DNA from: Dehalococcoidia bacterium
Lineage (GTDB): Bacteria > Chloroflexota > Dehalococcoidia > Lucifugimonadales > UBA3495
Length of the DNA stretch: 64,000 nt
Reading direction: 5' to 3'
NCBI GenBank assembly: GCA_965207275.1
Contig: CBDBMH010000002.1
Coordinates: forward strand, 465,291 to 529,290
Shown here: positions 1-64,000 of the stretch, piece after piece
How the letters are laid out: the number at the start of each line of letters is the position of its first letter
Numbering within the stretch: position 1 is the stretch's first letter
Made by a program: the position numbers and the translations under genes
Notes under the pieces: generated by a model
Seen by the model: the letters and a program-made list of their open reading frames with translations, nothing else
Database searches by the model: none
Told to the model about the DNA's origin: nothing

Positions 1-453
1 CTTGGTATCAGGCTAAGCGGAACTTAAGCCACTGTGGCCATCTCACCTTTGCCATTTTGTTTGGGCTGGCAATAACTTGGATGTGTGTACTCCACCCCCC
101 TGCCACCCTGCATAACACAGTCCTACCATAATTCCTGTGGCCCCAAACTTGTTATCAATTCACGCCCTCAAGAGCGGAGTAACAAGCCGCCCATTTGTCG
201 CCACTGCTGCCCGGGCGAGATATGGCAAATGGGTTGCCAACCGTTCATAAGGCCGCCATCAGCCCCCATCTCCAGATACAAAACGAAGGGAAATGGGTGG
301 AATTGGGCGGGTATAGGACGTTTTCCCCTTGGCCCGAATGTGAGAGGCGTGGCCCATGGGGCAGCATGGCAATAGCGAAAGCGGAGCGCATAACTGAATC
401 TATGCTAAAATACCCCCCAACTTTCCCCATTCCATCCCAACGGGAGGCGCGCT

Positions 454-1311
454 ATGGCCGGTAATCGGGTTACGGTAGGCAACGTCGAAATTACCTCCCT
501 GTCCGACGGCATTCTCGAGTTCGACCTGTGCAACTTTTTCCCCAACCACAAGTCCGATGAGGAGTGGCAGGGATACCGCCAGCACCTGGTGGACGGCCAC
601 AAGGTGCGCTTCAACCTGGCCTCCTACCTCATCCGCTCCGATGGCCGCACCATCCTGGTGGACACCGGCATGGGCGCCCGCCCCGAGGGAGAACCCGACA
701 TCCCCTGGGGCGAGTTGATGAACGACTTCCAGTCCCACGGTGTCCGCGCCGACGAGGTCGACATGGTGGTGATGACCCACCTGCACCGCGACCACGTGGG
801 CTGGAACCTGGCGCCCCCCGTCCAGGAGGGCGGCCAATACGCTCCCACCTTCCCCAATGCCCGTTACTGGTTCAGCACCAAGGACTGGGAGGCCTGCCAC
901 GACCCCGACGTCATGCCATCCCGCTTCCCCAACGCGCCCACCACCGTCTGGCCTCTGCAGGACCTGGGTCTCATCGAGTTCATGGACGGTGAGTACGTAC
1001 TCACTCCAGAGCTGACCGCCTTTCCTACCCCGGGCCACACCCCCGGCCACATGAGCATCATGGTCAACTCTCAAGGGGAAAGGGCCATCATCCTGGGCGA
1101 CGCCATCCACAACCAGGCCCAGGTCAATGAGCCTGATTGGGAGTCCCGGGCCGACATGGACCCCGAGCAGACCCGCATTACCCGCCGCAAGCTCATGGAC
1201 CGGCTTGAGACCGAGGATATCCTCGGCATAATCGGCCACTTCCCCTACCCCGGTTTCGGCAAAGTGGTCAGGGCCGACGGCCGCCGCTACTGGCAGGCCC
1301 TGTCCTTCTAA
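454..1311 (+). CDS. MBL-fold metallo-hydrolase (lactonase/beta-lactamase-like)
   Basis: 285-aa ORF with the HxHxDH zinc motif 'THLHRDHVGW', a later 'PGHTPGH' and 'GDAIH'. GGGAGG lies just upstream of the ATG. Confidence 0.85.
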   Translation: MAGNRVTVGNVEITSLSDGILEFDLCNFFPNHKSDEEWQGYRQHLVDGHKVRFNLASYLIRSDGRTILVDTGMGARPEGEPDIPWGELMNDFQSHGVRADEVDMVVMTHLHRDHVGWNLAPPVQEGGQYAPTFPNARYWFSTKDWEACHDPDVMPSRFPNAPTTVWPLQDLGLIEFMDGEYVLTPELTAFPTPGHTPGHMSIMVNSQGERAIILGDAIHNQAQVNEPDWESRADMDPEQTRITRRKLMDRLETEDILGIIGHFPYPGFGKVVRADGRRYWQALSF

Positions 1312-1360
1312 AGAAGTCCCTTCTCCCCTGGCAGGTGAGCGCCAGGACGGTGGTGAAAAA

Positions 1361-1403
1361 TCCCGTCCTTCTTGACGGGGGAGGGTTGGGATGGGGGTGA
1401 AGG
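1361..1403 (+). repeat. family-1 intergenic hairpin repeat (CCCTTCCCC-N-GGGGAAGG-yyGGGATGGGGGTGAA type)
   Basis: TCCCGTCCTTCTTGACGGGGGAGGGTTGGGATGGGGGTGAAGG. Confidence 0.8.
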
Positions 1404-1498
1404 TTCAGGTACTGTCCACTCCCACTCGCAAAAGCCTTTCTAACCCCGCTTTCGGAAACAGCTTCCGGGAGCGCTCAATCACTTACAGGTGAGAATCA

Positions 1499-2551
1499 AT
1501 GAAATTCGGCCTCTTCCATTCGGTCCAGTTGCCCGATCCCGCAAAGCAGAACCAGTACTACCGCGACGCCCTGGAGCAGGTGCTCTGGGCGGAGCAGCTG
1601 GGCTACGATTCGGTATGGATGACCGAGCATCACTTCTCCCGCCACGGTATCGTTTCCGCCTCCCTCACCGTGCTGGGCTACCTGGCCGGCCTCACCAGCT
1701 CCATCCGGCTGGCCACCGCCGTGACCGTCCTGCCCTTCCACAATCCCATCCAGCTTGCCGAGGAAGCCGCCACCGTTGACCTGCTCAGCAACGGCCGCCT
1801 GGACCTGGGGGTTGGCCGCGGCTACCAGTGGGGCGAGTTTCACAAGCTGAACATTCCCATGGACGAAGCCGACCGCCGCTTCCAGGAGTCCATGGACGTG
1901 ATGACCCGCGCCTGGACCACCGACGATCCCTTCGACCACCGGGGCGAGTTCTGGACATTCAACGAAATGACAGTCCTTCCCAAGCCGGTACAGGAACCCC
2001 ACCCGCCCCTGTGGGTTGCCGCTGCCAGCCCCGGCAGCATGGATCGCATCGCCCAGAATGGTTGGAACCTGCTGGTGGGTCAGGGCCTCACCTTCGACCA
2101 GGTGGGTGAACAGGTGGCCTATTTCGGAGGGGCAGTGGGCGAGACCGGCGAGGACTTTGACCCCTCCCGGGTCAAGGTGGCCCGGGCCATGTACACCGCT
2201 CCCACCAGGGCCCAGGCCCGTGAGGACGCGGAGGTACCCTTCATGTGGTTCAAGACCACCGGCGACGAGGTGGGCGCGCCTCCGGAACGCCGGGGTGAGT
2301 TGCTGCCGGAAAACTACCAGGCTTACCGCCGCCGCTTCGCCGCCGAGACCACCTTTGACTTCGACGACATGTCCGACAAGGTTATTCTCTTCGGAAGTCC
2401 TGATGACGTGGCCGAGCGTGTGGAGCGGATGAAGAAGTCCGGCGTCAAGAGCGTCATCTTCTTCACCAATTACGGCGGCATCGAAAGCCAGAAGGTAAAG
2501 GACTCCCTGGAACTCTTCGCCACCGAGGTAATGCCCCACTTCCAGGACTGA
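1499..2551 (+). CDS. LLM-class (luciferase-like) flavin/F420-dependent oxidoreductase
   Basis: 350-aa ORF. The N-terminus 'MKFGLF...LGYDSVWMTEHHFS' is typical of bacterial luciferase-like monooxygenases. The long antisense ORF is a GC shadow. Confidence 0.85.
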   Translation: MKFGLFHSVQLPDPAKQNQYYRDALEQVLWAEQLGYDSVWMTEHHFSRHGIVSASLTVLGYLAGLTSSIRLATAVTVLPFHNPIQLAEEAATVDLLSNGRLDLGVGRGYQWGEFHKLNIPMDEADRRFQESMDVMTRAWTTDDPFDHRGEFWTFNEMTVLPKPVQEPHPPLWVAAASPGSMDRIAQNGWNLLVGQGLTFDQVGEQVAYFGGAVGETGEDFDPSRVKVARAMYTAPTRAQAREDAEVPFMWFKTTGDEVGAPPERRGELLPENYQAYRRRFAAETTFDFDDMSDKVILFGSPDDVAERVERMKKSGVKSVIFFTNYGGIESQKVKDSLELFATEVMPHFQD

Positions 2552-2846
2552 GGCCCAGGCTTCCACGGCGGCGCACCCAAGTCAGCCTTCCACAACACCA
2601 ACGCCGCCATGCCCAGCCTCCACTTCAGCTGGACCTGCATCCTGACTTGTCTTTCGGAAAGTAAGGGGTCGTACCGATGCTTGGGCATTGGGCATTCGCT
2701 GCTGACACTGGCGGCCATCGTGGTCACGGGCAAACATTCCCTGGTGGATGCTCTGGTGGGGGTTACCTTGATTGGGGTGGCGGTTGGTTTGGTGAACACG
2801 GCAAAACGAATGGAAAACCGTTCGCCGCGTCCTGTAGGTTGATACC

Positions 2847-3287
2847 TCAGTCGTTTCTGGCCAATTCCTCATCTATCGGTGGAGGTTCATCAAACGGCAG
2901 GCCCTCCTCCTTGGCGGCCTGCATCCGGCCGTACCAAGCCTTCCACTCCTCTACCTCTTCAGTCGCTTTCCGAATCTTCTTGAGGCTTTCCTCCTTCATT
3001 CGCTGTTCCCTTTCTCTCAGCCACTGAGCCAGCATAACTCCCTCCAGAATAATGTAAGTGCTGGCCGCCATGTTAAGAATGCTGGCGGTCATGCCCTTTT
3101 GTACGTTTAATGTAATCTCTACCCCACCGATACCGCCATGCCTAGCGACCTCGTCCCATATCGTCAGTCCCAGGAAAGTGAAGTATTGCAGTACAAATAA
3201 GACAACATACCAGCGCCAAAGATGCCCGGGAACGCTCCACATCGACTGTCTGCTCCGGGAATTCGTCGCCCTGTCTTCTTGCACCAT
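2847..3287 (-). CDS. hypothetical protein: two predicted TM segments plus a charged coiled-coil C-terminus
   Basis: 146-aa ORF with hydrophobic stretches 'WYVVLFVLQYFTFLGLTIW' and 'ILNMAASTYIILEGVMLA' and a Glu/Lys-rich tail. The stretch is AT-richer than its surroundings, and a TATAAT lies upstream on the minus strand at 3316-3321. Confidence 0.5.
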   Translation of the reverse strand: MVQEDRATNSRSRQSMWSVPGHLWRWYVVLFVLQYFTFLGLTIWDEVARHGGIGGVEITLNVQKGMTASILNMAASTYIILEGVMLAQWLREREQRMKEESLKKIRKATEEVEEWKAWYGRMQAAKEEGLPFDEPPPIDEELARND

Positions 3288-3407
3288 AGCACCGCCCGTT
3301 CATGCTTGACAAGATTATAGGACCATCGGTGGGTTGTGCCGCTACTCCCTCCTGACAGTAGTTTTCCGAGGTAGTCTCAAGGAGATCGTGAAAGTTCGCG
3401 GTGCCAA

Positions 3408-4724
3408 TCAGGCCGGCGGTATCTGTCCCCAAAGGGGATGGCGGAAAGTGGGCGCCAGGGCGGGGTTCATATTCTCACGCCGGCGTGGGGGCGCCGCCAG
3501 TTCCTGGTCTTCCGTATGTGCCGCGAACCGCGACCGCCGGTAGGCGGCGGCCGGCTGCTTCCTTAGGGGCAGGCTGTTGAGGTGGCGCGCCAGGGATTCC
3601 AGGCTGTTCAGGTTGTGAACCGGCAGGAAGTCGTCCAGGTAAGGGAGCGCTGCCTGCATTCCCTGGGTCAGCGGCTGGTAATTGGGTGACCCCAGCAAAG
3701 GGTTCAACCAGATGAGTCGATGGCAACTGCGCTGCAGCCTCGACATTTCCCGGGACAGCAGTTCGGGTTCGCCCCGGTCCCAGCCGTCCGAAATAACCAG
3801 CACTACCGGTCCGTTGCCCAATGTCCGCCTTGCCCACCCGTAGTTGAAGGCCTTGACAGCCTCGCCGATGCGGGTGCCGCCGGCCCAGTCGGGCACGGCC
3901 CTGGCTACCTCGTTCACCGCCTGGTCAACGCCCCGGTGGTTCAGGTACCGGGTTATCCTTGTCAGACGGGTAGCAAACAGGAAGGCCTCAACCCGTCCCA
4001 GATCCCCGTCAATGGTGTGGATAAAGTGCAATAGCAGGCGGGTGTAACGCTCCATGGACCCGCTCACGTCGCATATCAGCACCAGGGGACGGGTCTTCTC
4101 TCTCGGCTGTCGGCGCGACAGGTCCAGCAGTTCTCCGCCGTACTTCAGGTTGTCGCGGAAGGTTCGCCGCCAGTCCAGGGCGTCACCGTCACCCACCTGG
4201 GTACGCCGCGTTCTGCGCTTCCCCAGGTCCCAGGACAGTTCCGACATCATGGAACGGGCCTGGGCAATTTCGCCGTGAGTATAGTCCGCGAAATCCTTGT
4301 GCCGCAGCACCTCCCGGGCGCTGTAGGTCTGGCTCATGTCTATGCCCGGCATTCCTTCGGGCATGTCTCCCACCGGGTCCCCACCTTCATCGTCTCCCGT
4401 GATTGGGGGGCCAACCTGGGGATTTCGGTACCGGCGCTCCTCTCCCATGCTGCGCAGGTCTCTGGTGCTGATGCCGTGGGCCGGCCGCCGCCAGAAAATC
4501 TGGAAGGCGTCGTCAAACAGGGGAAAGTCCTGCTTGCGATGGACCAGCAGGCAGCGGGCGGCGTGCCGGAAATCTTGTCTGCGCCCGATGGGAATGGTCT
4601 CGGTGGCCCGCACCAGGCCCATCATGTTGCCCGAGCCGAAGTCCAGCCCCAGCCGCCGCAGCGTCTCTCCGAAGAGCATCAGGTTATGAAGGATGTGACC
4701 TTCAGATTCCTGTTCAGCGGTCAT
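3408..4724 (-). CDS. VWA domain protein (CoxE-like partner of MoxR ATPase)
   Basis: 438-aa ORF with the MIDAS-type motif 'LICDVSGSM' and 'VISDGWDRG'. It sits 110 bp downstream of the MoxR-like ATPase on the same strand. Confidence 0.8.
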   Translation of the reverse strand: MTAEQESEGHILHNLMLFGETLRRLGLDFGSGNMMGLVRATETIPIGRRQDFRHAARCLLVHRKQDFPLFDDAFQIFWRRPAHGISTRDLRSMGEERRYRNPQVGPPITGDDEGGDPVGDMPEGMPGIDMSQTYSAREVLRHKDFADYTHGEIAQARSMMSELSWDLGKRRTRRTQVGDGDALDWRRTFRDNLKYGGELLDLSRRQPREKTRPLVLICDVSGSMERYTRLLLHFIHTIDGDLGRVEAFLFATRLTRITRYLNHRGVDQAVNEVARAVPDWAGGTRIGEAVKAFNYGWARRTLGNGPVVLVISDGWDRGEPELLSREMSRLQRSCHRLIWLNPLLGSPNYQPLTQGMQAALPYLDDFLPVHNLNSLESLARHLNSLPLRKQPAAAYRRSRFAAHTEDQELAAPPRRRENMNPALAPTFRHPLWGQIPPA

Positions 4725-4833
4725 GGCCTGGCAACTCTAGGAACGTATATATGGATAGCGGTGGGAAACCTGGGTTCGCCGCGTGAAACTAAGTAAGTCC
4801 TGTACATCCCGTGCTTCAATGCTTGAATCACTT

Positions 4834-5769
4834 CTAACCGCGCCGTCCACCCCGTCGGGGGCCCCGGTTCAGGGAGCGCTCCAGGATATTCCGCACCGGT
4901 TCGCCCCGCACCACCTCAATATCGTCCTGGTACTTCAGCATAATTCCCAGGGTATCGTCTATCACCTCGGCGTCCAGTTCCGTCTGGTTCAGGGCCAGCA
5001 GCGCTGATGTCCAGTCAATTGTCTCCGAAACGCCGGGTATTTTGTACAATTCCGTCTCCCGCAGTTCCTGTATGAAGCCCGTAACCTGCTGGGCCAATCT
5101 GCGGGGAGCGTCGGGCAGTTTGGCGCTGACTATCTGCAGTTCCTTCTGGTAGTCCGGGTAGTCTATCCAGTAGTACAGGCACCGGCGTTTCAGGGCGTCG
5201 TGTATCTCCCTTGTCCGGTTGGACGTGATGATGACGACGGGCGGGTGGGCGGCCCGGTACGTTCCCAGTTCCGGGATGGTTATCTGGAAGTCTGCCAGCA
5301 TCTCCAGCAGAAAACCCTCGAACTCCTCGTCAGCCCGGTCCAGTTCGTCGATGAGCAGCACCGGCGATTTTTCCCGGCTCTCGTCAATGGCCTGCAGCAG
5401 GGGCCGTTTGACCAGGAACCGTTCGCTGAACAGGTCGTCGGTTGCCGACTGCCGGTCAACGTCCCCTGCCGCTTCCAACAGCCGGATTTCCAGCATCTGG
5501 CGAGTATGGTTCCACTCGTAGACTGCATGGTTGACATCCAGCCCCTCGTAGCACTGCAGGCGGATTAGCTCGGTGTCCAGGCCCCTGGCCAGGGAGCGGG
5601 CGATTTCGGTCTTGCCCACCCCGGCCTCTCCTTCCAGGAACAGGGGGCGTTGCAGCGTCAATGCCAGGTAAATGGCTACGGCAAGGCCCCGGTCAGTGAC
5701 ATATTGCTGGTTGCGCAGCAGGTTCTGGACCTGATCTATGGATGTGGGCAGGGATTTAGTCGTCGTCAA
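4834..5769 (-). CDS. MoxR-like AAA+ ATPase (CoxD-like)
   Basis: 311-aa ORF with Walker A 'GEAGVGKTE' and Walker B 'VLLIDELDRA'. The start is TTG, with GGAGAG upstream. Confidence 0.85.
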   Translation of the reverse strand: MTTTKSLPTSIDQVQNLLRNQQYVTDRGLAVAIYLALTLQRPLFLEGEAGVGKTEIARSLARGLDTELIRLQCYEGLDVNHAVYEWNHTRQMLEIRLLEAAGDVDRQSATDDLFSERFLVKRPLLQAIDESREKSPVLLIDELDRADEEFEGFLLEMLADFQITIPELGTYRAAHPPVVIITSNRTREIHDALKRRCLYYWIDYPDYQKELQIVSAKLPDAPRRLAQQVTGFIQELRETELYKIPGVSETIDWTSALLALNQTELDAEVIDDTLGIMLKYQDDIEVVRGEPVRNILERSLNRGPRRGGRRG

Positions 5770-5868
5770 GGCAGGCTCTCCGGTAGGCAGGCAAGCGAAG
5801 TAGTGAAAACATCCACTTGCGGAATTTTTGATTTCGTTGACCTATTCTATCCCATCGGGTGTGCCAAT

Positions 5869-6525
5869 TCACCCAAGGATCCAGGTGGAGGGGGATGAGA
5901 ACTCTCCCGCGAAATAATCGCGGACCAGCACCCTTAACCTGGCCCAGTGGTCCCCCAAAGATTCCCTTTCCTCGTCGGAAAGCTGATTGTAGTATTTGCC
6001 CAGCATAGGAAAGCGCCACAGGGGAAACACCCAGAAACCCGGGGCATGGGGACCTGGCTCAGCCTCCCTGGCTATTTCGCCGCTGCTCCCTGTCAATTCC
6101 CAGGACTTCAGCGGCTTCCCCGAATTGGCAATAGCCAGGGCCTCTACCCAGGAGGCCTCCCGCTGTCTGCCGGTAGCATCGTCCAACAAGTGCAGCAGGC
6201 GGCGGCGGCGCTCATTGTCGTCGGCCGCCGGACCGGCAAAACGATGGGTATAGCGGCTTTCCCAGTTGGCCCCCAGGTAAGGCACCACCAGTCCGCCGTC
6301 AGTTGCAATAACCAGCATTCCCGCCAGCCGTGACCATTCCACCGCCTTTTCCATGGCGATGGCCTGGTGAGAGTCGGCGGTTTCGTCAGGGTCGGCGGTC
6401 AGGCCGAGATCAGCGGGGGTGACCGGACTCAAAGGCAACCCCTCCAGCAAAACCCGCAGAGAGCGCTGCTTGGCCGGATTGCCCGTGGCCAGCAGGATGG
6501 GAGTTGGGATGTTGGAATCGGCCAT
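5869..6525 (-). CDS. Ham1/RdgB-like non-canonical purine NTP pyrophosphatase (tentative)
   Basis: 'ILLATGNPAKQRSL' resembles the N-terminal 'ATGNxGK' signature of the Ham1 family. The start is taken at the internal 'MADSNIP', because the upstream extension is Arg/Gly-rich and not protein-like. Confidence 0.55.
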   Translation of the reverse strand: MADSNIPTPILLATGNPAKQRSLRVLLEGLPLSPVTPADLGLTADPDETADSHQAIAMEKAVEWSRLAGMLVIATDGGLVVPYLGANWESRYTHRFAGPAADDNERRRRLLHLLDDATGRQREASWVEALAIANSGKPLKSWELTGSSGEIAREAEPGPHAPGFWVFPLWRFPMLGKYYNQLSDEERESLGDHWARLRVLVRDYFAGEFSSPSTWILG

Positions 6526-6542
6526 TGGCGCGGAACGGTTGG

Positions 6543-7217
6543 CTAAAGGATGCGGGCCACAGCCCGGGCGGCTGCGCCGTCGCCGTCCTTCAGCTTGATG
6601 GGCAGCGCCCACAGTTCAAACTCACGGCCTACCAGCTGGTCCAGGTTAATCAGGTTTTCGATAAGGGGGATGCCCTGTCCCAGCAGCAGGCGGTGGACGG
6701 GAAAGTCGTGAATGGTGGATTGGGGCGTGGCCGGATGCTTGTCGATGGGGAAATCCACCGACACGGCATTGACGCCGTTGTCAGCCAGGTAGGCGGCTCC
6801 CTTAGTGCTGAGGTAAGGGCCCTGGGAATAGAACCTGAAAGCCCCGGATTCGGCGGCGGCCCACCCCGTAAACAGCACCACGATCTTGTCCTTCACCGCC
6901 TCGGGACTCCCTCCGGCATTCTGCAGGTCCTCCACCGAAATGGCTGTCAAACCCTTGGCCACCGCGCGCAGGTCCAGCAACAGCGCCGGCCCCATGTAAC
7001 GGTTCAGGGGCATATTCTCCACCGTAGTTCCGTCGGCGTGGAAGTGGTAGGGGGCGTCCACGTGGGTGCCGATGTGGGTGGCCAGGGTCAGCTTGGTATT
7101 GGACCGCGCGTGGGACTCGTGAGTATGCAGGGGCTCGGTGCAAACCCCAATCAATCCCGGCACCGGCACAACCCGGTCGCTGCCCAGGGTGAGTGTAAGG
7201 TCAATCAGCTCAGTCAA
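6543..7217 (-). CDS. cyclase-family protein (kynurenine-formamidase-like metal hydrolase)
   Basis: 224-aa ORF with 'HIGTHVDAPYHF', which matches the HxGTHxDxPxH cyclase-family motif. Confidence 0.8.
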   Translation of the reverse strand: MTELIDLTLTLGSDRVVPVPGLIGVCTEPLHTHESHARSNTKLTLATHIGTHVDAPYHFHADGTTVENMPLNRYMGPALLLDLRAVAKGLTAISVEDLQNAGGSPEAVKDKIVVLFTGWAAAESGAFRFYSQGPYLSTKGAAYLADNGVNAVSVDFPIDKHPATPQSTIHDFPVHRLLLGQGIPLIENLINLDQLVGREFELWALPIKLKDGDGAAARAVARIL

Positions 7218-7392
7218 ATCTTGTGTCCTCGTTCTTTTGGATCACTTCTTGGGTGGTGGAATTATCGGGGCCGGGGCAAAATATCTTGGACGTTCGCCCC
7301 AACTTTGTTTCCAGTTTGAAAGCTCGCAGCCACTCTTCTCCAAGCCTGCCAAAAACGGGCTTACCGATGCTCAATCAATGCGAAATTACGGA

Positions 7393-8151
7393 TTACTGGC
7401 GATGGGCCGGCGACCCGACGCACGCTTCAATGGCCGCTTCCCACTCATCCAAGTCAAAGAAGTGGGGGCCAGCCCCGCCGCGATAGGCCACCCGGCCGTC
7501 GGTTCCCATCAGGTAAAGCCGCTCCGGCGCCGCTCCGTAGGCTTCGTCAACCGCGTTGTCCATTTCCTCAATCAGGACGGGCAAACCAATGTGCAGGTCA
7601 ATACTGCAAGCCTGGGCCACGTCCTCCCGTTCCTCGTAGCTCCGGTGTTGGCGGAAAAGGACGCCTTCCTGGATATTGCTGTCCGTTTGCCATCCGTCAG
7701 TGGGGTGGGCCTCCTGGACATACACCACAAAGAACTCCACCCGGTCCTGGTACCGGTTAAAGACTTCCGTCATGCGCTCAGACTGGGCGCGGAAGGGCGG
7801 TCAAGTATAGCTCCCAAAGGCCAGGGCCACCGGCCGCTTGCCCCTGAATTCCGACAGGCGCACCCGCTCCTCAGATCCCAGTCGCTTCAGGTTAAAGTCG
7901 TCGGGAAATTCGCCAACCCTGGGCCCGGTCTCGTCCCGCGCCAAGGTGGCTTCCAGGGCCCGGCGGACTTCTTCCGGCAGTTCATCCTGCCAGCCTTCCA
8001 GGATTTGTCTGACCGTAATCCGACCCTCGGCCGCCGCAAGGTCGGGGCTGCCGCCCCTGGTTTCCTTGATGGCGCCAATTATCCGGCGCATTGTCTGCCG
8101 GTCAGCGTCGCTCAGCCCGCTGACTGCGCTGTCTCGCTGGGACTTCAGCAT
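7393..8151 (-). CDS. iodothyronine-deiodinase-like thioredoxin-fold protein, probable selenoprotein (in-frame UGA at 7801-7803)
   Basis: Track ORFs 7801..8265 and 7393..7773 are in the same frame and joined through TGA, giving '...RPVALAFGSYT-U-PPFRAQSERMTEVFNRYQDRVEFFVVYVQEAHPTDGWQ'. This matches the deiodinase active-site context FGSxT-U-PPF. A hairpin lies at 7764-7795, just 3' of the UGA. The start is placed at ATG 8151, preceded by GGGAGG. Confidence 0.7.
7764..7795 (-). promoter_or_regulatory. candidate bacterial SECIS hairpin
   Basis: mRNA reads UGA-CCGCC-[CUUCC GCGC (CCAGUCUGA) GCGC AUGAC GGAAG]. It has a 5-bp lower stem, a 5-nt 3' bulge, a 4-bp upper stem and a 9-nt loop containing GU. 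It starts 6 nt after the UGA. Confidence 0.45.
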
Positions 8152-8210
8152 AACGACCTCCCGGTATCCACTGGATCCGGTATCCACCGGATATGAAACC
8201 TCTGAACCAG

Positions 8211-8254
8211 TCCCTTCCCCTTTTGTTGGGGGAAGGTCAGGATGGGGTGAAAGC
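8211..8254 (+). repeat. family-1 repeat copy
   Basis: TCCCTTCCCCTTTTGTTGGGGGAAGGTCAGGATGGGGTGAAAGC. It lies in the non-coding 5' extension of track ORF 7801..8265. Confidence 0.8.
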
Positions 8255-8292
8255 GCGATGATCACTCTTTGCCTTGGATGGACGCTTCCGGC

Positions 8293-9399
8293 CTACTCCA
8301 CCTGCACGTCCACCGGGAACACCATGTTATTGCCATACCCCCGGCCGTCCCACTGGTTGGGGAACTCCATAGGCTGGGTCTCGCCCAGGTTGTTGGTGGC
8401 GCGGGACATCAACGTATGTCGCCCCGGTCCCTTCGGCCGCCACTGATACTGCCAACGGAACCAGGCGTAGGAGCTGGCGCGGGGCGCCAGGGTGGCCAGG
8501 TCCCAGGTCTTCCCGCCGTCGGTGCTGACCTCTACCTTCACCACCTCTTCCTCTCCCGACCAGGCGGCGCCGGCCAGGGTGTAGCCGCCCACCGGGACAG
8601 TCTCTCCGGGCGCCGGACTGGTGATGATGGACTTGACCTTCATCTTGGTATGGTAGGTGTAGTACTCCGGGCTGTCCGGGCCGTTCTGGGTCATGTACCG
8701 TTCCGACTGGTAAAAGCCGTCAAACTTCTTGTCCAGTACGTGGATGCCCACCAGCCATTTGACCGAGTTCATCCCGTACCAGCCCGGCACCACCAGCCGC
8801 AGCGGGTAGCCGTGGTTCAGGGGCAGCGGTTCGCCGTTCATCTCGTAGGCCAGCATGGTGTCGGGATGCAGAGCCTTGGCGATGGGCAGGCTGCGCTCGT
8901 AAGTAACTTCCGGGGGATCGCCCACCGTTTCGTCGGGACCGTGGTCGGCGCCCTCGAACATTACCTCCACGGCTGAGGCCTTGACGCCGGCCCGCGCCAG
9001 CAGGTCCTTCAGGGAAATGCCGGCCCACTCGGCGTTGCCCATAATGCCGTGGCCCTTGATCATTTCCATGACCGAACCCGTGCGGGTGGCCTTGGCCCAG
9101 TAGTCGGGCACCGGGCTGTTGCCGCAGCATTCAAATGTGACCTGGAAACGCTGTTGGGCCATTCCCAGGACCTCGTCGAAGGACAGGCTCAGGGGCGTTT
9201 CCACTTCGCCGTCCACCACCAGCCGGTAGGTATTGATGTCAATTTCGGGGCAGTCGGTCCAGTGGTTGCGGATATAGAACAGGTCGTTGGGAACTACTTC
9301 CTGCTGCAGGGCCTCGGGCGGCGCCGCCCAGGTGCGGTACCCGGCGTTGGTGGGAATCAGCTGGGGCTTGATCTCGGTTCGCAAGCTTCGGGTTGCCAT
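8293..9399 (-). CDS. sulfite-oxidase-family molybdopterin oxidoreductase
   Basis: 'LFYIRNHW' and 'TFECCGNSP' (Moco cysteine-ligand context), followed by a dimerisation-domain-like C-terminus. The start is taken at the second ATG (9399), which has a perfect AGGAGG 6 nt upstream. Confidence 0.8.
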   Translation of the reverse strand: MATRSLRTEIKPQLIPTNAGYRTWAAPPEALQQEVVPNDLFYIRNHWTDCPEIDINTYRLVVDGEVETPLSLSFDEVLGMAQQRFQVTFECCGNSPVPDYWAKATRTGSVMEMIKGHGIMGNAEWAGISLKDLLARAGVKASAVEVMFEGADHGPDETVGDPPEVTYERSLPIAKALHPDTMLAYEMNGEPLPLNHGYPLRLVVPGWYGMNSVKWLVGIHVLDKKFDGFYQSERYMTQNGPDSPEYYTYHTKMKVKSIITSPAPGETVPVGGYTLAGAAWSGEEEVVKVEVSTDGGKTWDLATLAPRASSYAWFRWQYQWRPKGPGRHTLMSRATNNLGETQPMEFPNQWDGRGYGNNMVFPVDVQVE

Positions 9400-9509
9400 T
9401 CTCGGCCTCCTGAAAGGGGGTTGCATGAGGTAGACCTGAACGCTGAAATCACAAACAGGCGGAGACTACTTGTGACTAATTTAACACAGAGTTAGCAGAA
9501 GTCGCAGAC

Positions 9510-9860
9510 TTATTCCAGGTACTCGGTGTCCTGATCCGTCGTGGGATACATTACCAGCAGCCGGACGGGGATCCACAGCTTGTTGACCAGCTTGTGGGGC
9601 ACGTGCGGCGGAGCGAACAGGGTACAGCCGGCCCGCACCGTTTGCAGTTCGTCCCCGATGATCAGCTGCACCGCCCCGGCCAGCACCATTATGGCCTCGT
9701 CGGTAGAGTGGGTATGCAGCCGTCCCTCCCAGCCAGGATGTAACTCGACCTCTTTAACCGTCAGGGAGACTGCGCCCTGGTCAGCAGAAACAAAGGTGCG
9801 TTCAGCCTTGTACTCCACTGGCGCCGGCATCCTGACGGTACTGTGTTCGATGATGGGCAT
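9510..9860 (-). CDS. cupin domain protein
   Basis: 116-aa ORF with 'GWEGRLHTHSTDEAIMVLAG...LFAPPHVPH', a two-motif cupin metal-site pattern. Confidence 0.75.
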   Translation of the reverse strand: MPIIEHSTVRMPAPVEYKAERTFVSADQGAVSLTVKEVELHPGWEGRLHTHSTDEAIMVLAGAVQLIIGDELQTVRAGCTLFAPPHVPHKLVNKLWIPVRLLVMYPTTDQDTEYLE

Positions 9861-10029
9861 TAGTATTCCTCAGAATCTCCAGGATGTAGTTTCTCCCTCT
9901 TCAGAAGAGCCCCGCTAAGCATCATTGCGCCTTCCACCCGGAACAGGGTAAGGCCGGAAACGGGGAGACAGTTCCTCCAAAAGCCTCCGACGGAACCGGG
10001 AAGCTCATTGAACCGGCGGTACCAGCAAA

Positions 10030-11622
10030 TCAGGCCTCAGTGTACTTCTCCCCCAGCGCCGTCTCCCACCTCAGGTAATTCATCATGTCGGCATAGTTCC
10101 GGTCCGGGCCGCTGGCCACCAGGTCGGTGGGCGGACTCATAACTCCCGAAAGCCCCGTTTCCACCGCCAGGCCGGCCGCCCTCCAGGCATTCATTCCCCC
10201 GGCCAGCACCGTAACGTCGGCATATCCCAGTCCCCGCAGAGTGGCTGCCGCAAAAACCGAGTTCTGCCCGTCGCGGCAGGTAACCGTAACCGGCGCCGCC
10301 TTGTCCGGCGCCAGGGCGCTGACCTGCAGTTCCAGCCAACCCCTGGACACCCAGCGCGCTCCAGGCACGTGACCCTGGGCAAAATCGCCGCTGGTATCCA
10401 CGAAAATAATTGCGGAATTGGTGGTAGCCGCCCGCCCCCGCTCCAGTTCCTTTAACGAAATTTCCCTGGCCTGGGCTTTGGCATCCTCCATGCCCAGGAC
10501 CGGCTCCGCCGGAGCGCCGGTTTCCACGTCCAGCCCGGCGGCGGCCCAGGCCCCTACCCCACCGGCCACGGCGTACACCTCTTCGTGGCCCAGTTGGCGG
10601 TACCACGATGCGGTAAGGGTGGCCCGCACCTTGTCATCGCACGCAAATATAATGGGCGTGTTCCTGACCACCGCCACTTCGTCGGAACGCTGCACCGCCT
10701 GTCCGCCGGGGAACCACCGGAAGCCCGGAATATGGCCCTCGGTGTACTCCGCGGTTGTGCGCACGTCCACAAAATAGACGGTCTCAGCCTTGCTTCGTTC
10801 CATCATCTCCTGCAGACCCGGAATGTCCAGGTAGCGTACGCCGTCCTCCTCTGCTAGCCGGTCGGCGTAGGCCTCGGCCTCCGCCAGGCCCTCGGCGGAG
10901 GGCTGGGGCAGCTGAACCCGGTCCGCTCCGGATTCCAGATCGTAACCGGCCAATACCCAGCCCGACGTCCCATTCTTCAGTCCAAAGACGTTCTGGCGGC
11001 CCATGCGCTGCAGGACCCGGGTGCCGATAATGCTGCGGGTGCGTCCCGCGCAGTTCACGATCACCGTGGTATCCGGGTCCAGTTCCGCAGTGATGTCGGT
11101 GATACGCAGGGCCAGTTCGCCTCCGGGAACGCTCCGTCCCCCGGGGATGCAGAACCGGCGATACTCTTCCGGTGTGCGAGTATCCAATATAACCAGCTTG
11201 TCGCCCCGCTCAATGCGTTCGTGCAGGTCGGCGGCGTCAATCTCCGGCACGTGGTGGACCACCTCCATCCTCTCGCCGAAGTCCTTGCTGGGCACGTTGA
11301 CACCCCACTCGGTAGGGTAGTCCAGGCTGGCCCAGCGGTTAATGCCCCCTTCCAGCACCGATACGTTGGAATACCCCAATCCCTTCAGCGTACCGGCGGC
11401 CAACGCCGCCCGCCGGCCGTCGTCGTCGCACAGGATGATGTGGGCTCCGAGGTGGGGCGCCGACGCAGCGATACGGAACTCCAGCTCCCTGCGGGGTATC
11501 AGGCTGGAACCCGGTATGTGGGTGCTGTTGTATTCGCCGGCCTCGCGCACGTCGATCAGGGCGAATGATTCGTTGCCCTCCAGCAGGGAGGCAACAGCCT
11601 CGGCGGAGACTTGCTGGGACAT
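10030..11622 (-). CDS. four-domain rhodanese (sulfurtransferase) protein
   Basis: 530-aa ORF with four tandem rhodanese-like modules. The active-site Cys loops are 'CDDGRRA', 'CAGRTRS', 'CDDKVRA' and 'CRDGQNS'. Confidence 0.85.
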   Translation of the reverse strand: MSQQVSAEAVASLLEGNESFALIDVREAGEYNSTHIPGSSLIPRRELEFRIAASAPHLGAHIILCDDDGRRAALAAGTLKGLGYSNVSVLEGGINRWASLDYPTEWGVNVPSKDFGERMEVVHHVPEIDAADLHERIERGDKLVILDTRTPEEYRRFCIPGGRSVPGGELALRITDITAELDPDTTVIVNCAGRTRSIIGTRVLQRMGRQNVFGLKNGTSGWVLAGYDLESGADRVQLPQPSAEGLAEAEAYADRLAEEDGVRYLDIPGLQEMMERSKAETVYFVDVRTTAEYTEGHIPGFRWFPGGQAVQRSDEVAVVRNTPIIFACDDKVRATLTASWYRQLGHEEVYAVAGGVGAWAAAGLDVETGAPAEPVLGMEDAKAQAREISLKELERGRAATTNSAIIFVDTSGDFAQGHVPGARWVSRGWLELQVSALAPDKAAPVTVTCRDGQNSVFAAATLRGLGYADVTVLAGGMNAWRAAGLAVETGLSGVMSPPTDLVASGPDRNYADMMNYLRWETALGEKYTEA

Positions 11623-11864
11623 ATTCTGTTCACCTCAACCTGTCTGATACTAAGTAGTCCCCCGTGCGCCCCTGGCGGGGATTCAGGGGGACTACGCTTG
11701 AATGCCTGAGGAAGCTCTGAACGACTCCTCTACCTTCTCGATCTTATAAGCTTCGAGGCTGTACCGAACTGGATTCGGGGATGGGGCAGGCCATCAATCA
11801 GCCGCTTCCGTCGCCCGCGCCGGCGCCGCTCTATCTCCGCTTCGAGTCTATTTCCCGACTCCGT

Positions 11865-12449
11865 CTAGCAATTGTCGTACTTCTCAGTTGCAAAGGGCGT
11901 AATCTTTCCCGTCTCCAGGTTATAGCGGCAGCGGTTCAGGCCCCGCAAGTCGTCGCCGTAAACGTGGATTTCCACGGTGGGGCGATCGGTAAAGTTGTCC
12001 ATCTGGTGAATCTCGTCCACTTCGGGAATGAGGAGCGTGATCTCGCCCGAGGTGAACTCCACGCTGCGGTCCCTTTCCAGCCTGGCGTAACCCTCCACGG
12101 ACCGGTCGTCCACCCGCCGGAATCGGGTCTCGGTCAAGTGGTCGCCCATCACCCCGATCATGCCCCACGTGCCGTGGTCATGGGGCGACGCGTGGTCGCC
12201 GGGGCCCCAAACCACCGACGTTATCAGCAGCCCGCTGTCACCCTGATAGAGGGCATAGGAGCCGTGGTTGCTGCGGGCGCCCCGTCCCACCGGCTCCAGG
12301 TACTGCTGGGGAATGGCGGCGGGATTGGCAATCAGCTTCTCCAAGTACGAAGATCCGTGGTCGAAAATGTGGTGCTGGCCGGGTTGCTCCTTCAGCAGCG
12401 CCTCCATGTCATGAATGAATTCGTCCAGCGAATACTTGACAGTAGCCAT
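11865..12449 (-). CDS. cysteine-dioxygenase-like cupin (DSBH metalloenzyme)
   Basis: 'SPHDHGTWGMIGVMGDHLTETRF' and 'IHQM' match type-I CDO-like cupins. The start is at ATG 12449, preceded by AGGAGGG. Confidence 0.65.
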   Translation of the reverse strand: MATVKYSLDEFIHDMEALLKEQPGQHHIFDHGSSYLEKLIANPAAIPQQYLEPVGRGARSNHGSYALYQGDSGLLITSVVWGPGDHASPHDHGTWGMIGVMGDHLTETRFRRVDDRSVEGYARLERDRSVEFTSGEITLLIPEVDEIHQMDNFTDRPTVEIHVYGDDLRGLNRCRYNLETGKITPFATEKYDNC

Positions 12450-12755
12450 GGACACCCTCCTGAGAAACCCTGGCAAAGAAGCTGGCAACGCCCATTTCGG
12501 TGTGGATCAGATAGCGGTTACGGGCATTATGGTATTGGCGTATATTGATGTCAAGGAAAAAGACTTGACGGCAGCCTTCGGTTCCAGGTGGCTTGCGGCG
12601 GGTAGGGGCGAGTTTCAAACTCGCCTTTGCCATGCCCCAAGCGCTCTTGCCAGCCAATGCCACCTGAAAGGGAAAGCTAACCGGCTAAAGCCCATTCTGG
12701 ACTCTCCTCACTCCCCTAACCTATAATTTCTGCAGCCTCGTCAGGAGTTACCGCT

Positions 12756-14048
12756 ATGGCCGTTTTCCGCCCCTTCCGGGGCTGCCGTTATGTGCCGCAG
12801 GTCGCGGGCAGCTTGGATGACCTGCTCTGCCCCCCCTACGACATGATTGGCCCTGCCCTCAAGGAGTCCCTCCAGGGCCTCAGTCCCTACAACGCCGTCC
12901 ACCTGGAAGGAGGGGAGCAGCCCGACCCGTTGAATCCCCAGGCCGGTTACCAGCGCGCGGCCTCCCTGTTCCGTCAATGGCTGGAAAATGGGGCGCTGCG
13001 GCAGGAAGACGTCCCCTGCTTCTACCTGATGCGGCACACCTACCAGGACCAGGGCGAAATGAAGCAGCAAAGTGGCTTGTTCGGCGGCATCCTGGTGGAA
13101 GAATACGGGCAAGGCTCGGTGCTGCCCCACGAGTTCACCCGCGAACCCGCGGTGCTGGACCGGGTGGCCCTGCTGGAAGCCTCCATGACCCAGTTCAGCC
13201 CCCTGATGACCCTATACCGGGATGCGGAAAGCGACCTGGCGCCCATCATGGATCAGATAACCGCCGCCGCTCCCGATCTGCAATCCTCGGGCAACCCCGA
13301 ATGCAACATTGGCCAGGTCGCCTTGTGGCGTATCTCCGATACCGGCTTGCAACGTCAGATCACCGCCTTCTTCCAGGAACGCCCGGTCTTCCTGGCCGAC
13401 GGCCACCATCGCTACGAGGCGGCGCTCAGGTACCGCAGGTCCCGACCCGAATCCTCATCGGACGCCGCTTCCAATTACGTTATGATGTCCCTGACGGAGT
13501 TCGACGATGCCGGCCTCCAGTTGCTCCCTTACCACAAGGTCATCGGCAGCCTTTCGCCGGAGCAGTTGGAAAGACTGGAAGTGAGCCTTCTGGAACTCTT
13601 CGATGCCCGGCCGGTCGACCTGGCCCAGTGTGGTGGCCAGGGCCTGGGACGGATGGTGATTGAAGAGGGACGGAGTCGCCATGCGGTGGGGTTGGTCGGC
13701 CCGGAACCGGACCAGGCCAGGCTACTGACCCTGCGCGACGGCATAGGCTGGAGGGAGTGGGGCGAACTGGCTGTTTCCGAGGCCTGGCTGCTGGACGAAC
13801 AGGTCATCAAGCCAACGCTGGGTGATGACGCCCTCGCCCGCCACGTCGACTACAGCCATGACGCTGAACGCACCACGGACATGGTCACCGGCGGCGCTCA
13901 ACAACTGGGCTTCCTCCTGAAGCCCTTCCCCATGGACGCCTTTGAAAGCATCGTCGGTGGCGGCCAACGGCTGCCCTCCAAGTCCACGTTCTTCTATCCC
14001 AAGCTTCCCACCGGCCTGGTGATCAACCGCCTGGATGGGACCATCTAG
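12756..14048 (+). CDS. DUF1015 family protein
   Basis: 430-aa ORF with 'PVFLADGHHRYEAAL', the conserved DGHHR core of DUF1015. Confidence 0.75.
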   Translation: MAVFRPFRGCRYVPQVAGSLDDLLCPPYDMIGPALKESLQGLSPYNAVHLEGGEQPDPLNPQAGYQRAASLFRQWLENGALRQEDVPCFYLMRHTYQDQGEMKQQSGLFGGILVEEYGQGSVLPHEFTREPAVLDRVALLEASMTQFSPLMTLYRDAESDLAPIMDQITAAAPDLQSSGNPECNIGQVALWRISDTGLQRQITAFFQERPVFLADGHHRYEAALRYRRSRPESSSDAASNYVMMSLTEFDDAGLQLLPYHKVIGSLSPEQLERLEVSLLELFDARPVDLAQCGGQGLGRMVIEEGRSRHAVGLVGPEPDQARLLTLRDGIGWREWGELAVSEAWLLDEQVIKPTLGDDALARHVDYSHDAERTTDMVTGGAQQLGFLLKPFPMDAFESIVGGGQRLPSKSTFFYPKLPTGLVINRLDGTI

Positions 14049-14082
14049 CAGTACTGATGCGTTCTGACGTGGGCCGGGGATA

Positions 14083-14113
14083 AACCGTCAGTCCGGCGCA
14101 GGCCGGAATCCGG
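14083..14113 (+). repeat. family-3 repeat (CCGGCGAAAGCCGGAATCC hairpin type)
   Basis: AACCGTCAGTCCGGCGCAGGCCGGAATCCGG. Confidence 0.7.
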
Positions 14114-14385
14114 CAGGTGGTTGAGGACGGGGTCTCTCTCCAGTTTCCTATGGATACGTGCGAAAGTAGGTATGTGGAGTTCTGGGAGGTTGGTTGCTGG
14201 AACATGGTCTACTGACTGCCAGTCAACCGACGTTAATAGATGAGGATGCCTGCCCCATCAAGGTGAAGGGCCAAAACGGGGGCTAGAAGTCCCCTCATCA
14301 CGACCCTGTCGGCGGGAGCGTTGACGGTGGAAGGTCAAGAAGGGGGCCAGGTACCTCGGCCGGGGGAATCCCTCCGGCTTGCCGG

Positions 14386-14847
14386 CTATCCCCCTTGCCG
14401 CTCCTGGTAGCGGGAGGTAATAACCTGTTCCGCCAGCCTGCTGTGTTCGGCAATGAAGTATTCCAGGCGCCGGACTTCCGCCAGCCCTTCCAGGGTTTCC
14501 CCTTCCAGCCGCATGCTGCGCTTCAGGTTGGCCAGTGATCGCTTGGCTTCGTCCACCTGCTTCACCGATTCCAGCGCGGCCAGCTCTTCCATGGCCGTCT
14601 TCTTAATGGCAAGCAGCCTGCGCTTGGTGGCTTCCGCGTCCGCCAGCCGTTCTTCAATTTCCCCCATTGATGAGAGTGAAACATCCAGGGGAGTGCGGCC
14701 GTAGATCACCTGGCGGGGCAGCCGCTGCAGTTGGGTCCGGAACTGGCTGATCAGGGCATCCAGTTGCTGTTCCTTGTTCTGCAACTCCGCCAGCGTCATC
14801 CGGAGGGTGGCCATCGTCTGCTGCAACTGGGACATGGACATAGGCAA
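14386..14847 (-). CDS. hypothetical coiled-coil protein
   Basis: 153-aa ORF, Glu/Leu/Gln/Arg-rich with heptad-like periodicity. I recognise no family motif. Confidence 0.5.
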   Translation of the reverse strand: MPMSMSQLQQTMATLRMTLAELQNKEQQLDALISQFRTQLQRLPRQVIYGRTPLDVSLSSMGEIEERLADAEATKRRLLAIKKTAMEELAALESVKQVDEAKRSLANLKRSMRLEGETLEGLAEVRRLEYFIAEHSRLAEQVITSRYQERQGG

Positions 14848-14975
14848 AACCCTGCAAGAAAGATAAAGGCGGCTGCTGGTTCCGGGACTCCACCCGGCGG
14901 GGTCCTCTCATTGGATTCACCGCGCCGCTTGGGGCAATGCCGCCCCCGAATGTTTCAGTCGCCTTTTTCGAAGTC

Positions 14976-16076
14976 CTAAAACCCCACCCGGGGCAGCACG
15001 CGGGAGAGGGCATCCAGCACTTCCTGTATGTGCTCCTCGGTAACGTAGCCCAGGTGGCCAATGCGGAAAATGTGGCCGGTAAGCTTGCCCTGGCCGCCAG
15101 CCAGCACCACGTTTTCCTCCGTCCGCATCGTCTCTATCATTTGGTCACCGTCAATGTGCGCCGGCATTTTTATGGCGGTAACCGTGTTGGAAGCCCGCGC
15201 CTCGTCGGTGCACAGCAACTCCAGGCCCAGGGCCCGCACTCCGTCCCTGGTGAACTGGCCGATGCTGGCGTGGCGGCCAAAGACCCCCTCCAGTCCCTCC
15301 GCCATGATGTTCTCCAGCGCGACTCGCAGTCCGTACATGGCCGATAGATTGGGAGTCCACGGGGTCTGTTTGCGTTCCAGGTACTTCTGGGCCTCTTCCA
15401 GGTCAAAGTAGAACCGGGGAAGGGTGGCCGATTTCTGCGCCTCCCAGGCCTGGTCGCTGAAGCTTATAAAGGCCAGTCCGGGGGGAATCATGAAGCCCTT
15501 TTGGGACCCGGTGGCTACCACGTCGCAGTTCCAGCCATCAACCGGCAGGGGCACGCAACCCAGGCTGCTCACTGCGTCCACGATAAGCAGCTTGCCGAAT
15601 TCGCCCTTCACCACGCTGGAAATGCTCTGCAGGTCGTGGGTTACGCCGGTGGACGTTTCATTATGGGTGACGATGACAGCTTTGATGTCCGGATCGTCCC
15701 GCAGGGCCCGCCGGATGGCCTCCGGGTCGATGGGGTCTCCCCACTCGAAGGTAATCCGCTGAGTATCGGCCCCATAGGCATCCAGCATGTCCGCGAAGCG
15801 GTCGCCAAAGGAACCGGCGCTGGCTGCCAGCACCCGGTCGCCCGGCGACAGGGTATTTACCACCGATGCCTCCAGCCCGCCGGTACCCGACGAGGTCAGG
15901 ATGTACAGGTCGTTCTCCGTCATGAACACCTGCTTGAGCATCTCCGTGCACTCGGTTATCAGTTCGAAGAACTCGGGCCCCCGGTGGTTGATCATGGGGT
16001 CCGACATGGCTTCGTAGATCTCTTCGGGGATGGGCGTAGGCCCCGGCGTTCGCAGATTATGGGGTTGGATCCTCAC
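14976..16076 (-). CDS. class V aminotransferase (serine-pyruvate / alanine-glyoxylate type)
   Basis: 366-aa ORF with 'TSSGTGGLE', 'VDAVSSLG' and PLP-lysine context 'ATGSQKGF'. The start is GTG, with AGGAGG 4 nt upstream. Confidence 0.85.
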   Translation of the reverse strand: MRIQPHNLRTPGPTPIPEEIYEAMSDPMINHRGPEFFELITECTEMLKQVFMTENDLYILTSSGTGGLEASVVNTLSPGDRVLAASAGSFGDRFADMLDAYGADTQRITFEWGDPIDPEAIRRALRDDPDIKAVIVTHNETSTGVTHDLQSISSVVKGEFGKLLIVDAVSSLGCVPLPVDGWNCDVVATGSQKGFMIPPGLAFISFSDQAWEAQKSATLPRFYFDLEEAQKYLERKQTPWTPNLSAMYGLRVALENIMAEGLEGVFGRHASIGQFTRDGVRALGLELLCTDEARASNTVTAIKMPAHIDGDQMIETMRTEENVVLAGGQGKLTGHIFRIGHLGYVTEEHIQEVLDALSRVLPRVGF

Positions 16077-16799
16077 TTGTCCTCCTGGTACCTCTAGGGC
16101 GGCCGGCCATTACGCCAGCCGATTTCGTTATTCTTGTGTCGATTTACACATAAAAGGCCCGCTCATCGCAGGGCTTACGGCAAAGGATTATAGCACTTGA
16201 ATGAACCGCCCGCACACGTCCCCCCTTCTGGCGCAGGGTTCCAATTTAGGTGACCAGGGTGTTTGGATGTATATTCCAAACCCCAACCCTTCACTCCAGC
16301 GAAAGCCGCAGCCCATGCAGGCTATAGAGAAATCCCCTTTCAACAGGGGAAGGATTCCTCGATATCGGCGCAGGCCGGAAAAGAGACTAGCCAGACCACT
16401 TGAAACGGAACTCTGCGTCGTCACGGGCAGGGCCATGGCATTTTGATTTGGGCAAGAAGGCGGCACTTGTTGCTCAAGGGAGAAGCGCCCCGTCTCCGGG
16501 TTCAAGTTTCCCTTCGGCGCGGGAACGACCAGCTTTCCCTGAATCACAATGCAAATGCCCTGATCGCCGGGCGCAACGTACCGGGCCGGTCGGTGTGCCT
16601 GGCTGTTTCTTAGGCCATGCCTTGTGGCTGACCTGCCCCTCATTCAAACCCATCTGATTAAGAACGCTGTCTCATCAGGGTGCGGTGATTCAGGTCAGCC
16701 CTGCTATTACCCTTGGGATGGGTTGCGAAGCGGTTCCTTCTGAGGTTCGTATTCCCTGCCTAGACCGGCCCGCGAGAACACTCGGTCCAATGGGAAGCA

Positions 16800-17459
16800 T
16801 TAGCTCGCGCAGCACACGGCCCGGCACATCCTCAACCCAAACAGGCACGGCCGGCAGGAGCAGATTTTCAGCCAGGCGTGGTAACTCTGGTCCTGGACGC
16901 CCTCCAGCCCTTCCCGTACCAGCCACGGCACCAGCAGCAGCGCCGTTACGGCGTCCAGCCACCACCAGCCCAGCAGGGCATTGGCCGCCAGCCCCACCAG
17001 CAGCGTTACCGACAGCGCAGAGCAGGCGATGGTTTCCTTGGCCTCAATGGCGACGGACTGCAGGTTGCCCTTCGCTGCAATTTGCAACTTCCAGAAGGCG
17101 ACCAGGGGCATCACCGTAACCGACAGCACCGCCAATACTATTCCCAGCAACGATTTCTCGGCTCCGGCGCCTTCCATCAGCGCCCAAACCGACTGGAATA
17201 TTATGGCCGCTGACAGGACGATGAAGGTCCAGCCAATGAACCTGACAACCCGGTGTTCAATCCTCTCCGAGTACTCCTCATCCCGTATGCCCAACCGCCA
17301 CAGGACCAGGGAAGCCGCGGCTACTTCCAGGTAACTGTCAGCCCCGAATGCCACCAGAGCGATGCTGCCGGCCACTATGCCCGACCATATCGCTATTACC
17401 CCCTCAACAAGGTTGTAGAGCATGGTTGCAATGAGGAGCAATTTCGCATACGTCAGCAA
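16800..17459 (-). CDS. cation-diffusion-facilitator-like membrane protein (TM domain only) with a Cys-rich tail
   Basis: 219-aa ORF with 'NLVEGVIAIWSGIVAGSIALVAFGADSYLE', a CDF TM1-2 style sequence. There are about 6 TM segments. The C-terminus is 'CSCRPCLFGLRMCRAVCCAS'. The start is TTG, with GGAGGAG upstream. Confidence 0.65.
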   Translation of the reverse strand: MLTYAKLLLIATMLYNLVEGVIAIWSGIVAGSIALVAFGADSYLEVAAASLVLWRLGIRDEEYSERIEHRVVRFIGWTFIVLSAAIIFQSVWALMEGAGAEKSLLGIVLAVLSVTVMPLVAFWKLQIAAKGNLQSVAIEAKETIACSALSVTLLVGLAANALLGWWWLDAVTALLLVPWLVREGLEGVQDQSYHAWLKICSCRPCLFGLRMCRAVCCAS

Positions 17460-17723
17460 CCGGAACTCCTCCCCGAATAGTGGGGTAGTTTTAGCATGAA
17501 TGGGAATTCCAGTCCAGCACGTATATAGGCCCCTAATAGCCCGTAACAGAAGGTTGAGTTGGAGTTACAGGTACCTTCCACGGGTGCGGGCAGCTGGTAC
17601 GGGGAGTTTCGCAACTGCCGCGACCCAGGTTGCGGAACGCGGCGGGAGCAGGTCCGGGGGGCTGCCGCGCCGTCTTCAGCCCGCCTTTCACCGAAACTTT
17701 ACAATACCCGTAAAGCCTTGTTG

Positions 17724-17752
17724 TTGACGCGATTGGCGCCGGGGGCTAAACT
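17724..17752 (+). promoter_or_regulatory. candidate sigma70-type promoter for the NYN-LOTUS gene
   Basis: TTGACG (17724-17729), a 17-bp spacer, then TAAACT (17747-17752). Confidence 0.35.
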
Positions 17753-17795
17753 GCTAATTTAGGCATGCTTCAGGCTTCACAGGAGATGCGAGCTT

Positions 17796-20282
17796 ATCAT
17801 TAACGCAAACGGTTACCCCATTTCAGGAGATGACGTAGCCCTTTTCATCGACTGGGAAAACTTCAAGATCAGCCTGGCCGCGGGCAGCAGGACGCCAAAC
17901 GTCAGCGCCCTTAAAGAGGAGGTTTCCAACCACGGGAGGGTGGTGGTGGCCAAGGCCTACGCTGACTGGGTTACCAGGTCTCCCGAACTAAAAGGCGCCA
18001 GCCAATTTATCATTGACCCTCCTGCCCTTTACGCCGCCGGTATCGAACCGGTGTACGTGCCCACCCGCCTTCCGCTGGGAAGTCCCTCCGCCATGAACAC
18101 CAGGACCACGCGGGTCAAGAACAGCGTGGACGTGAAGATGACGGCGGACTGCATCGAGTGCGCCCATACCTATCCCAACATCGGCACTTATGTGCTGGTT
18201 TCCGGCGATTCCGACTTCATCCACGTCATCAATTCCCTGCGGGCCATCGGCAAGCGCGTCATCATCATCGGCGTATCGTGGAGCACATCCCGCCGCCTGG
18301 CCGACCAGGTGGACGGGCTGATTCTCTACGATATCGACGTTGATCCCGAGCACCTGCCCGAACCGGAGCCCACGCCTGCTTCCACCGAACGCTCGTCCAG
18401 GTCCAACGGTGGCAATCGCCAGCAGCTGTCCGAGGTGATGCGTCAGATCGAGGAAATCGTCCGCTCCGAACGGCAGGCCGGACGCACCCCACTGTTGACT
18501 TCCCTCAAGCAGCGCATTATGCGCCGCGTGCCCGGGTTCGACGAGAAAAAGCTGGGATTTTCCGGGTTCAAGAAGCTGATGCTCCGCACTGCCGAGGAAG
18601 GCACCATCAAGCTGGTAACGGTGGGTCTGGTGGACTGGGTGATCATGGCCGACGAGCCCGACCCGGTAGAGGCCCACTCCGAACCCGGCTCCGACCGGGG
18701 ATCGGTGGAAACGGTGGCCGCGGACGAGGAAGTAGTTCTCGATGACCAGTCCCGGTCTGAACCCACCGCAGTCGTCGAAACTGCCGCCGAGTCCGACAGT
18801 GCGGTGTCGGATGTGGAGACAACCTCCACCGAAGCCGCCGGGCAGCCGGCCGAAGCTGGCGAAACGGATATAACGCCGGAGACCCTTGTCGCAGCAGAAA
18901 CCTCGTCCGAATCCGATTCCCTAACTGTGGAACTCCCGACTGAAACGGAAGCCTCAAGCGATGCCGGGGAATCGGAAGCTATGGATGAGGTTGCTCCTCC
19001 TGCCCTGTCTCCGGAACTGGCCACGGCGCTGGAGGAAACCCTGGCGCACCTGGAATTGCCCCGGGGACCGGGCGATGGTCAGGACGGACGGCGCATCAAT
19101 GACCTGGTCATCATGGCCGATATGCTGGAGCACCAGGCGGGCATTACCCACGTGGCCTTCAACTTCCTGCTGGCCCAAATCTGCGAAGCTCTCCACCAGG
19201 GCCTGGAAGCGGAGCACCCGGAAATAACCGGACGCTGGGGCGGGCGCACCTACTCCCGCACCTACGTAACCCGCCTCCTCCGTGAGCTGGGCGACAAGGA
19301 AATTTTCCTCCGGGACTGGCATCAGGAGCGGAACGAGGAAACCGGTCGCACCAGTCGCTTCCGTACCTTCAACCTCAACCGTACTCATCCCCTGGTCCGG
19401 GAAGCGCTGATCAGCCAGTGGGGGCCTGACACCAACACCGGGGCCCACGAGCCGGAGGTTGCGGTGGAAGAGGCGCCGGAAGCGCCCCCGGAAATGGAGA
19501 CGTCGGACCAACTGACAGCGCCCACCGGCGAAGTTGCGATGGAGGAGACGGTGGAGGAGGAAACTCCTGCGCCACCTGCCCGAACCGCTCGCCGGCGGGG
19601 AGGTCGGCGTCAATCCGTCAGCGAAGCCACAGAAACATCTGACCAGGCTGTTTCTGAAGCCGAGGCGCCGGAGTCCGTGGCGGACGAGGCTGTGGCCGCG
19701 CCGCCCGCGCGACCGTCCCGGCGTCGTGGCCGTCAACTCCAAACCGCCGAAGACGTCCCGCAAACCTCGGAGCAGGCTCCGGAGCAACCCGGCGCCGAAG
19801 AAGCCGAGCCGGGAGAGTCCGAAGTGGTGGAGGCTGCGCCCGCGCGCCCGTCTCGTCGCCGTGGCCGCCAACGCCAGACCGCCGAAGAGGTCCCGCAAAC
19901 CCCGGAACAGGCTTCGGAGCAACCAAGCGCCGAGGAAGCCGGGTCGGGAGAGTCCGAGGTAGTGGAAGGTGCGCCCGCACGACCATCCCGGCGCCGTGGC
20001 CGTCAACGCCAGACCGCCGAAGATGTCCCGCAAACCCCGGAACAGGTTTCTGACCCGTCCGAGGCAGGGGCATCAGATCTGGGAGGATCCGAAGTGGTGG
20101 AGACACCGCCCGCGCGCCCGTCTCGCCGCCGTGGTCGTCAGCGCCAAACCGCCGAGGAGGTTTCGCCATCCTCGGAACAGGTCGCTGGCCCGTCCGAGGC
20201 AGGGGCATCAGAGTCGGCCATTGCGGCCGTGGTGGAAGACCCAGTCCCGGATGCCGAACCGGCCCCGGCCGCGGTGGATTAG
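17796..20282 (+). CDS. NYN (PIN-like RNase) domain plus OST-HTH/LOTUS domain protein with a repetitive acidic/basic C-terminus
   Basis: The frame is open from 17763. 'DDVALFIDWENFKISL...AKAYADW...LVSGDSDFIHVINSLR' is the NYN/LabA pattern. 'LKQRIMRRVPGFDEKKLGFSGFKKLMLRTAEEGTIKL' is LOTUS-like. The conserved NYN N-terminus lies upstream of the first ATG/GTG/TTG (17940), so the real start is probably non-canonical (ATC 17796 or ATT 17799, after AGGAG 17781-17785). The start coordinate is uncertain. Confidence 0.75.
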   Translation: MINANGYPISGDDVALFIDWENFKISLAAGSRTPNVSALKEEVSNHGRVVVAKAYADWVTRSPELKGASQFIIDPPALYAAGIEPVYVPTRLPLGSPSAMNTRTTRVKNSVDVKMTADCIECAHTYPNIGTYVLVSGDSDFIHVINSLRAIGKRVIIIGVSWSTSRRLADQVDGLILYDIDVDPEHLPEPEPTPASTERSSRSNGGNRQQLSEVMRQIEEIVRSERQAGRTPLLTSLKQRIMRRVPGFDEKKLGFSGFKKLMLRTAEEGTIKLVTVGLVDWVIMADEPDPVEAHSEPGSDRGSVETVAADEEVVLDDQSRSEPTAVVETAAESDSAVSDVETTSTEAAGQPAEAGETDITPETLVAAETSSESDSLTVELPTETEASSDAGESEAMDEVAPPALSPELATALEETLAHLELPRGPGDGQDGRRINDLVIMADMLEHQAGITHVAFNFLLAQICEALHQGLEAEHPEITGRWGGRTYSRTYVTRLLRELGDKEIFLRDWHQERNEETGRTSRFRTFNLNRTHPLVREALISQWGPDTNTGAHEPEVAVEEAPEAPPEMETSDQLTAPTGEVAMEETVEEETPAPPARTARRRGGRRQSVSEATETSDQAVSEAEAPESVADEAVAAPPARPSRRRGRQLQTAEDVPQTSEQAPEQPGAEEAEPGESEVVEAAPARPSRRRGRQRQTAEEVPQTPEQASEQPSAEEAGSGESEVVEGAPARPSRRRGRQRQTAEDVPQTPEQVSDPSEAGASDLGGSEVVETPPARPSRRRGRQRQTAEEVSPSSEQVAGPSEAGASESAIAAVVEDPVPDAEPAPAAVD
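19566..20240 (+). repeat. five tandem 135-bp coding repeats (45-aa units 'PARPSRRRGRQRQTAEEVPQTPEQ...SEVVE')
   Basis: Unit starts are at 19566, 19701, 19836, 19971 and 20106, an exact 135-bp period. The inner copies are nearly identical at DNA level. Confidence 0.9.
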
Positions 20283-20309
20283 CGCGCCGGTTACTGTCAA
20301 CCTGAAGAA

Positions 20310-20346
20310 CAAGGGGCGGGAAAATCTCCCGCCCCTTGTTTGGTTT
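20310..20346. terminator. rho-independent terminator between convergent genes
   Basis: CAAGGGGCGGGA-aaatc-TCCCGCCCCTTG forms a 12-bp perfect stem and is followed by TTTGGTTT. Confidence 0.8.
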
Positions 20347-20478
20347 CATGTGGGGTGCGCTTCCGGTCTCTTTAGCTGATTCCGTCCTCTAGTAAGGTTC
20401 CGGTTGTGGTGCGCTCTCGTATCCCGGCGCGCTTTCGTGTCCAACGGGTGGATTCTCCCCGCAGTTACGGCTATGAGC

Positions 20479-21708
20479 CTATAAATCCAGGGCCAGCGTC
20501 GTCCACCCGAAGTTTCTGGCCCCCAATCCCTCCGCGGTGTAGGGGTCGTAATACTCTCGGAACCCAGACAGTTCAATTGCCTCGTGGGTCTTGGCGACGA
20601 TGGTATCGGCCAGTTCCGCGTACCCGTGCCCTCTCAGTGAGTGGGAAAGGAACCAGTTGGTATTCACCCACGTTGGCCCCCGCCAGATAAACCCCCTGGG
20701 GTTTCCCGGCATGAACTTGGGGTCGGAGGCGGGCACCGAGGGCAACGGGTAGGGCAGCCAGAAGTGCTCCGGATTTGACACCCAGTCGGTAACCAACCGT
20801 TCCACTATGTTGCGCGGCAGGTCGGCCAGGACCAGGGGCATCAACGAACTGATGGTTACCACCTCCACCTGCTTCTCGGCCACCCCGGACAGGTCAAAGA
20901 AGGCCCCAGCCCCCTCGTTCCAGCACTTTTCCACTAGGGCGTCCCGGGTCTTGTCTGCCTCCCGCCGGAACTCCTCCGCCTCGTCCGATTCCCCCAGCAT
21001 CCGCGCCAGCGAACGCAGGCCAAAGGCGTAGATGGAATTGACCAGCACGTCTTCAAAGTGGAAGATGTCTGCCTCCAGGATTCGCCGGTCATCCCCCCGC
21101 ATGGGCTCGTAGGCCGCATAGACCTTTCGCAGGGCGGCGATAAAGCCCTGGTTGCTCAGCTCTTCCAGCCCCAGGGCCTCATCGTATTTCGGAGAACAAT
21201 CGGTGCCTGCCTCTTCCGGCTGAATAACCGCAATCAGCCCGTCCCCGTCCGGGTCTCGGTGGTAACGTAACCAGCGGTAGTAGGCGGTCAGCGCCGGCAG
21301 GGCCGCGTTCAGAAAGTCCGCATCACCGCTGGCCCGGTACACCCGCTCCACCGCATATGCCACTATGGGGGGCTGGATGGTCGCGCTGAAGTAGGGCGAC
21401 GTCATCCCCACGATGTTGCGGCTCAGAAAGTCCGGCTGTTTTTCCATTTCCCAGAAAATGATGTGCGGGATGAACCCGTCCGGCTGGGCCCCGCTCAGCA
21501 GCGTCTTAAGCTCTGCCTTGGCCTGTTCCAGGTCCAGGTGGGTGAGGGCGATGGCGTGAAAGCACGAGTCCCAGAACCACTGAAAGGGATAGCCCGTCAG
21601 CGAAGGGACCACGAAACTGAACTCCTTGCCATTCCAGTCGGCCACCCCCTTCCGCAGGTTGGTCAGTAGAATTTGCCTTGCTTGTGCTTCCAGTTCTGCC
21701 CGCTCCAC
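20479..21708 (-). CDS. (alpha/alpha)6-barrel glycoside hydrolase, GH63/GH37-like (possibly glucosyl/mannosyl-glycerate hydrolase type)
   Basis: 409-aa ORF with 'YPFQWFWDSCFHAIAL' and 'WRGPTWVNTNWF'. The GTG start is preceded by AGGAGG embedded in the end of the upstream GT4 gene, which suggests translational coupling. Confidence 0.6.
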   Translation of the reverse strand: MERAELEAQARQILLTNLRKGVADWNGKEFSFVVPSLTGYPFQWFWDSCFHAIALTHLDLEQAKAELKTLLSGAQPDGFIPHIIFWEMEKQPDFLSRNIVGMTSPYFSATIQPPIVAYAVERVYRASGDADFLNAALPALTAYYRWLRYHRDPDGDGLIAVIQPEEAGTDCSPKYDEALGLEELSNQGFIAALRKVYAAYEPMRGDDRRILEADIFHFEDVLVNSIYAFGLRSLARMLGESDEAEEFRREADKTRDALVEKCWNEGAGAFFDLSGVAEKQVEVVTISSLMPLVLADLPRNIVERLVTDWVSNPEHFWLPYPLPSVPASDPKFMPGNPRGFIWRGPTWVNTNWFLSHSLRGHGYAELADTIVAKTHEAIELSGFREYYDPYTAEGLGARNFGWTTLALDL

Positions 21709-21710
21709 CC

Positions 21711-22892
21711 TTAGCCTCCTGTGTCTTGGCCCCGGTACAGGGCCAGGTATTTGTCCGCCACTGCCTCCCAGGTAAACTCCCGGGACGCGTACGCCCTTCC
21801 TTCCTCTCCCAGCCGGCGACGATGCTCGGCCTCGTTCACCAGCCGCGCCATTTGGGCGGCGGCTTCTTCCAAGTCAAACTGGGGGACCACCGCGGCCCCG
21901 TGCGTCAGCAGTTCCCGGTTGGCCCCCACTTCGTGGGTGAGCACGGGCAGCCCGCAAAGCATGGCTTCAAAATAGACCAGTCCAAAGGCCTCGTAATGAG
22001 AGAAGAGAGTAAAAATGTCCGATCTTCCGTACCAACTGCCCAGGTCTTCGTCGTCCAGTTCCCCGGTTAACACTACCTCGTCCTCCAGGTTGGCCGCCCT
22101 CACCTCGGACCGCAGCTCAGCCTCTGCGTCCTCTTCTCGTCCCACCAGTACCAGGCGGGTCGGATGCAGGAAACTCTCCCGCGCCCGCCGGTAGGCATCC
22201 AGGAGCCATGCCTGCCCCTTGTGACGGCTAAGCCGACCCACGCAGAGGATAGTCACCCGGTCGTCGGCATCCTCTTCCGGCGTCCCGGTTTTCCCGCCAG
22301 CTTCTCCCATGGCCGAGGCCCCCCAGCCTATAACCGCCAGCTTCCCCTCGGGAACGCTGTAGTCCCGTCCGACCTGCGCCGCTTCCTGCCTGGTCAGCGC
22401 GACCACCTTGTCCACTCCCCGGCACAGCAGCCGGTTCACGGGCTTCAGCCAGGCCCGCGACAGGGGGAGAGTGTGGTACGAGGGAGTAAAAACGAACCTG
22501 GCCCTGCCCTTTTGCCAGATACGGGCCCAGAAGTGTCCCCAGAACCACCCATCTCCCACGAAATGGATGATGTGCGGATTAAACTCGTCCAGGTACTGGC
22601 GAATCTGGCCAGGTGAAAACCACACCAGGGGAACCGAATAAAGCGGAATCGACTTATGTGGAATACCGGTGACCCTGAAGATGGAAAGGCCCTCCGGCGT
22701 CCGTTCCCGGTCCGGCCATTCCGGGTGAGGTGTGGGCGGAAAAGAGTACTTGGTGGTCAGCACTCCTACGGCTTCCACTCCCGGCGACTCCAGCAGTTGG
22801 AAGGAAAGCCGCTCAATGGCCCGCTCTATCCCGCCCAGGTAGGGCCGGAAATAGGGGCTCAGGAACAACACCCGCAGGGGCCTACTGTCCAT
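21711..22892 (-). CDS. GT4-family glycosyltransferase
   Basis: 393-aa ORF with 'RLSRHKGQ' and the 'YEAFGLVYFEAMLCGLPVL' E-x7-E region typical of GT-B retaining glycosyltransferases. Confidence 0.85.
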   Translation of the reverse strand: MDSRPLRVLFLSPYFRPYLGGIERAIERLSFQLLESPGVEAVGVLTTKYSFPPTPHPEWPDRERTPEGLSIFRVTGIPHKSIPLYSVPLVWFSPGQIRQYLDEFNPHIIHFVGDGWFWGHFWARIWQKGRARFVFTPSYHTLPLSRAWLKPVNRLLCRGVDKVVALTRQEAAQVGRDYSVPEGKLAVIGWGASAMGEAGGKTGTPEEDADDRVTILCVGRLSRHKGQAWLLDAYRRARESFLHPTRLVLVGREEDAEAELRSEVRAANLEDEVVLTGELDDEDLGSWYGRSDIFTLFSHYEAFGLVYFEAMLCGLPVLTHEVGANRELLTHGAAVVPQFDLEEAAAQMARLVNEAEHRRRLGEEGRAYASREFTWEAVADKYLALYRGQDTGG

Positions 22893-23170
22893 CTCTTTAC
22901 CGCCATTGCTCTGGCAATTGCCGCCCTGGATATTCTTGCAAAACCGTCACACCGCGAATACCCGGGCCCGCCTGGGTTCGGGGCACAAATGATGCAGGCT
23001 TCAACGGCCGGAAAGCGCCATTGAGCGCCAGGTAATCCGCGGGACCCTTGACCGTTGATCGCCGACCATTGCGGGTCTCCGCAATTCTAGGCCCGCCCAT
23101 CGTGGAACGTCAATGTAACACCCGTTTATCATTAAAATTTCAGGCGGTGTCGTCAAAATGGCGAGATCTC

Positions 23171-23266
23171 GTCAATCCGGCGAAAGCCGGAACCAAGCGC
23201 CCTCATCTGATGCCGGAACGTTCGCCACGACACGCCTGGATTCCGGCTCGCGGGCCGGGGTGACGG
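23171..23266. repeat. family-3 repeats, one direct and one inverted copy
   Basis: GTCAATCCGGCGAAAGCCGGAACC at 23171-23194 and CCTGGATTCCGGCTCGCGGGCCGGGGTGACGG at 23235-23266. Confidence 0.7.
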
Positions 23267-23354
23267 AATAAGTTGACGACAGGCCCTGGGTCGGCCCTTA
23301 AATTTATCGTTCCTGTGTTATATTAGGGGCGAAACCAAGGGGAGGCGCAGGACC

Positions 23355-24014
23355 ATGCTGGCATTCCTGGGAGGCACCGGACCGGAAGGGAAGGGTCTGG
23401 CCCTTCGCCTGGCCATGGCCGGAAAAGACGTGGTAATCGGTTCCCGGGACGCCCAGCGCGCCGGGGCCGCCGCTGAAGAACTTGCCGCCGCAATCCAGGC
23501 TGTCGGCGGGTCCGGCCGCGTCGAAGGCGCCGATAACGCCGAGGCCGCCCATCGCTCCGACGCTGCCTTCCTGACCGTACCCTATGAGGCCCAGCGGCCC
23601 ATGTTGGAGCAGTTAGCCGGTCACCTGGCTGGCAAGGTGGTGGTCAACGTCATCGCCCCCATGCGCTTCGAACGGGGCAAGGGCGCCATCGCCGTCCCGG
23701 TAGAAGCCGGGTCCGCCTCTGAGGAAGCCCAGTCCCTGCTGCCGGATTCCCACGTAGTGGCCGCTTTCCAGAACATCAGCGCCGAGGAGCTTCAGGAACC
23801 CTGCAATAATATGGTAGGCGACGTGGTGGTCTGCGCCGACAACGCCGCCGCCAAGTCACTGGTAATGGCCCTGACCGAAAAGATCCCCGACCTTCGCCCC
23901 GTGGACGGCGGCGGCCTGCTGAATGCCAAATACGTGGAACAGATAACCCCCCTTTTGGTCAACATAAACCGTATTTACAAGGTACACTCCGGAATCAGAA
24001 TAACGGGTGTATAA
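23355..24014 (+). CDS. npdG: NADPH-dependent F420 reductase
   Basis: 219-aa ORF. 'MLAFLGGTGPEGKGLALRLAMAGKDVVIGSRD' matches the Rossmann N-terminus of F420:NADP oxidoreductases. GGGGAGG lies upstream. Confidence 0.75.
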   Translation: MLAFLGGTGPEGKGLALRLAMAGKDVVIGSRDAQRAGAAAEELAAAIQAVGGSGRVEGADNAEAAHRSDAAFLTVPYEAQRPMLEQLAGHLAGKVVVNVIAPMRFERGKGAIAVPVEAGSASEEAQSLLPDSHVVAAFQNISAEELQEPCNNMVGDVVVCADNAAAKSLVMALTEKIPDLRPVDGGGLLNAKYVEQITPLLVNINRIYKVHSGIRITGV

Positions 24015-24029
24015 AGGTCTTGATAACAG

Positions 24030-24073
24030 CCCCTCGCCCTTTGGTGAGGGAAGGCTGGGAAGAGGGTGGAAGG
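24030..24073 (+). repeat. family-1 repeat copy
   Basis: CCCCTCGCCCTTTGGTGAGGGAAGGCTGGGAAGAGGGTGGAAGG. Confidence 0.75.
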
Positions 24074-24221
24074 CTCCTGGCGCTGCCCACTTTGGGCGCC
24101 TCAATCCAGTATCGCTATCTTTTGGTCACGGCAGGGGCAGGCACGCCCGTCTGTCCCTGCACCTGAGTATTTCAACCCGGACGGTAACAACCCCTGACTC
24201 TCAACTACGGAGGAACAATCA

Positions 24222-24746
24222 ATGCCTAGAGGAACACTCAATCTCCAGGACCCGGCCGACCTGCAGGCAGTCAGCGGCGTGTGGCGCTGGGCACCCGGCC
24301 TGGTGCCGGGCGAGCCCAACGAGGGCCTCGTTTCCCAACTGGAAGGAAGCCCCGCCCGTTTGCCGGACTATGATGACTCGGGATGGGAAGCCTGTGAAGA
24401 CCTTACCGAGTGGCGCTCCCGGGGCGTCACCTTTGCCTGGTACCGCATCAACATAACCCTGCCCGAACAGGTTGAGGGCCGCGACATCGCCGGCGCCCGC
24501 TGCATTTTCGAGACCTGTATCGACGATTATGGCGAACTCTGGATCGACGGCGACTGCAACCGCGACCGCGGCGCGGTCCAGGGTTTCAACGTTCCCCAGC
24601 GGGTCGTAGTCGATATCGAGCCCAAGCCCGGCGACCAGCACACCATCGCTCTCCTCGCCATGAACGGGCCCATCGGCGCCCCCGGCGGCGCGGTGTTTGT
24701 CCGCTACGCCACCCTTGCCTTCGAGTGGCGTACCCCGGGTTATTAG
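24222..24746 (+). CDS. hypothetical protein, galactose-binding-domain-like (GH2 N-terminal-like jelly roll), tentative
   Basis: 174-aa ORF with 'DSGWEACEDL...FAWYRINITLPEQVEGRD...DDYGELWIDG', which resembles sugar-binding jelly-roll domains. GGAGGA lies before the ATG. Confidence 0.5.
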   Translation: MPRGTLNLQDPADLQAVSGVWRWAPGLVPGEPNEGLVSQLEGSPARLPDYDDSGWEACEDLTEWRSRGVTFAWYRINITLPEQVEGRDIAGARCIFETCIDDYGELWIDGDCNRDRGAVQGFNVPQRVVVDIEPKPGDQHTIALLAMNGPIGAPGGAVFVRYATLAFEWRTPGY

Positions 24747-24786
24747 AGTTCCATCAAGAAAGAGCTTTAACTTAGGAGGTACCAAA

Positions 24787-25422
24787 GTGGCTCTCTCCAG
24801 GGAAAAATTCGAACAGGGAATGACCACCCAGGAGTACATCGAGTACATCAAGGTCAACAAGCAGCCCTTCATCGATATCTATAACGGCGTGGAGATACCC
24901 GAGGAAACCAGGGCCTTCTTCGAGGGGCTGGAAGAACCCCTGAACCTGGCCGTCTTCACCTCCGACTGGTGCGGAGACGCCATGAGCACTACCCCGGCAA
25001 TCCTGAGGCTGGCCGACGCCACCGACAAGCTGAATCTCCAGGTATTCAGCCGCGATGACGAACTGGAAATCACCAACAGCTTCCTGCCCGAAAACCGGGC
25101 TGGCACCGTGCCCGTCTTCGTTACCTTTGACGCTGAAATGGGCGAAATATCCCGTTTCATCGAGACTGCCCGCTCCCTGGTACCCCAGATTGACGCCATG
25201 GACGATGCCATAGCCCAGGAAGTGGCATCAGAAGGCGCCTCCGGCGATGAAGTCCGCGCCGCCACCCGTGGCAAGCGCACCTCCTTCCGAGTTGGAAAGG
25301 CCAGGGATTGGGGCGACGTTATACTCCGGGAATTCCAGCAGGTGGTGTCGGATGGCCTCCGGATGGCCCCCGGGCAGCGCCCATCGGAAGGTGGCACCCA
25401 GTGGCCCCCGCCCGAAGAATAA
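24787..25422 (+). CDS. thioredoxin-fold family protein
   Basis: 'LAVFTSDWCGDAMSTTP' sits in a thioredoxin-like context. The start is taken at GTG 24787, directly after AGGAGG. The longer track ORF overlaps the upstream gene. Confidence 0.65.
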   Translation: MALSREKFEQGMTTQEYIEYIKVNKQPFIDIYNGVEIPEETRAFFEGLEEPLNLAVFTSDWCGDAMSTTPAILRLADATDKLNLQVFSRDDELEITNSFLPENRAGTVPVFVTFDAEMGEISRFIETARSLVPQIDAMDDAIAQEVASEGASGDEVRAATRGKRTSFRVGKARDWGDVILREFQQVVSDGLRMAPGQRPSEGGTQWPPPEE

Positions 25423-25633
25423 GAAGCTGGGATGTGGACTAGGCGCCGGTCCTGGGACAAGAAATTCTCTCAAGATTTCCTTGCCCCTGGCCGAGCAGAG
25501 TTTCGTTGGCGGTGCAAGGAGGCTCATGGTTGCTGTCTCTCACCTCGCCAATGCCGATGAGCATGTATGAGGTAATCTCCGCGAAGCTAAACGGAAATGA
25601 CCGCGGTTACTCCCCGGTCAGGGATGTGGGAAA

Positions 25634-25990
25634 GTGGGAATTCTTAACCTGACAGTCCAGGTGGGAAACCCCGGTGGTACTGTCTTCGAGGACCTGGAAG
25701 TCACCGTGGATACGGGTTCAAGCTACACGGCAGTGCCCAGAACCATGCTGGAGCGGCTGGGCGTTGCCGTGGACGAATCCGCCCCCTCAATTTTAGCCGA
25801 CGGTAGGCAAGTTCCCGTGGACGTAGGTGAAACTGTCATCAGGCTGGAAGGCAGGCAGTTCCACACCCCGGTCATCTTCGCCGGCGAAGATGAGCCAGCA
25901 CTGTTGGGGGTAGTGACCCTGGAACAAGCCAGGCTCGCTGTGGACCCATTGGGACAGAAGCTGGTTCCATCTCCACTGCTCCGCTATTAG
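25634..25990 (+). CDS. retropepsin-like (clan AA) aspartic protease
   Basis: 118-aa ORF with the catalytic 'VTVDTGSSYTAVP' (D-T/S-G) and a C-terminal 'ALLGVVTLE' flap/dimer-like motif. Confidence 0.7.
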   Translation: MGILNLTVQVGNPGGTVFEDLEVTVDTGSSYTAVPRTMLERLGVAVDESAPSILADGRQVPVDVGETVIRLEGRQFHTPVIFAGEDEPALLGVVTLEQARLAVDPLGQKLVPSPLLRY

Positions 25991-26031
25991 CACAAAGGAG
26001 GAGAGCATCCTGCTATTCTCTCAGTCCAACT

Positions 26032-26063
26032 AAATGGGGCCGGGAATCTTCCCAGCCCCATTT
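26032..26063 (+). terminator. stem-loop downstream of the protease gene (no U-tract)
   Basis: AAATGGGGCCGGGA-atct-TCCCAGCCCCATTT forms 13 pairs with 1 mismatch. Confidence 0.35.
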
Positions 26064-26286
26064 CCTGTCCATTGAGCGCTCCATCCCCGAATCTAAACCC
26101 TTGATTCCTTACTATTCTTCACCCCAACCGCCACCATTGAAAATCAGGTGATTCGATCCGGTTACCCTGCTCCGGTTATTGTTATTCTGCCCCCAACGTT
26201 CATTATTATAGGGTAGCCCTTGTGGCTGCCCTGGTTTCCCGCAAGAACCCGCCTGAAATGCGTACTCGCTCCCCTTTACCCTTGTG

Positions 26287-26315
26287 TTGGCTTGCCAATG
26301 GTCAGGCAGTATAAT
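26287..26315 (+). promoter_or_regulatory. candidate sigma70-type promoter
   Basis: TTGGCT, a 17-bp spacer, then TATAAT (26310-26315), about 50 nt upstream of ATG 26366. Confidence 0.4.
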
Positions 26316-26365
26316 TGGCCCCGGACACCTCACCGGAACCGGGACGGAGATTACTGTTGGCACAT

Positions 26366-26827
26366 ATGAACTTCAGTTGGGTTTTGGAGGGCTATCTGGC
26401 CGGCGCCATGGGCCCCACCAGTCGTCGCGACCTGATCTACTTTCAGCGCCAGGACATCGGGGCTGTTCTCAGGATGGAAGAAAGTACCATCTCCGCAGAA
26501 CTCTGGAATCTTTATGATATGTTCGAGCCGGTGGCCGATTTCTCCGCTCCTACCCTTGAACAGATCGACCGAATGTGCCGCTGGATCGAGGAGCAGATCG
26601 AAAACTGGGAGCGTCCCGTAGTGGTAACCTGCCATGCCGGCATCGGCCGTACTGGCACCGTCCTGGCCGCCTACATGGTCTACATGGGCTACGAGCCCCA
26701 GACGGCCATCGACCTTATTCGCGAACTTCGCCCCGGCTCCATCCAGACTCCCGACCAGGAAAGGTCGGTGCACGCCTACGCCGAGCATCGGAAGGATACG
26801 GGCGGGGCGCGGGTGAGGCCCGGGTAG
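26366..26827 (+). CDS. dual-specificity / tyrosine protein phosphatase (CX5R)
   Basis: 'VVVTCHAGIGRTGTVLAAY' is the HCX5R(S/T) P-loop. The start is taken at 'MNFSWVLEGYLAG'. Confidence 0.8.
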   Translation: MNFSWVLEGYLAGAMGPTSRRDLIYFQRQDIGAVLRMEESTISAELWNLYDMFEPVADFSAPTLEQIDRMCRWIEEQIENWERPVVVTCHAGIGRTGTVLAAYMVYMGYEPQTAIDLIRELRPGSIQTPDQERSVHAYAEHRKDTGGARVRPG

Positions 26828-26931
26828 CAGCCGACCGGCCATGCACGCAGCCGGCCGGCTTTTGCCATCAAGCTCATTCCGAGGGTTTGCGCTGTGTGCG
26901 GCGGAGATTGCAGGCGTACCGGAGGAAACCA

Positions 26932-27108
26932 TCAGGCCGCCAGCTTCCTTTCGGCAGCTTCCGTCAACGGCTCCAGCGTGGGACCCAGGTCAATAATGCG
27001 GCCACACTGCAAACACTTGCGGAAATACCCGTCAAAGTCCCGGTCCTGGACCATATCGCCCCCGCACCGGGCGCAAGATTTGAAGAAGAACCTGGCATTG
27101 TTTTTCAT
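26932..27108 (-). CDS. small zinc-ribbon protein (58 aa), absent from the ORF track
   Basis: My translation is MKNNARFFFKSCARCGGDMVQDRDFDGYFRKCLQCGRIIDLGPTLEPLTEAAERKLAA*. It carries two CxxC pairs. GGAAAGGA lies upstream, and the gene is divergent from the JAMM gene across an AT-rich spacer. Confidence 0.5.
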   Translation of the reverse strand: MKNNARFFFKSCARCGGDMVQDRDFDGYFRKCLQCGRIIDLGPTLEPLTEAAERKLAA

Positions 27109-27357
27109 AACCGCAGCTTTCCTTTCCCTACTATAGGGTTTGCGTGATTCTCACCGTCGATTGTTACGTCCAAATCCCTTTCCAAGATTCATTCTGGTAG
27201 CTTATTTGGAGTCACGCGACGATTATGATTCCTAATTATATTAACGCCAGCATTGGTTTGCCAGAGTTTATAAACAAATTTTCATAAAGTTTAGTCCCTT
27301 GCCCGTCAGTCCCAACTCAAGACGCCGGCGCAGGTGTCTGTCTTTATCGGAGGAACC

Positions 27358-27864
27358 ATGCCCCCAGCGCCCGAGAGCCAGCCTTCCATTCAGCCGGTAT
27401 TCATAGACCGGTCCCTGCTGGATGCCATCTACCGGCAGGCCCGCGCCAGCTTCCCCAACGAATGCTGTGGCTGGCTGGCCGGTCCCCGGACGGCTAACGC
27501 CGCCACCGACATCCACCCCTGCGTCAACGACCAGGATTCCGGCAACCATCCCACCGTCGCGGATCGCACCGCTGAACGTGCCTACGTCTTCAGCGCCACC
27601 GACCTGCTGGAGCTCAACCGCACCCTGGACGGCGACTACCCTCCCCGGGTCATCTACCACTCCCACCCCAACGGCCAGGCCTACTTCTCCCCTACCGATC
27701 GCCAGGTAGCCGCCAGCCCCTGGGGCGACGGTCCCGCCTATCCCGTACAGCAACTGGTGGTCGGCATCGACGAACACAGGGTGGTGGAAGCGGCCCTTTT
27801 CGCCTGGTCCGACGATGAGGACGGCTTCGTGGAACTGCTCCGCTACGAGGGAGCTGCGCTGTAG
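27358..27864 (+). CDS. JAMM/MPN+ (Mov34) metalloprotease
   Basis: 'ECCGWLAG' (catalytic Glu context) and 'HSHPNGQAYFSPTD' (HxHx7Sx2D JAMM motif). ATG 27358 is preceded by GGAGGA. Confidence 0.8.
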   Translation: MPPAPESQPSIQPVFIDRSLLDAIYRQARASFPNECCGWLAGPRTANAATDIHPCVNDQDSGNHPTVADRTAERAYVFSATDLLELNRTLDGDYPPRVIYHSHPNGQAYFSPTDRQVAASPWGDGPAYPVQQLVVGIDEHRVVEAALFAWSDDEDGFVELLRYEGAAL

Positions 27865-28157
27865 CACCTTCTCAGCTCTTCAAAGTCCTTGCGCAGAAGA
27901 CGTGGGGCAACCCCTACTGACGGTGGCTTCGTGATGGCGTTCGGGTCATCGATGGAGGCGTGGGGCCGAACCGTCGTTCTCCCGAAGGCTGGTACCTCCA
28001 ACCTGGGGCAAACGGGTTCCCGCCTCCGCTGAAAGATTAAGCTGATGCGTTCCACCATATCCAATTAACCGGGAACAGCCGCCCCGACCATTTAAGGCCG
28101 GGGTGTTTTGCTATAGAATCCCCACTGAAATTTCAAGCTGGTGAACGGAGGGTGCTT

Positions 28158-29168
28158 ATGACCGCATATCAGCCCCAGCGCATCGACTCCCATGCGCATA
28201 TCGTCCCGCCAGAACTGATCGACGAAGCCCGGAGGTCCGGCGCCACCCTGGGCGTTACCGTTGAGGACACGGACCGGGGACCGGCCCTGCAGTTTGAAGG
28301 CCTGGTCCACCTACGCCCCATCGGCGGCCTGGCCCATTTGGAACCCCGCCTGGAATGGATGGACCAACAGGGGCTGACCCTTCAGATTCTCGGCTCCTGG
28401 CTAGACATCCAGGGCTATACCCTCTCCCCCGGCAATGCCGCTACCTGGGCCCGGCTCTTCAACGAACACCTGGCCGAATTGGTGGGGACCCACCCGGGCC
28501 GCTTTGCCGCTCTGGCTACCGTGCCCGTGCAGGACGGCGCCCTGGCCGCCCGGGAGCTGGAGTACGCCGTCGACGAACTGGGCATGCTGGGGGTAACGCT
28601 GGCCGCCGACCCTGCGGAACAGGACCTGGCCAGGGACAGTTTCGAACCCCTGTGGGACGCCGCCGAAGCCCTGGACGTCCCCATAGTTATGCACCCGCCT
28701 ACCCACGGCTTTGGCGCCAGCATCCGCCCGTCCTACCTGGCCTTTTCCCTGGGCCGCACCCTGGACACCACCATCACCACCGCCAAGCTCATCCTTGGAG
28801 GCCTGTTTGACCGCCACCCGGATCTCAAAATGATGCTGGTCCACGGGGGCGGGTATCTCCCTTACCAGGCAGCCCGCATTGACGACGGTTACCTGGGCGG
28901 AAACGGCCGTCCGGTGGAATTGCGGCGCGACCGGCCCTCTGACTACCTGCCCCTGCTTTACTACGATAACGTGGCCGTGTCTGCCCCGGCCCTGCGCCTG
29001 ATGCGCGACATAGCCGGCGCTGACCACCTGCTGCTGGGCTCCGACTACGTTTTCGCCGGTTCGAGATCGCCCATTGCCGCCAATATCGAGAATGCGGGTT
29101 TTGCTGCCGAGCACGTGGACCTGATCTGTTGCGGCAACGCCCAACGATTGTTCCTGAACGAAGAATAG
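28158..29168 (+). CDS. amidohydrolase-2 family enzyme (ACMSD/LigW-type decarboxylase/hydratase)
   Basis: 'RIDSHAHIVP' (HxH metal site), 'PIVMHP' and 'LLLGSDY' fit the amidohydrolase_2 pattern. Confidence 0.8.
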   Translation: MTAYQPQRIDSHAHIVPPELIDEARRSGATLGVTVEDTDRGPALQFEGLVHLRPIGGLAHLEPRLEWMDQQGLTLQILGSWLDIQGYTLSPGNAATWARLFNEHLAELVGTHPGRFAALATVPVQDGALAARELEYAVDELGMLGVTLAADPAEQDLARDSFEPLWDAAEALDVPIVMHPPTHGFGASIRPSYLAFSLGRTLDTTITTAKLILGGLFDRHPDLKMMLVHGGGYLPYQAARIDDGYLGGNGRPVELRRDRPSDYLPLLYYDNVAVSAPALRLMRDIAGADHLLLGSDYVFAGSRSPIAANIENAGFAAEHVDLICCGNAQRLFLNEE

Positions 29169-29207
29169 CCCAAAACCATATCTCGCAAGTCGCGGAGGAC
29201 AAGTCCC

Positions 29208-30020
29208 ATGATGATAATCGACACTCACAGCCACGCCGGGGTCAACTGGTTTGAGCCGGTGGAGACCACCCTCCACCAGATGAACGTGAACGGCGTTCAG
29301 AAGACCGCGCTAATCCAGCACGCGGGCAACTACCACAACGACTATTTGTTGGAGTGTGTCAAGCGTTTCCCGGGCCGCTTTGGCGCCGTGGTCTGGGTGG
29401 ACGTGACCGACCCCAACGCCCCGGATACCTTGGAGAGTTTGGCCCAGCATGAAGAGGTTATCGCGGTGCGGTTGCACCCTTACGAACGCTCTCCTGGACC
29501 CGACCCCCTGGCCATCTGGCGCAAGGCCTCCGACCTCCGGCTACCCGTGAGTTGTTACGCTCGCAGCGCGGCCCAGGCGGCTGAACCGGGGTTCCAGGCC
29601 ATCGTGGAGCAGTTCCCCAACCTGACCGTCATCCTCGAGCACTTGGCCGGAGCGTACCGGCCCCAGAGTCCGGAGTCCGTCACGCCGCCATACGAACACT
29701 ACCGGGCGGCGCTTACCCTGGCTCGTTTCCCCAACACTTTCATCAAATTCGGCGGCCTGGGTGAGTTCTGCGTCCGTCCCCGTCCCCTGGCAGCCCACTT
29801 TATGTTTGATGAGGTACCCCCTCTGGTGGACATGGCCTACGAGGCCTTTGGCCCGGAGCGGATGATGTGGGGCAGCGACTTCCCCCCGGTAGGTGGCCGG
29901 GAAGGCTACCGTAACTCCCTGGAAGCCCTGAAAGAGTATCCCTGTTTCAAGAACCAGGATGAAAGGGAGTGGGTATTCGGCAAATCCGCCCGGGCCGCCT
30001 TCCGCTGGCCGCAGCCGTAA
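29208..30020 (+). CDS. amidohydrolase-2 family enzyme
   Basis: 'MMIIDTHSHAG', 'ILEHLAG' and 'MMWGSDFP'. GGAGGA lies upstream. Confidence 0.8.
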   Translation: MMIIDTHSHAGVNWFEPVETTLHQMNVNGVQKTALIQHAGNYHNDYLLECVKRFPGRFGAVVWVDVTDPNAPDTLESLAQHEEVIAVRLHPYERSPGPDPLAIWRKASDLRLPVSCYARSAAQAAEPGFQAIVEQFPNLTVILEHLAGAYRPQSPESVTPPYEHYRAALTLARFPNTFIKFGGLGEFCVRPRPLAAHFMFDEVPPLVDMAYEAFGPERMMWGSDFPPVGGREGYRNSLEALKEYPCFKNQDEREWVFGKSARAAFRWPQP

Positions 30021-30269
30021 CGCCGCAGCAGAATGGAATGTTTGTCGAGTCTGTCGTTAAAAGGAATGCGAGAGTCTCCCTGCGCTCCTGTTCGTCGTTC
30101 CCTTCCCACGCGGCAGAGCGAGAACCCCGCTACCTTTTTTGTCCGGTTGCTGGCAAGGCTACCGTCCGGGAACACGCGCTGCATTGACCGAAATTCACTA
30201 TGGAAAAACATGCTGAGGAACGTTTTTCATTATCGAAAAAAGGAATACAAAATCGGATACCCCATAGTA

Positions 30270-30298
30270 TTGACAAATAAAAACGCAACCTTTATCGT
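30270..30298 (+). promoter_or_regulatory. candidate sigma70-type promoter for the RdhA-like gene
   Basis: TTGACA (30270-30275), a 17-bp spacer, then TATCGT (30293-30298), in an AT-rich spacer. A 7-bp inverted repeat GAAAAAC/GTTTTTC lies about 45 bp upstream. Confidence 0.4.
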
Positions 30299-30349
30299 TA
30301 GCCCCAAGACTTGACCGTAGGTTCAAGACAATCAAAGGGAGGAGTAGCT

Positions 30350-31621
30350 ATGCTCAAAATCGGACATGAGGTTGTTCGACCCGGCAAGAACGTGGGCGAC
30401 GCCCCCGTAACTATCCCCGTACCCGAAGAACTGGAAACCGTTCCTGGTATTCCCAAGGTTCAGCGTGAAGTCGACTGGTACGCACGGGAATATCCAGTGG
30501 AGACCATGAATATCACCGAGCGCGCTTCCCGCGACTGGGCCAACGCCATTCGCGACCAGCACGTCGAAATGCGTGAGATCCGCAAGGAGCATGACAAGCT
30601 CAACCGCTCCCTGATCATGGGCGCCCGCCTCACCGGCGATCTCGAGCCCAGCGCTGAGCCCACCGGCGAAGATGTCAGCGAACTGATCAAGGCCAAGGCC
30701 CGTGAACTGGGTTACGTCGAAGTCGGAATCACCGCTTACGACCCCCATTACACGTACCAGAGCAAGAAGGACTGGGTGAAATTCCCCCACGTCGTCTGCC
30801 TGGCCTACGAGCAGGACTTCGAGCCCACCCAGACCATCCCCAGCGTTGACGCCGAGATCGTGCACTCCAGCACCTATCGGACCGAAGGCGCTGCCGGCCT
30901 GGAGCTCGGCAACTATATCCGCAGCCTTGGCTACCGCGCCCAGGTTCACAGTCCCAACGACAACACCGGCCCTTACATTCCCATGTTCGTGTCTGCCGGT
31001 ACCGGCCAGTTGGGCGCTTGCGGCTACCTGCTGACCCCCCACGTCGGCTCCCGCTGCCGCATCATGATGATCACCACCGACGCCAACGTCACTTATGATC
31101 AGCCGGTGGACTACGGCATCCACGCCTTCTGCCAGGTGTGCCAGGTCTGCGTGAACCGCTGCCCGGGCCGCGCCCTGATGCGCGACAAGATCTGGTGGCG
31201 GGGAATTGAGAAGAACAAGCTCTACTTCAAGCGCTGCCGCCCCGTCATGGCCCGCTACCTGGGCTGCGGCATCTGCATGAAGGTTTGCCCCATCCAGAAG
31301 TACGGCCTCCAGAACGTCATGGAGCACTATGCCGAGACCGGTCAGGTACTGGGCAAGGGCACCCACGACCTCGAAGGTTACACCCTGGAAGGCAAGGGCT
31401 ACTTCGGCCCCGGCGAAATGCCGGTCTTCGATGCCGGTTTCTTCGAAATGCCTCAGGGCGACACCGAAGAGTGGGCTTTCACCGAGTTCAAGAAGGAAGC
31501 CATGGCCAACGGCGGAACCATCACCGACGACATGATCGAGAAGTTCCGCACCGAGGTCGCCCGTGGTCTGTCCCAGAGCCGGGACAACATGGGCATGATG
31601 GAGGAAGAGGACTACATCTAG
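30350..31621 (+). CDS. reductive dehalogenase / epoxyqueuosine-reductase superfamily Fe-S protein (cytoplasmic RdhA-like)
   Basis: Two Fe-S motifs in RdhA arrangement: 'CQVCQVCVNRCP' (CxxCxxCxxxCP) and 'CGICMKVCP' (CxxCxxxCP). They are preceded by 'GQLGACGYLLTPHVGSRCRIMMITTD'. I see no twin-arginine signal and no adjacent rdhB-like anchor. ATG 30350 follows GGGAGGAG. Confidence 0.7.
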   Translation: MLKIGHEVVRPGKNVGDAPVTIPVPEELETVPGIPKVQREVDWYAREYPVETMNITERASRDWANAIRDQHVEMREIRKEHDKLNRSLIMGARLTGDLEPSAEPTGEDVSELIKAKARELGYVEVGITAYDPHYTYQSKKDWVKFPHVVCLAYEQDFEPTQTIPSVDAEIVHSSTYRTEGAAGLELGNYIRSLGYRAQVHSPNDNTGPYIPMFVSAGTGQLGACGYLLTPHVGSRCRIMMITTDANVTYDQPVDYGIHAFCQVCQVCVNRCPGRALMRDKIWWRGIEKNKLYFKRCRPVMARYLGCGICMKVCPIQKYGLQNVMEHYAETGQVLGKGTHDLEGYTLEGKGYFGPGEMPVFDAGFFEMPQGDTEEWAFTEFKKEAMANGGTITDDMIEKFRTEVARGLSQSRDNMGMMEEEDYI

Positions 31622-31650
31622 TCCCCATACTTCACTCAACCAAGGCAATC

Positions 31651-31684
31651 AGGGCCGGTGGATTCTTCCACCGGCCCTTTTCTT
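31651..31684 (+). terminator. rho-independent terminator
   Basis: AGGGCCGGTGGA-ttct-TCCACCGGCCCT forms a 12-bp perfect stem and is followed by TTTCTT. Confidence 0.8.
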
Positions 31685-31755
31685 AGTGCCTTCAACTTCC
31701 TTCTTCGCTCAGGGCAACCACCTCCTTGCTTCCGCTGCACACCCAATCGAGGAGT

Positions 31756-31796
31756 CATGCCGCCCTGAGCCTGCCGAGGGGCCTCAAGTCCTTCCC
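31756..31796 (+). repeat. family-2 repeat (CATGyCGCCCTGAGyC...GAAGGGCCTGAArTCyTGCCC type)
   Basis: CATGCCGCCCTGAGCCTGCCGAGGGGCCTCAAGTCCTTCCC. Confidence 0.75.
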
Positions 31797-32096
31797 TTCA
31801 ACCCGATATGGGCGCCAGTCAGAGAACCAGGAACATGTCCAACTTCAGCCCCAAGAGTATAAAGATATCACCACGTCTCCCGTCTTCTCTCGTTCCTTGC
31901 AGGGCAATCGTGCTTTAATAGGGAATTACATACTTCACTTGACGAATCAAGCTGACTGCTGATAGAATCAGCCCATCTAAACGCAACACCCGCTGCGCTA
32001 ACAGCGGGCGAGCGCGGAACCGTAACGCAACTATGGAGGCGGTTCCTCTGTCCAGGACGGGTTGATGGTATCAGCCTGTCTCGGCCATTGGCAATA

Positions 32097-32130
32097 CCTC
32101 CGGCGACGGTTTCGCGCCGGAGGATTTTTG
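32097..32130 (+). promoter_or_regulatory. hairpin with U-tract that also sequesters the SD of the small ORF
   Basis: CCTCCGGCG-(9 nt)-CGCCGGAGG followed by ATTTTTG, then ATG at 32131. The 3' arm contains GGAGG 7 nt from the ATG. Confidence 0.5.
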
Positions 32131-32277
32131 ATGGCAAGGACACGAAGCCGCAACCGGATTAAACAGGCATACACGGCAGCAAAGAGGACGGGCAATCTCC
32201 CAGGCCGCAAGGGTTGGGGCCAAGTGAAGGCCGCCTACCGGAAGTTGGCAGGGGATTCGCCACGCCGGGGCAGGTAA
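32131..32277 (+). CDS. small Arg/Lys-rich protein (48 aa), hypothetical
   Basis: MARTRSRNRIKQAYTAAKRTGNLPGRKGWGQVKAAYRKLAGDSPRRGR*. Its stop lies 3 nt before the MTase ATG. I recognise no family. Confidence 0.3.
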   Translation: MARTRSRNRIKQAYTAAKRTGNLPGRKGWGQVKAAYRKLAGDSPRRGR

Positions 32278-32280
32278 CAC

Positions 32281-34098
32281 ATGAGCAGGTTGAACGTATC
32301 GAACCGCACGTTGGCGATTATGGACAACCTGGCCTTCCTACGGTCCTTGAACAACGAGTGCATCGACCTGATTGCCATAGACCCGCCTTTCGCGGCAAAT
32401 GAGACCTTTACCAGCAGGCCCCGTCCGCCCATCAGCAGGAAGGAACTTGCCGAGGAAAAGGCCCTGGCCAAGTCTCACAAGGCGGCCCACAACGAAGGCA
32501 TAGGGGAATCCAGGGTCAAGGACTACTGGAACTGGGATGATGACGTTCACCCGGACTGGAAGGCCCGCATAGAAGATGATTACCCCAGAGTCTTTGCGGT
32601 GGTTCAGGCGGTCGAGGCTTGCGCCACGGAGAACGAGGCCGCCTACATCTGCTTCATGGCTACCCGGCTGATTGAGTGCCGGCGGGTCTTGAAGACTACG
32701 GGCAGCATCTACGTTCACTGCGATCATCACGCCAATAGCTACCTTCGGATGCTGCTGGATGCCATCTTCGGGGCGGAGAACTTCCGCAGCGCCATCACCT
32801 GGCGGCGGGCCACATCCCACAATGACGCGAAGGGTTACGGAAACATTACCGATACGCTGCTTTACTACTCGGTGTCCTCGGAATACGCCTGGAACGGGCA
32901 GGAAATCACCCAGCCCAAGACCGAGGAACAGTTGAAATCTGCCTATCCGCAAAAAGACGAAAACGGACCGGTCAGGTTCTCCGACCTGACCGGTGCCGGT
33001 GCCACCGACGGAGAGTCCGGGCAACCGTGGAAGGGCTATGACGTGGCTGCCAGGGGGCGTCATTGGGCGCCGCCAAAATCATCCGCCTATGCCTACTGGA
33101 TAGAGGAGCGATTCATCCCCGGTTACACCAGCTTGAGCAGCGTCCACGAGCGCCTTGACGCACTGGATGATGCTGGCCTGATTACCCACCCCAAGAAGGG
33201 CGTTTGGCCGGGGCTGAAACGATATGCTGCTGCCGACAAGGGGAATCCGCCGCAGAACCTGATCCTGGACCCTACCGGATTCACCAACTACAGCACCGGC
33301 GGCGGGGAGTTCGTCGGCTACTCTACCCAGAAGCCCCTGGCCCTCTATGAGCGGCTGATAAAGGCCAGCAGCAACCCCGGGGACGTGGTACTGGACATCT
33401 TCGCCGGTTGCGCCACCACTGCGGTTGCCGCTGAGAGCCTGAAGCGCAAGTGGATAGCTTGCGACATGGCCTATCGCTCCTGGACTATGCTCAAGCGACG
33501 GTTCTACCTGAATGGCTTTGCGCTGTCTGATATGACCGACTCCACGCGGGCGGTGCTGGGAGAGCATCAGACCAAGATGCAGCAGGCCCGGTCAAAGACC
33601 ATTGGCCCCAATGCCTTGCCCAAGCGCACCGACAAAGACCCTGCCCCTTTTCACCCTCTGGAGCAAGGACGGCGGGGAAGGCGCACTACCCAATCAGCCA
33701 GTTGGTCAGGGAGAATCCCAAAAGAGGAAGCTAAGAAGCTGCTGATTGAGCGGTTCGGCCCGGTCTGCTGGGGTTGCGGCTACGAACCGCGCCGGCCAAA
33801 TGGGAGCCTGGACGATACCCTGCTGGAAGTGGACCATATCCGCGCCCGGCGGTCCACCGAGGGAGCACAGGGGAACGATGAACTGTACAATTTGGCCCTG
33901 CTTCACCGGACCTGTAACGGAATCAAGCGGAACAAGCTGACCCTGGAAGAGTTGCGGAACGACAACGCGCTGAACGGGCGGCTGTACGTGGGTGGTTTGA
34001 CCGACTTGGTGGACCTGTACCTTGCACAGCAGTTTGCCCAGGAACAGATAGCGGCCCACGTCTTGAGACATGGGGTGCAACAGCCGATGGCGGTCTAA
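32281..34098 (+). CDS. N4/N6 DNA methyltransferase fused to a C-terminal HNH nuclease domain
   Basis: Motif IV 'LIAIDPPFAANETF' precedes motif I 'VLDIFAGCATTAVAAE', the beta-class order of the N6_N4_Mtase type. The C-terminal ~110 aa read 'CWGCGYEP...LEVDHIRARR...NLALLHRTCNGIKRNK', which is an HNH pattern. Confidence 0.85.
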   Translation: MSRLNVSNRTLAIMDNLAFLRSLNNECIDLIAIDPPFAANETFTSRPRPPISRKELAEEKALAKSHKAAHNEGIGESRVKDYWNWDDDVHPDWKARIEDDYPRVFAVVQAVEACATENEAAYICFMATRLIECRRVLKTTGSIYVHCDHHANSYLRMLLDAIFGAENFRSAITWRRATSHNDAKGYGNITDTLLYYSVSSEYAWNGQEITQPKTEEQLKSAYPQKDENGPVRFSDLTGAGATDGESGQPWKGYDVAARGRHWAPPKSSAYAYWIEERFIPGYTSLSSVHERLDALDDAGLITHPKKGVWPGLKRYAAADKGNPPQNLILDPTGFTNYSTGGGEFVGYSTQKPLALYERLIKASSNPGDVVLDIFAGCATTAVAAESLKRKWIACDMAYRSWTMLKRRFYLNGFALSDMTDSTRAVLGEHQTKMQQARSKTIGPNALPKRTDKDPAPFHPLEQGRRGRRTTQSASWSGRIPKEEAKKLLIERFGPVCWGCGYEPRRPNGSLDDTLLEVDHIRARRSTEGAQGNDELYNLALLHRTCNGIKRNKLTLEELRNDNALNGRLYVGGLTDLVDLYLAQQFAQEQIAAHVLRHGVQQPMAV

Positions 34099-35042
34099 CC
34101 TGCGTGGATGGCGAACACAGGGGCGGTCAGGTCCGCGTACCGGAGCCGCTTGCCGATGCAACCGCGCATCAGGGCCGCCATTTGGCTGAGAGTGTCGGCG
34201 GGCCGGTTGTTGTGGCGGCCCTCGAACTCATTGACGTAGCGCCCCAAGTGCTTGCCGCTCATCCAGTGGTAAATCCCGATGTAGCCGCGCTTGAGCATGG
34301 ACCAGAAGGATTCCATCCCGTTGGTATGGGCCATGTCCCTGACATACTCCCCAACGCTGTGCTTGACTGTTTCGTGGCGGCGGGGAAGGCCGGTGTACGC
34401 CGTGGCTTCGTCGGTGTAGACGATGGCCGTCGGTTCGGTCTTGCGCTGGACGATACCCTGGAGTGTGGATTTGTCGGTCTTTTCGACAACCTCGGCGTCA
34501 ACCTGGTTAGTCTCCCGGTCTTTGACACCGGCGACGGCGGTCTTCCCGACAGTACCACGCCCCGCCTTGAGTTTCTTGGATTCGTGCTTGTTCTTTTCCA
34601 GCCCGCCGATATAGGTCTCATCGGCTTCCACCGGCCCACTGAACACCGGATCGCCGCCGTCCATCGCTTCGCGGATCCGGTGGGCCAGGAACCAGGCGGA
34701 CTTTTGAGTAATACCCAAATCCCGGTGAAGTTTCATGGAGCTTACGCCCTTGAGATTGGTCAAAATCTGGTAGAAGGCAATGGCCCACTTGCGGAGGGGA
34801 ATATGGGAGGATTCCATGACCGTGCCGAGCTTCACCGAGAAGTAGGCGCGGCAATCGGAACACCAGTACGGCATTGGCTTGGCGTTGGGTACTTCGCTGG
34901 TGCGCTCACCGCCACAGCGGGCGCAAGTCCGGCCTTCCGGCCAGCGGATGGACTCGAACCAGTCGAGGGCGGTATCCTCGTCGGGGAACAGCTCCAGCAG
35001 TTCGATTATCCCGATTCCCTTGCGAAAACTCTTACCCGCCAT
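34095..35042 (-). CDS. IS1595-family transposase
   Basis: N-terminal zinc ribbon 'CARCGG...CSDCRAYFS', then a DDE region 'ETYIGG...VYTDEATAY...NGMESFWSMLKRG..H', the typical ISXO2-like layout. Confidence 0.9.
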   Translation of the reverse strand: MAGKSFRKGIGIIELLELFPDEDTALDWFESIRWPEGRTCARCGGERTSEVPNAKPMPYWCSDCRAYFSVKLGTVMESSHIPLRKWAIAFYQILTNLKGVSSMKLHRDLGITQKSAWFLAHRIREAMDGGDPVFSGPVEADETYIGGLEKNKHESKKLKAGRGTVGKTAVAGVKDRETNQVDAEVVEKTDKSTLQGIVQRKTEPTAIVYTDEATAYTGLPRRHETVKHSVGEYVRDMAHTNGMESFWSMLKRGYIGIYHWMSGKHLGRYVNEFEGRHNNRPADTLSQMAALMRGCIGKRLRYADLTAPVFAIHAG

Positions 35043-35203
35043 TGGTGCTCACCATCCCTGATTGATGGGATGATGATAGCTTATTCAGGCCGGTTTGTCA
35101 AGTGAAGTATGTAATTCCCCTTTAATAGAGGGTCATTCTGAGCGAAGCCGAAGAATCTAAACTCTAACCCACTAGCCGGGTTTTGGGCCCGCAACTGGGC
35201 TTA

Positions 35204-35246
35204 GGGGCAGGATTTCAGGCCCTTCGGCTTCGCTCAGGGCGACATG
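35204..35246 (-). repeat. family-2 repeat copy (inverted orientation)
   Basis: The plus strand reads GGGGCAGGATTTCAGGCCCTTCGGCTTCGCTCAGGGCGACATG. Confidence 0.75.
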
Positions 35247-35529
35247 ACCCTTGCCTACCGAATACTTCCCGGCTACAGCCCGAATCTATAAACAGATTGC
35301 CCTGCTGTACCTTGCTAGACAATGGTAAACCCTGTTGTTAAGATTGTTCTACTCGCTCTCAATCGGTTGCCATAACAGGTCGCCGGTATCCTGGCTCTCG
35401 CCTTCAGCATCCTCGGCATGGCGGTGGATGGGCAGCCTTTCGTCGGTAGGTAGCGCCCTCACACTCCACACTCCGTGGACCTGCCTGTCGGGACACAGCC
35501 ATATTTCCGCGCCTTTGGGGGGATTTCCG

Positions 35530-37656
35530 ATGCCACAGCTCACCCGTTGGATAACTGTACTAGCCCTGGTCACATTGCTCACCCTCCTCCTTGCCTGCAC
35601 CAGGCAGGTGGAGGTGGTCAAGGAAGTTCCTGTAGAGGTTGAAAGACAGGTTACCGTCGAGGTGGAGCGAGAGGTACCGGTAGAGGTGGAGAGGCAGGTA
35701 ATGGTGCAGGTCGTGGCTACTCCCACTCCTGGCCCGGCTCCACAGGTTGAACTGCCCCGCCAGCCCCAGGCCCAGCCCGTTGCCGGTAGCGAGCCAGCGC
35801 AAGCGGCCCCGACCCAGGTTCCGCCTCCCCCGCCGCAGCCAACAATCGCGGCAATGGTTGACGACGTAGAGCGAATCTACAAGATCGGCATTTCCGAAGA
35901 CCTGACTACCACCAACTACTGGGCCTATCTGGGTCCGGACGGCACCATCTGGAACCTGTACGTACTGAGCGGCAGCAAGCCTTCCCTCTATTCCTACACC
36001 AGCCAGACTTTCGATTGGGTCCCATCCCTGGCCTCCGACTTTCCCACCGCGTTGCTCGAAGAGACCGTGGACGGAGAGACCCTTTGGACCACGGAAGTGC
36101 CTCTCAAGCAGGGCGTAATGTGGAGCGACGGCACGGAGGTAACTGCCGAGGACTTCGCCTTCACCGCCAATACCGCCAATGAACTGATGCTCACCGGCAA
36201 CTGGCCCGGCATAGTGGACCCCGAATACTATCATCACTCCGAAGCCCTTGACCCCTACCGCCTGAAGATTTACTTCCAGAAGAAACCCGGCCTGGCCCGC
36301 TGGCAGTTCGGCCTCGCCTTCATGCCCATCTTCCCCAAGTCCTATTGGGAACCGGTGGTCGCCGAGGCAAAACAGGCCGGTGAACTGCCGGAACAGCATA
36401 AAGTCCTCTTTGCCCACGTTCCCGAGGGAGAACCCACCGGCGGCCCCTTCGGCTTCGATAAGTGGGAAAGGGGCGCCTTCGCCGAAAAGACCCGCAATGA
36501 CGACTACTATTTCCGGGGGGCCACGTCTACCCAGTACGACAATGGCGCTTATGTTGAGACCAAGCCCGGGGTCTACGAATTCGCCGCCTTCGGTGAACCT
36601 GCCGGCGAAGTCGCTCTCCAGACTATCCAGGGCCCCAACGCCAGCAGTTCCATCTATTCCGTTTACGGCAGCCAGGATGCCACGGTCCTGGCCCTCAGGA
36701 AGGGCGACATCGATTTCATGCTCAATCCCCTCGGCCTTTCCAAGGGCCTACAGGAGCAACTGGAAGGCGCCGAAGGTCTCACCACCATCTCCAACTCTTC
36801 CGATGGCGTCCGCTACCTGGGCTTCAACTTCCGTCGCGAACCCATGAACGACAAGGCATTCCGTCAGGCCGTGGCCACCCTCATTGACAAGGAATTCCTC
36901 ACCCAGACCGTCCTCCAGGGCGTCGCTATCCCCGTCTATGCCATGGTCCCCAACGGCAATGCCGCCTGGTACAACCCCGACGTGCCCCAGGTTGGCAAGG
37001 GCCTTACCCGGGCCGAGCGCGTGGCCCATGCCGTCCAAATGCTCAAGGAGGCCGGCTTTACCTGGGAAGTGGAACCCCGCGTCAGCGAAGACGGCCGGTT
37101 CGTCGAACAGCAGGGCGAGGGACTCAGGATGCCCAACGGCGAACCCATCCCGGAGATGACGGTCCTGGCGCCCAGCCCGGGCTATGACCCTCTCCGTTCG
37201 ACCTTCGCTATATGGATTGAACGCTGGCTGACCGAAGTCGGGATCCCCCTTCGAGCCGACCTCACGGGCTTTAACCTCATCGTTGATAAGGTGTTCAACC
37301 AGCAGGACTTCGATATGTGGATCCTGGGTTGGGGCCTGAGCCTCTACCCCGACTATCTTGAGGTTTTCTTCCACAGCCGGTACTCCGACCTGGAAGGATA
37401 CAATGCGGGAGGATACAACAACCCCGAATTTGACCAATTGGCCGACGACCTGGTGGCGGAAACCGACCTGCAAAGCGCCCGGGACCAGGTCTTCCGCATG
37501 CAGGCCTTCCTGGCCGATGACCTGCCCTACGTTACCCTGTTCACCACCCCCATAGTGGAAACCTACCGCAGCGACAAGATTGAGTTTCCCTACACCGATA
37601 ATCTGGGCGGCCTTCAAAACGTAGCCGGCATGCCATCCCTGGTCAGCTTCAAGTAA
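35530..37656 (+). CDS. ABC transporter substrate-binding lipoprotein, family 5 (peptide/nickel type)
   Basis: Start is at ATG 35530. The signal and lipobox are 'LALVTLLTLLLAC', followed by a repetitive linker and a large SBP_bac_5-like body. Two permeases and two ATPases follow. Confidence 0.85.
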   Translation: MPQLTRWITVLALVTLLTLLLACTRQVEVVKEVPVEVERQVTVEVEREVPVEVERQVMVQVVATPTPGPAPQVELPRQPQAQPVAGSEPAQAAPTQVPPPPPQPTIAAMVDDVERIYKIGISEDLTTTNYWAYLGPDGTIWNLYVLSGSKPSLYSYTSQTFDWVPSLASDFPTALLEETVDGETLWTTEVPLKQGVMWSDGTEVTAEDFAFTANTANELMLTGNWPGIVDPEYYHHSEALDPYRLKIYFQKKPGLARWQFGLAFMPIFPKSYWEPVVAEAKQAGELPEQHKVLFAHVPEGEPTGGPFGFDKWERGAFAEKTRNDDYYFRGATSTQYDNGAYVETKPGVYEFAAFGEPAGEVALQTIQGPNASSSIYSVYGSQDATVLALRKGDIDFMLNPLGLSKGLQEQLEGAEGLTTISNSSDGVRYLGFNFRREPMNDKAFRQAVATLIDKEFLTQTVLQGVAIPVYAMVPNGNAAWYNPDVPQVGKGLTRAERVAHAVQMLKEAGFTWEVEPRVSEDGRFVEQQGEGLRMPNGEPIPEMTVLAPSPGYDPLRSTFAIWIERWLTEVGIPLRADLTGFNLIVDKVFNQQDFDMWILGWGLSLYPDYLEVFFHSRYSDLEGYNAGGYNNPEFDQLADDLVAETDLQSARDQVFRMQAFLADDLPYVTLFTTPIVETYRSDKIEFPYTDNLGGLQNVAGMPSLVSFK

Positions 37657-37695
37657 TCTGTTTAAAGAGATGCTCGGCGTCAGGCTGACCCGTTA

Positions 37696-37736
37696 CCCCT
37701 TCCCCCTTGATGGGGGAAGGCTGGGATGGGGGCGAA
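37696..37736 (+). repeat. family-1 repeat copy
   Basis: CCCCTTCCCCCTTGATGGGGGAAGGCTGGGATGGGGGCGAA. Confidence 0.8.
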
Positions 37737-37788
37737 TACCCGGCCATTTTGGTGCCCCATAAGTGACAGGAGTCTTTGCAAGAGGTAG

Positions 37789-37838
37789 TGTCGCCCTGAG
37801 TCCGCCGCGGCGGACCGAAGGGCCTGAAAACTTGCCCG
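37789..37838 (+). repeat. family-2 repeat copy
   Basis: TGTCGCCCTGAGTCCGCCGCGGCGGACCGAAGGGCCTGAAAACTTGCCC. Confidence 0.8.
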
Positions 37839-37901
37839 GATATTCCCCACGGGCCCGCGAGAACAATTGGAAGGCCACGATAAAGAGAACGTGTGAATAA
37901 G

Positions 37902-37942
37902 TCCCTTCCCCCGTCGAGCGGGGAAGGTTCGGATAGATGTGA
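37902..37942 (+). repeat. family-1 repeat copy
   Basis: TCCCTTCCCCCGTCGAGCGGGGAAGGTTCGGATAGATGTGA. Confidence 0.75.
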
Positions 37943-37981
37943 CCGCCACACCCACCCATTCGTCAGGAGTTAGCCCCCAAC

Positions 37982-39133
37982 ATGACCGGTTACCTGGTCC
38001 GCCGCGCGGGACAAATGGTCCTCACCCTCTTCCTGATAATTACCTTCGCCTTCTTCCTGGTGCAGGCCCAGCCCGGCGACTACGCCACCTTCTACGCCCT
38101 GGACCCCGATATGCCTCCGGAAGTCAGGCAACAACTGCGCGCCTCCTTCGGCCTCGACCAACCATTGTGGCAACAGTACCTGATCCACCTCAAAAACACC
38201 GTCACCGGTAACTTTGGCGTTTCATTCGGCCATTTTCCCAGGCCGGTGATGGAAGTGTTGATCGAGCGGGTACCGCGTACGGCGGTCCTCTTCCTCACCG
38301 CCACCGTCATGTCCTTTTACGTCGGGTTCCTGCTGGGGAAGGCCATCGCCTGGCGCCGTGGGGGCGTCCTGGAGTACACCGCCACCATCTCCGGCGCAAC
38401 TCTCTTCACCGTATTCACCCCCGCCTTCGGTCTGATGATGATCTGGATCTTCGCCTTCCGCCTGGGCTGGCTGCCCGTGGGCAAGTTCCTGGATCCCCTG
38501 GTATGGCGCCATGCGGAAGTGACCGCCAACTTTGTTTTCAGCCAGATGCTGCTGACCGCCTTCCTCATTACCGTTTTCGCCTTCCTGACCATCTTCCTGC
38601 TGAGAAAAACCGGCCGCATCGGCCTGGCAAAGTGGGCGGGCCCCCTGATCGGGGCCGGCCTGGTCGTCGCCCTGCTGGTCTGGACCTTTTCCGGCATTGG
38701 TGGGCTGGCCCTGGACATCCTGCGGCACATGGTCCTGCCTATCGTTACCCTCACTCTGATCTCCTTCGCCGGTACCATGCTCCTCACCCGCAACAGCATG
38801 CTGGAGACGGTGCGCGAGGACTACGTGATGGCCGCCCGGGCCAAGGGTCTGCCGGAGAAACTGGTGCGCGATCGCCATGCTGCCCGTAATGCCCTGCTCC
38901 CCGTGGTTACCAGCCTGGTCTACAGCCTCATCTTCGCCATCGACGGCAGCGTCATCATCGAGGGAGTCTTTTCCTGGCCCGGCACCGGCCTCACCCTGCT
39001 GCAGGCCGTCCGCTCCGAAGACCTGCCCCTGGTCATGGGAGCCATGGTCTTCATCGGTCTCTTCTCCCTGCTGGCCCACGTCATAGTTGACGTTCTCTAC
39101 GTCTATCTGGACCCCAGGATACGCTACCAGTGA
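37982..39133 (+). CDS. ABC transporter permease (DppB/OppB-like)
   Basis: 383-aa ORF, multi-TM, with the EAA-type loop 'EDYVMAARAKGLPEKLVRDRHAARNAL'. Confidence 0.85.
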   Translation: MTGYLVRRAGQMVLTLFLIITFAFFLVQAQPGDYATFYALDPDMPPEVRQQLRASFGLDQPLWQQYLIHLKNTVTGNFGVSFGHFPRPVMEVLIERVPRTAVLFLTATVMSFYVGFLLGKAIAWRRGGVLEYTATISGATLFTVFTPAFGLMMIWIFAFRLGWLPVGKFLDPLVWRHAEVTANFVFSQMLLTAFLITVFAFLTIFLLRKTGRIGLAKWAGPLIGAGLVVALLVWTFSGIGGLALDILRHMVLPIVTLTLISFAGTMLLTRNSMLETVREDYVMAARAKGLPEKLVRDRHAARNALLPVVTSLVYSLIFAIDGSVIIEGVFSWPGTGLTLLQAVRSEDLPLVMGAMVFIGLFSLLAHVIVDVLYVYLDPRIRYQ

Positions 39134-40131
39134 TTACGCCGACCGATAATCCGCTCCTCTCGGGGCCCTCTTCGGAACCGCCGGTAATGGAGGTGGGCCA
39201 CAGCCGCCTTCGACTACTGCTGGCCAGGACCCGCCTGGCCTGGCACTCCTTCCGCATCGGCTGGTCTATATTCATGGAAAGCCGTATCGGCGTCCTTTCC
39301 CTGGTGATCATCTCCCTGTTTGCGCTGATGGCCGTGGCCCATCCCATTCTGATGTTCACCGTCTGGGACTCCGAGACCTACGACCCCGTAACGGGTTACG
39401 CCTTTGACCGGCTCGAGCAGCCGGCGCCGCCTTCCTGGAAACATCTCCTGGGCACAGATCCCCTGGGCCGTGACGTCCTGAGCCAGTTGCTCTGGAGCAC
39501 TCGTTCCGAATTCGTCCTGGGCATCACGGCGGCCCTGGTTACCGTCGCCATTGCGACCACCGTGGGCGCCGTTTCCGCCTACTATGGCGGTCTGGTGGAC
39601 GTCTTCTTCATGCGCCTGGCCGATCTGATAATCGCCCTGCCCGGCATCTCCCTGCTCATCGTGCTCAGCGCCCTCTTCAAGCTCAACCTCTTCTACCTGG
39701 CCCTGGTCATCGGCATCCTGGGCGGCTTCGGGGGCACCGCCATCATCCTCAAGTCCCAGGCCCTCAGCATCAAGGTCAAGCCCTACATCGAGGCGGCCCG
39801 GGTGGCCGGCGGCGGCCATTTTCACATTATCTTTGTTCACATAATCCCCAACCTGCTGCCCCTTTCCCTGCTCTACATGATGTTCACCGTTACCAGCGCC
39901 ATCTTCGCCGAGGCGGTCCTTTCCTTCCTTGGCCTCCTCGACCTCCGAATGAGCTGGGGCATTATGATTCACACGGCCAACACCGGCGGCTACCTGATGG
40001 GCGGCACCCGCTACTGGTGGTTGGTTATTCCGGCGGGCGCCTCCATCACCCTGCTTTGCAGCGCCTTCTACCTGGGCGGCCGCGCCCTGGACGAAGTGGT
40101 CAACCCGCGCCTGCGGCGTCGGCACGATTAG
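39130..40131 (+). CDS. ABC transporter permease (DppC/OppC-like)
   Basis: 333-aa ORF. Its GTG start overlaps the preceding stop. It carries the loop 'PYIEAARVAGGGHFHIIFVHIIPN'. Confidence 0.85.
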   Translation: MITPTDNPLLSGPSSEPPVMEVGHSRLRLLLARTRLAWHSFRIGWSIFMESRIGVLSLVIISLFALMAVAHPILMFTVWDSETYDPVTGYAFDRLEQPAPPSWKHLLGTDPLGRDVLSQLLWSTRSEFVLGITAALVTVAIATTVGAVSAYYGGLVDVFFMRLADLIIALPGISLLIVLSALFKLNLFYLALVIGILGGFGGTAIILKSQALSIKVKPYIEAARVAGGGHFHIIFVHIIPNLLPLSLLYMMFTVTSAIFAEAVLSFLGLLDLRMSWGIMIHTANTGGYLMGGTRYWWLVIPAGASITLLCSAFYLGGRALDEVVNPRLRRRHD

Positions 40132-40146
40132 GCCGGAAAGAAGACC

Positions 40147-41157
40147 ATGCAAGACACAACAACCGAACCGGTCCTCAAAGTCGCCGATCTCTCTCTCCGC
40201 TACCTCACCCGGGCTGGCGAGGTCAAGGCTGTTCAGGATGTCAGCTTCCAACTTGCCCAGGGTCAGGCCATGGGCCTGGTGGGTGAATCCGGGTGCGGCA
40301 AGACCTCCGTCGCCAACTGCCTGATGCGCCTGCTGCCCGACAACGCCCTACTGCTCGGGGGCCAGGTCATCCTGGGCGGCCAGGACATCGCCGCGCTGTC
40401 CGAGGAGGAGATACGGGAATACCGCTGGAGCCGCATTGCCATGGTCTTCCAGGCGGCCATGAACTCCCTTGACCCGGTCTACCGTGTCGGCCAACAGGTG
40501 GTGGAGGCTATTGAGGCCCACGGGGTTGAATCTACCCTTTCCGATGCCAGGGATCGGGTGGCCCGCCTGTTTCGCATGGTTGGCCTGGACCCCGCCCTGA
40601 TGGACCGCTATCCCCACGAGTTCAGCGGCGGAATGCGTCAGCGCGCCGTCATCGCCATGGCCCTCTCCTGCGACCCCTCCGTCATCATCGCCGATGAACC
40701 CACCACCGCTCTCGACGTTATCGTCCAGGACCGCATCCTGCGGGAGCTGAAGGCCATCCAGCAGCAACTCAATATGGCTATCATTTATATCAGCCACGAC
40801 ATCGCCGTTGTCGCCGAGGTCACCGACCGACTCGGCGTGATGTACGCCGGCCGCCTGGTGGAGTACGGCGAAACCGCCGACGTTTTCCGCGCTCCCCTGC
40901 ATCCCTATACCTCGGCCCTCATGGGTTCCTTCCCCAGCATTACCGGCGAAAAACGGCCCCTGGCTAACCTCTCCGGCGAGCCGCCCAACCTCATCGACCC
41001 GCCGCCCGGCTGTCCCTTCCATCCCCGCTGCCTTCATGCCACCGACCAGTGCCGGACCGAGTTCCCTCCCCGGGTTTGGCGCGGCACCCAGTGGGCCGAC
41101 TGCTGGCACCCCCTGGACGAGGGCGAATCCACGCTGGCGCAGGAAGGAGTTGTTTAG
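40147..41157 (+). CDS. ABC transporter ATP-binding protein (DppD/OppD-like)
   Basis: Walker A 'GESGCGKTS', signature 'FSGGMRQR', Walker B 'VIIADEPTTALD', and an oligopeptide-type C-terminal extension. Confidence 0.9.
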   Translation: MQDTTTEPVLKVADLSLRYLTRAGEVKAVQDVSFQLAQGQAMGLVGESGCGKTSVANCLMRLLPDNALLLGGQVILGGQDIAALSEEEIREYRWSRIAMVFQAAMNSLDPVYRVGQQVVEAIEAHGVESTLSDARDRVARLFRMVGLDPALMDRYPHEFSGGMRQRAVIAMALSCDPSVIIADEPTTALDVIVQDRILRELKAIQQQLNMAIIYISHDIAVVAEVTDRLGVMYAGRLVEYGETADVFRAPLHPYTSALMGSFPSITGEKRPLANLSGEPPNLIDPPPGCPFHPRCLHATDQCRTEFPPRVWRGTQWADCWHPLDEGESTLAQEGVV

Positions 41158-42204
41158 GTGCAACCCGCCCAGTCCTCAACCCGGATACTGGGGCCCGAAA
41201 CGCTGGTTTCCGCTTCCGGCCTGACCAGGCTATTCCCGGTGGGCCGCGGCTTCTTTCGCCGTACCACCAGCTTTATTCATGCCGTGGATGACGTTTCCTT
41301 CGATCTGGACCGGGGCGACAGTCTGGGCCTGGTGGGCGAGTCCGGTTGCGGCAAGACCACCGTGGGCAAGCTGCTGGTCAAACTGCTGGATCCAACCTCC
41401 GGCGAGATCCTGTTCCGCCTGCCTGGTCTGGAGACTGCCGGCGGCGATCCCACCGACCCGGTTGAAGCCTCCGCGATTGCCTCCGGTCAAATGCGGTCCT
41501 TCCGTAGACAGGCCCAGATGATCTTTCAGGACCCCTACGAGTCCATGAATCCCCGTCGCACGATCTACGACACCATCGCCGAACCCCTGGCCGTCCAGGG
41601 CATCGGCACCGTCATGGACCGGGTGGACATCGTTTCCGAAATCCTCATGCTGGTGGGCCTCACCCCGCCAGCCACCTTCCTCTTCCGGCACCCCCACGAG
41701 CTTTCCGGCGGCCAACGCCAGCGGGTCGCCATTGCCCGCGCCCTGGTGGTGGAACCCACCTTCGTGGTGGCCGACGAACCAACCTCCATGCTGGACGTTT
41801 CCAGCCGCACCGGCATCATGAACCTGATGCAGCAACTGGCCCACGGCCTGGGCATCGCCTACCTGTACGTCACTCACGACCTGGCGGTGGCCCGCTACAT
41901 GTGCCACCGCATCGCCGTAATGTACCTGGGCAAGATCGTGGAAATCGGCGAGACCGAGGAACTGTTGCGCAACCCCCTTCATCCCTACACCCGCGCCCTG
42001 CTGTCCGCCGTTCCCGTGCCCGATCCCCAACACCGGCGCGAACCTCCCCACATTCTCGGCGACCTCACCGCGCCCATCGACCCGCCCGACCGGTGCCGAT
42101 TCTACGATCGCTGTCCCCTGGCCACCGACCACTGCCGCGACAACCCGCACCCGCCAACCGAGGAGAAGGGCCCCGACCACTGGGCAGCCTGCTACCAGGT
42201 CTAG
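41158..42204 (+). CDS. ABC transporter ATP-binding protein (DppF/OppF-like)
   Basis: Walker A 'GESGCGKTT', signature 'LSGGQRQR', Walker B '[12 protein letters not shown]'. Confidence 0.9.
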
Positions 42205-42259
42205 ATTGAGCTCACCCACCTGGGACCCTTGTCCGTCGCACGCTACCCAACCCAGGACT

Positions 42260-42315
42260 CATGCCGCCCCGCTAAGGGTCCGCCGCAGCGGACCGAAGGG
42301 CCTGAAATCCTGCCC
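42260..42315 (+). repeat. family-2 repeat copy
   Basis: CATGCCGCCCCGCTAAGGGTCCGCCGCAGCGGACCGAAGGGCCTGAAATCCTGCCC. Confidence 0.75.
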
Positions 42316-42450
42316 ACAATAGCCGTTCGGCGCTTTAGAATTACGGCTTGTTCAGCCCGATTGGATTGGCTGGCCTAGATCAAGGGGGAGAAACCTGGTG
42401 TCAACAGGCCTTGGTGGAGCAACAACTTTGAAGCGATGGGTTGGGGCTTA

Positions 42451-42520
42451 ACCGTCATACCGGCGAAAGCCGGAATCCAGAAGGTCCCGAAAGTGGACAC
42501 CGGCGAAAGCCGGAATGATG
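42451..42520 (+). repeat. family-3 repeats, two tandem copies
   Basis: ACCGTCATACCGGCGAAAGCCGGAATCCAG ... GGACACCGGCGAAAGCCGGAATGATG. Confidence 0.8.
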
Positions 42521-42823
42521 ATATATATCCACCGCCCATCACTTCAAGGCGGTTGGTCCACTGGACTCCTTGGGAGTATCTTATCCTGAGCTTGGCCCAA
42601 GGGCTCAGAATTACGGTGACCACAATGCGAATGCGATGCCCTTACCTTCGGCCTTGACTGCAACTCCTGCAGATAACGTTCCATCCTGGCGCTCCCCCAG
42701 AGGTGAGGGGCGCGCCAAACCCGACCCTGCCGCCGCTTCCCGCCAACCCTTCCCTTGGAGTACCACCCCAATAGTTGCGCTGACCAGCACGCTATTGACT
42801 CGTGGCGCGCCCCGCGCAGACAA

Positions 42824-42853
42824 CGAAATAGGGGCTGCCATCATGGCAGCCCC
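42824..42853 (-). terminator. rho-independent terminator downstream of the ZnuA-like gene
   Basis: GGGGCTGCC-atcat-GGCAGCCCC forms a 9-bp perfect stem and is followed on the minus strand by TATTTCGTT. Confidence 0.6.
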
Positions 42854-42909
42854 TCAGTTGGCTTGCGTCCGTCCTGAGCGGGACAATCCCGCCCGAACAT
42901 TGGTCGAAA

Positions 42910-45396
42910 CTAGTGCAGCGCCTCCACGATGGTGCTCACGTTGTAGCGCATGAAGTCCAGGTAATTTCCTGCTTCACCGCCTTCTTCGCCCAGCGAACCG
43001 GTGTAGAGCGTGCCCACCAACTCCGCCCCCGTCTCATCAGCAATCTGGCGGGCCAGCCGGTCAGATGCTTGCTTCTCTGCAAAGACGGCCTTCGTGCCCG
43101 AGTGCTCAATGGCTTCCACCAACTCGGCCAGATCCCGGGCCGAAGCCTCTACCTCGGTGGTTATGGACGGGATTATGGCCCCCACAACTTCGAAATCGTA
43201 GCGCTGGGCAAAGTACTGGTACGCGTCGTGGTTGGTTACAATCAAGCGCTGGTCGTGGGGGAGGACGGCTACCTCGCCCTCGATCCAGCTGTGAAGCTCG
43301 TCCAGCTGCGCGCTGTACGCCGCCGCATTGTCCCGGTAGAAGGTCTGCCCCTCCGGGTCCAGGCCCGAAAGGTAGGCGGCAATGCTATTCACTGCCACTT
43401 TCACCCTGATGGGGTCAAACCAGAAGTGGGGGTCATGCTCGCCGTGGTGGTGGTCGTGGTGTCCGCCCTCTTCCATATGCCCGGCCTCACCATGCCCGGC
43501 CTCCTCGTGGTCGTGGCCCTCCTCTTCGTGCCCCGCCTCCTGGTGGCCTTCCGTTTCACCATGGATGCCTACAAAGGCTATCTTGGTCGGATTGCCGGCT
43601 ATGTCCCAGTGGTCAACCTCTTCCAGGTCATGATCATCCAGTTGCAGGACATGCCCGCCCACCGAGTCGGTCACGAAGATGGCTCCCGGCGCCATGGCGA
43701 TGTGCGGCCGACCCCAGAACCCGGTTTCCACCGGCGTGGTCAGAGCGTCGCTGTTGGTGGCAATTATGTCCCCGTCGTGCAGGTCATAAAGTCGAATTTC
43801 TCCGCTGCTCATTACAACGACCGCTTGTTCCCCGTCCCGGGAAAGGGCTGCCTGAATGGGTGAATTGCCCTCTACGGCGTCGATCAACTGCTCCATTTCA
43901 CCCTCTTCCGGTTCCACTAGGTACAGGCCCACCGCCGAACCCAGGGCAAGGAAGTGGTCTGATCCTGAGGCGGCCCAGACCGTGGTCAGCCGGAAGTCTT
44001 CCGGTTCCCCTTCGGGCGCCGAAATGAAAGAGTGGTGGAAATGGCCGTGGTCAGCCTCCACCGCCAGCACGCCGCCAGCACAGCCGAATACGGCAATGTG
44101 GCCATTGCCGGCGTCCCCGTGCAGGCTGGGGCAGTCTCCGGCGGAGTAGAGGATGTTTCCGGCGAGGTCGCGTATGTCAACGGTGATGGGCAGCCGGTAC
44201 TGTTCCGGGTTCGACGCATAGTCGGGATGCTGCGGCGTGATGGCAAACAGGTCGTGTGCCAGGGGTACTGCCGCCCCATGCTGCGGTCCCGCGTTTTGAA
44301 TTACCGGCTGATAACTGGCGCCCTCTTCTTCCAGTTCGTGCTCGTTAATGAGCGCCACGTCTCCCGAACCGTCGTAGTAAATGGCCGCCCACTCGTCCCC
44401 TACGTACAGGTGGACGGGCCGGTCGCCCGACAAGTCCAGCCCTATCGGTTCGGCTTCCCCGTTCACCAGGTCAAAATGCCCTTCGTGGGGTTCCAGGTAG
44501 GTGCCCCCGTCAATGATGTGCACCATGTTGGCGTCGGAGGCCACCGCGATGGCGAAGCGGCCGCTCTTGGTGGCGTAAATGCGCCCGGCCCGGCTCCCCA
44601 TGTCAAAGGCGTTTTGCTCCACGTGGCCGTGGTCCAGTTCGATGATGGACATGTCGCCGGTCTCGCCGTCGCCGATCAGCAGTTTGCCCAGCAGTGTGGT
44701 CATTTCCTCGTGGCCGTGCTCGTCATGGCCGTGCTCCTCGTGACCATGTTCGTCGGCGTGCTCATCGCCGTGGTCGTCATGGTGGTCCTCAAATAGCTCC
44801 ACGAAGTCGATGGGGTCAACTTCTTCCCCAATTTCCACTATCGCGTGGGGATCCCTGGCTGCATTTTCCACCAGGTCCGTCAGCCACCCCGCCTCCAGCG
44901 ACAGTCCGATGCTCAACACCAGGTCAGCGTCAGCTACCTGGGCTATGTCCTGAGCGCCCGGCTGGAATGTGTGCGGATCGGCATTGGCCGGCAGCAAGGA
45001 AAATACCTCCACCCGGTCCTGCCCTACGGCACGCACCCAGTCGCCCATAATGTTGCTGGTGGTAACCACCCTGACTTTTTCCACTGCCGCTACCGGCTGG
45101 GCGGCCGGCGTCGTATTGGTGGCCTGGGCCGGCGCCGTTACCTGGGGTTGCGCCGCCGCTGCCGGCTGGGATGCGGGCGAGGCGCTCGCCGCCGGCTGAC
45201 TCGCTGGTTGCGCCGCTGCCTGGCTCGCTGGTTGCGCCGCCGCCTGGCTTGCTGGCTGGGCGGCCGGTTGCGCTGCGGCCTGACCTGCCGGCTGGGCCGC
45301 CGGCTGCGAAGCCGGTTCCTCACTGCTGCACGCCACGACCATCAACAGGGTGGCGGCCAGCATTGGAATCAGAATTTTGAGTAACTTTCCTGGCAT
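42910..45396 (-). CDS. ZnuA/TroA-type metal-binding lipoprotein with a ~400-aa domain inserted at the His-rich loop
   Basis: The lipobox is 'LLMVVAC', followed by an 'AAQPASQ' repeat linker. The ZnuA N-lobe reads 'VVTTSNIMGDWVRAV...ANADPHTFQP'. Next comes a His/Asp/Glu tract 'HHDDHGDEHADEHGHEEHGHDEHGHEE', an insert of about 400 aa, then a second tract 'GHQEAGHEEEGHDHEEAGHGEAGHMEEGGHHDHHHGEHDPH'. The ZnuA C-lobe reads 'FWFDP...VTNHDAYQYFAQRY'. Confidence 0.8.
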   Translation of the reverse strand: MPGKLLKILIPMLAATLLMVVACSSEEPASQPAAQPAGQAAAQPAAQPASQAAAQPASQAAAQPASQPAASASPASQPAAAAQPQVTAPAQATNTTPAAQPVAAVEKVRVVTTSNIMGDWVRAVGQDRVEVFSLLPANADPHTFQPGAQDIAQVADADLVLSIGLSLEAGWLTDLVENAARDPHAIVEIGEEVDPIDFVELFEDHHDDHGDEHADEHGHEEHGHDEHGHEEMTTLLGKLLIGDGETGDMSIIELDHGHVEQNAFDMGSRAGRIYATKSGRFAIAVASDANMVHIIDGGTYLEPHEGHFDLVNGEAEPIGLDLSGDRPVHLYVGDEWAAIYYDGSGDVALINEHELEEEGASYQPVIQNAGPQHGAAVPLAHDLFAITPQHPDYASNPEQYRLPITVDIRDLAGNILYSAGDCPSLHGDAGNGHIAVFGCAGGVLAVEADHGHFHHSFISAPEGEPEDFRLTTVWAASGSDHFLALGSAVGLYLVEPEEGEMEQLIDAVEGNSPIQAALSRDGEQAVVVMSSGEIRLYDLHDGDIIATNSDALTTPVETGFWGRPHIAMAPGAIFVTDSVGGHVLQLDDHDLEEVDHWDIAGNPTKIAFVGIHGETEGHQEAGHEEEGHDHEEAGHGEAGHMEEGGHHDHHHGEHDPHFWFDPIRVKVAVNSIAAYLSGLDPEGQTFYRDNAAAYSAQLDELHSWIEGEVAVLPHDQRLIVTNHDAYQYFAQRYDFEVVGAIIPSITTEVEASARDLAELVEAIEHSGTKAVFAEKQASDRLARQIADETGAELVGTLYTGSLGEEGGEAGNYLDFMRYNVSTIVEALH

Positions 45397-45706
45397 CTGG
45401 TTTTCCTCCCACTAGAGTGTTTGTTCCTGGTCCATATTGAGAATCAATCTCTTTTCAAGTCGCTTAACTCTGACCGGCGCTGATGCAGCAAATTTTGAAA
45501 CTTACAATCACTTGTCTTTTGCCTCTGGTAAGCAAGAGCATGCCTATCCTCGCCAACTATTTATACTAAATCTCAATAATAATGCGGAAAGAACTTTATA
45601 TCAATTGATAATGCCTTTGTCAATACTTGATCGCAGTTGGGCAGCGTCCCCTATTGGGTGGTTGGGAGGCCGCATTCGCATAGGGCTGCCCCATTCGGAC
45701 CTGTCC

Positions 45707-45746
45707 GCCCTGGTCCCACCCACGAAACCACCTGAATCGAAACGCT
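45707..45746 (+). repeat. family-4 repeat (GCCCTGGTCyCACCCACGAAACCACCT...GAACGCT)
   Basis: GCCCTGGTCCCACCCACGAAACCACCTGAATCGAAACGCT. The second copy is at 51347-51386. Confidence 0.7.
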
Positions 45747-45765
45747 GCCTGGCCGTTCCAGACCT

Positions 45766-45795
45766 TTGCAAACACGCGTCGCCTTCCGCTATAAT
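45766..45795 (+). promoter_or_regulatory. strong sigma70-type promoter with no adjacent gene
   Basis: TTGCAA (45766-45771), an 18-bp spacer, then TATAAT (45790-45795). The next credible plus-strand CDS starts about 490 nt downstream. Confidence 0.4.
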
Positions 45796-46292
45796 GCGCC
45801 CCGCTCTGTACTGGGCTCCGGCATGTACCCGACCACTGCCAGCTATTCCCCCATGCGAAGGACGGGATTTGCCGGGTATCCAGGCAGTTCCCGACCGGGG
45901 TCCGGCGACCTGCACAGGACCCTTCACACCTCGGCTGACTTTCGGGAGTGCGGCTGCCATGATTCATCCCTCCTGCCTCGTCATCGCCACCGCGGTTTCG
46001 GTTCCGTCACTGGCGTCTGTCGTCCGTGGCGCCGAGGCCGGTGATGGCCGCCCGTCGCCCACCTGCCTTCCTGGCTTCAGGGAATCGGTCAGCAGCGTCA
46101 GCGGGCCAGGCCTGCCAGCCCCCGTCGACTCCGTGACTCTCGGCAATTCCCCAAACTGGAATCGGGAGATCGAGGAGTATCGTTCCCCCTCCGGAGCCGC
46201 GCCCAGTTTCAAGAACCCCCCGTTTAGCTTGAGAGGCGCGATCCCGACCCAGGCTTGCTGGCCTGGCCCGTTGCCGAAATGGGACTTTGCTG

Positions 46293-46793
46293 ATGCGTGA
46301 AGAGAGAATTGCGGCGACGGCGTGGCGGTTGCGGGCCGCCCTGCTATGGCTGGTCTTTATCGGGATAGTGGGATTGGCCGTCATATTGGCCTTTGAGCGG
46401 CACTGGGACGGCTACTGGCAGTTGGTGCCCTGGGCGGTCCTGGGCCTGATATTTTTCTCCTTTATGGCCCTGGTGCTTATCCCGTCCTCTGCCACCAGGA
46501 ACCTGGCCCATCTGGTCGCCGCCGCCGCCATAATTTCCTCCTGCCTGGGCCTGTGGCAGCACTTTGACTCGAACTACGAGGCGGCATCCCGCGCCTCCAA
46601 TTACGCCCAGCGCTGGGACGATATGGGCCTTGTTGACCGGGTATGGGAAGTTGCCTCTGGGTCGGTGGGCGACGTTCCCATCTACGCGGCTGCAGCCCTC
46701 ATCCCCATTGCCCTCGCCTTGTCCATGTGCACCATCGGCATCGGTCACCGCGATAGTCCCGACGAATACGTGGACCCTCGCCAGCGCCGCTAA
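46293..46793 (+). CDS. hypothetical membrane protein (about 4 TM)
   Basis: Hydrophobic segments include 'LLWLVFIGIVGLAVILAF', 'VPWAVLGLIFFSFMALVLI', 'LVAAAAIISSCLGLW' and 'IYAAAALIPIALALSMCTI'. The start is ATG 46293 or TTG 46287. Confidence 0.6.
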   Translation: MREERIAATAWRLRAALLWLVFIGIVGLAVILAFERHWDGYWQLVPWAVLGLIFFSFMALVLIPSSATRNLAHLVAAAAIISSCLGLWQHFDSNYEAASRASNYAQRWDDMGLVDRVWEVASGSVGDVPIYAAAALIPIALALSMCTIGIGHRDSPDEYVDPRQRR

Positions 46794-47104
46794 AAAGATC
46801 ATCCCCGGGCCGCTTGCCTCGAGCCTGTCGCGGAATCCTTTGCCTCAGGATGCGCCTTCGGTGAATGGCTGACGGTATTTGAAATAGTCCGCCAGAGTCG
46901 ATCCCCAAACCTGGCGCCGATGCTGAACTGGACGACGGCGGGGGATTCATTGCTCTTGCTGCATTACCCCAACCCTTGCCGCAAAACCCTGGTTGTTATA
47001 CCCTTGCCGCGATACCATGTCTCTTGCCGCGGTAATCCTGCGGCAATTTATAGCAGCGAGCCAAGGGCCCGGAATTCCGGGCCGCGTTTAAAGGAGGCAA
47101 TTAA

Positions 47105-48070
47105 ATGGCTACCTGGAAAGTCGCTTATTTCAGCGGCGTTGGTGGACGCCCTTCCACCATGCTTGAAAACGCCCCGGACAACATCGAGGTTACGGTGGTG
47201 GACCCGGCTCTGCCCGAGTCGGAGAAAATCGATCTTTGCCGCGACGCCGACGCCCTCATCACCAGCGACGTCAGCACCAACGTGCTGCAAGAGTGCCCCC
47301 GCGTAAAACTGGTCCAGACCCTGAGCGCGGGCTACGACCGGCTGGACCTGGAGGCCATCCTTGAAATGGGCATACCCGTGGCCAACAACGGCGGCGCCAA
47401 CGCCATTTCGGTGTCGGAGCAGACCATTGCCCTGATGATCGGCATCAACCGGAACCTGATGGCCCAATGGGACAGCACCACCCGACGGCGCGAGTGGCGA
47501 AGCGACCTCTACCAGACCGACCTCTCGGAAGTTACCGACAAGACGGTCGGCATCGTGGGGTTGGGACGCATCGGCCGCCAGGTGGCCAAACGGCTGACCG
47601 GATTCGATACCCGGACCATCTTTTACGACGTGGAGGATATTCCGGAGGATGTTCAACGCGAGGTCAAGGCGTCGCCCGTGCCCTTTGACGAATTGCTGGA
47701 GACCTCCGACATCGTCAGCCTCCATGTTCCCCTCACCAGGCGGACTCGGGGCATGATGTCGGACCGGGAATTTGGGATGATGAAGGACACCGCCTTCCTG
47801 ATCAACCTCTGCCGGGGGCCGGTGGTCGACGAGGCGGCGCTGTATCGCGCCTTGACCGGGGGGAAGATTGCCGGCGCCGGACTGGACGTTCTGGAAATGG
47901 AGCCCACGCCCGCCGACAATCCCCTGTTCGATCTGGACAACGTGATCATTACCCCGCACATGGCCGGTCAGAGCCAGGAAACCGCCCTGCGGGCAGCCCA
48001 CTTCGCCTACGGAAATATCCTCCGCGTGTTGTCGGGGCAGGAGGCCGAGTCCCTGGTAACCCCGGAGTAG
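47105..48070 (+). CDS. D-isomer-specific 2-hydroxyacid dehydrogenase family protein
   Basis: NAD-binding site 'VGIVGLGRIGRQVAKRL', 'NLCRGPVVDE' and 'ITPHMAG'. AGGAGG lies upstream. Confidence 0.85.
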   Translation: MATWKVAYFSGVGGRPSTMLENAPDNIEVTVVDPALPESEKIDLCRDADALITSDVSTNVLQECPRVKLVQTLSAGYDRLDLEAILEMGIPVANNGGANAISVSEQTIALMIGINRNLMAQWDSTTRRREWRSDLYQTDLSEVTDKTVGIVGLGRIGRQVAKRLTGFDTRTIFYDVEDIPEDVQREVKASPVPFDELLETSDIVSLHVPLTRRTRGMMSDREFGMMKDTAFLINLCRGPVVDEAALYRALTGGKIAGAGLDVLEMEPTPADNPLFDLDNVIITPHMAGQSQETALRAAHFAYGNILRVLSGQEAESLVTPE

Positions 48071-48258
48071 CCCTCAACAGTCCGGTCGTCCGGTGGCAAC
48101 CCCAGGCCAGTCGCTAGTTGGCTTGCACGTTGGCTGGGAGGACAATCCGTCGTTCCCGTCCGCCGCGGCGGGCGGGAACCTCGTTGTCGAGAAGTGCGCG
48201 GAGCCGGTTGGTATATTCCAGGTCGTTGGCCCAACTTTCCGGATAGGAGCGGTACAGC

Positions 48259-49068
48259 ATGAGCGCCATTGAAGCCTGGGGCGAAATGGTGCGCGTTGAG
48301 CACGCGCAGTCGGACAGGATGCGTGGGGCCCGCCCCGCCGATACCTGGCGCCAGCATGCGTCCCGGTTCCGGGCCGATCCCCACCGTACCGGCGATTCCC
48401 AGGTGGAGGCCATCCGCTCCCACCTGCGTCCCGACGACACGCTGCTCGACGTTGGCGCCGGCGGCGGCCGGTTGGCCCTCCCCCTGGCCCTGTCCTGCCG
48501 TCACGTCACCGCCGTCGAGCCTTCCCCCAGCATGGGTTCCGTGCTGCGAGAAACCGCCCGGGATTACGGCATCGAAAACGTTTCCCTGGTCGAGTCGGGT
48601 TGGCTGGATGCCCGGGTCGACCCCGCGGATGTGGTCCTCTGTTGCAACGTGGTTTACGTAATCCAGGACATCGGGGATTTTGTCCGCAAGTTGCACCGGC
48701 ACGCTGAACGCGCCGTGCTGATGGTCATTTTCCAGACATCTCCGTTGGCCCAGGTTCGCGACCTGTGGGAGCAGGTCCACGGCGAGCCCCGGCATCTCTT
48801 GCCTTCCCTGCCCCAGTTCCTTCCTGTGCTGGACGAGCTGGGCATTTCATGCAATACCACCGAGTTGGAACCGCAGCCGTTACGGGTGTATCCCAGCCCG
48901 GCGGAAGCGCGGGATGACATCGCCAGCCGGTTGTTTATCCCCGAGGGCGCCGAGGCTATGGAACGCCTGGAGCGAGCCCTGGAAACTTCGCTCCTGGAAC
49001 GGGATGGACAGTGGCATGTCGCGGGAACGGAGCCCGCCCGCCCCTTCCTGGTCTCCTGGGAGACCTAG
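48259..49068 (+). CDS. class I SAM-dependent methyltransferase
   Basis: Motif I 'TLLDVGAGGGRLALPLA' and post-I 'VTAVEPS'. Confidence 0.75.
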   Translation: MSAIEAWGEMVRVEHAQSDRMRGARPADTWRQHASRFRADPHRTGDSQVEAIRSHLRPDDTLLDVGAGGGRLALPLALSCRHVTAVEPSPSMGSVLRETARDYGIENVSLVESGWLDARVDPADVVLCCNVVYVIQDIGDFVRKLHRHAERAVLMVIFQTSPLAQVRDLWEQVHGEPRHLLPSLPQFLPVLDELGISCNTTELEPQPLRVYPSPAEARDDIASRLFIPEGAEAMERLERALETSLLERDGQWHVAGTEPARPFLVSWET

Positions 49069-49210
49069 GGGAGCCTGCCTGGAAAATTCCGTAAGGACAG
49101 ACCTGTGTGTCCGCCCGGTCTCAGCCACGGAACGACCCCACACGGAACCCTTACCCTCCGCAGCGTCTCCCCTTTCCTTCAGGCAGCGGGACCACGTTTA
49201 CGGAAGGCCC

Positions 49211-50128
49211 CTAACCGTCCACCCTCGGCATCACGTCCTCCACCAGCGCATCCATCGAGTCCAACAACTGTTGCAGGCTGCCGCACCCGTTGAAGTTAAT
49301 CTGGAATTGCTCCAGCCCCGCCTCCTGCCGGTAACGCGTAATATCCGAAGCCACCTCCTCCGGCTTCCCCTGGCCTGTGGGACGCTCCCCGCTTCCGCTG
49401 GAACTCCCCGTAATGTGACTGAAATTCACCCGGAAGCTCATCCGGGTGGGCGGCGCCTCCTCCCGCTCAATTTCGGCGCAGTAGTCCCTCAGGTAACCCT
49501 GGTTTTTCACCAGCGTGTCCAGCGCCGTCGGAGTGGGCTGCCACACCTGCCCGAAGTGCGCCGCCCGCCGCAGCGACGCCTCGCTCGAGCCACCGATCCA
49601 CACCGGTGGATGCGGCTGCTGCAGCGGCTTGGGATATACGTACATTTTCTCAAAGGAAAAGAACCGCCCCTGGAATGTCGTCGCCCCCGGCTCCCAGCAC
49701 GCTTGCCAGATCCGCAGGTACTCGTCCGTCCGCGCCCCCCGCTGCCGGAAAGGAACCCCCAGCGCCCTGTATTCAGCCTCGTTCCAACCGGAACCCACGC
49801 CGATTATCGCCCTGCCCTGCGACATCTGGTCCAGCGTGGCAATCATCTTGGCCGTAACCACCGGGTTCCGGTAGGGCATTATCAGCACCGATGTACCCAG
49901 CATCACCCTGTTCGTCCGCGCCGCCACGTAGGCCAACGTCATCAGCGGGTCATAAACATTCCGCCACGCCTCGCTCCGCGCCGAGTCGTCCACAATGACG
50001 TGGTCATTGACGAACAGCGCGTCAAACCCCAGTTCCTCTGCCTTCACGGCGGTCTGGACTATAGCCTCCGTTGTGGCCGGAAATCCCAGGTAGTCGGCGT
50101 TGGGCAACCGAAACGAGTACTGGACCAT
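49211..50128 (-). CDS. LLM-class F420/flavin-dependent oxidoreductase
   Basis: 305-aa ORF with 'LGFDALFVNDHV', 'LDQMSQGRAIIGVGSGW' and 'HPPVWIGG'. GGAGGAG lies before the ATG. Confidence 0.85.
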   Translation of the reverse strand: MVQYSFRLPNADYLGFPATTEAIVQTAVKAEELGFDALFVNDHVIVDDSARSEAWRNVYDPLMTLAYVAARTNRVMLGTSVLIMPYRNPVVTAKMIATLDQMSQGRAIIGVGSGWNEAEYRALGVPFRQRGARTDEYLRIWQACWEPGATTFQGRFFSFEKMYVYPKPLQQPHPPVWIGGSSEASLRRAAHFGQVWQPTPTALDTLVKNQGYLRDYCAEIEREEAPPTRMSFRVNFSHITGSSSGSGERPTGQGKPEEVASDITRYRQEAGLEQFQINFNGCGSLQQLLDSMDALVEDVMPRVDG

Positions 50129-50265
50129 GGCTCCTCCCCTTGGCGGAATGACGGGTGGACAGATTGCCCGCTATCTTACCGGCAACCCTCGCTCGAAACA
50201 ACCAAACTCTGCGGAGCAACAGGGCAAACGCGCCTCAAGTGCAGGCTGATACTCTGAACCGCGGT

Positions 50266-50311
50266 CATGTTGCCCTGAGTCCGCCCTTGGCGGGGGCCCA
50301 AAATCCTGCCC
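50266..50311 (+). repeat. family-2 repeat copy
   Basis: CATGTTGCCCTGAGTCCGCCCTTGGCGGGGGCCCAAAATCCTGCCC. Confidence 0.75.
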
Positions 50312-50451
50312 ACCAGTCCGGTTCCAGGTCCGAAAGCACGTTTGTAGAACAGATTCTAGACCCTTCGGCGGGGTTCGGCCTGAGCCGGGCCGAAGGGCTC
50401 AGAGTAACAGGTCGATAAGACGGGATTGCCCTGTAATTTAGGGTACATTCA

Positions 50452-50480
50452 CTGACGCCATCGCCGTCCACTGGTATAAT
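50452..50480 (+). promoter_or_regulatory. candidate promoter with an extended -10
   Basis: CTGACG, a 17-bp spacer, then TGgTATAAT (TATAAT at 50475-50480). Next come GGGAGG and ATG 50513. Confidence 0.45.
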
Positions 50481-50512
50481 GCCGGCCAATCCCAACATTC
50501 GGGAGGCTTCGC

Positions 50513-51025
50513 ATGACTCCTCCATCCGAGCATACGAACAGGCGAAGCTCGCCACATCAGGCCTGGGGCCGACCATGGCCCATTCTGGTCCTGCTGTTTG
50601 GCTTGACGGCGCTAACCCTGGCTCTGACCGCCTGCGGCGGTTCTTCCAATACCGGTTCTCCTGATGCCACTGGCTCCACGGAGACGAATGAATGGGACGA
50701 GACGGTCACCTTCTCCGTGGGATGGCTGGATACCCAGCTCATATAAATCCCGGTTGAGAAGTGTGAGATGGTGGTATTCCATCTGGTTGCCTCAGAGAAC
50801 ATAGATGTAAGATACCGTTCTGTTAGCGACTGGTCAGACCGCCCCGATTATTGGCTATCTTCCGGCCATTGGGGAGGGCACGACGACCTGCGCACAAACG
50901 TAATGGCAGAAGAGACGGGCATCTGGACCCTGTTAGTCCACGGGGGTGATTGGTTGGGAGACAGGACGGTCGACGTCACTGTCTCGTACCGCGTGAACCC
51001 GCCCCGAAGCGGGACCACATGTTAA
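50513..51025 (+). pseudogene. small secreted lipoprotein gene interrupted by an in-frame TAA (or two short genes)
   Basis: The signal and lipobox are 'ILVLLFGLTALTLALTAC'. ORFs 50513..50746 and 50768..51025 share a frame, separated by TAA (50744-50746) plus 7 sense codons. Confidence 0.4.
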
Positions 51026-51105
51026 CTGCCTAACGACCCACCACATGTACCGCGCCACCCGGCGCCGCGCTTGCTTTTACTGACACTACCCACAACGACA
51101 CGGGA

Positions 51106-51139
51106 GAGCCGGATGCGGTGAAAGCCGCACGTCCCGTTC
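51106..51139 (+). ncRNA. group II intron domain V-like hairpin (probable intron remnant)
   Basis: GAGCCGGAUGCGGUGAAAGCCGCACGUCCCGUUC has the AGC triad with a G.U pair, a GAAA tetraloop, an AC bulge and the 3' ...CGUUC, in the canonical 34-nt layout. It has one C.C mismatch and one compensatory pair relative to the textbook consensus GAGCCGUAU...ACGUACGGUUC. Confidence 0.4.
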
Positions 51140-51346
51140 GGAAGCAGGCCGACGGAAAAGCGCTCCGCTAATGCGGGGTAACTCGCCGGTGGTCTACCTT
51201 ACTCGTGGTAAGTCGGATTAAGCGCCCGGCCGCGCAGAGGTATCCGCAGGCGGGACCTCCGCCCTCGGCAGGCGGGAACCTCGAACCTGGCAGCCGGCTT
51301 TGTATCCCTCGCCGAATTTGTAGGGGTCCGCCTCCGGCGGATGGCT

Positions 51347-51386
51347 GCCCTGGTCTCACCCACGAAACCACCTTAATAGGAACGCT
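51347..51386 (+). repeat. family-4 repeat copy
   Basis: GCCCTGGTCTCACCCACGAAACCACCTTAATAGGAACGCT. Confidence 0.7.
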
Positions 51387-51609
51387 AACCCAAATAATCT
51401 TTTATTCCCATGCTTGCCCTAGTATAATTAGCCACAGGCATCATTCATCCTTCCCATCATTCATAAAGCTATGATTTCGTTCAGGCTTGCCCCTTGAAAA
51501 TCATCCTTCCACGCTTCTTCGGTAACTATGTAACTGCCAGGTTCCAGGCGCCGCCCCACCGCCGGTGATCGCCCGCCAGCCTGGAACCGCAAACCGGGAG
51601 ACAGGTCCC

Positions 51610-52686
51610 ATGCTCGCCTCGCGACGGCAACCGGCCATTGATCAGCTGCCTTCCCCCTTTCCCGAAGGGTGGTACTTCGTCGCCACCCGCGCCGACATCC
51701 GGCGGAAAGGTCTTCTCAGCAAGGTCTGGATGGGAGAGGACATCATCGTTTGGCGCGACGACCTTGGCGAAATCTGCGTAGCCGAGTCCCATTGTCCCCA
51801 CCTGGGAGCCCACCTGGGCCCCGAGGCCGGTGGCCGGGTCTCCGAAGGTCGCCTGGTATGCCCCTTTCACGGCTACCAGTTCGACATCGGCGGCCGGTGC
51901 GTCGCCACCCCTTATGCCGATCCGCCCCGCAACGCTCTCTTACAGGTCTTCGACACCCGGGAAATCAACGGCCTCATCTTCGCCTGGTACGGAATTGACG
52001 GCCGCCCGCCCCAGTGGGAACTCCACCCCGACCGTCCCCAGGCTGAAGGCTGGTCCCGCCCCGCCGTCCGCACCATCCGCTTCCCCGGCCATCCCCAGGA
52101 AACCACCGAAAACTCGGTGGACCTCGCCCACTTCCGCTACGTCCACGGTTACGACAGCTTCGACCGGGTTGGCCGCATCTCGGTGGACGGCGCCCGGCTG
52201 GAAAGCTGCTTCAACTTCAGGTCCGTTCGGAAGCTGGCCGGTTTCAACCTTTTCTCCCTGGACCTTTCCGCCGTCACCCATATCTTTGGTCTCGGCTACT
52301 CCTTCGTGGAAATTCGCGAGCATTCCATTGGCGTAGACTTGCGGCTGTGGGTCCTGGCCACCCCGGTTGACGGTACCCTTGTAGATGTGACCCTCGTCTC
52401 CCAGGTGAGGGAGATCCGCAGCCCCCGGCGCCGACTTATCGGCCTCGGCTTCCTGCCCGTCGGCTGGCGGGCCCCCATGTTCAACAGGTTTATGGCCGCC
52501 CAGCAGACGGGCGACGTTTTGCAGGACGTCGCTATCTGGAGCCGCAAGCGGTACCGTGTCCGTCCCCGCCTCTGTCGTTCCGATGGCGAGATAATGCCCT
52601 TCCGCGCCTATTGTGCCCAGTTCTATCCCGGACCTCAGGCCCAGTCCAGCATCCCTTCCGAAAGCTCGGACCGGGCCCTGCTATGA
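51610..52686 (+). CDS. Rieske [2Fe-2S] non-heme iron oxygenase (PaO/KshA-like)
   Basis: The Rieske motif is 'CPHLGAHL...CPFHGYQF'. 'EGWYFVA' lies near the N-terminus, and the C-terminal catalytic region includes 'ENSVDLAHFRYVH'. ATG 51610 follows GGGAGA. Confidence 0.8.
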   Translation: MLASRRQPAIDQLPSPFPEGWYFVATRADIRRKGLLSKVWMGEDIIVWRDDLGEICVAESHCPHLGAHLGPEAGGRVSEGRLVCPFHGYQFDIGGRCVATPYADPPRNALLQVFDTREINGLIFAWYGIDGRPPQWELHPDRPQAEGWSRPAVRTIRFPGHPQETTENSVDLAHFRYVHGYDSFDRVGRISVDGARLESCFNFRSVRKLAGFNLFSLDLSAVTHIFGLGYSFVEIREHSIGVDLRLWVLATPVDGTLVDVTLVSQVREIRSPRRRLIGLGFLPVGWRAPMFNRFMAAQQTGDVLQDVAIWSRKRYRVRPRLCRSDGEIMPFRAYCAQFYPGPQAQSSIPSESSDRALL

Positions 52687-52774
52687 CGGGTCCCCATAAA
52701 TCCGCTGACAACTCCCTTCCTATTGGCTGGCGAAGGTTTGGACGGAAGTGACGGGGTCAGGTTCCTGACTACAC

Positions 52775-54664
52775 CCCAAATCCACCACCTAATGGGAGAA
52801 AAATGGTTTTGGGGCTCCTTGATTGGGCCGGTTGGGGCATCGGCTGACGGCTGACAGGTTGGCAGTGGGTTGGCGTGGCAGGAGTAGGCGCTGGAAGGGG
52901 ATATTGGGGCGTTGGCCGGCGACGCCAGGGCGAGGTCTATGCCAACCGGTCCTGGAGAAGGGCGCAGTGTCCCTACGGCGGGAGTCCCCGTCGCTTGAAT
53001 GCCCGTCGGTAGTGGCGCAGACCGTCCCAGGTCAGGGTGGGCCGTGGGCCAGCGCCGCTATTCTCCGGTGCGCTCCCGCCAGCAGCGGGAAGGATGGATG
53101 GCCCCGGGCCAGCCGGATCAGCAGCTTCCTGGCGTGGCAGACCACCCGTCCGGCCAGATTGATCAGAGCAAAGCGCACCGCCTTGAGCCGCTTGTTCACC
53201 CACTGACCGCCCAGGGCCAACTGCTTGACCGCCGAGTTCAGGTTGAACGCCAGCGCCGCTATCGCCCACCAGGCCGCGTTGGCCCCGAACTGTCCCGACG
53301 GCAGCCTCCCGCCAGCCAAGTCCTCCTTCAGCACACCATGCACCTCCTCGCCCTTCCCGCATCTCTCCCGGTACCACCGCACCACCTCATCTCCCGGTAG
53401 CTCCCGGTTAGTCACTATCCCCCGGATCTTGTACCAGCCCCGGTCCGGCATCTCCATCGCCGGAACCGACAACTCCAGGTCATCCTCCATGCCCGGCAGC
53501 GGCGGCCGCCTCAGCGGCTCCCGGACCGCTATGAAACGGTAGTCGGGATCATTCTTGGAATAAGCCAATCTATCGGGCACGAAGTCCACCTCGGCCCACT
53601 CCTGTTCCGTCTCCACCGCCAACTCCCCCACCATCCGGGGCAACCGGCGCCACTGGCTCTCCTCCACTTCGGCTGCCGCACGCTTGAACCCCTCCGTGAC
53701 GTCCGCCCCCACCGCGAATTCGATCACTCCGAACCGCTCATCCCTCCCCTCGGCGCAGTACCGCAACAACTCAACTTGGTACCCCGCCGTGTCCGACCGC
53801 AGCATCACCTTCACCACGCCCTCCGGCAGATGGGCCAGCGACTCCCGCAACACCCGCAGTTGCTCGAACCCCGCTGGCACGTTGCCGTCCCGGAACTCCG
53901 AATGGACCACCAGGTCCGCCTCGGCCCAGTAGGTGACCATCGGCTGGTAGGCCTTGTAGCCCTGGTAGCAGTACAGCGCCTCCTGCTTGTAGGTCTCGAT
54001 CAGCGTCGCGTCCATGTCCAGCGTCGCCTGCTCCTGCTCCAGGTGGTCCCGGACGAAGCTCATCATCTCGGCGTTGACCTTCCCCAGCCCGCGCAGCGCG
54101 CCGCTGGGCGCGGGTATGTACGCCGTATGGGGCTGCCTGGCCTCCTCCTGAACCGGGTCGTGGAACCGGCCCAGGTACCGGAACACCGCCGACGGAGACG
54201 GGACGCTGCGGCGCCGCCCGCCCCGCCACCGGCTGCCCTCCTCCCGGCGCTCACAAGCCCGCTGCCGGTGCGTCTCCACCCGGCCCAACATCCGGCCCAG
54301 ACCCTCGTCCCCTTCCAGCACCCGGAGGTCGTCCACTCCTTCTCCACCGGCCAGATTCAGCAGCACCAGCGCGGTGACCATCTGCCGGTCCGTCCATCCC
54401 TGTCCGCCCTCCTTGACCTTCACGTAGCGCCGGATCGACTCGCCCAGCCCCATCGCATCGGCCATTTCCAGATAGACCGCCAACCCCGACAGCCCCGTCA
54501 TGCCCCCCGCGCGATGCTCCGTCCCATACTGGAATGGCAGGACTCCCTGTTGCATAATGACTGCACCTCGTTGGTGATGGTTGTGTTTGTCCCGTAACCA
54601 TCATAGCCAGCTTTGCCGCTGGCTCCAACGAGGTCTTTTCCTCCCATTAGGTGGTGGATTTGGG
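52775..54664 (-). mobile_element. IS1380-family insertion sequence (1890 bp)
   Basis: 24-bp perfect terminal IRs: CCCAAATCCACCACCTAATGGGAG at 52775-52798 and its reverse complement at 54641-54664. It is flanked by the 5-bp direct repeat TACAC (52770-52774 and 54665-54669). It has a single transposase ORF. Confidence 0.9.
53032..54555 (-). CDS. IS1380-family DDE transposase
   Basis: 507-aa ORF with N-terminus 'MQQGVLPFQYGTEHRAGGMTGLSGLAVYLE' and 'LDMDATLIETYKQEALYCYQGYKAYQP', typical of IS1380 transposases. Confidence 0.85.
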   Translation of the reverse strand: MQQGVLPFQYGTEHRAGGMTGLSGLAVYLEMADAMGLGESIRRYVKVKEGGQGWTDRQMVTALVLLNLAGGEGVDDLRVLEGDEGLGRMLGRVETHRQRACERREEGSRWRGGRRRSVPSPSAVFRYLGRFHDPVQEEARQPHTAYIPAPSGALRGLGKVNAEMMSFVRDHLEQEQATLDMDATLIETYKQEALYCYQGYKAYQPMVTYWAEADLVVHSEFRDGNVPAGFEQLRVLRESLAHLPEGVVKVMLRSDTAGYQVELLRYCAEGRDERFGVIEFAVGADVTEGFKRAAAEVEESQWRRLPRMVGELAVETEQEWAEVDFVPDRLAYSKNDPDYRFIAVREPLRRPPLPGMEDDLELSVPAMEMPDRGWYKIRGIVTNRELPGDEVVRWYRERCGKGEEVHGVLKEDLAGGRLPSGQFGANAAWWAIAALAFNLNSAVKQLALGGQWVNKRLKAVRFALINLAGRVVCHARKLLIRLARGHPSFPLLAGAHRRIAALAHGPP

Positions 54665-54832
54665 TACACCCTTTTGCCTTGTATCCTGAATGGGGATTGT
54701 TGTATAGTCCCGAATTACTCGTTCAGAGGTTCCCAGGATGAAGTGGGCGTTTTGGCGAAGATCAACTGACCCATGTATCCTTCAACTAACATTCCATCAA
54801 CTCTCAGTTGACCTAAAGGGGGACTCTTCACT

Positions 54833-57310
54833 TTGGACCGAACACTCACTTTCCTCGCCCGGCTGGTTACGGCCCGCCCCTGGCTGACCCTTCTGGCCCT
54901 CCTGGTCGTTACCGTCGCACTGGGCTATGGCGCCGTTCACCGCGCTCCCCCGCCGGAAACCAGGGCCACCCTGCCCCAGGGCAGCGCCGTCGCCGAGGCG
55001 TTGCACGATATAGAAGATCTATTTACTGAAACCGGCGAAGCCAGCGTCGTAACCCTTCTCTTCCGGGGCAACGCCCTCACCCCCGCCGGCCTTGCCCAGA
55101 TGGACTCCCTGGTCGCCGAAATCGCCGCCGAACCCAGCGTGGCCGAACTGTTGGCGCCGGGCGACCCGGTCATAGCCCCTTCCCATCTGGTCATGGCCCT
55201 GCTCCAGGTCCCCAACTTTGATTCCGTCTCCCAGGCCGACATAGACAACCTCCAGGGTCCCCCGGAAATCCTGGGCGCCATCGACGCCATGACCGGTGAA
55301 GATTCCGACGGCACGCCCGTCGCCATCGCCACCATCCGTGTCCTTAATACGGGCGACGACCGCGTCAAGATCGCCGAGCGTCGCATCCTCGCCCTCGCCC
55401 AGGCCGACCAGGGGCCGCTCGAGGTGAGCAGCGTTTCCCGCATCGTAATCGAGGACGAGTACGTTAGGGCCACCGAGGAGGGAATGGCTCCCCTGGTTGG
55501 GCTGGCCTTCCTGCTCATCGCCGCCCTCATCCTCCTCTTCATGCGCACCATCTCCGACCTGCTCCTGACCATCTTCGGTCTGCTCATGTCCATCATCTGG
55601 ATAGTCGGGGCGGAGGGTTGGCTTGGTCCCAACGCCCTCGGCCTCACCGGCCCGCCCAACTCCCTCACTACCATGGTGCCCATCATCATCATTGGCCTGA
55701 CCGTGGACTACGCCATCCAGATAGTCTCCCACTACCGGGAGCAGCGCAACGCCGGCGAGAACGTTCTGTCCGCCGTCCGCGCCGGTTTCCGCAATGTAGC
55801 CGTTCCCCTGGTGTTGGCCGCCATCACTACCATCGTCAGCCTGCTGGCCAGCCTCTTTTCCCCCATCGAAATCGTAGGCGACTTTGGCATCATCGCCGGC
55901 CTGGGCGTGGGAATGAGCCTCATCGTCATGCTGACTTTGGTGCCGGCCGGCCGCACCATCATCGACCGCCGCCGCGAGGCCCGGGGCCGGCTGAACCCGC
56001 CCCGTCCCATTGCCAACGCCCTGCCCGGCGTCAGCGGCCTGGCCGGCCTGCTGGGTCGCAGCATTACCCGCGCTCCGGGACCCTACCTCATTGGGGTGCT
56101 GGTAGTTACCGCCGCCCTGGGATACGCCGCCACCGACCTTGAATCCGAGTTCAGTATCCGCGACATCCTGCCCCGGGGCGGCGACCTGCTGGCCGATATG
56201 AACACCCTCGATGTGTCCGTCGGCGGTTCCACCGAGATGGCCACCGTGCTGCTGAGGGCGGAGGTAACCGAGGCCCGAACCCTCCTGAATATTCAGGACC
56301 TTACCGACGCATTCCTGGACGAACGCCGCCGTCCGGCCGCTGCGGCCGGCCCCATCCAAGCCTCCTTTGACCTCGTGCTGCGGGACTGGGTGGATGACAG
56401 CGGCGCCCCCGGCGACAATTTTGACCCCGACCTGGCGGCCCTCTTCGGGCAGGCCACCGCCGGGGTGCAGGTCGATCCGGTGCTGATGCAGGAATTCATC
56501 GACCGGCTGGAAGCCAGCGACCCCTCGGTAAGGCGCCTGTTGATCAACGACCCCCAGGGCATCGACGTCATGCTGGTCCAGTTCCCCACCTACTCCGGCG
56601 ACCCCGCCCTCACCAAGCTTATCCAGTCCGATATTGAGGGTCTCTGGTTTGGGGATGACGATGCCATCACCGCCACCTCCGAAAGCATCATTTCCGTGAC
56701 CGTTACCGACTCCATCACCGAGCGGCAGACCGAGGCCATCACCACCACCATCCTGGCCGCTCTTACCGTCCTGGCCGTCTTCTTCTGGGTCACCGTGCGC
56801 CAGCCGGCCCTGGCCGTAATCGCCGTGGGCCCCATCGTGCTGGTGTTGATCTCCGTCCTGGGCACCATGGCCCTCCTGGGCATTCCCTATACCATCATCA
56901 CCTCCATCATCACCGCCCTTTCCATCGGCATCGGCGTTGACTACACTATCCACATGATCCACCGCTACCGGGAGGAGTATTCCGTCGAGCGCGACCCGGA
57001 GCAGGCCGCCGTCCGTACCCTGGCCACCACCGGCTCCGCCCTGCTGGGGTCCGCCCTGACCACCGCCCTGGGTCTTGGCGTGCTGGTGGCCTCCCCCCTG
57101 GCCGCGTCCCAGCAGTTCGGCTTTACCGCGGCCATCACCATCGCCTACTCCCTCATAGTCTCCATTCTGGTCGTCCCGGCCGCCATGACCTTCTGGGGCG
57201 CCTACCAGAACATGAAGCTGCGTTCCAACGTCCGGCGTTGGGCCGAGGAACTGGACATGGAGATTGAAGCCGTCCACCGTCGCCACGAGCTTGACTCGGA
57301 AGCAACGTAA
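54833..57310 (+). CDS. MMPL/RND-superfamily lipid exporter (HpnN-like architecture)
   Basis: 825-aa ORF with two blocks of about 6 TM segments, each preceded by a large extracytoplasmic loop. The duplicated motifs are 'GLTVDYAIQIVSHYREQ' and 'GIGVDYTIHMIHRYREE'. The start is TTG. Confidence 0.8.
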   Translation: MDRTLTFLARLVTARPWLTLLALLVVTVALGYGAVHRAPPPETRATLPQGSAVAEALHDIEDLFTETGEASVVTLLFRGNALTPAGLAQMDSLVAEIAAEPSVAELLAPGDPVIAPSHLVMALLQVPNFDSVSQADIDNLQGPPEILGAIDAMTGEDSDGTPVAIATIRVLNTGDDRVKIAERRILALAQADQGPLEVSSVSRIVIEDEYVRATEEGMAPLVGLAFLLIAALILLFMRTISDLLLTIFGLLMSIIWIVGAEGWLGPNALGLTGPPNSLTTMVPIIIIGLTVDYAIQIVSHYREQRNAGENVLSAVRAGFRNVAVPLVLAAITTIVSLLASLFSPIEIVGDFGIIAGLGVGMSLIVMLTLVPAGRTIIDRRREARGRLNPPRPIANALPGVSGLAGLLGRSITRAPGPYLIGVLVVTAALGYAATDLESEFSIRDILPRGGDLLADMNTLDVSVGGSTEMATVLLRAEVTEARTLLNIQDLTDAFLDERRRPAAAAGPIQASFDLVLRDWVDDSGAPGDNFDPDLAALFGQATAGVQVDPVLMQEFIDRLEASDPSVRRLLINDPQGIDVMLVQFPTYSGDPALTKLIQSDIEGLWFGDDDAITATSESIISVTVTDSITERQTEAITTTILAALTVLAVFFWVTVRQPALAVIAVGPIVLVLISVLGTMALLGIPYTIITSIITALSIGIGVDYTIHMIHRYREEYSVERDPEQAAVRTLATTGSALLGSALTTALGLGVLVASPLAASQQFGFTAAITIAYSLIVSILVVPAAMTFWGAYQNMKLRSNVRRWAEELDMEIEAVHRRHELDSEAT

Positions 57311-57322
57311 AAAAGAAACGTT

Positions 57323-58360
57323 ATGCGACTACGTAAACTATCCAGAGGGCTGAAGGACGCGTACCGGGGTTCGGACGCTCGCCCTCGCGTGAAGCGCTTT
57401 GACGGATGGGAGGAAAGGGCGGCGGAGGATAATCCCGACCCGGCCGCCTACGATCATGCCGATACCGTCAAGGAATACTACGACCTCTGCACCGAGTTCA
57501 TGGAGTTTGGTTGGGGCGAAAGCTTGCACTTCGCCCCCCTGTCGCCCGGGGAGAGCCTGGAGGACGCCAAGGTCCGGCACCAGCGGCTGATGATTGCCAG
57601 GCTGGAGTTGCGACCGGGCATGAAGGTGATCGATGTTGGTTGCGGAGTCGGTGGCCCCATGCGTCGCGTCGTTCGGGAGTCCGGCGCCAGCGTCCTGGGG
57701 GTCAATAGCAGCCAGGTCCAGTTGGAGAAGGCTAAATCGCTGAATAATGCCGCCGGGATTGGCCGCCTGGTTGACTATCTCTCCTGCAGCTTCATGGACA
57801 TGGGCGCCATACCGGACAACACCTTCGACCGGGGTTACGCCATCGAGTCCACCTGCCATGCGCCCGACAAGGCCGGAGCATTCGCCGAGATTTATCGTGT
57901 GCTGAAACCCGGGGCCCTGTTCTGGGGCCAGGAAATGTGCCTGACCGATAAGTTCAACCCCAGCGACCGCCGCCACTGCGCCATTAGACGGGACCTGATG
58001 CATGGCATCGCCCTCCAGGACATCGCCACCGGGGACGAGGTGGACCGGACCCTCGAAAGGGTTGGATTTCAAGTCATTGAAGGGAAGGACTTGGCCGCCT
58101 TGGACGGGGAACGGACCACGCCATGGTTTCAGCCCATGGCGACCCGGCGCGGAACGCTGGGCAACGCCATTTACCGCACTCCCCTGGGCCGCAAGCTGCT
58201 GCTGGGGACAGTCAGGCTGTCAGAGGTGCTGGGAATGTTCCCGAAAGGCTCCACAGATGTTGCTGGACTGCTGGACAATACCGCCGAGGCATACGTCGCC
58301 GCTGGCCGGGCCGGCATCTTTACGCCCCTCTACTGTTTCCTGGCCCGCAAACCGGAGTAA
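57323..58360 (+). CDS. sterol 24-C-methyltransferase-like (ERG6/SMT family) SAM-dependent methyltransferase
   Basis: 'VKEYYDLCTEFMEFGWGESLHFAP' (compare SMT region 'YYDLxTDxYEYGWGxSFHF'), SAM motif 'KVIDVGCGVGGPMR', 'AIESTCHAPD', 'IYRVLKPGA', and a C-terminal extension of the kind seen in sterol MTs. Confidence 0.65.
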   Translation: MRLRKLSRGLKDAYRGSDARPRVKRFDGWEERAAEDNPDPAAYDHADTVKEYYDLCTEFMEFGWGESLHFAPLSPGESLEDAKVRHQRLMIARLELRPGMKVIDVGCGVGGPMRRVVRESGASVLGVNSSQVQLEKAKSLNNAAGIGRLVDYLSCSFMDMGAIPDNTFDRGYAIESTCHAPDKAGAFAEIYRVLKPGALFWGQEMCLTDKFNPSDRRHCAIRRDLMHGIALQDIATGDEVDRTLERVGFQVIEGKDLAALDGERTTPWFQPMATRRGTLGNAIYRTPLGRKLLLGTVRLSEVLGMFPKGSTDVAGLLDNTAEAYVAAGRAGIFTPLYCFLARKPE

Positions 58361-58428
58361 CCGGCCCCTGCAGGGCAATCGCATTACGGACTTGAGATAC
58401 AGCCGGCATATGTTCCCAGGCCGGATGT

Positions 58429-58468
58429 CATGTCGCCCTGAGCCTGCCGAAGGGCCTGAAGTCTTGCC
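58429..58468 (+). repeat. family-2 repeat copy
   Basis: CATGTCGCCCTGAGCCTGCCGAAGGGCCTGAAGTCTTGCC. Confidence 0.8.
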
Positions 58469-58778
58469 ACTCAGCACCCTTACGGGTCCGAATGCTTGAC
58501 TGTGTGATGGAGTTTACCCGCCGCCGCAGGTTCGGTCCGCCGCGGCGGACTCTGCAAGACATTTTCTTATAATGCGATTGCCCTGGCGGCCTCTGAAATC
58601 TACCGGTAGCAATCCAAATTTGGTATTACAGTTCTGCGACACCGTAGTAGCGGGTAGCGGTAACATCCAGGTGGTTGAAGCTGGCAACGGCGGGACTCAA
58701 TCCCACCCCTCGGTTCGTTCCCTGGCGCCCTTTGTCTTTCGGCCTCGGCAGATCAGAACTTGGAAACTATCTCATAAG

Positions 58779-58808
58779 CCCCTTCCCTCTTGATCGGGGA
58801 AGGCCGCC
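58779..58808 (+). repeat. family-1 repeat, 5' part only
   Basis: CCCCTTCCCTCTTGATCGGGGAAGGCCGCC. The matching 3' part GGGAAGGCCAGGATGGGGGTGAAAACC is at 59576-59602, on the other side of the AT-richer gene. Confidence 0.6.
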
Positions 58809-58865
58809 TTTGCATTGAATCGCTTTGATTAGGCCGACTTATGAGCCGGAATGAGGGATTATGAT

Positions 58866-59522
58866 TCAGCCCTGTTTCTTGAACAGGTACATTGCTGCTG
58901 AGTCGGTAGGTTGAAACCTTGCCCGACTGGGGGATTTGCATAAGTCGGACTCCACCATTGCCAGCGTTAACGATACTCCCCGTGCCGTTTTGAAGTATGA
59001 GGACAATTCAGATTCAGAAGTCGTCATATCGAGGCTTTCGACCTTGAATGCACCCACAAGAAGGAAGTCTGAGTCAACATAGGCGCGGCGAGCGTCATTA
59101 TGGCCGTCATTCACAAGCAGGTTTCCGCCGGAGACAAGGAAACGTTTGCAAGCTTGGGAAATAAGCCCCGCGTTTAAGGATATGAGCAAATCAAAGGATT
59201 CCTCTGGCTCTGCATTAAAGGCGTGATAGTCCTGCTGATAACAGGAAATGTCAGAAGATTCCGGGTATATTTTGTGTCTGGCTACGTACTCCCGTAAGTC
59301 GGTGTCTGCCACCATTTCGGCAATACCGGAGAGGGCATCCACGTAAATGACGTGGGGAAAGAAAATAGAAGGTGTAATATGAACGTAGCTACCGGGATAA
59401 AGAACCTTTCTAACAGCGAATTCCTGGCTTATCTGTGACAGTACAGGATAAAGGTCAACACTGTTGGCAGGATTCGTCCGGTAAGTGGACATATAAATGT
59501 CCAGCGGCCTGATTGACGACAT
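58866..59522 (-). CDS. hypothetical protein (possibly a Rossmann/methyltransferase-like fold)
   Basis: 218-aa ORF in a visibly AT-richer segment. 'KVLYPGSYVH', 'FDLLISLNAG' and 'GGNLLVND' loosely resemble class I MTase motifs I, II and IV. Confidence 0.5.
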   Translation of the reverse strand: MSSIRPLDIYMSTYRTNPANSVDLYPVLSQISQEFAVRKVLYPGSYVHITPSIFFPHVIYVDALSGIAEMVADTDLREYVARHKIYPESSDISCYQQDYHAFNAEPEESFDLLISLNAGLISQACKRFLVSGGNLLVNDGHNDARRAYVDSDFLLVGAFKVESLDMTTSESELSSYFKTARGVSLTLAMVESDLCKSPSRARFQPTDSAAMYLFKKQG

Positions 59523-59575
59523 TAAGAATTGACCTGCGCTGCCTACAATTCAGGAGGCCTTTTTGTGCAAAGCCT

Positions 59576-59602
59576 GGGAAGGCCAGGATGGGGGTGAAAA
59601 CC
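59576..59602 (+). repeat. family-1 repeat, 3' part only
   Basis: GGGAAGGCCAGGATGGGGGTGAAAACC. Confidence 0.6.
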
Positions 59603-59640
59603 TACCCAACAATGACCTCGTACATAACTGCCCCATCCAT

Positions 59641-59682
59641 CGGCCGTCTTGAGTCGGCCGTCTTGAGTCGGCCGTCTTGAGA
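59641..59682. repeat. 3 x 14-bp direct tandem repeat (CGGCCGTCTTGAGT)
   Basis: CGGCCGTCTTGAGT CGGCCGTCTTGAGT CGGCCGTCTTGAGA, about 120 bp upstream of the minus-strand start at 59522. Confidence 0.85.
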
Positions 59683-59768
59683 TAGTTCCTTAACCCCTCG
59701 ATTTCATAATCGGCTCTGGGGAGAATGCCTGACCGTAGCTCCTGGGAGGGCAAACTCCGACCAATCCA

Positions 59769-61799
59769 TCACCCGACCAGCTTACGCCGCTTCTCCACCA
59801 CCTGGAACCGCAGTTTCTTGTTCGGCTTCATCGACGGCAGCGGGGCGAACCCCAGCTTGTAGTCCCGGGGATACACGTCGATATTGAAGTAGTGCGCCAC
59901 CATCAACACGTTCACCGCCAGTTGCAGCTCCATCCACCGTGAACCCAGGCACCTGTGCGGCCCCAGCCCGTAGGGAGCGTAACCGGGACTGAAATGCTCG
60001 TTCCTCGGCGGCAAGTACCGGTCAATATCAAACTTGAACGGTTCCGGAAAGGCCTCGCTCATGTAGTGGGACGCCGACTGCGCAATAAACACCCTCGTCC
60101 CCACCGTAAGCTGGTAGTCCTCCACCACGCAGGAATTCATCACGTCCCGTATCGACATGGGGACTATCGGGTACATCCGCAGGCATTCCATCAGGAACCG
60201 GTGCGTCACGTCTATTGCCTCCGGGGTGAAGTCCGCCGGGTCCGGGTCCCCGTTGGCGAACAGCGCATCCGCCTCCTCTTGGATCCGCCGATACAGCTCC
60301 GGCTGCGAAGCCATGGCGTATAGCGCGAACGAATAGGCGTCACCCAGGTAAACGCTGGCAATCAGCGCCGCCGACAGGGCAAAACGAAGGTTTGCCTCGG
60401 GCACCAGCTGTGGGTCGCTGGCGTGCAGGCTTAGAATGTCATCCGCCAGGTCCCGCGGCGCCCCGGCCCGCTGTGCCGGCGTATGCACACCCTGGATCCG
60501 CTCCATGAGTTCATCAATGACCTTGGCACGCGCCTTCATCGCCGGTGTGCTGAGCATGAACTTCGGCAGCACCCTCACGATGTGGGTGTTCAGCGCCCGC
60601 TCCTTGAACTTGATCAGGTCTCCGATGATGTCCTGGGAGTCAACACTCACAAAAATGGGCGAAAGCTGCGCGTTGATCATGTATCGGCACAGCTCCGTCG
60701 CCGGAAAAATCCTCCCCTCCCGCCAGTCCGACATGAAACCCCTTGCCTGCTGGTAGACCTGGTCAATCTGCCCCATCAGCCTGCCCCGGGAATAAGCCGA
60801 CGCCAGCGATTTCCGCAGCCGGAAGTGTTCCCCGCCGTCCAACGAAGGCAACACTCCCGAAGCCCCGTACACCTTCTCGAAATCGCTAAAGTAGTTCCGC
60901 GCCCTCAGGTACATCCGCCCGTTGCGGTTGGCCCAGTGGTTGGTCTCCGGCCCCGCCAGAAACACCATCGGCTTGCTGAAGGGAGGCTTTACTTCAAACA
61001 CCGGCCCGTACTTCTCCGCCAGGTCCGCGAAAACGGCCGGCAGGTTGCCATTCCGAATATTCCGATTTAACGCCAGGTCCCGCAGCGATACCCTGGGTAT
61101 CTGTTTCGTGAACGCCGAATGGCGCATCATCGGCCCCGCCATGTTCACGGACACCGCCTCGGCAATCGACCGTCCGATCAGGTCCATTTGGCAGATGAAG
61201 TTGATCCTCTCCTCGGCGGCGTCATCCAGCTGGAACATAAACCGGAAAACGTCGCAGGTATTGATCAGGCAGATGATGATCACATCCCGCGGATCGGGGA
61301 TCTCGTTATTGAAAATCACCCGGCTCAACCGCGTCTTCACGAACTCCGTGGCGCTGCCTTCCCGCGAGGTTCCACTCCAACCTGCGCTCATGGCATTGGG
61401 TGTCAGCGTCCAGAAATCCCCGTCGTGGTGCTCCAGGATATTCAGCTCCACCAGCCGGTCCAGTGTAAGGTCAATTATCTCCTCGGCCCGGGGCGCCAGC
61501 CGCTCAATCCAGTACTGGGCAGTCCTCTGACCCGCGTCCCCTACTATCTCCGCCAGGATCGGGTCCAGGGCGGGATTCCCCGTGTCCATGGCGTCCACCA
61601 GGTACAGTGAGCGCGTGTCCGTGTCGATACGGTGCTGCAGGGAAAGCTCCGCCAGCGCCGATCCAATAATCGCGCAATTCAGGTCCCACCCGGGCACCTG
61701 GTGAAAGTACCCACTCTCCTCGTTCAGCAGCGCGAGAATTAGCTCCTCGGGCAAATTCAGCTGTTGGCCCACCAGAAATTCGGTATAGGAAGTAGTCAT
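59769..61799 (-). CDS. GPP34 (GOLPH3-like) domain fused to a cytochrome P450
   Basis: The N-terminal ~230 aa read 'LPEELILALLNEESGYFHQVPGWDLNCAIIGSALAELSL', which is GPP34-like. The C-terminal P450 has ExxR 'ECLRMYP', 'PEPFKFDIDRY' and heme loop 'YGLGPHRCLGSRW'. The start is taken at ATG 61799, because the upstream extension is Arg-rich. Confidence 0.75.
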   Translation of the reverse strand: MTTSYTEFLVGQQLNLPEELILALLNEESGYFHQVPGWDLNCAIIGSALAELSLQHRIDTDTRSLYLVDAMDTGNPALDPILAEIVGDAGQRTAQYWIERLAPRAEEIIDLTLDRLVELNILEHHDGDFWTLTPNAMSAGWSGTSREGSATEFVKTRLSRVIFNNEIPDPRDVIIICLINTCDVFRFMFQLDDAAEERINFICQMDLIGRSIAEAVSVNMAGPMMRHSAFTKQIPRVSLRDLALNRNIRNGNLPAVFADLAEKYGPVFEVKPPFSKPMVFLAGPETNHWANRNGRMYLRARNYFSDFEKVYGASGVLPSLDGGEHFRLRKSLASAYSRGRLMGQIDQVYQQARGFMSDWREGRIFPATELCRYMINAQLSPIFVSVDSQDIIGDLIKFKERALNTHIVRVLPKFMLSTPAMKARAKVIDELMERIQGVHTPAQRAGAPRDLADDILSLHASDPQLVPEANLRFALSAALIASVYLGDAYSFALYAMASQPELYRRIQEEADALFANGDPDPADFTPEAIDVTHRFLMECLRMYPIVPMSIRDVMNSCVVEDYQLTVGTRVFIAQSASHYMSEAFPEPFKFDIDRYLPPRNEHFSPGYAPYGLGPHRCLGSRWMELQLAVNVLMVAHYFNIDVYPRDYKLGFAPLPSMKPNKKLRFQVVEKRRKLVG

Positions 61800-62194
61800 G
61801 CCCGGTCTCCCAGCGTCCTCCGGACGCTTCCAATCAACTGTGGTACGCCCCCTCCGGAATGTTCGCCCGTCCCTCACGACGATAGCGGAAGTTCGAGCGC
61901 GTCTGTCAGTAACGCGCCCTTCCTGTCCCACATACCATTTGTGCTTACAATGCTAACCCATGCCAAATCATATTGCAAAGCTATATTCTGTGAAGGAATT
62001 CGCAATCTGGGCCGGATATCTGGGTTCTATTCCGCCGTTGTTCCTCCTACCATGGCCACGCCAATTGCCATCAAGGTGGCCACGGACACTGCCCTCCTTG
62101 ACAACCCGTTCCCCCTCTCTGACAATCACCTCGACCATCCCAACCAAACAGCAAAACAGCCGCCGGGAACATCCGGCGGCCGCAAGGAGTTTTC

Positions 62195-62992
62195 ATGACC
62201 ACCAGTTCCATAACCTGGACTCAAGAAATGGTAGAAGTGGCTGGTACCCGCATCAACCTGGTCAAGGGCGGGTCCGGCGACCCCCTGCTCGTCCTCCACG
62301 ACGAGATGGGCCACCCCGGCTGGCTCCGCTGGCACGAAGCCCTGGCCCAGGACCACACCCTCTACATCCCCTGGCACCCCGGCTTCGGCGAGTCCGAGCC
62401 CCTGGACTGGGTGATGAATCTCCACGACCTGGCCGTCTGGTACCTGGGCGCCCTGGACGACCTGGGGCTGGAGGGTGTGGACGTCATGGGCTTTTCCCTG
62501 GGTGGCTGGCTGGCCGCCGAAATGGCGGTGATGGACCCCCAGCAGTTCAAGCGTCTGGCCCTGGTGGGCGCCGCCGGTGTCCGCCCCCCGGAGGGCGAAA
62601 TCTACGACATTTTCCAGGTGGTGGCCAAGGTCTTCATCACCCACAGCCTCCACAACCCCGAAGCCGTCCCCGAGTACCAGGCCATCTGCCCCGACGAACC
62701 CACCGAGGAGCAGGCCTTCAACTGGGAGACCTCCCTGGAGGGCGCCTGCCGTCTGGCCTGGCGACCCTACATGCACTACCCGGCCCTGCCCAACCTGCTC
62801 CCTCGCCTCAAGCGCCTCCCCACCCTCATCGTCACCGGCGACCAGGACCCCATAGTCCCCCCCAGCGCCGCCCAACTCTACCACCAAAGCATCCCCAACT
62901 CCCGCCTGGAAATTGTTGAGAACTGCGGCCATAGGCCCGAGGTGGAACAGACGGAAAGGTTCGTGGAGGTGGTGCGGGGGTGGTTTGGGTAG
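62195..62992 (+). CDS. alpha/beta-fold hydrolase (BphD/MhpC-like)
   Basis: 'LLVLHDEMGHPGW', nucleophile elbow 'GFSLGGWLA', and C-terminal 'NCGHRPEVE' (catalytic His). AAGGAG lies upstream. Confidence 0.85.
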   Translation: MTTSSITWTQEMVEVAGTRINLVKGGSGDPLLVLHDEMGHPGWLRWHEALAQDHTLYIPWHPGFGESEPLDWVMNLHDLAVWYLGALDDLGLEGVDVMGFSLGGWLAAEMAVMDPQQFKRLALVGAAGVRPPEGEIYDIFQVVAKVFITHSLHNPEAVPEYQAICPDEPTEEQAFNWETSLEGACRLAWRPYMHYPALPNLLPRLKRLPTLIVTGDQDPIVPPSAAQLYHQSIPNSRLEIVENCGHRPEVEQTERFVEVVRGWFG

Positions 62993-63109
62993 GGGGACGT
63001 TAATAAACCTTTGGGCAAAGCACAACGACACTATTAACTATGAGCGTATGGGGATACTAAATGGCAAGTCTCAACTTCTATCCCCCTGAAACTGGTGAGG
63101 CAACGCAGT

Positions 63110-64000
63110 ATGAGCTCTGACTTCTTTTCCAAGCTAAGTGTTCCAGACGAACCGTCCAAGGCGATACATCCCATTGATATTTTTCAAGGGGCTAGAATTA
63201 GAGACACAAATATTAACGACCTTTGGTTAGCGCAAGGTGATGCACTACGTGAGTGGCATTCCCTAAGGGAGCAAGGCGACCTAGCTATTGTTCTTAACAC
63301 CGGTGCTGGCAAGACGTTGGTAGGGTTGCTCATTGCACAGTCATTGGTAAATGAAACTCAACGTCAGGTGGTCTACGCGTGCAGCTCAATTCAATTAGTG
63401 CAGCAAACGGCAGACAAAGCTGAAGGTTACGGCCTCCCGGTTACCACCTATTACCAACAGCAGTTCTCTACAGACAATCTCTATCAACGGTCGGAAGCAC
63501 CGTGCATCACCACCTATCAAGCCTTGTTTAACGGCAGATCAAGGTTTCGGAGAGACGATATTGCGGCTGTAGTTTTCGATGACGCTCATACTGTGGACAA
63601 CATACTAAGAGAGCAGTTTTCCTTGCATATAGTTAGGACAGAAATGCCTGAGTTATACAATCAACTGGTTGACTTGTACAGGCAGTATCATCATGCCATA
63701 GACCGAGCTACGAGCTACGATGACGTGTGTAAGGGAGTATCTGATAGAGAATTTTTCGTCCCCCCTTTCGAAGTATTGAACAGTGTAAGTGAGTTGCGAC
63801 GGTTGCTCAGAGAAGGCAATCTCAGAGACCAGAGTCGCACTAGATTCTCTTGGGAGCATTTGCAGGACCATGAAGACCTATGTTGTGTTCTAATTTCAAG
63901 AGAGTCAGTAACTCTGACTCCAGCAGTTGTCCCCACGTTCACCTTGCCTTACTTCGGAGAGAACGTACGACGCATTTATTTGTCGGCAACTCTGACAGCG
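63110..64000 (+). CDS. SF2 DEAH-type helicase, N-terminal part (runs off the window)
   Basis: The frame is open from ATG 63110 to the window end and is absent from the ORF track. Motif I is 'LNTGAGKTLVG', Ia 'VVYACSSIQLVQQ', Ib 'TTYQAL', II 'VFDDAH' and III 'LSATLT'. It lies in an AT-richer segment that begins right after 62992. Confidence 0.8.
   Translation, partial: MSSDFFSKLSVPDEPSKAIHPIDIFQGARIRDTNINDLWLAQGDALREWHSLREQGDLAIVLNTGAGKTLVGLLIAQSLVNETQRQVVYACSSIQLVQQTADKAEGYGLPVTTYYQQQFSTDNLYQRSEAPCITTYQALFNGRSRFRRDDIAAVVFDDAHTVDNILREQFSLHIVRTEMPELYNQLVDLYRQYHHAIDRATSYDDVCKGVSDREFFVPPFEVLNSVSELRRLLREGNLRDQSRTRFSWEHLQDHEDLCCVLISRESVTLTPAVVPTFTLPYFGENVRRIYLSATLTA

Follow-up and report, generated by a model that had tools for sequence, protein, structure and literature searches.

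A deiodinase-family gene of a Dehalococcoidia bacterium with an in-frame UGA, very probably read as selenocysteine

Analysis of a 64,000-nucleotide stretch of DNA from a Dehalococcoidia bacterium (contig CBDBMH010000002.1, hereafter referred to as the window) indicated that positions 7393-8151 of the minus strand are very probably one single gene, encoding a protein of the deiodinase family in which residue 117 is a selenocysteine (Sec) inserted through UGA recoding. The features considered are the following:

7393..8151, minus strand: coding sequence of the deiodinase-like, putative selenoprotein, with 252 codons, the 117th being UGA (Sec), followed by the stop TAA (7393-7395), as read from the sequence and its translation
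7801..7803, minus strand: in-frame UGA at residue 117, the putative Sec codon of the motif FGSYT-U-PPF
8157..8162, minus strand: GGGAGG resembling a Shine-Dalgarno sequence and preceding the ATG at 8149-8151 by 5 nt, with a presumed role in initiation
7606..7812, minus strand: stretch carrying the predicted active-site and proton-relay residues Ser114, Thr116, Sec117, Tyr144, Glu147, His149 and His166, as well as the clade-conserved Cys182
7774..7790, minus strand: conserved core of the candidate SECIS, a hairpin of 17 nt that starts 10 nt after the UGA and occupies +14 to +30, counted from its U
7785-7790, 7780-7784 and 7774-7779, minus strand: parts of this core, namely the 5' arm GCGCCC, the loop AGUCU and the 3' arm GAGCGC
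7764..7795, minus strand: extended bulged hairpin proposed in an earlier note on this DNA, with a lower stem pairing 7791-7795 with 7764-7768; foldable, at -10.4 kcal/mol

Direct reading of the sequence confirmed the earlier claim that the minus-strand ORFs 7801..8265 and 7393..7773 lie in a common frame and are split by the TGA at 7801-7803 and nine sense codons (CCG CCC TTC CGC GCC CAG TCT GAG CGC). These nine codons, which extend from the TGA to ATG 7773, encode PPFRAQSER, and the read-through translation (...RPVALAFGSYT*PPFRAQSERMTEVFNRYQDRVEFFVVYVQEAHPTDGW...) does contain, as FGSYT-U-PPF, the deiodinase active-site block FGSxT-U-PPF quoted in the earlier note. When started at ATG 8151, the joined ORFs give a protein of 252 residues, with an expected mass of about 28 kDa. 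The ATG at 8149-8151 is the likely start of the gene, since the GGGAGG is found 5 nt upstream and homologues align from residue 1. The product is probably soluble and cytoplasmic.

A TGA was found at codon 117 in all 82 related loci fetched, mostly from Dehalococcoidia/SAR202 and additionally from Entotheonella, Deltaproteobacteria, Myxococcota, Thermodesulfobacteriota, Binatia, Acidiferrales and Phycisphaeraceae. One relative, OY761558.1, is 87% identical. Proteins were conserved on both flanks of the TGA (45-89% identity among relatives) with an intact frame, and the PPFR directly following it was invariant or nearly so, in frame, among all relatives. Full-length homologues with Cys at the column of residue 117 were also recovered (P0001, P0010, P0014, P0015, P0023 and others). 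The alignment of homologues thus showed Sec (TGA) in 82 of 82 loci and Cys in other homologues, and the frame is conserved past the TGA where the earlier note had considered that homologues might end as short proteins. Gene callers treat UGA 7801-7803 as a terminator, in which case the locus would yield an N-terminal product of 116 residues and possibly, from ATG 7773, a second one of 126 residues. Database entries include many C-terminal fragments of 138 residues and at least one from the N-terminal side (P0022). However, termination is very improbable: the in-frame PPFR conserved among relatives lies between the TGA and ATG 7773, many relatives have no ATG at the position of the latter, full-length Cys-containing homologues exist, and neither half forms a complete thioredoxin fold in the structure model of P0001 described below. 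One window by itself would be insufficient to exclude a nonsense mutation (pseudogene) or an assembly or sequencing error, but both are refuted by the occurrence of the same TGA in 82 of 82 independently assembled loci belonging to several phyla, with the frame intact and 45-89% identity on either side, and this explanation can be regarded as exceedingly improbable.

Comparison of 72 distinct sequences revealed a conserved RNA element downstream of the codon. Among these sequences, 94% of the cells of the 17-nt hairpin at 7774-7790 were paired, as opposed to 22-62% when the partner was slid, and RNAalifold recovered the same hairpin independently. Compensatory changes (CG/UA) occurred at two to three pairs: alignment pair 21-35 was CG in 55 sequences, UA in 16 and UG in 1, and pair 24-32 was UA in 32, CG in 21, CA in 17 and UG in 2. 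One of these changes couples a synonymous CGC-to-CGU substitution with an Arg-to-His replacement. The covariation partly tracks clade structure, with about two to three independent switches countable. The loop is 5 nt long and its G (alignment column 27) is invariant. In the window itself, the fifth pair of the hairpin is a C.A mismatch. At least five of the six pairs were kept in 72 of 79 Sec forms; in contrast, three Cys-form genes, which are more distant than P0001 and served as control, retained only 3, 5 and 2 of the six. The hairpin at 7774-7790 fits a bacterial SECIS on these comparative grounds. The proposal in the earlier note of a bulged SECIS hairpin with a GU-containing loop at 7764-7795 is therefore retained for its apical part, which is conserved and covarying, but not for its lower stem: since only 56% of the cells of 7791-7795/7764-7768 were paired across the 72 relatives, this stem is, as judged from the alignment, lineage-specific and outside the conserved element. 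Folding of the single sequence 7740-7810, suggested earlier as a check, gave no significant signal (z = -0.44), the energy of the window sequence alone being unremarkable; the support for the hairpin comes from the comparison with relatives. An Rfam scan of the window detected no SECIS family, its sole match being a group II intron at a different site.

The minimal SECIS element of E. coli is a 17-nt upper stem-loop located 11 nt from the UGA, which the 17-nt core found here, 10 nt after the UGA, resembles. Like the SECIS of E. coli fdhF, it is a hairpin directly after the UGA whose apical loop, located around +20 to +25, includes a G(U); the loop positions agree within 2 nt (+20 to +24 here, +22 to +25 in fdhF). 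However, the fdhF loop is GGUC whereas a 5-nt AGKYN loop is found here, and the present element, a putative SelB ligand, has neither a conserved bulged U nor a conserved lower stem.

Reassignment of UGA in this organism, for instance to Trp or Gly, would account for read-through with no Sec involved. No evidence in favor of it was found, and several observations argue against it: TGA ends 9 of the 43 larger ORFs of the window, where it acts as an ordinary stop, the homologous position is occupied by Cys, the usual partner of Sec, and the codon is followed by the conserved hairpin. Furthermore, a search for other same-frame TGA read-throughs across the window produced no long, convincing, coding-looking candidate. 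Such a reassignment is hardly credible. Regarding the Sec machinery, tblastn searches of the window and all loci with E. coli SelA, SelB and SelD gave no match to selA, selB or selD within the 64-kb window, and ARAGORN scans of the window and of 60 loci were negative for tRNA-Sec. With neither sel genes nor tRNA-Sec present in these 64 kb, the machinery and Sec decoding are presumed for this particular genome. A published table reports SelA, SelB and SelD in SAR202 bin22 and bin87, which correspond to two of our loci (L016 and L026), both with the TGA and the hairpin. A SelA-like match adjoining the gene in loci L013 and L018 was discarded as a generic PLP enzyme (only 41 bits with the SelA Pfam model).

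Membership of the deiodinase family was supported by profile, sequence and structure comparisons. The joined protein matched the T4_deiodinase model (PF00837) with 112.6 bits (cut-off 27, E 2.4e-32), residues 93-242 being aligned to profile positions 89-234 of 237; as this match spans the junction, which the earlier note had put forward as a check, it far exceeds what chance would give for the joined frame. The best sequence matches in the PDB, mouse Dio3 (4tr3, E 8e-27) and Dio2 (9h48, E 1.6e-20), also cover the junction. The NCBIfam model NF038285 (deiodinase_rel) scored 191.8 bits, below its cut-off of 250, and only its positions 172-340 of 347 were matched. The resemblance concerns the C-terminal catalytic domain, while the N-terminal half of the model is missing from the window protein, which therefore belongs to a different subfamily. 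P0001, a Cys orthologue 60% identical to the window protein, was modelled with AF2 (pLDDT 93.5), and the model was compared with known structures using Foldseek. The top matches were Dio2 (9h48) and Dio3 (4tr3), with TM-scores of 0.75-0.81 (normalized to target) and 26-29% identity, followed by ResA/TlpA-type oxidoreductases and the 1-Cys peroxiredoxin AhpE. As modelled, the catalytic core has a deiodinase fold (thioredoxin/peroxiredoxin-like), in agreement with the earlier assignment of a deiodinase-family thioredoxin-fold gene. In this model, helix 112-128 carries the active-site Cys/Sec at its N-terminus, which places this residue between strand 102-107 and the remaining domain, in accord with the claim that neither half is a whole thioredoxin fold.

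Alignment to animal deiodinases allowed function assignments to be proposed for several residues. FGSYT-UGA-PPF aligns to FGSCTCPPF of Dio3 and FGSATCPPF of Dio2, both crystallized as Sec-to-Cys mutants. The proton relay of Dio2 consists of Ser127, Thr129, Tyr157, Glu160, His162 and His182 (PMC11592359), and the alignment to Dio3/Dio2 gave Ser114, Thr116, Tyr144, Glu147, His149 and His166 as equivalents in the window protein; these columns, as well as Cys182, are invariant or near-invariant among homologues. The window protein therefore has in common with Dio1-3 the FGSxT-U-PPF active site with Sec, all six relay residues (Ser, Thr, Tyr, Glu, His, His), the deiodinase-specific insertion EAHPxDGW...QHRSxEER and, to judge from the P0001 model (TM 0.75-0.81), the fold. 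It differs in the carboxylate clamp (Dio3 Arg275 / Dio2 Lys241), which is replaced by Ala227 (GGRGP in Dio3, GGAGP here), and in Dio3 Cys239, which is replaced by Leu. Unlike Dio1-3, it has no membrane anchor: a hydrophobic N-terminus is missing and the P0001 model displays instead a soluble four-helix extension of about 80 residues. The SECIS also differs, being a kink-turn element of the 3'-UTR in animal deiodinases and a coding-region hairpin of bacterial type here. It is worth noting that clamp and membrane anchor are traits of the animal thyroid-hormone enzymes and not of the Pfam family.

A mechanism can be outlined from these data. The ribosome would decode UGA 7801-7803 as Sec, the hairpin at 7774-7790, with the G in its 5-nt loop, presumably recruiting SelB carrying Sec-tRNA(Sec). 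The selenolate may then attack an electrophilic atom, in all likelihood a halogen if this scheme holds, on an aromatic substrate of small size, with the Ser-Thr-Tyr-Glu-His-His relay protonating the leaving carbon, and thiols would subsequently reduce the Se-X intermediate, possibly via the clade-conserved Cys182. This chemistry is suggested tentatively and is given a somewhat less than even chance. As far as the residues compared can tell, the missing carboxylate clamp excludes a thyronine amino acid as the substrate. Several observations go against dehalogenation: the Arg275-to-Ala and Dio3 Cys239-to-Leu replacements, window neighbors belonging to sulfur metabolism and not to haloaromatic metabolism, and neighborhoods that vary by clade.

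Another possible explanation retains the same gene and the same recoding, with the product being a peroxiredoxin-like selenol peroxidase or a thiol-disulfide oxidoreductase that, in the lineage of the window, would serve the adjoining sulfur-oxidation genes. A redox role was suggested by those who described the family (Zhang, Fomenko & Gladyshev 2005). Secondary Pfam matches to AhpC-TSA (PF00578; 29.2 bits, cut-off 26) and Redoxin are in line with it, as are the structural neighbors of ResA/TlpA type and AhpE ranking next after Dio2 and Dio3. The gene is also located in a same-strand run comprising a cysteine-dioxygenase-like gene, a fourfold rhodanese, a cupin and a sulfite-oxidase-like Mo enzyme; with the exception of the first, these genes are syntenic in 14 close relatives. 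However, the PF00837 match is far stronger than that of any peroxiredoxin model, the insertion EAHPxDGW...QHRSxEER and the full deiodinase relay are conserved, and at the peroxiredoxin TxxC spacing the window protein has S-x-T-U, with Ser and not Thr at -3. The sulfur-gene synteny is confined to one shallow clade; in other clades the gene adjoins SAM-cycle genes or dienelactone hydrolases. A neighbor common to all clades was sought and none was found; three distinct synteny blocks occur. A role as peroxidase or oxidoreductase is thus a genuine possibility, albeit one that we do not expect to be borne out. A scan for promoters and terminators gave nothing above background.

Returning to dehalogenation, it can be speculated that the SAR202/Dehalococcoidia enzymes are thiol-driven reductive dehalogenases acting on naturally occurring phenolics that carry iodine or bromine, such as marine halophenols or the bromotyrosine-derived metabolites of sponges, although this narrower proposal is unlikely to be correct. 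Hints in this direction are the retention of the full deiodinase proton relay, several gene copies in some genomes (some of them in tandem), dienelactone-hydrolase genes adjoining the gene in two different arrangements, the Rieske, luciferase-like and QueG/RdhA-like neighbors of the Cys forms, and the sponge-associated names of many source MAGs. If true, it would represent a cobalamin-independent, selenium-based route of dehalogenation in abundant marine bacteria, as well as the chemistry ancestral to the thyroid-hormone deiodinases of animals. The RdhA-like gene of the window (30311-31621, plus strand), taken in the earlier note as a hint at organohalide chemistry, was rejected as evidence: its score of 97 bits falls below the TIGR02486 cut-off of 160, it lies 22 kb away on the opposite strand, and it is syntenic with the deiodinase-like gene in no fetched locus.

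Bacterial deiodinase-like proteins with Sec and with Cys were described in 2005 (Zhang, Fomenko & Gladyshev, Genome Biol 6:R37), and the family is listed in the 2022 and 2026 reviews of prokaryotic selenoproteomes, where its redox motif is given as UxxC and MBO99264.1 and MFL2763324.1 serve as reference sequences. The present gene is a new, mis-annotated member of this known family and not a new family. It shares with the 2005 family PF00837, an in-frame UGA with Cys homologues, an occurrence in marine bacteria and, immediately after the UGA, a SECIS of bacterial type whose small apical loop contains a G. In comparison with the family as the reviews describe it, the UxxC motif is replaced in this clade by U-P-P-F with no Cys at +3, as in animal deiodinases. 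The assignment to SAR202/Dehalococcoidia and the uniform Sec in 82 of 82 loci are additions to the 2005, 2022 and 2026 papers. Since the bacterial relatives have kept all relay residues and not the carboxylate clamp of the hormone enzymes, they are the natural place to ask about deiodinase chemistry preceding thyroid hormones.

Once the two halves are joined, a conserved selenoenzyme is recovered for a lineage that is very abundant in the ocean and associated with sponges. None of the curated NCBIfam models reaches its threshold for the window protein, so that none would name it or flag its Sec. With its 72 distinct sequences and their covariation, the SECIS alignment could serve as the seed of a model for finding and correctly annotating the family. 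Gene callers halt at the UGA and report two fragments, and public records likewise split or truncate the gene, many entries being C-terminal fragments of 138 residues, one of them at NCBI.

The two minus-strand half-ORFs, 7801..8265 upstream and 7393..7773 downstream, share a single frame at the level of sequence and translation, and only TGA 7801-7803 and nine sense codons lie between them. The read-through translation of the earlier note, ...RPVALAFGSYT*PPFRAQSERMTEVFNRYQDRVEFFVVYVQEAHPTDGW..., was reproduced. GTG at 8265, the mechanical start of the upstream ORF, is probably not the true start. Because GGGAGG precedes ATG 8149-8151 by 5 nt in the window and the Met of this codon is where homologues in dozens of genomes begin to align, the gene was bounded as follows:

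7393-8151, minus strand, deiodinase-like gene (252 codons, codon 117 being UGA)

Among the proteins retrieved by sequence search were many fragments of 138 residues consisting of the C-terminal half only, one fragment whose last residues are ...FGSYT, and full-length proteins that read FGSYTCPPF; on two homologous contigs the gene was split in the same way by an in-frame TGA. Scanning GTDB with each species represented by one genome gave 596 relatives, of which the best 80 were retained as loci, to which L001 and L002, fetched earlier, were added. TGA was found at the codon 117 position in 82/82 of these related loci, and full-length homologues carry Cys in this column, which is the Cys-or-Sec pattern considered in the earlier note. 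Identity to the window protein was about 45-89% on both flanks of the TGA codon, the closest relative among the loci fetched being OY761558.1, a Dehalococcoidia MAG chromosome (87%). Neither a nonsense mutation nor an assembly error nor real termination at the UGA would account for this ubiquity of TGA together with protein conservation on either side. TGA ends 9 of the 43 larger window ORFs as an ordinary stop, and the genetic code is therefore standard. The loci were mostly Dehalococcoidia/SAR202/Chloroflexota MAGs, several bearing sponge-associated names; the remainder were from Entotheonella, Deltaproteobacteria, Myxococcota, Thermodesulfobacteriota, Binatia, Acidiferrales and Phycisphaeraceae. 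Some genomes hold several deiodinase-like selenoprotein genes, with TGA in each: tandem copies about 770 nt apart were observed in L079 (3133 and 3902) and L081 (3133 and 3902), L080 is from the same genome as L079, and L038 and L067 belong to one MAG.

For family searches the two halves were joined and U was replaced by C. The joined translation matched T4_deiodinase (PF00837) with 112.6 bits (cut-off 27, E 2.4e-32) over residues 93-242, crossing the junction of the half-ORFs, as the earlier note had anticipated; AhpC-TSA and Redoxin matches were far weaker. The top sequence matches among solved structures were the mouse iodothyronine deiodinases Dio3 (4tr3, E 8e-27) and Dio2 (9h48, E 1.6e-20). 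NCBIfam NF038285 "deiodinase_rel" reached 191.8 bits against a cut-off of 250, only the C-terminal half of the model being matched; none of the curated models would give the window protein a name. A structure model (pLDDT 93.5) was made on P0001, a natural full-length Cys orthologue 60% identical to the window protein. Foldseek placed the catalytic cores of Dio2 and Dio3 on top (E about 1e-11; TM normalised to target 0.81 and 0.75, respectively), followed by ResA/TlpA-type oxidoreductases and AhpE. In this model the Cys/Sec position is at the N-terminus of the first thioredoxin-fold helix. By itself, neither half-ORF would be able to fold.

Single-sequence folding of the window segment was uninformative (z = -0.44) and an Rfam search gave no match at the hairpin site. 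In a gap-free alignment of 72 distinct segments, each of 69 nt and surrounding the UGA, a stem of 6 bp capped by a 5-nt loop was seen at +14 to +30 (window 7774-7790), a candidate bacterial SECIS; RNAalifold independently predicted the identical hairpin. The stem was paired in 94% of cells, versus 22-62% with the 3' partners slid by 1-3 columns. Pair 21-35 was C-G in 55 sequences, U-A in 16 and U-G in one, never broken, its switch being a synonymous CGC-to-CGU change coupled with Arg-to-His on the opposite arm. Pair 24-32 was U-A in 32, C-G in 21, U-G in two and C.A in 17, the window carrying the C.A form; pair 22-34 changed from G-C to U-A in one sequence. The loop, of consensus AGKYN with G invariant, spans +20 to +24, compared with +22 to +25 for the apical loop GGUC of E. 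coli fdhF (MG1655 record). Of the longer hairpin proposed in the earlier note, the 7774-7790 core is conserved; the lower stem (7791-7795 with 7764-7768) can form in the window sequence itself but was paired in only 56% across relatives. At least five of the six pairs were kept in 72 of 79 Sec forms, and 3, 5 and 2 in three Cys-form genes, a small control that points in the expected direction. In the distant PPFRHQ subclade (L076, L079-L082) the +14 to +30 hairpin appeared by eye to be out of register, and one lying a few nt further downstream, e.g. CCAGGC-CGUGC-GCCUGG, seems to replace it.

The 64-kb window contains no tRNA gene, and searches with SelA, SelB and SelD of E. coli gave no match in it. 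Evidence for the machinery is indirect: SelA and SelB occur together in most sponge-symbiont bins (Slaby et al. 2017, PMC5649159), two of which are loci L016 and L026 here, both with an orthologue bearing TGA and hairpin:

Selenocysteine machinery counts in two SAR202 bins (PMC5649159 Table S4)
SAR202 bin22 (MPMM): SelA (COG1921) 2, SelB (COG3276) 1, SelD (COG0709) 1
SAR202 bin87 (MPNC): SelA (COG1921) 3, SelB (COG3276) 1, SelD (COG0709) 1

A 380-residue PLP enzyme directly follows the deiodinase-like gene in two other loci (L013 3911-5053 and L018 3479-4258, minus strand). Its similarity to SelA is weak, and it was rejected as a true selenocysteine synthase, Pfam SelA scoring 41 bits and Aminotran_5 45 bits.

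Zhang, Fomenko and Gladyshev (2005) described bacterial deiodinase-like proteins (PF00837) of both Sec and Cys type from the Sargasso Sea, together with SECIS elements of bacterial kind, and suggested a redox role separate from thyroid-hormone metabolism; reviews of 2022 and 2026 still regard the family as uncharacterised. As stated in these reviews, the family motif is UxxC, whereas the window clade has UPPF, as in animal enzymes. A search with P0001 over 1.84 billion representative proteins yielded 3736 clusters with E <= 1e-3, of which 1416 reach E <= 1e-10. Among the best 150 matches listed, most were full-length over the Cys position and a minority began just after it, the mark of split Sec forms. 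Judged from these sequences, the family is large, with Cys forms in the majority; Sec is used by 82/82 fetched loci, the closest relatives, mostly SAR202/Dehalococcoidia. The split deiodinase-like selenoprotein gene is real, and the evidence supports its interpretation. It adds a new member, mis-annotated, to a selenoprotein family already known, and is not a new kind of system.

The catalytic proton relay proposed for Dio2 (Ser127, Thr129, Tyr157, Glu160, His162, His182; PMC11592359) aligns with Ser114, Thr116, Tyr144, Glu147, His149 and His166 of the window protein, all six conserved within the bacterial clade, and the deiodinase-specific insertion is present too. In contrast, Dio3 Arg275, the substrate carboxylate clamp, is replaced by Ala227, and Dio3 Cys239 by Leu190; a different Cys, C182, is almost invariant across the bacterial clade. 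In the P0001 model, the first 80 residues fold into four helices without a membrane anchor. The product may be a cytoplasmic selenol enzyme that performs chemistry of the deiodinase type on a substrate other than a thyronine. A role as peroxiredoxin or thiol oxidoreductase competes seriously with this reading, and gene context does not decide between the two. In the window and 14 close relatives, a one-strand run comprises a fourfold rhodanese, a cupin, a sulfite-oxidase-like Mo enzyme and the deiodinase-like gene, continuing with a cyclase, Ham1, a MoxR-like AAA protein and a CoxE-like VWA protein; synteny in all 14 was recorded for the genes of the rhodanese, the cupin and the molybdoenzyme. 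Immediately upstream of the selenoprotein gene, on its strand, the window shows a sulfur-metabolism run (8293-12488), whose first gene lies upstream of the shared part:

11865-12488, minus strand, cysteine-dioxygenase-like gene
10030-11622, minus strand, protein with four rhodanese domains
9510-9860, minus strand, cupin
8293-9426, minus strand, sulfite-oxidase-like molybdoenzyme

A second clade has AdoHcy hydrolase, SAM synthetase and phosphoglucomutase as neighbours. Dienelactone-hydrolase family genes (PF01738) adjoin the deiodinase-like gene and share its strand, lying downstream in four loci (L006 3957-4880, L011, L012, L015) and upstream in 11 (L035 2033-2800 and ten more, L037-L053), the two groups sharing only about 30% identity; the L006 copy bears a Tat-like signal. 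At L089 4303-5346, L091 216-1331 and L090 1063-2214, Cys forms neighbour a Rieske ring-hydroxylating oxygenase, luciferase-like monooxygenases, a DsbA-like gene and QueG/RdhA-like Fe-S genes, the Fe-S proteins being 47% identical to one another. No neighbour was common to all clades among the fetched loci.

The earlier note had taken an RdhA-like gene of the window as a hint of organohalide chemistry:

30311-31621, plus strand, Fe-S protein of the RdhA/QueG superfamily (436 residues)

This gene scored 97 bits against TIGR02486 RDH (cut-off 160), with weak Fer4 matches, and its product has no Tat motif. It lies 22 kb from the deiodinase-like gene on the opposite strand, and a homologue was absent from every fetched deiodinase-like locus; the hint is not upheld, and the gene lends no real support to a link. 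Two amidohydrolase genes (28152-30020) are located immediately upstream of it.

Several other features of the window were observed. In a 720-residue protein (59769-61931, minus strand), a GPP34 (Golgi phosphoprotein 3) domain at the N-terminus is joined to a cytochrome P450 domain, an architecture that is unusual in bacteria. A group II intron match (RF00029, 51104-51202, plus strand, 45.8 bits over all 77 model positions) has no obvious adjoining reverse-transcriptase ORF and is followed by a KshA-like Rieske oxygenase gene (51565-52686). The 780-residue ORF at 17940-20282 (plus strand) has an acidic C-terminal half with several near-identical PARPSRRRGRQRQTAEEVPQTPEQ-type repeats. A predicted 828-residue lipoprotein (42910-45396, minus strand) contains long His/Asp/Glu-rich stretches (HDDHGDEHADEHGHEEHGHDEHGHEE) and by eye resembles a ZnuA-like solute-binding protein that binds metal and carries a large insertion. 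Mobile-element content was found in two segments, 32281-35042 and 53032-54555:

32281-34098, DNA methylase-HNH fusion
34095-35042, IS1595-type transposase
53032-54555, DDE_Tnp_1_4 transposase

Follow-up and report, generated by a model that had tools for sequence, protein, structure and literature searches.

A 3199-bp stretch within the analysed window (the whole stretch of 64,000 nucleotides, referred to here as the window) was found to be, very probably, an intact and mobile insertion sequence (IS) of the IS1595 family, of the kind termed transporter IS (tIS), which carries as cargo a gene for a DNA methyltransferase fused to an HNH domain. The IS1595-family tIS reading was put forward in an earlier note on this DNA and is supported by the transposase domains, the terminal inverted repeats (IRs), the target site duplication (TSD) and further copies bearing the cargo. 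The tIS assignment was made because the methyltransferase-HNH gene lies wholly between the left IR (IRL) and the 3' end of the transposase gene and moves with the IS. The features are listed in Table 1.

Table 1. Features of the element and its target site (positions are those of the window)
Feature	Position	Strand	Remarks
Left TSD copy, CTTTAATA (8 bp)	31913-31920	.	Abuts IRL; identical to 35120-35127
IRL, GGGAATTACATACTTCACTTGAC	31921-31943	+	End distal to transposase; contains -35-like TTGACG
Promoter-like site TTGACG-18-TAGAAT with TG extension	31939-31968	+	Inward-facing; 10/12 matches; -35 in IRL
Structured 5' leader, four hairpins, ~155 nt	31973-32131	+	From folding and conservation
Terminator-like hairpin, last of leader	stem-loop 32097-32123; tail ATTTTT 32124-32129	+	
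Small basic ORF, 48 aa, MARTRSRNRIKQAYTAAKRTGNLPGRKGWGQVKAAYRKLAGDSPRRGR	32131-32277	+	Likely ATG start at 32131; stop 32275-32277
Cargo gene, 605-aa methyltransferase-HNH fusion	32281-34098	+	Pfam N6_N4_Mtase and HNH
Methyltransferase core (residues 28-396)	32362-33468	+	DPPF at 34-37; FAGCAT at 374-379
Variable target-recognition region (~residues 176-345)	32806-33315	+	
HNH motif (residues 496-549)	33766-33927	+	
IS1595-family transposase, 315 aa	34095-35042	-	PF12762, PF12760, NF033547
Catalytic D141 (ADETY), D211 (YTDEA), E244 (MESFW)	34620-34622; 34410-34412; 34311-34313	-	From motif and conservation
Zinc ribbon C40-C64	34851-34925	-	Cysteines C40, C43, C61, C64
Transposase promoter-like site TTGACA-17-TATCAT	35073-35101	-	Inward-facing; -35 inside IRR; 11/12 matches
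Right IR (IRR)	35097-35119	-	Exact reverse complement of IRL; transposase-proximal end
Right TSD copy, CTTTAATA (8 bp)	35120-35127	.	Abuts IRR

The two IRs match at 23 of 23 positions and, together with the intact 8-bp direct repeat, bracket the 3199 bp, as had been claimed and as can be read directly in the sequence. The IR sequence has only these two matches in the 64 kb even when 3 mismatches are allowed (none expected from shuffled sequences), and the element is present in the window as a single copy. The TSD has a GC content of 12.5% compared to 61% for the genome, and matches the target pattern of the clade (NWWNNWWN). The proposal that the element is about three times the size of a plain member held roughly, the cargo-free siblings found being 1382-1392 bp in length. 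A composite transposon was ruled out, as there is one transposase and one IR pair only.

The element is flanked by repeat-rich intergenic DNA, with an imperfect palindrome (50 + 50 nt, 35138-35237) in the right flank and a dispersed motif which recurs at 58427-58453. It had been suggested that the insertion falls between an inverted pair of family-2 repeats; this was partly confirmed, by a 17-nt inverted match of 94% (31754-31770 and 35232-35248). A metagenome scan with the reconstructed empty site (CAATCGTGCTTTAATAGAGGGTCATTC) returned no match, and so gave no support to the recent insertion proposed in the earlier note. The site lies in the chromosome of a Dehalococcoidia bacterium that is probably a marine-sponge symbiont.

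The transposase matched DDE_Tnp_IS1595 (PF12762; 6.5e-38, residues 135-278), Zn_ribbon_IS1595 (PF12760; 2.8e-07, in the N-terminal part) and NF033547 (1.9e-56, with 215 of 215 model positions covered). The earlier note had held that lack of the DDE triad would weaken the claim of mobility; the triad is present, its positions being assigned from motif and conservation rather than from a solved structure, and conservation among 120 homologues is 97% or higher for its three residues and for the four zinc-ribbon cysteines. K251 and R252 lie seven to eight residues past E244. No identical record was found in an exact-sequence look-up of the transposase, and the best matches in a protein search of PLSDB were at most 47% identical and were named only 'IS1595 family transposase'. 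The stop codons of the transposase and cargo genes overlap by 4 nt, tail to tail, and DNA homology with siblings bearing other cargo (L005 and L010) ends at ~34127-34131, so that the last ~11 codons of the transposase gene sit in cargo-specific DNA. The best promoter-like site of the region is that in IRR, which may well be used as the transposase promoter; the two best sites are found one per IR, both pointing inward.

The site at the opposite end, in IRL, is likewise a candidate promoter for the leader, the small ORF and the cargo, and many siblings have a comparable arrangement (TTGACA, a 17-nt spacer and a -10-like box) after the distal IR. The leader had a minimum free energy of -73.8 kcal/mol (z = -4.57) and is kept in L001, L005 and L023, with a more distant version in L011. 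Pairs changed on both sides numbered 8 of 38, compared to 2.5 in shuffles, in a model-fitted alignment of 5 sequences. Rfam searches of 31500-35500 at a permissive threshold gave chance-level matches only, none over the leader. Its last hairpin, with the adjoining tail, is predicted to act as an intrinsic terminator.

The small basic ORF had been listed beside the fusion gene as carried by the element. It is real (dN/dS against L001 of 0.15 in frame, compared to 3.8 and 1.6 when read in the other frames), with no match in Pfam, NCBIfam or PADLOC and no database homologue in a search with the 48-aa sequence, but it is not a passenger: L005 has a homologous ORF of 42 aa ahead of its different cargo, and both L005 (whose cargo is RE_Eco29kI and another gene) and L023 have element positions 1-215 and the small ORF in common with the present element. 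Since they are shared with a sibling bearing Eco29kI-type cargo, the left 215 bp (inward promoter-like site and leader) and the small ORF are, as judged from these comparisons, element backbone and not cargo. Purifying selection was detected on all three ORFs of the element, with dN/dS values against L001 of 0.08 for the transposase and 0.09 for the cargo gene.

The presence of a 605-aa methyltransferase-HNH fusion inside the element was confirmed by Pfam, which placed N6_N4_Mtase at residues 28-396 and, with a weak score (24.3 bits), HNH at residues 513-551. PADLOC returned MTase_II and MTase_III, which match the methyltransferase part alone, while sequence matches in the PDB were to MboIIA, CcrM, RsrI and EcoP15I Mod. 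A Foldseek search with an AF2 model of moderate confidence (pLDDT 69.5, with HNH residues 523-536 of low confidence) gave Type III Mod subunits (6k0w and 4zcf) as the best matches, followed by beta-class N6-adenine methyltransferases. By homology, the methyltransferase is predicted to be a beta-class, Type III Mod-like enzyme of the N6-adenine type. An IscB-like RNA-guided system was rejected, as the match to NF040563 (5.9e-05, 22 bits against a cut-off of 175) covers the HNH motif only and there is no RuvC. No relatives were found in a metagenome scan with the methyltransferase-HNH protein, and a scan of viral contigs with its alignment returned nothing, and so gave no sign of phage-borne cargo.

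The catalytic motifs of both the methyltransferase and the nuclease are located on one polypeptide, and from this domain logic we give roughly even chances to a single-chain restriction-modification-like action. Residues C496, C499, D518, H519, N537, C545, N546 and K549 are conserved in the HNH region; for the catalytic DH, both Asn and the zinc ligands, conservation is 97% or higher across 126 proteins, including cargo proteins that are ~40% identical, in which methyltransferase motifs IV and I are also kept. This conservation, and the strong purifying selection on the whole cargo gene, argue against the cargo being only an orphan epigenetic methyltransferase whose HNH region is a DNA-binding or zinc-finger remnant without restriction activity, a reading that we consider unlikely, though it has in its favour the far stronger family signals of the methyltransferase part, the weak score and low-confidence segment of the HNH region and a sibling (L084) with a solitary methylase as cargo. 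Other siblings carry an HNH-only gene (L011) or a C5 methylase with a separate HNH gene (L045), which argues for selection on the nuclease function as such.

Among 80 related loci, about 30 combine an IR pair beginning GGGAATTA(T/C) with a perfect 8-bp TSD and measure 1392-4326 bp; related elements with a perfect 8-bp TSD number 35. The TSDs of the clade are AT-rich (mean of 17.5% GC compared to 59% in the flanks), and the hosts are metagenome-assembled genomes of Dehalococcoidia, Caldilineaceae, Binatia, Poribacteria, Terriglobia and Proteobacteria. Cargo of restriction-modification type is present in about half of the distinct elements. The methylase-HNH fusion is the commonest cargo, found in about ten distinct elements and in both orientations; EcoO109I with a methylase, a Dam-like methylase, an integrase, KilA-N, P63C and secreted proteins are also carried. 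The transposase and cargo histories are discordant (Spearman -0.12), a mismatch which points to repeated capture or exchange of cargo.

Methylation can have a part in transposition itself, as Dam methylation times the transposition of IS10. The recurrence of the fusion across the clade, the several re-creations of the pairing that discordant histories imply and a cargo gene which adjoins, but lies outside, an IS in L090 could be read as signs that the methyltransferase-HNH protein belongs to the machinery of transposition or spread, for instance through an HNH nick that aids insertion or homing, or through end methylation that times transposition. This is improbable, given that cargo-free 1392-bp siblings (L018 and L019) have perfect TSDs at two sites, that siblings with wholly different cargo also have perfect TSDs and that a many-copy element in a Thioclava metagenome-assembled genome carries a Dam-like methylase without HNH. 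From the cargo-free and other-cargo siblings with perfect TSDs, the transposase alone appears to be sufficient for transposition.

The whole unit, cargo included, was found at a minimum of four other sites in other metagenomes at 86-98% identity, and the 23-bp IRs are identical in L001, L092, L093, L094 and L095. In L001 they surround the same genes with a different 8-bp TSD (CTTCCGAA), while L092 is 97.9% identical over all 3199 bp and has different, non-matching flanks (AAAACTTT and CAATCTTT); the flanks of L093-L095 differ again. The earlier note had asked whether other copies hold the same cargo, and whether it lies within them: L001, L092, L093 and L095 all hold the same genes inside the element between different flanks. 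Contigs of 3207, 3234 and 3618 bp also hold both genes, a size expected of a repeat assembled alone. Because the unit recurs elsewhere, in L001 with the same repeats but a different TSD, these comparisons indicate that all 3199 bp transpose with the cargo included. It is extremely improbable that a plain IS1595 element lies by chance beside a resident, immobile methylase-HNH gene with a look-alike repeat on its far side: close homologues of the gene are often stand-alone and chromosomal with no transposase nearby (P0003, 77%; P0007, 74%) and one (P0002, 83%) lies beyond a neighbouring IR pair of IS1595 type, 65 bp away, but chance would not be expected to produce a perfect 23-bp IR pair together with a perfect 8-bp TSD, and the same arrangement with identical IRs in at least four other contexts, one with its own perfect TSD, contradicts it (L001, L092, L093 and L095).

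We propose that the element is autonomous, and that its zinc-ribbon DDE transposase would be expressed from the IRR-borne promoter and act on the two 23-bp ends, so that the whole 3199-bp unit would insert into AT-rich 8-mers and duplicate 8 bp. The left end would form an expression platform owned by the element, consisting of the IRL promoter, the ~155-nt leader with its terminator-like hairpin and the 48-aa basic protein, and an exchangeable cargo slot, here holding one gene, would extend from this platform to the 3' end of the transposase gene. The cargo would be a single-chain enzyme of restriction-modification type, in which a shared recognition region would direct methylation of host sites while the HNH domain would nick or cut unmethylated DNA; the outcome would be defence of the host and a penalty on losing the element. 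The enzyme activities and the defence or addiction role are predictions from sequence.

For annotation, the 3.2 kb is to be treated as one mobile unit with defined ends, promoter-like sites and three genes, the leader and small ORF of the left end being part of its backbone. The restriction-modification cargo in about half of the elements, the discordant cargo and transposase trees and the wide host range suggest that methylase and nuclease genes routinely travel between co-resident bacteria on a minimal DDE transposon. More tentatively, and with the odds against it, the IS1595 sub-clade may be a specialised shuttle for restriction-modification and defence genes, rather than an IS whose passenger is a matter of chance, with a built-in expression platform (IR promoter, leader and terminator, and a conserved 42-48-aa basic protein), a slot which has repeatedly captured or exchanged single-chain Mod-like methyltransferase-HNH enzymes (which would then represent an uncharacterised restriction-modification type) and a spread across phyla within apparent sponge microbiomes. 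If the fusion restricts DNA, the known restriction-modification types would gain a compact one made up of a single gene, and there would be a simple model for the stabilisation of insertion sequences by genes of this sort that they carry.

The element probably belongs to an ISNwi1-like subgroup, judged by the end consensus of that group. ISNwi1 members have ggnnatTAT ends, a DDEK-type triad and, where passengers are carried, lengths of 1.75-4.75 kb; the GGGAATTA(T/C) ends, E as third catalytic residue and 3.2-kb length of the present element are consistent with these features. To our knowledge, a distal-end platform of promoter, leader and small basic ORF has not been described for the IS1595 family. 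The best matches of the cargo, over residues ~1-410, are the Type III Mod proteins (EcoP15I Mod, 4zcf; 6k0w) and MboIIA, RsrI, CcrM and M.BceJIV, and it shares with Type III Mod and beta-class enzymes the order of motif IV (DPPF) before motif I with the recognition region between them. A Type III system was rejected, however, as there is no Res-like ORF in the element; a fused HNH stands as the nuclease part in place of a Res helicase-nuclease partner. Type IIG enzymes combine an N-terminal PD-(D/E)XK nuclease with a gamma-class methyltransferase, a classical architecture that the cargo does not have.

Passages in PMC7986276 and PMC12888890 credit the tIS concept, first defined in the IS1595 family, to Siguier, Gagnevin & Chandler (2009, Res Microbiol 160:232). 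The element has in common with IS1595 tIS a single transposase with zinc ribbon and ISXO2-like DDE domain, short IRs, an 8-bp TSD and internal genes without a role in transposition; it differs in its Mod-like methyltransferase-HNH cargo and in its hosts, which are Dehalococcoidia and further metagenome-assembled genomes of probable sponge association. The literature searched yielded no characterised Mod-like methyltransferase-HNH enzyme, nor anything specific on IS1595 in sponge symbionts. Restriction-modification genes within IRs and 8-bp duplications were described by Furuta, Abe & Kobayashi (2010; PMC2853133). One of their units, in Neisseria gonorrhoeae, has IRs of 26 bp and a TSD of 8 bp, and contains a Type IIG restriction-modification gene together with a transposase-like gene of COG3677. 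The same paper refers to the IS1595 paper on the association of IS with restriction-modification genes and solitary methylase genes. The element resembles those units in holding a restriction-modification-type gene within IRs and an 8-bp duplication, and differs in its intact transposase, in the presence of the unit at several independent sites and, compared to the Type IIG gene, in its beta-class Mod-like methyltransferase with a C-terminal HNH. Methylase or restriction-modification genes as passengers of IS1595-type elements have a precedent there (PMC2853133) and are not new in principle; the present element represents a known kind of system in clean form and does not establish a new one.

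Direct reading of both ends confirmed a bounded element of 3199 bp with 23-bp terminal inverted repeats (IRs) and an 8-bp target-site duplication (TSD), as an earlier note made from the sequence alone had claimed. The IR sequence was matched at only these two places in the 64-kb window, even with up to 3 mismatches allowed (chance expectation 0), and no second copy of the element was found within the window. The element sits in the intergenic gap between ORFs at 30311-31621 and 35335-37656, where its insertion disrupts no gene, and at 59% GC it differs little from the DNA around it (61%). Octamers of 25% GC or less make up only 4.7% of window 8-mers; the duplicated octamer conforms to the NWWNNWWN pattern of the TSDs of the clade (n=35), in which mean GC is 17.5% compared to 59% in the flanks. 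A metagenome scan for the reconstructed empty-site allele (...GTGCTTTAATAGAGGG...) returned no match, and a recent, undated insertion in the studied genome is plausible. The insertion site is flanked by a dispersed intergenic repeat (GTCATGCCGCCCTGAGCCTGCCGA/GGG-like; 31754-31780, also at 58427-58453) and by an imperfect palindrome with two 50-nt arms based on CTGAGCGAAGCCGAAG (35132-35243).

Features of the element and counterparts of its leader (window positions unless a related locus is named)
Feature	Position	Strand	Details
TSD copies	31913-31920; 35120-35127		CTTTAATA
Left IR (IRL)	31921-31943		GGGAATTACATACTTCACTTGAC, 23 nt
Promoter-like site	in IRL end, opposite transposase	+	TTGACG-18-TAGAAT
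Structured leader	31973-32131	+	~155 nt; four hairpins, z = -4.57
Small basic ORF	32131-32277	+	48 aa; start most likely ATG 32131
Methylase-HNH fusion	32281-34098	+	605 aa; N6_N4_Mtase (residues 28-396) and HNH domain
Transposase	34095-35042	-	315 aa
Promoter-like site	in IRR end, upstream of transposase	-	TTGACA-17-TATCAT
Right IR (IRR)	35097-35119		perfect reverse complement of IRL
Leader, L001	5699-5853		
Leader, L005	2385-2540	-	
Leader, L023	8451-8607	-	
Leader, L011	7540-7698	-	

The transposase was found to match DDE_Tnp_IS1595 (6.5e-38), Zn_ribbon_IS1595 and, over the entire model, NCBIfam transpos_IS1595 (1.9e-56). Across 120 homologues, the zinc-ribbon residues C40, C43, C61 and C64 and the DDE triad of D141 (ADETY), D211 (YTDEA) and E244 (MESFW, then K251/R252) were at least 97% conserved. 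When compared with the related copy L001, dN/dS was 0.08 for the transposase, 0.09 for the methylase-HNH gene and 0.15 for the small ORF in frame (3.8 and 1.6 in the other two frames); all three therefore evolve as coding genes.

Clusters of transposase and methylase-HNH proteins at 90% identity shared contigs of 3207, 3618, 8101 and 150,908 bp. L001, on a 150-kb scaffold, has 86% DNA identity, the same genes, identical 23-bp IRs and its own TSD (CTTCCGAA), while a second copy, L092, is 97.9% identical over the full 3199 bp with flanks that are unrelated. Further copies were found at L093 and L094, and at L095, where the cargo gene is interrupted by another IS1595-type element carrying a different methylase. 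The methylase-HNH gene lies within the element in every one of these copies and therefore belongs inside it in all copies found; the whole unit, cargo included, moves. The earlier reading of a mobile IS1595 element with a methylase-HNH passenger is supported, having withstood examination of both the catalytic triad and the position of the cargo. The octamers flanking L092 are unlike (AAAACTTT at 44-51, CAATCTTT at 3251-3258), which suggests inter-copy recombination or chimeric assembly of a multi-copy repeat. The insert in L095 (5662-8047) encodes a 325-aa transposase, a 224-aa N6_N4 methylase and a 166-aa ORF, and is a transporter IS nested in a transporter IS.

Positions 1-215 of the element are approximately 82-86% identical to the matching ends of L005, which has different cargo, and L023, and right-side homology with L005 and L010 starts at approximately 34127-34131, still within the transposase gene and 30-35 nt short of its 3' end. 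These limits therefore define an exchangeable cargo slot (approximately 32278-34130), which contains the methylase-HNH gene alone, its stop sharing a 4-nt overlap with that of the transposase. The region's two best promoter-like sites lie in the IRs, both facing inward, and a comparable -35/-10 pair follows the distal IR in many related elements, immediately upstream of the convergent cargo. The leader is part of the IS backbone; its last hairpin is terminator-like and is followed by ATTTTT immediately before the ATG of the small ORF. No Rfam match to the leader was found. When four copies were used to build a covariance model, it scored the L011 leader, a divergent version, at 24.8 bits, and in an alignment of five sequences fitted to the model 8 of 38 pairs were altered on both sides (2.5 in shuffles), which, for so small a set, is only suggestive of a conserved fold. 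The small protein (42-48 aa, highly basic; MA..R.R.RI..A.TAA.RT..LP.R...KAA.RKLA) is under purifying selection and is encoded between leader and cargo, with a 42-aa homologue at the same position in L005 (reverse strand) beside different cargo; no database homologue was found.

The cargo protein resembles MboIIA, CcrM, RsrI and EcoP15I Mod in sequence, and the nearest structures to its AlphaFold model (pLDDT 69.5) were Type III Mod subunits (6k0w, 4zcf), followed by beta-class N6-adenine methyltransferases. Across 126 proteins, a set which takes in cargo of related elements at only approximately 40% identity, motif IV (DPPF, 34-37), motif I (FAGCAT, 374-379) and HNH residues C496, C499, D518-H519, N537, C545, N546 and K549 were conserved, while residues ~176-345 showed the lowest conservation and behave as a target-recognition region. 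In a literature search, no paper was found in which a fusion of methyltransferase and HNH domains of this type had been characterised. The closest relatives outside elements are stand-alone chromosomal genes (74-83% identity). One of these, at L090 (5001-6848; 83% identical), lies 65 bp from a same-clade IS1595-type IR pair (6913-11164, 4252 bp; 24/24 match, TSD TAAAAGAA) enclosing a SocA_Panacea gene, a layout which could be a pre-capture arrangement.

The transposase had relatives at 80 loci in a scan of species-representative genomes, mostly in Dehalococcoidia metagenome-assembled genomes, with others in Caldilineaceae, Binatia, Poribacteria, Terriglobia, Thioclava, Amylibacter and Gammaproteobacteria. 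Many of the metagenome-assembled genomes derive from long reads, and their bin names (IRC4, COS1, SB06xx) suggest marine-sponge metagenomes as the source. A scripted search identified IR pairs beginning GGGAATTA(T/C) with perfect 8-bp TSDs at approximately 30 of the 80 loci (elements of 1392-4326 bp). Restriction-modification-type genes are cargo in about half of the distinct elements.

Cargo carried by related elements of the clade
Cargo	Loci
Methylase-HNH fusion (about ten distinct)	L013, L016, L026, L028, L029, L033, L042, L083, L087, window element
EcoO109I-type nuclease and methylase	L010
Eco29kI-type nuclease and second gene	L005
C5 methylase and separate HNH protein	L045
Dam-like methylase and unknown protein	L063 (many copies, one Thioclava genome)
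Lone methylase	L084
Lone HNH	L011
Tyrosine recombinase	L012
KilA-N protein	L054
P63C protein	L085
Secreted or Pro/Thr-rich protein	L021, L035, L036, L043, L046, L052
Nearly cargo-free (1382-1392 bp)	L018, L019, L024

Pairwise identities of transposase and methylase-HNH were uncorrelated (Spearman -0.12, p = 0.48): the window element and L013 share 82% (transposase) and 41% (cargo), L028 and L083 63% and 73%. Together with the stand-alone relatives, this argues for repeated capture or exchange of the cargo and not for co-inheritance with the transposase.

Other arrangements were also observed. The element with a Dam-like methylase and an unknown protein (228 aa) recurs at no fewer than 17 loci of Thioclava sp. 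MAG CBDIBW01 (L063-L079); most bounded copies are 2812 bp, and 4.3-kb variants have a 484-aa ORF at varying internal positions, apparently another inserted element. Two identical 2464-bp copies in OZ242284.1 (L030, L031) have swapped octamers (TTTCCGTT...ATTTCAAT and ATTTCAAT...TTTCCGTT), the signature of a chromosomal inversion via recombination between them. L087 (2910 bp) and L089 (2888 bp) carry a long (GTCCA)n tandem repeat of differing length in the stretch that separates the distal IR from the methylase-HNH cargo, ~110-230 nt inward of that IR.

As a single-transposase element with defined ends, the unit moves as one into AT-rich 8-mers. One IR-borne promoter would drive the transposase and the opposite one the leader, small ORF and cargo, whose expression the leader terminator may restrain. 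The cargo is a candidate single-chain restriction-modification-type enzyme, in which one recognition region would serve N6-adenine methyltransferase and HNH nuclease alike. It could benefit the host by defence, or could stabilise the element, because loss of the gene would expose unmethylated sites while nuclease remains. That the nuclease is required for transposition is unlikely, since perfect TSDs bound cargo-free elements and elements with unrelated cargo.

The ends (GGGAATTA(T/C)), 8-bp TSD, E as third catalytic residue and size fit a putative assignment to the passenger-carrying ISNwi1 group of ISfinder. Siguier et al. 2009 (as cited in PMC7986276 and PMC12888890) defined transporter ISs in the paper that founded the IS1595 family, and Furuta et al. 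2010 cite that paper for IS-associated restriction-modification and solitary methylase genes (PMC2853133). The latter authors also describe a Neisseria unit that pairs a Type IIG gene with a COG3677 transposase-like gene; its IRs are 26 bp long and its duplication 8 bp (PMC2853133). Type IIG was rejected for the cargo studied here because it differs in both nuclease and methyltransferase class, as was Type III because the element is without a Res subunit. Three aspects are modestly new but tentative: the recurrence of methylase-HNH cargo, a bias of the clade towards restriction-modification cargo, and conservation of the distal-end platform of promoter, leader and small basic protein; the element itself is a known kind of system, an IS1595-family transporter IS, and its novelty is limited to that of an added member.

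Follow-up and report, generated by a model that had tools for sequence, protein, structure and literature searches.

Type IIC/IIG restriction-modification (R-M) enzymes such as MmeI, BpuSI and Eco57I hold methyltransferase and nuclease domains in one chain, work without a separate R or S gene, and exchange their target recognition domain (TRD) on a conserved frame. Their usual design joins an N-terminal PD-(D/E)XK nuclease to a gamma-class (NPPY) methyltransferase; an order with the methyltransferase first and the nuclease last also occurs in nature, in BtgZI, which pairs an alpha-class methyltransferase with a PD-QxK nuclease, and movement of TRDs is known for Type IIG enzymes (PMC4081073). 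In Type III systems, a Mod subunit with beta-class motif order and a central TRD is accompanied by a Res helicase-nuclease gene (SF2 helicase and PD-(D/E)XK nuclease); TRDs have moved between the Type III mod genes of Helicobacter pylori, and solitary Type III-like Mods that lack Res exist as methylases (PMC3467074). The MboII system places its methyltransferase (M.MboIIA) and its nuclease on two separate proteins, and R.MboII is counted among the HNH restriction enzymes (PMC4081073). R-M genes have also been found between inverted repeats that are accompanied by 8-bp duplications (Furuta et al. 2010; PMC2853133), one such unit in Neisseria comprising a Type IIG gene and a gene with a transposase motif.

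Here we analyze a locus from a Dehalococcoidia bacterium (the window, the whole stretch of 64,000 nucleotides) in which a Type III Mod-like methyltransferase and a C-terminal HNH module form a single polypeptide, encoded within an IS1595-family element. Its features, in window coordinates, are:

31913..31920, no strand: left 8-bp target-site duplication CTTTAATA, identical to 35120-35127
31921-35119: IS1595-family element, 3.2 kb, containing a possible 48-aa ORF, the fusion gene and a convergent transposase
31921..31955, + strand: left terminal inverted repeat GGGAATTACATACTTCACTTGAC..., first 23 nt perfect (inverted-repeat pair)
31939..31968, + strand: putative inward sigma-70-like promoter TTGACG-18-TAGAAT, partly within the left inverted repeat (consensus 10/12)
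31972..32129, + strand: structured 5' leader with four hairpins (fold energy)
32131..32277, + strand: possible 48-aa arginine-rich ORF, stop 3 nt before the fusion gene start codon
32281..34098, + strand: methyltransferase-HNH fusion gene, 605 aa, ATG start
32281..32808, + strand: methyltransferase N-terminal lobe, residues 1-176, motif IV DPPF at 32380-32391 (Pfam)
32809..33306, + strand: variable TRD, residues 177-342 (identity drop among homologues)
33307..33570, + strand: methyltransferase C-terminal lobe, residues 343-430, with motif X and motif I FAGCATT at 33400-33420
33571..33702, + strand: basic linker, residues 431-474, predicted largely disordered (composition from sequence)
33703..34095, + strand: HNH module, residues 475-605, core C496...N546 at 33766-33918 (Pfam HNH)
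34095..35042, - strand: IS1595-family transposase, 315 aa, convergent with the passenger (Pfam, NCBIfam)
35073..35101, - strand: putative inward promoter-like site TTGACA-17-TATCAT for the transposase, partly within the right inverted repeat (consensus 11/12)
35085..35119, - strand: right terminal inverted repeat (inverted-repeat pair, two-copy comparison)
35120..35127, no strand: right 8-bp target-site duplication CTTTAATA (read from sequence)

The boundary of the element was set by comparing two genomic copies: a second copy elsewhere in the genome is 100% identical over 3200 bp, and the block of 100% identity starts at 31920/31921. The terminal inverted repeats span 35 nt, and the transposase is assigned by both Pfam (DDE_Tnp_IS1595, E 6.5e-38, with an N-terminal Zn_ribbon_IS1595) and NCBIfam (transpos_IS1595, 191 bits vs a cut-off of 75); its ORF and that of the fusion gene, stop codons included, overlap by 4 bases. 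A related element at locus L021 is 85.6% identical and has the same convergent arrangement, and elsewhere the fusion gene and transposase lie in tandem in four identical copies (L059/60/61/80), such that IS1595 capture is seen in at least two arrangements. Judged by these repeats and copies, the fusion gene is evidently a passenger moved as a unit by an IS1595-family element. IS1595 subgroups reportedly carry passenger genes, an account attributed to Siguier et al. in 2009; the transposase with its zinc ribbon, the inverted repeats, the 8-bp duplication and the identical copies are what the window element has in common with such elements, its passenger here being a methyltransferase-HNH fusion with a structured leader of its own, and promoter-like sites pointing inward from both inverted repeats. 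Between 31921 and 35119 nothing encodes a distinct restriction, specificity or helicase subunit, in agreement with an earlier note on this DNA.

The leader folds at -78.5 kcal/mol (z = -5.2, a stability that none of 200 shuffled sequences reached) and is 90% conserved in L021. Its last hairpin is a terminator-like stem (32097-32123) followed by a T-run; the 3' arm of this stem includes the Shine-Dalgarno sequence (GGAGG) of the 48-aa ORF. The leader has no Rfam match and was not found upstream of other family members, being confined to this IS lineage. The 48-aa ORF is open in L021 too, with a dN/dS of 0.15 over 48 codons, and has no homologues among 5.8 billion proteins; its coding status is uncertain. 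An RNA-guided nuclease was considered and rejected: the NCBIfam IscB match is weak (E 6e-5) and limited to the HNH stretch, there is no RuvC domain, and the same two properties of the leader, its want of an Rfam match and its confinement to one lineage, also disfavor this idea.

The ORF that the earlier note had placed at 32281-34098 is present exactly as given, on the + strand; it is not a chance ORF, because its full-length homologues, 60-92% identical, number more than 100 and its dN/dS is 0.09 overall against the 86%-identical element copy at L021. Every part of the gene is under purifying selection (dN/dS 0.02 in the N-terminal lobe, dN = 0 in the C-terminal lobe and dN/dS 0.04 in the linker and HNH module; the transposase, in the same comparison, gives 0.08). 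Unlike phase-variable mod genes, the fusion gene lacks simple-sequence repeats (all its homopolymers are shorter than 6 bases, and tandem simple repeats are absent). The methyltransferase-HNH family is large and unstudied: none of 10 homologue clusters carries an informative name in its source database, and our literature search found no paper describing a methyltransferase-HNH fusion, the broader matches being known Type IIG, known Type IV or unrelated. One relative is named 'hypothetical protein' at NCBI. The idea that the fusion arose in a phage or plasmid was rejected, as matches in such records are limited to the methyltransferase part and none spans at least 80% of the protein.

The domain assignments of the earlier note stand. 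Both a methyltransferase and an HNH domain score above their Pfam cut-offs within the one 605-aa chain, and the N-terminal ~430 aa, which the note had called beta-class, do have motif IV DPPF (residues 34-37) ahead of motif I FAGCATT (374-380), with the variable TRD (177-342) between them. The N6_N4_Mtase profile (PF01555), which the note had proposed as a check, matches residues 28-396 (E 2.8e-37; 129.3 bits vs a curated cut-off of 26.7). In 94-119 homologues D34, P35 and P36 never vary and F37 hardly does, and FAGCATT is invariant in 119 homologues. The target base is probably N6-adenine, a specificity suggested by motif IV being DPPF rather than SPPY. By sequence, the top PDB entries for residues 339-408 are M.MboIIA, CcrM and M.RsrI, with M.MboIIA (1g60) the best (E 1.2e-13). 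For the predicted model, the best structural matches are the Mod subunits of EcoP15I (4zcf), Helicobacter pylori (Mod-like, 6k0w) and Mbo45V (7dsu) (E 1e-15 to 1e-10), which are sequence matches too and share the beta-class motif order and central TRD; Foldseek returned EcoP15I Mod, M.MboIIA, CcrM, M.BceJIV, M.RsrI and M.PvuII at E 1e-15 to 1e-7. The MTase_III models of PADLOC match the methyltransferase, and solitary and phage/plasmid methyltransferases resemble its core at 30-38% identity.

Within this conserved frame, the TRD is strikingly variable. Across 119 homologues its mean identity is 0.36-0.59 vs 0.8-0.96 for the frame, and in 27 of the 119 the TRD is <35% identical where the frame is 75% identical. 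The two element variants (window and L021) have 73% nucleotide identity in the TRD vs 90% elsewhere, and intact paralogues inside one genome have frames that are 81-94% identical and TRDs that are 28-34% identical. From such mosaicism we conclude that the family swaps its TRD while keeping the frame, even among same-genome paralogues, a pattern like that between the mod genes of H. pylori and one that the family shares with Type IIC/IIG enzymes; TRD exchange on a conserved frame means that both activities could change specificity together.

The methyltransferase is followed by a basic linker, as the earlier note had described (12 K/R vs 6 D/E in residues about 440-495), which AlphaFold2 predicts to be disordered at residues 458-473 (pLDDT 34-56 across about 450-480). 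In the HNH module the motif reads C496-x2-C499 ... D518-H519 ... N537 ... H542-x2-C545-N546, with zinc ligands C496, C499, H542 and C545, the general-base His in D518-H519, and the Asn residues N537 and N546; the structural Asn and metal-binding Asn/His of HNH nucleases are thereby represented. The earlier note had spoken of a canonical HNH of about 110 aa, and its motif order is as stated but the module is nearer 130 aa (about 475-605); the note would have given up its reading had the catalytic His/Asn been substituted, and in the alignment the motif is intact, with C496, C499, D518, H519, N537, H542, C545 and N546 all invariant (94-119 homologues). The Pfam HNH profile (PF01844), a further check named in the note, matches residues 513-551 slightly above the curated cut-off (E 3.6e-5; 24.3 bits vs 21.4), and several PHROG HNH families match too (best E 1e-8). 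A beta-beta-alpha unit is predicted by AlphaFold2 at 515-549 (strands 515-519 and 538-542, helix 543-549). The top Foldseek matches of the module are all HNH proteins (NmeCas9 HNH, PacI, McrA), though weak (best E 0.056), and its weak fold neighbors include Gme HNH nickase, EcoKMcrA, ScoMcrA, TagI and the CBASS effector Cap5; neither sequence nor profile search found a solved relative, and the module may act on double-stranded DNA, at a nick or on structured DNA.

The nuclease itself is exchangeable. Among about 105 nearest 50%-cluster representatives of >=450 aa, about 55 have the CxxC..DH..N..CxxCN pattern, and the 45 that lack it match Mrr_cat (13), HNH (10), HNH_5 (6), HNH_4 (3), T5orf172 (2) and Endonuclease_7 (1), counts that may overlap. 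The nearest methyltransferase relatives, as their profile matches indicate, carry an HNH, Mrr-type or GIY-YIG-like nuclease at the same C-terminal position. The window's own genome encodes another methyltransferase whose C-terminus, judged by eye, appears Mrr-like.

Relatives of the fusion gene are mostly stand-alone genes without a conserved neighbor: in an all-against-all clustering of flanking ORFs, no neighbor family occurs in more than 13 of 80 loci, and a Res or helicase gene is absent from the seven loci inspected by hand and from the IS. In this the family departs from Type III systems, where Res is a separate gene; here a fused HNH stands where Res would be expected, and no Res helicase-nuclease gene adjoins the fusion gene in the IS or at the 80 loci. 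It departs likewise from the usual Type IIC/IIG design in having a beta-class, Mod-like methyltransferase with an internal TRD and a C-terminal HNH, and from MboII, which combines the same two activities (M.MboIIA being the best PDB sequence match and R.MboII being listed as an HNH enzyme) but on two separate proteins. An IS1595 transposase lies within 4 kb at only 6 of the 80 loci. The profile of the linker and HNH module matches 18 of 301 genomes and 8 of 192 genera of the class; several genomes are multi-copy for the fusion gene; and at 17 of the 80 related loci a full-length ORF with both motifs is missing, in a few cases owing to contig ends. In one genus, the site between aqpZ and gltA is empty in three genomes, holds the fusion gene in one and holds the Type IV enzyme GmrSD in three. 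The stand-alone cassette is a single gene with <50 bp of extra DNA per side, between convergent genes; the genomes compared there are ~75% identical, and a target duplication was not resolved. An AbiJ/Abi_C gene adjoins one relative. Taken from its genomic pattern, the family seems accessory and defence-like in behavior.

We hypothesize that the fusion is a one-protein R-M enzyme of uncharacterised design, in which a Type III Mod-like methyltransferase is joined to a C-terminal HNH nuclease, and assign this reading a probability of roughly 0.55. A self-contained R-M enzyme was one of three options that the earlier note had raised with no preference, next to a methylase nicking for mobility or homing and an addiction module, and it is favored by the exchange of the TRD, the swappable nuclease, the lack of a conserved neighbor at 80 loci and the hotspot shared with GmrSD. 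The intact domains, the purifying selection and the Mod-like fold add to its support. Several counterpoints apply. A single chain cannot stagger the expression of methylase and nuclease on entering a new host, a constraint with which Type IIC enzymes cope; TRD exchange would equally broaden the specificities of a methylase that acts alone in epigenetic regulation, as a phasevarion Mod does; the HNH has no significant neighbor among solved structures; and the hotspot comparison covers a single genus.

Three other explanations must be weighed against this. The gene could be chiefly selfish, an orphan self-protecting methylase with a nicking or homing-type HNH that spreads or retains the gene or IS (for example through breaks at empty sites or post-segregational killing) and does not restrict invaders. 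The compact stand-alone cassette between convergent genes, the multi-copy genomes, the repeated capture by IS1595 and selection on the passenger as strong as that on the transposase are all consistent with such a role; nickases and homing enzymes are common among HNH proteins, and Gme HNH nickase is among the weak fold neighbors. However, neither a diversifying TRD nor a methyltransferase is normally required for homing, the HNH fold swaps with Mrr-type PD-(D/E)XK domains that are typical of restriction rather than homing, the transposase is rarely nearby, and the stand-alone insertion gives no resolved target-site signature. Selfish behavior and restriction are moreover compatible in R-M systems (PMC2853133), which counts against a selfish-only reading, and we regard it as unlikely, if the most plausible of the three. 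The addiction module that the earlier note had envisaged as stabilizing the IS is too narrow for a family so seldom near an IS1595 transposase; within this IS lineage, however, a benefit of the passenger to the IS1595 element is possible, because its purifying selection is as strong as that of the transposase.

Less probable still, and in our view improbable, is a regulatory or protective epigenetic methyltransferase whose HNH serves for DNA binding, repair-type nicking or other housekeeping, or is catalytically silent. The resemblance of the core to solitary and phage/plasmid methyltransferases, the existence of solitary Type III-like Mods without Res (PMC3467074) and the barely sufficient Pfam score of the HNH point that way; against this, invariance of the general-base His, both Asn and the zinc ligands, with strong constraint on the linker and HNH, is unexpected for a silent domain, relatives swap the HNH for other nuclease folds instead of losing the domain, and patchy distribution with frequent decay misfits a housekeeping role. 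The HNH might instead cut foreign-modified DNA or act in infection-triggered suicide, with the methyltransferase as a sensor or of unrelated specificity. Type IV enzymes (EcoKMcrA, ScoMcrA, TagI) and Cap5 do appear among the fold neighbors, GmrSD occupies the same hotspot in other genomes and AbiJ/Abi_C adjoins one relative, but the fold matches are not significant, and, unlike the Type IV HNH enzymes McrA, TagI and ScoMcrA, the fusion has no modified-DNA reader domain by Pfam (SRA, EVE, SBD, winged helix or similar), its N-terminal 430 residues being a complete methyltransferase with invariant catalytic motifs. We consider this the least credible of the three and very unlikely.

Returning to the one-protein R-M enzyme, we infer its enzymatic activities, their common specificity, the cleavage geometry and the biological role as follows. 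The beta-class amino-methyltransferase would find a short DNA sequence via its central TRD and modify host copies of that site, and the HNH, on a basic flexible tether of about 40 residues, would cut near unmethylated sites found by the same TRD. A double-strand cut would take two molecules, because one HNH provides one active site; beta-class methyltransferases and Mod subunits act as dimers. A TRD swap would change modification and restriction together, because recognition would be common to both, and common recognition would in turn explain why TRDs are exchanged on a constant frame. Captured as an IS1595 passenger, the gene may benefit the host through defence or the element through post-segregational addiction. 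More broadly, and with slightly less than even confidence, the methyltransferase-HNH proteins and their Mrr-type and GIY-YIG-like siblings may constitute an undescribed class of one-protein R-M enzymes with a Type III Mod-like, beta-class methyltransferase as their core, in which a tethered nuclease replaces Res and specificity is reprogrammed by exchange of an internal TRD cassette, and which would spread as single-gene cassettes or IS1595 cargo and may also have an addiction function.

MmeI-type enzymes are roughly 900-1000 aa. If both activities are real and are served by one recognition module, the fusion would be a compact single-chain R-M enzyme of about 600 aa, and a Type III-like Mod would have been made autonomous by nuclease fusion, without recruiting a helicase-nuclease subunit. 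Natural TRD variants on a near-constant frame could yield a set of enzymes with many specificities, of use as tools and for TRD-to-motif mapping. The family is abundant in uncultured Dehalococcoidia, in which defence and epigenetic systems are little studied, and its IS-borne copies clearly exemplify a transposable element whose sole cargo is a candidate R-M enzyme, which is relevant to the spread and persistence of these genes.

The window's methyltransferase-HNH gene is the passenger of an IS1595-family element, laid out as follows:

31921-35119: IS1595 element, boundaries taken from an identical second genomic copy
32281-34098 (+): passenger gene, ATG start, 605-aa product
34095-35042 (-): IS1595 transposase, 315 aa, downstream of and convergent with the passenger, the two ORFs overlapping by 4 bases with stop codons counted

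The passenger product joins an N6_N4_Mtase domain (residues 28-396; Pfam, E 2.8e-37), in which DPPF (motif IV, residues 34-37) lies N-terminal to FAGCATT (motif I, residues 374-380) in the beta-class permutation, to a C-terminal HNH domain (residues 513-551; 24.3 bits against the Pfam cut-off of 21.4) with the motif C496-x2-C499 ... D518-H519 ... N537 ... H542-x2-C545-N546. The single reading frame, the motif order and the basic interdomain linker are as the earlier note had described them, and both Pfam models it had named find their domain; its canonical HNH also stands by motif and Pfam match, the module being nearer 130 aa than the roughly 110 aa it had given. An AlphaFold2 model (94 homologues as input; pLDDT 77, pTM 0.65) shows residues 458-473 as disordered and a beta-beta-alpha unit at 515-549. 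The best fold matches of the full model are Type III modification (Mod) subunits, namely those of EcoP15I (4zcf, E 1.3e-15), Helicobacter pylori (6k0w) and Mbo45V (7dsu), followed by M.MboIIA, CcrM, M.BceJIV and M.RsrI. When the HNH module was modelled separately (pLDDT 79), its top matches were all HNH nucleases (NmeCas9 HNH, PacI, EcoKMcrA, Gme nickase, Cap5 and ScoMcrA), with a nonsignificant best E of 0.056; in the PDB, neither a sequence search nor a profile search found a relative of the module.

The protein belongs to a large family. A word-indexed search at E ≤ 1e-3 returned 3858 proteins; of the 120 that score best, nearly all are ~570-670 aa long and 60-92% identical. An exhaustive screen against representatives of the 50%-identity clusters returned 17,432 clusters at E ≤ 1e-3, mostly matching the methyltransferase part only, and 1723 at E ≤ 1e-30. 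Among 119 close homologues, DPPF, FAGCATT and all HNH catalytic and zinc residues are invariant, which disposes of the possibility, raised in the earlier note, that the catalytic residues are substituted. Across residues 200-340 of the same homologues mean identity falls to 36-59%, and in 27 of them the target recognition domain (TRD, residues 177-342) is <35% identical to the query on a frame at 75%. Intact paralogues within single genomes show the same mosaicism (frame/TRD identities of, for example, 94%/34%, 87%/29% and 82%/28%). Exchange of TRDs on a constant frame has the same pattern in H. pylori Type III mod genes (PMC3467074), and Type IIG enzymes match it in their specificity modules (PMC4081073).

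The nuclease is interchangeable as well. Among the 150 nearest representatives, ~55 of the ~105 proteins of at least 450 aa carry a C-terminal CxxC..DH..N..CxxCN motif; in the 45 without it, Pfam identifies Mrr_cat (13), HNH (10), HNH_5 (6), HNH_4 (3), T5orf172/MUG113 (2) and Endonuclease_7 (1), counts that can overlap. Nucleases of three unrelated folds occupy this one position on homologous methyltransferases, which argues that selection favours DNA cleavage as such as the partner activity. The window's own genome encodes another methyltransferase with a canonical HNH, and also a 700-aa protein (G000:C2:2856302-2858401; 1030-3129 of locus L003) in which an N-terminal extension precedes a homologous beta-class methyltransferase and the C-terminus is Mrr-like by eye only. 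The TRD of the 700-aa protein resembles that of P0094, a methyltransferase-HNH protein, which suggests that TRDs are shared between frames carrying different nucleases. Further, decayed-looking methyltransferase relatives in this genome, found as fragment matches only (loci L005, L006, L008 and L010), are G000:C2:2254153-2255157, which contains in-frame stop codons, and C2:1888127-1889433, which is broken into several short open frames.

A metagenome contig (L021) carries the entire element at 85.6% nucleotide identity, with 73% in the TRD and ~90% elsewhere.

Table. dN/dS between the window element and the L021 element.
Whole passenger gene: 0.09 (dS 0.65)
Transposase: 0.08
Linker + HNH: 0.04
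TRD: 0.20

These ratios and the drop in TRD identity indicate that the passenger is a functional gene under selection and that its TRD is already diverging or partly replaced between the two element variants.

The element limits are fixed by the second copy, since in the 4.3-Mb, two-contig source genome the 3200-bp block 31920-35119 recurs once at 100% identity. The element ends in 35-nt terminal inverted repeats that are perfect over their first 23 nt, and an 8-bp duplication, CTTTAATA, lies on both sides of the window's copy. The second copy (L001, G000:C1:428518-433332; element at ~1140-4339) has no target duplication, its left flank being CTTTGTAA and its right flank TTCAATTT; simple exchange between the copies is inadequate to account for this, because the window copy keeps its duplication intact and the genome holds only two copies. 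Another Dehalococcoidia genome carries four 100%-identical 3.39-kb IS1595 copies (L059, L060, L061 and L080, at ~2650-6020 in each) in which, unlike in the window, a methyltransferase-HNH gene of 60% identity follows downstream of the transposase in the same orientation. The 8-bp duplications ATTTCTAT and CTTTGAAT are swapped between L061 and L080, which indicates inversion by recombination between these copies. The 90%-identity cluster of P0001 has several members on 3207-3618-bp contigs, about the IS length, a size that assembly would be likely to give if it merged the copies of a multi-copy element in the samples concerned. Transposon-like restriction-modification units bounded by inverted repeats and carrying 8-bp duplications are already on record (PMC2853133), so the IS context is a further case of a known kind.

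Each terminal inverted repeat contains an inward-facing, promoter-like -35/-10 pair close to consensus (31939-31968, +; 35101-35073, -), so that transcription of the passenger and that of the transposase would run towards and into one another. No terminator lies between the two ORFs, and the genes may interfere with each other through antisense transcripts. Between the left repeat and the passenger (31939-32280), a near-consensus promoter is followed by a four-hairpin RNA leader (z = -5.2), whose last, terminator-like stem masks the GGAGG of a possible arginine-rich ORF of 48 aa ending 3 nt ahead of the passenger start. This region is 90% conserved in L021; no counterpart was found ahead of the gene in other family members, Rfam gives no match and no protein homologue came up. 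A role as an attenuator that controls the nuclease gene is possible. Directly right of the IS is a 100-nt near-palindrome (35138-35237; 50-nt arms, 70% complementary), and a CTTCGCTCAGGGC motif is repeated on both sides of the insertion (31703-31729 and 35228-35254); these features may mark the target region of the IS as a MITE-like element or a small repeat. Upstream of the IS, 30311-31621 (+) encodes a 436-aa reductive-dehalogenase-family protein with two 4Fe-4S motifs (TIGR02486, E 1.5e-27, under that model's cut-off), and at 17940-20282 (+) a 780-aa ORF ends in several tandem copies of a ~45-aa motif (…PARPSRRRGRQRQTAEEVPQTPEQ…; GC locally high at 0.68).

The gene has no constant partner. 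No Res, helicase or specificity gene occurs at seven inspected loci, and clustering of all flanking ORFs placed no family in more than 13 of 80 loci, all from Dehalococcoidia or Chloroflexi metagenome-assembled genomes and found with subfamily-specific patterns that do not bound the range of the wider architecture. A full-length ORF with both motifs is missing at 17 of these loci, a contig end explaining a few, and only six have an IS1595 transposase at a distance of up to 4 kb, four being the identical 3.39-kb copies. A linker + HNH profile matches 18/301 genomes and 8/192 genera of the class; curated phage and plasmid records match in the methyltransferase part only. In genus g20, the short spacer between two convergent housekeeping genes, aquaporin and citrate-synthase-like (named by eye; L105, L108-L110, L115-L119), is variably occupied.

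Table. Occupancy of the g20 hotspot in the inspected genomes; the rest of the genus, with shorter spacers, stands outside the table.
Empty, ~30-45 bp: 3 genomes
Methyltransferase-HNH gene, 1.83-kb insert that adds <50 bp at either end of the gene: 1 genome
GmrSD Type IV restriction gene (GmrSD_N + GmrSD_C, 568-581 aa): 3 genomes
DUF3224 gene: 1 genome
153-aa ORF, no Pfam match: 1 genome

On this occupancy, the methyltransferase-HNH gene behaves, in this one genus, as a single-gene accessory cassette at a site that otherwise takes a recognised defence gene.

A Type IIC enzyme is by definition a single protein that is both endonuclease and methyltransferase; those described so far combine a PD-(D/E)XK nuclease at the N-terminus with a gamma-class methyltransferase, with the exception of BtgZI, in which an alpha-class methyltransferase precedes a PD-QxK nuclease (PMC4081073). 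The present protein differs in having a beta-class, Mod-like methyltransferase and a C-terminal HNH, a combination not found in the reviews and papers searched, a scope outside which lies REBASE, which could overturn its novelty.

We take a one-protein restriction-modification enzyme to be the most economical reading, at a probability of roughly 0.55. A selfish function, through nicking, homing or addiction, is unlikely, and a methylase whose role is chiefly epigenetic, its HNH being accessory or silent, is more doubtful still; we consider a modification-dependent or abortive-infection nuclease the least probable. What the analysis shows is the architecture, the integrity of the motifs, selection, TRD mosaicism, exchange of the nuclease, the missing partner and mobility; the methylation and cleavage activities, their shared specificity, the cut geometry and the biological role are inferred. 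On the favoured reading, the Mod-like methyltransferase would mark host sites, and the HNH, on its flexible basic linker, would cut near sites that the same TRD finds unmethylated, probably in dimeric form, since each HNH contributes a single active site.
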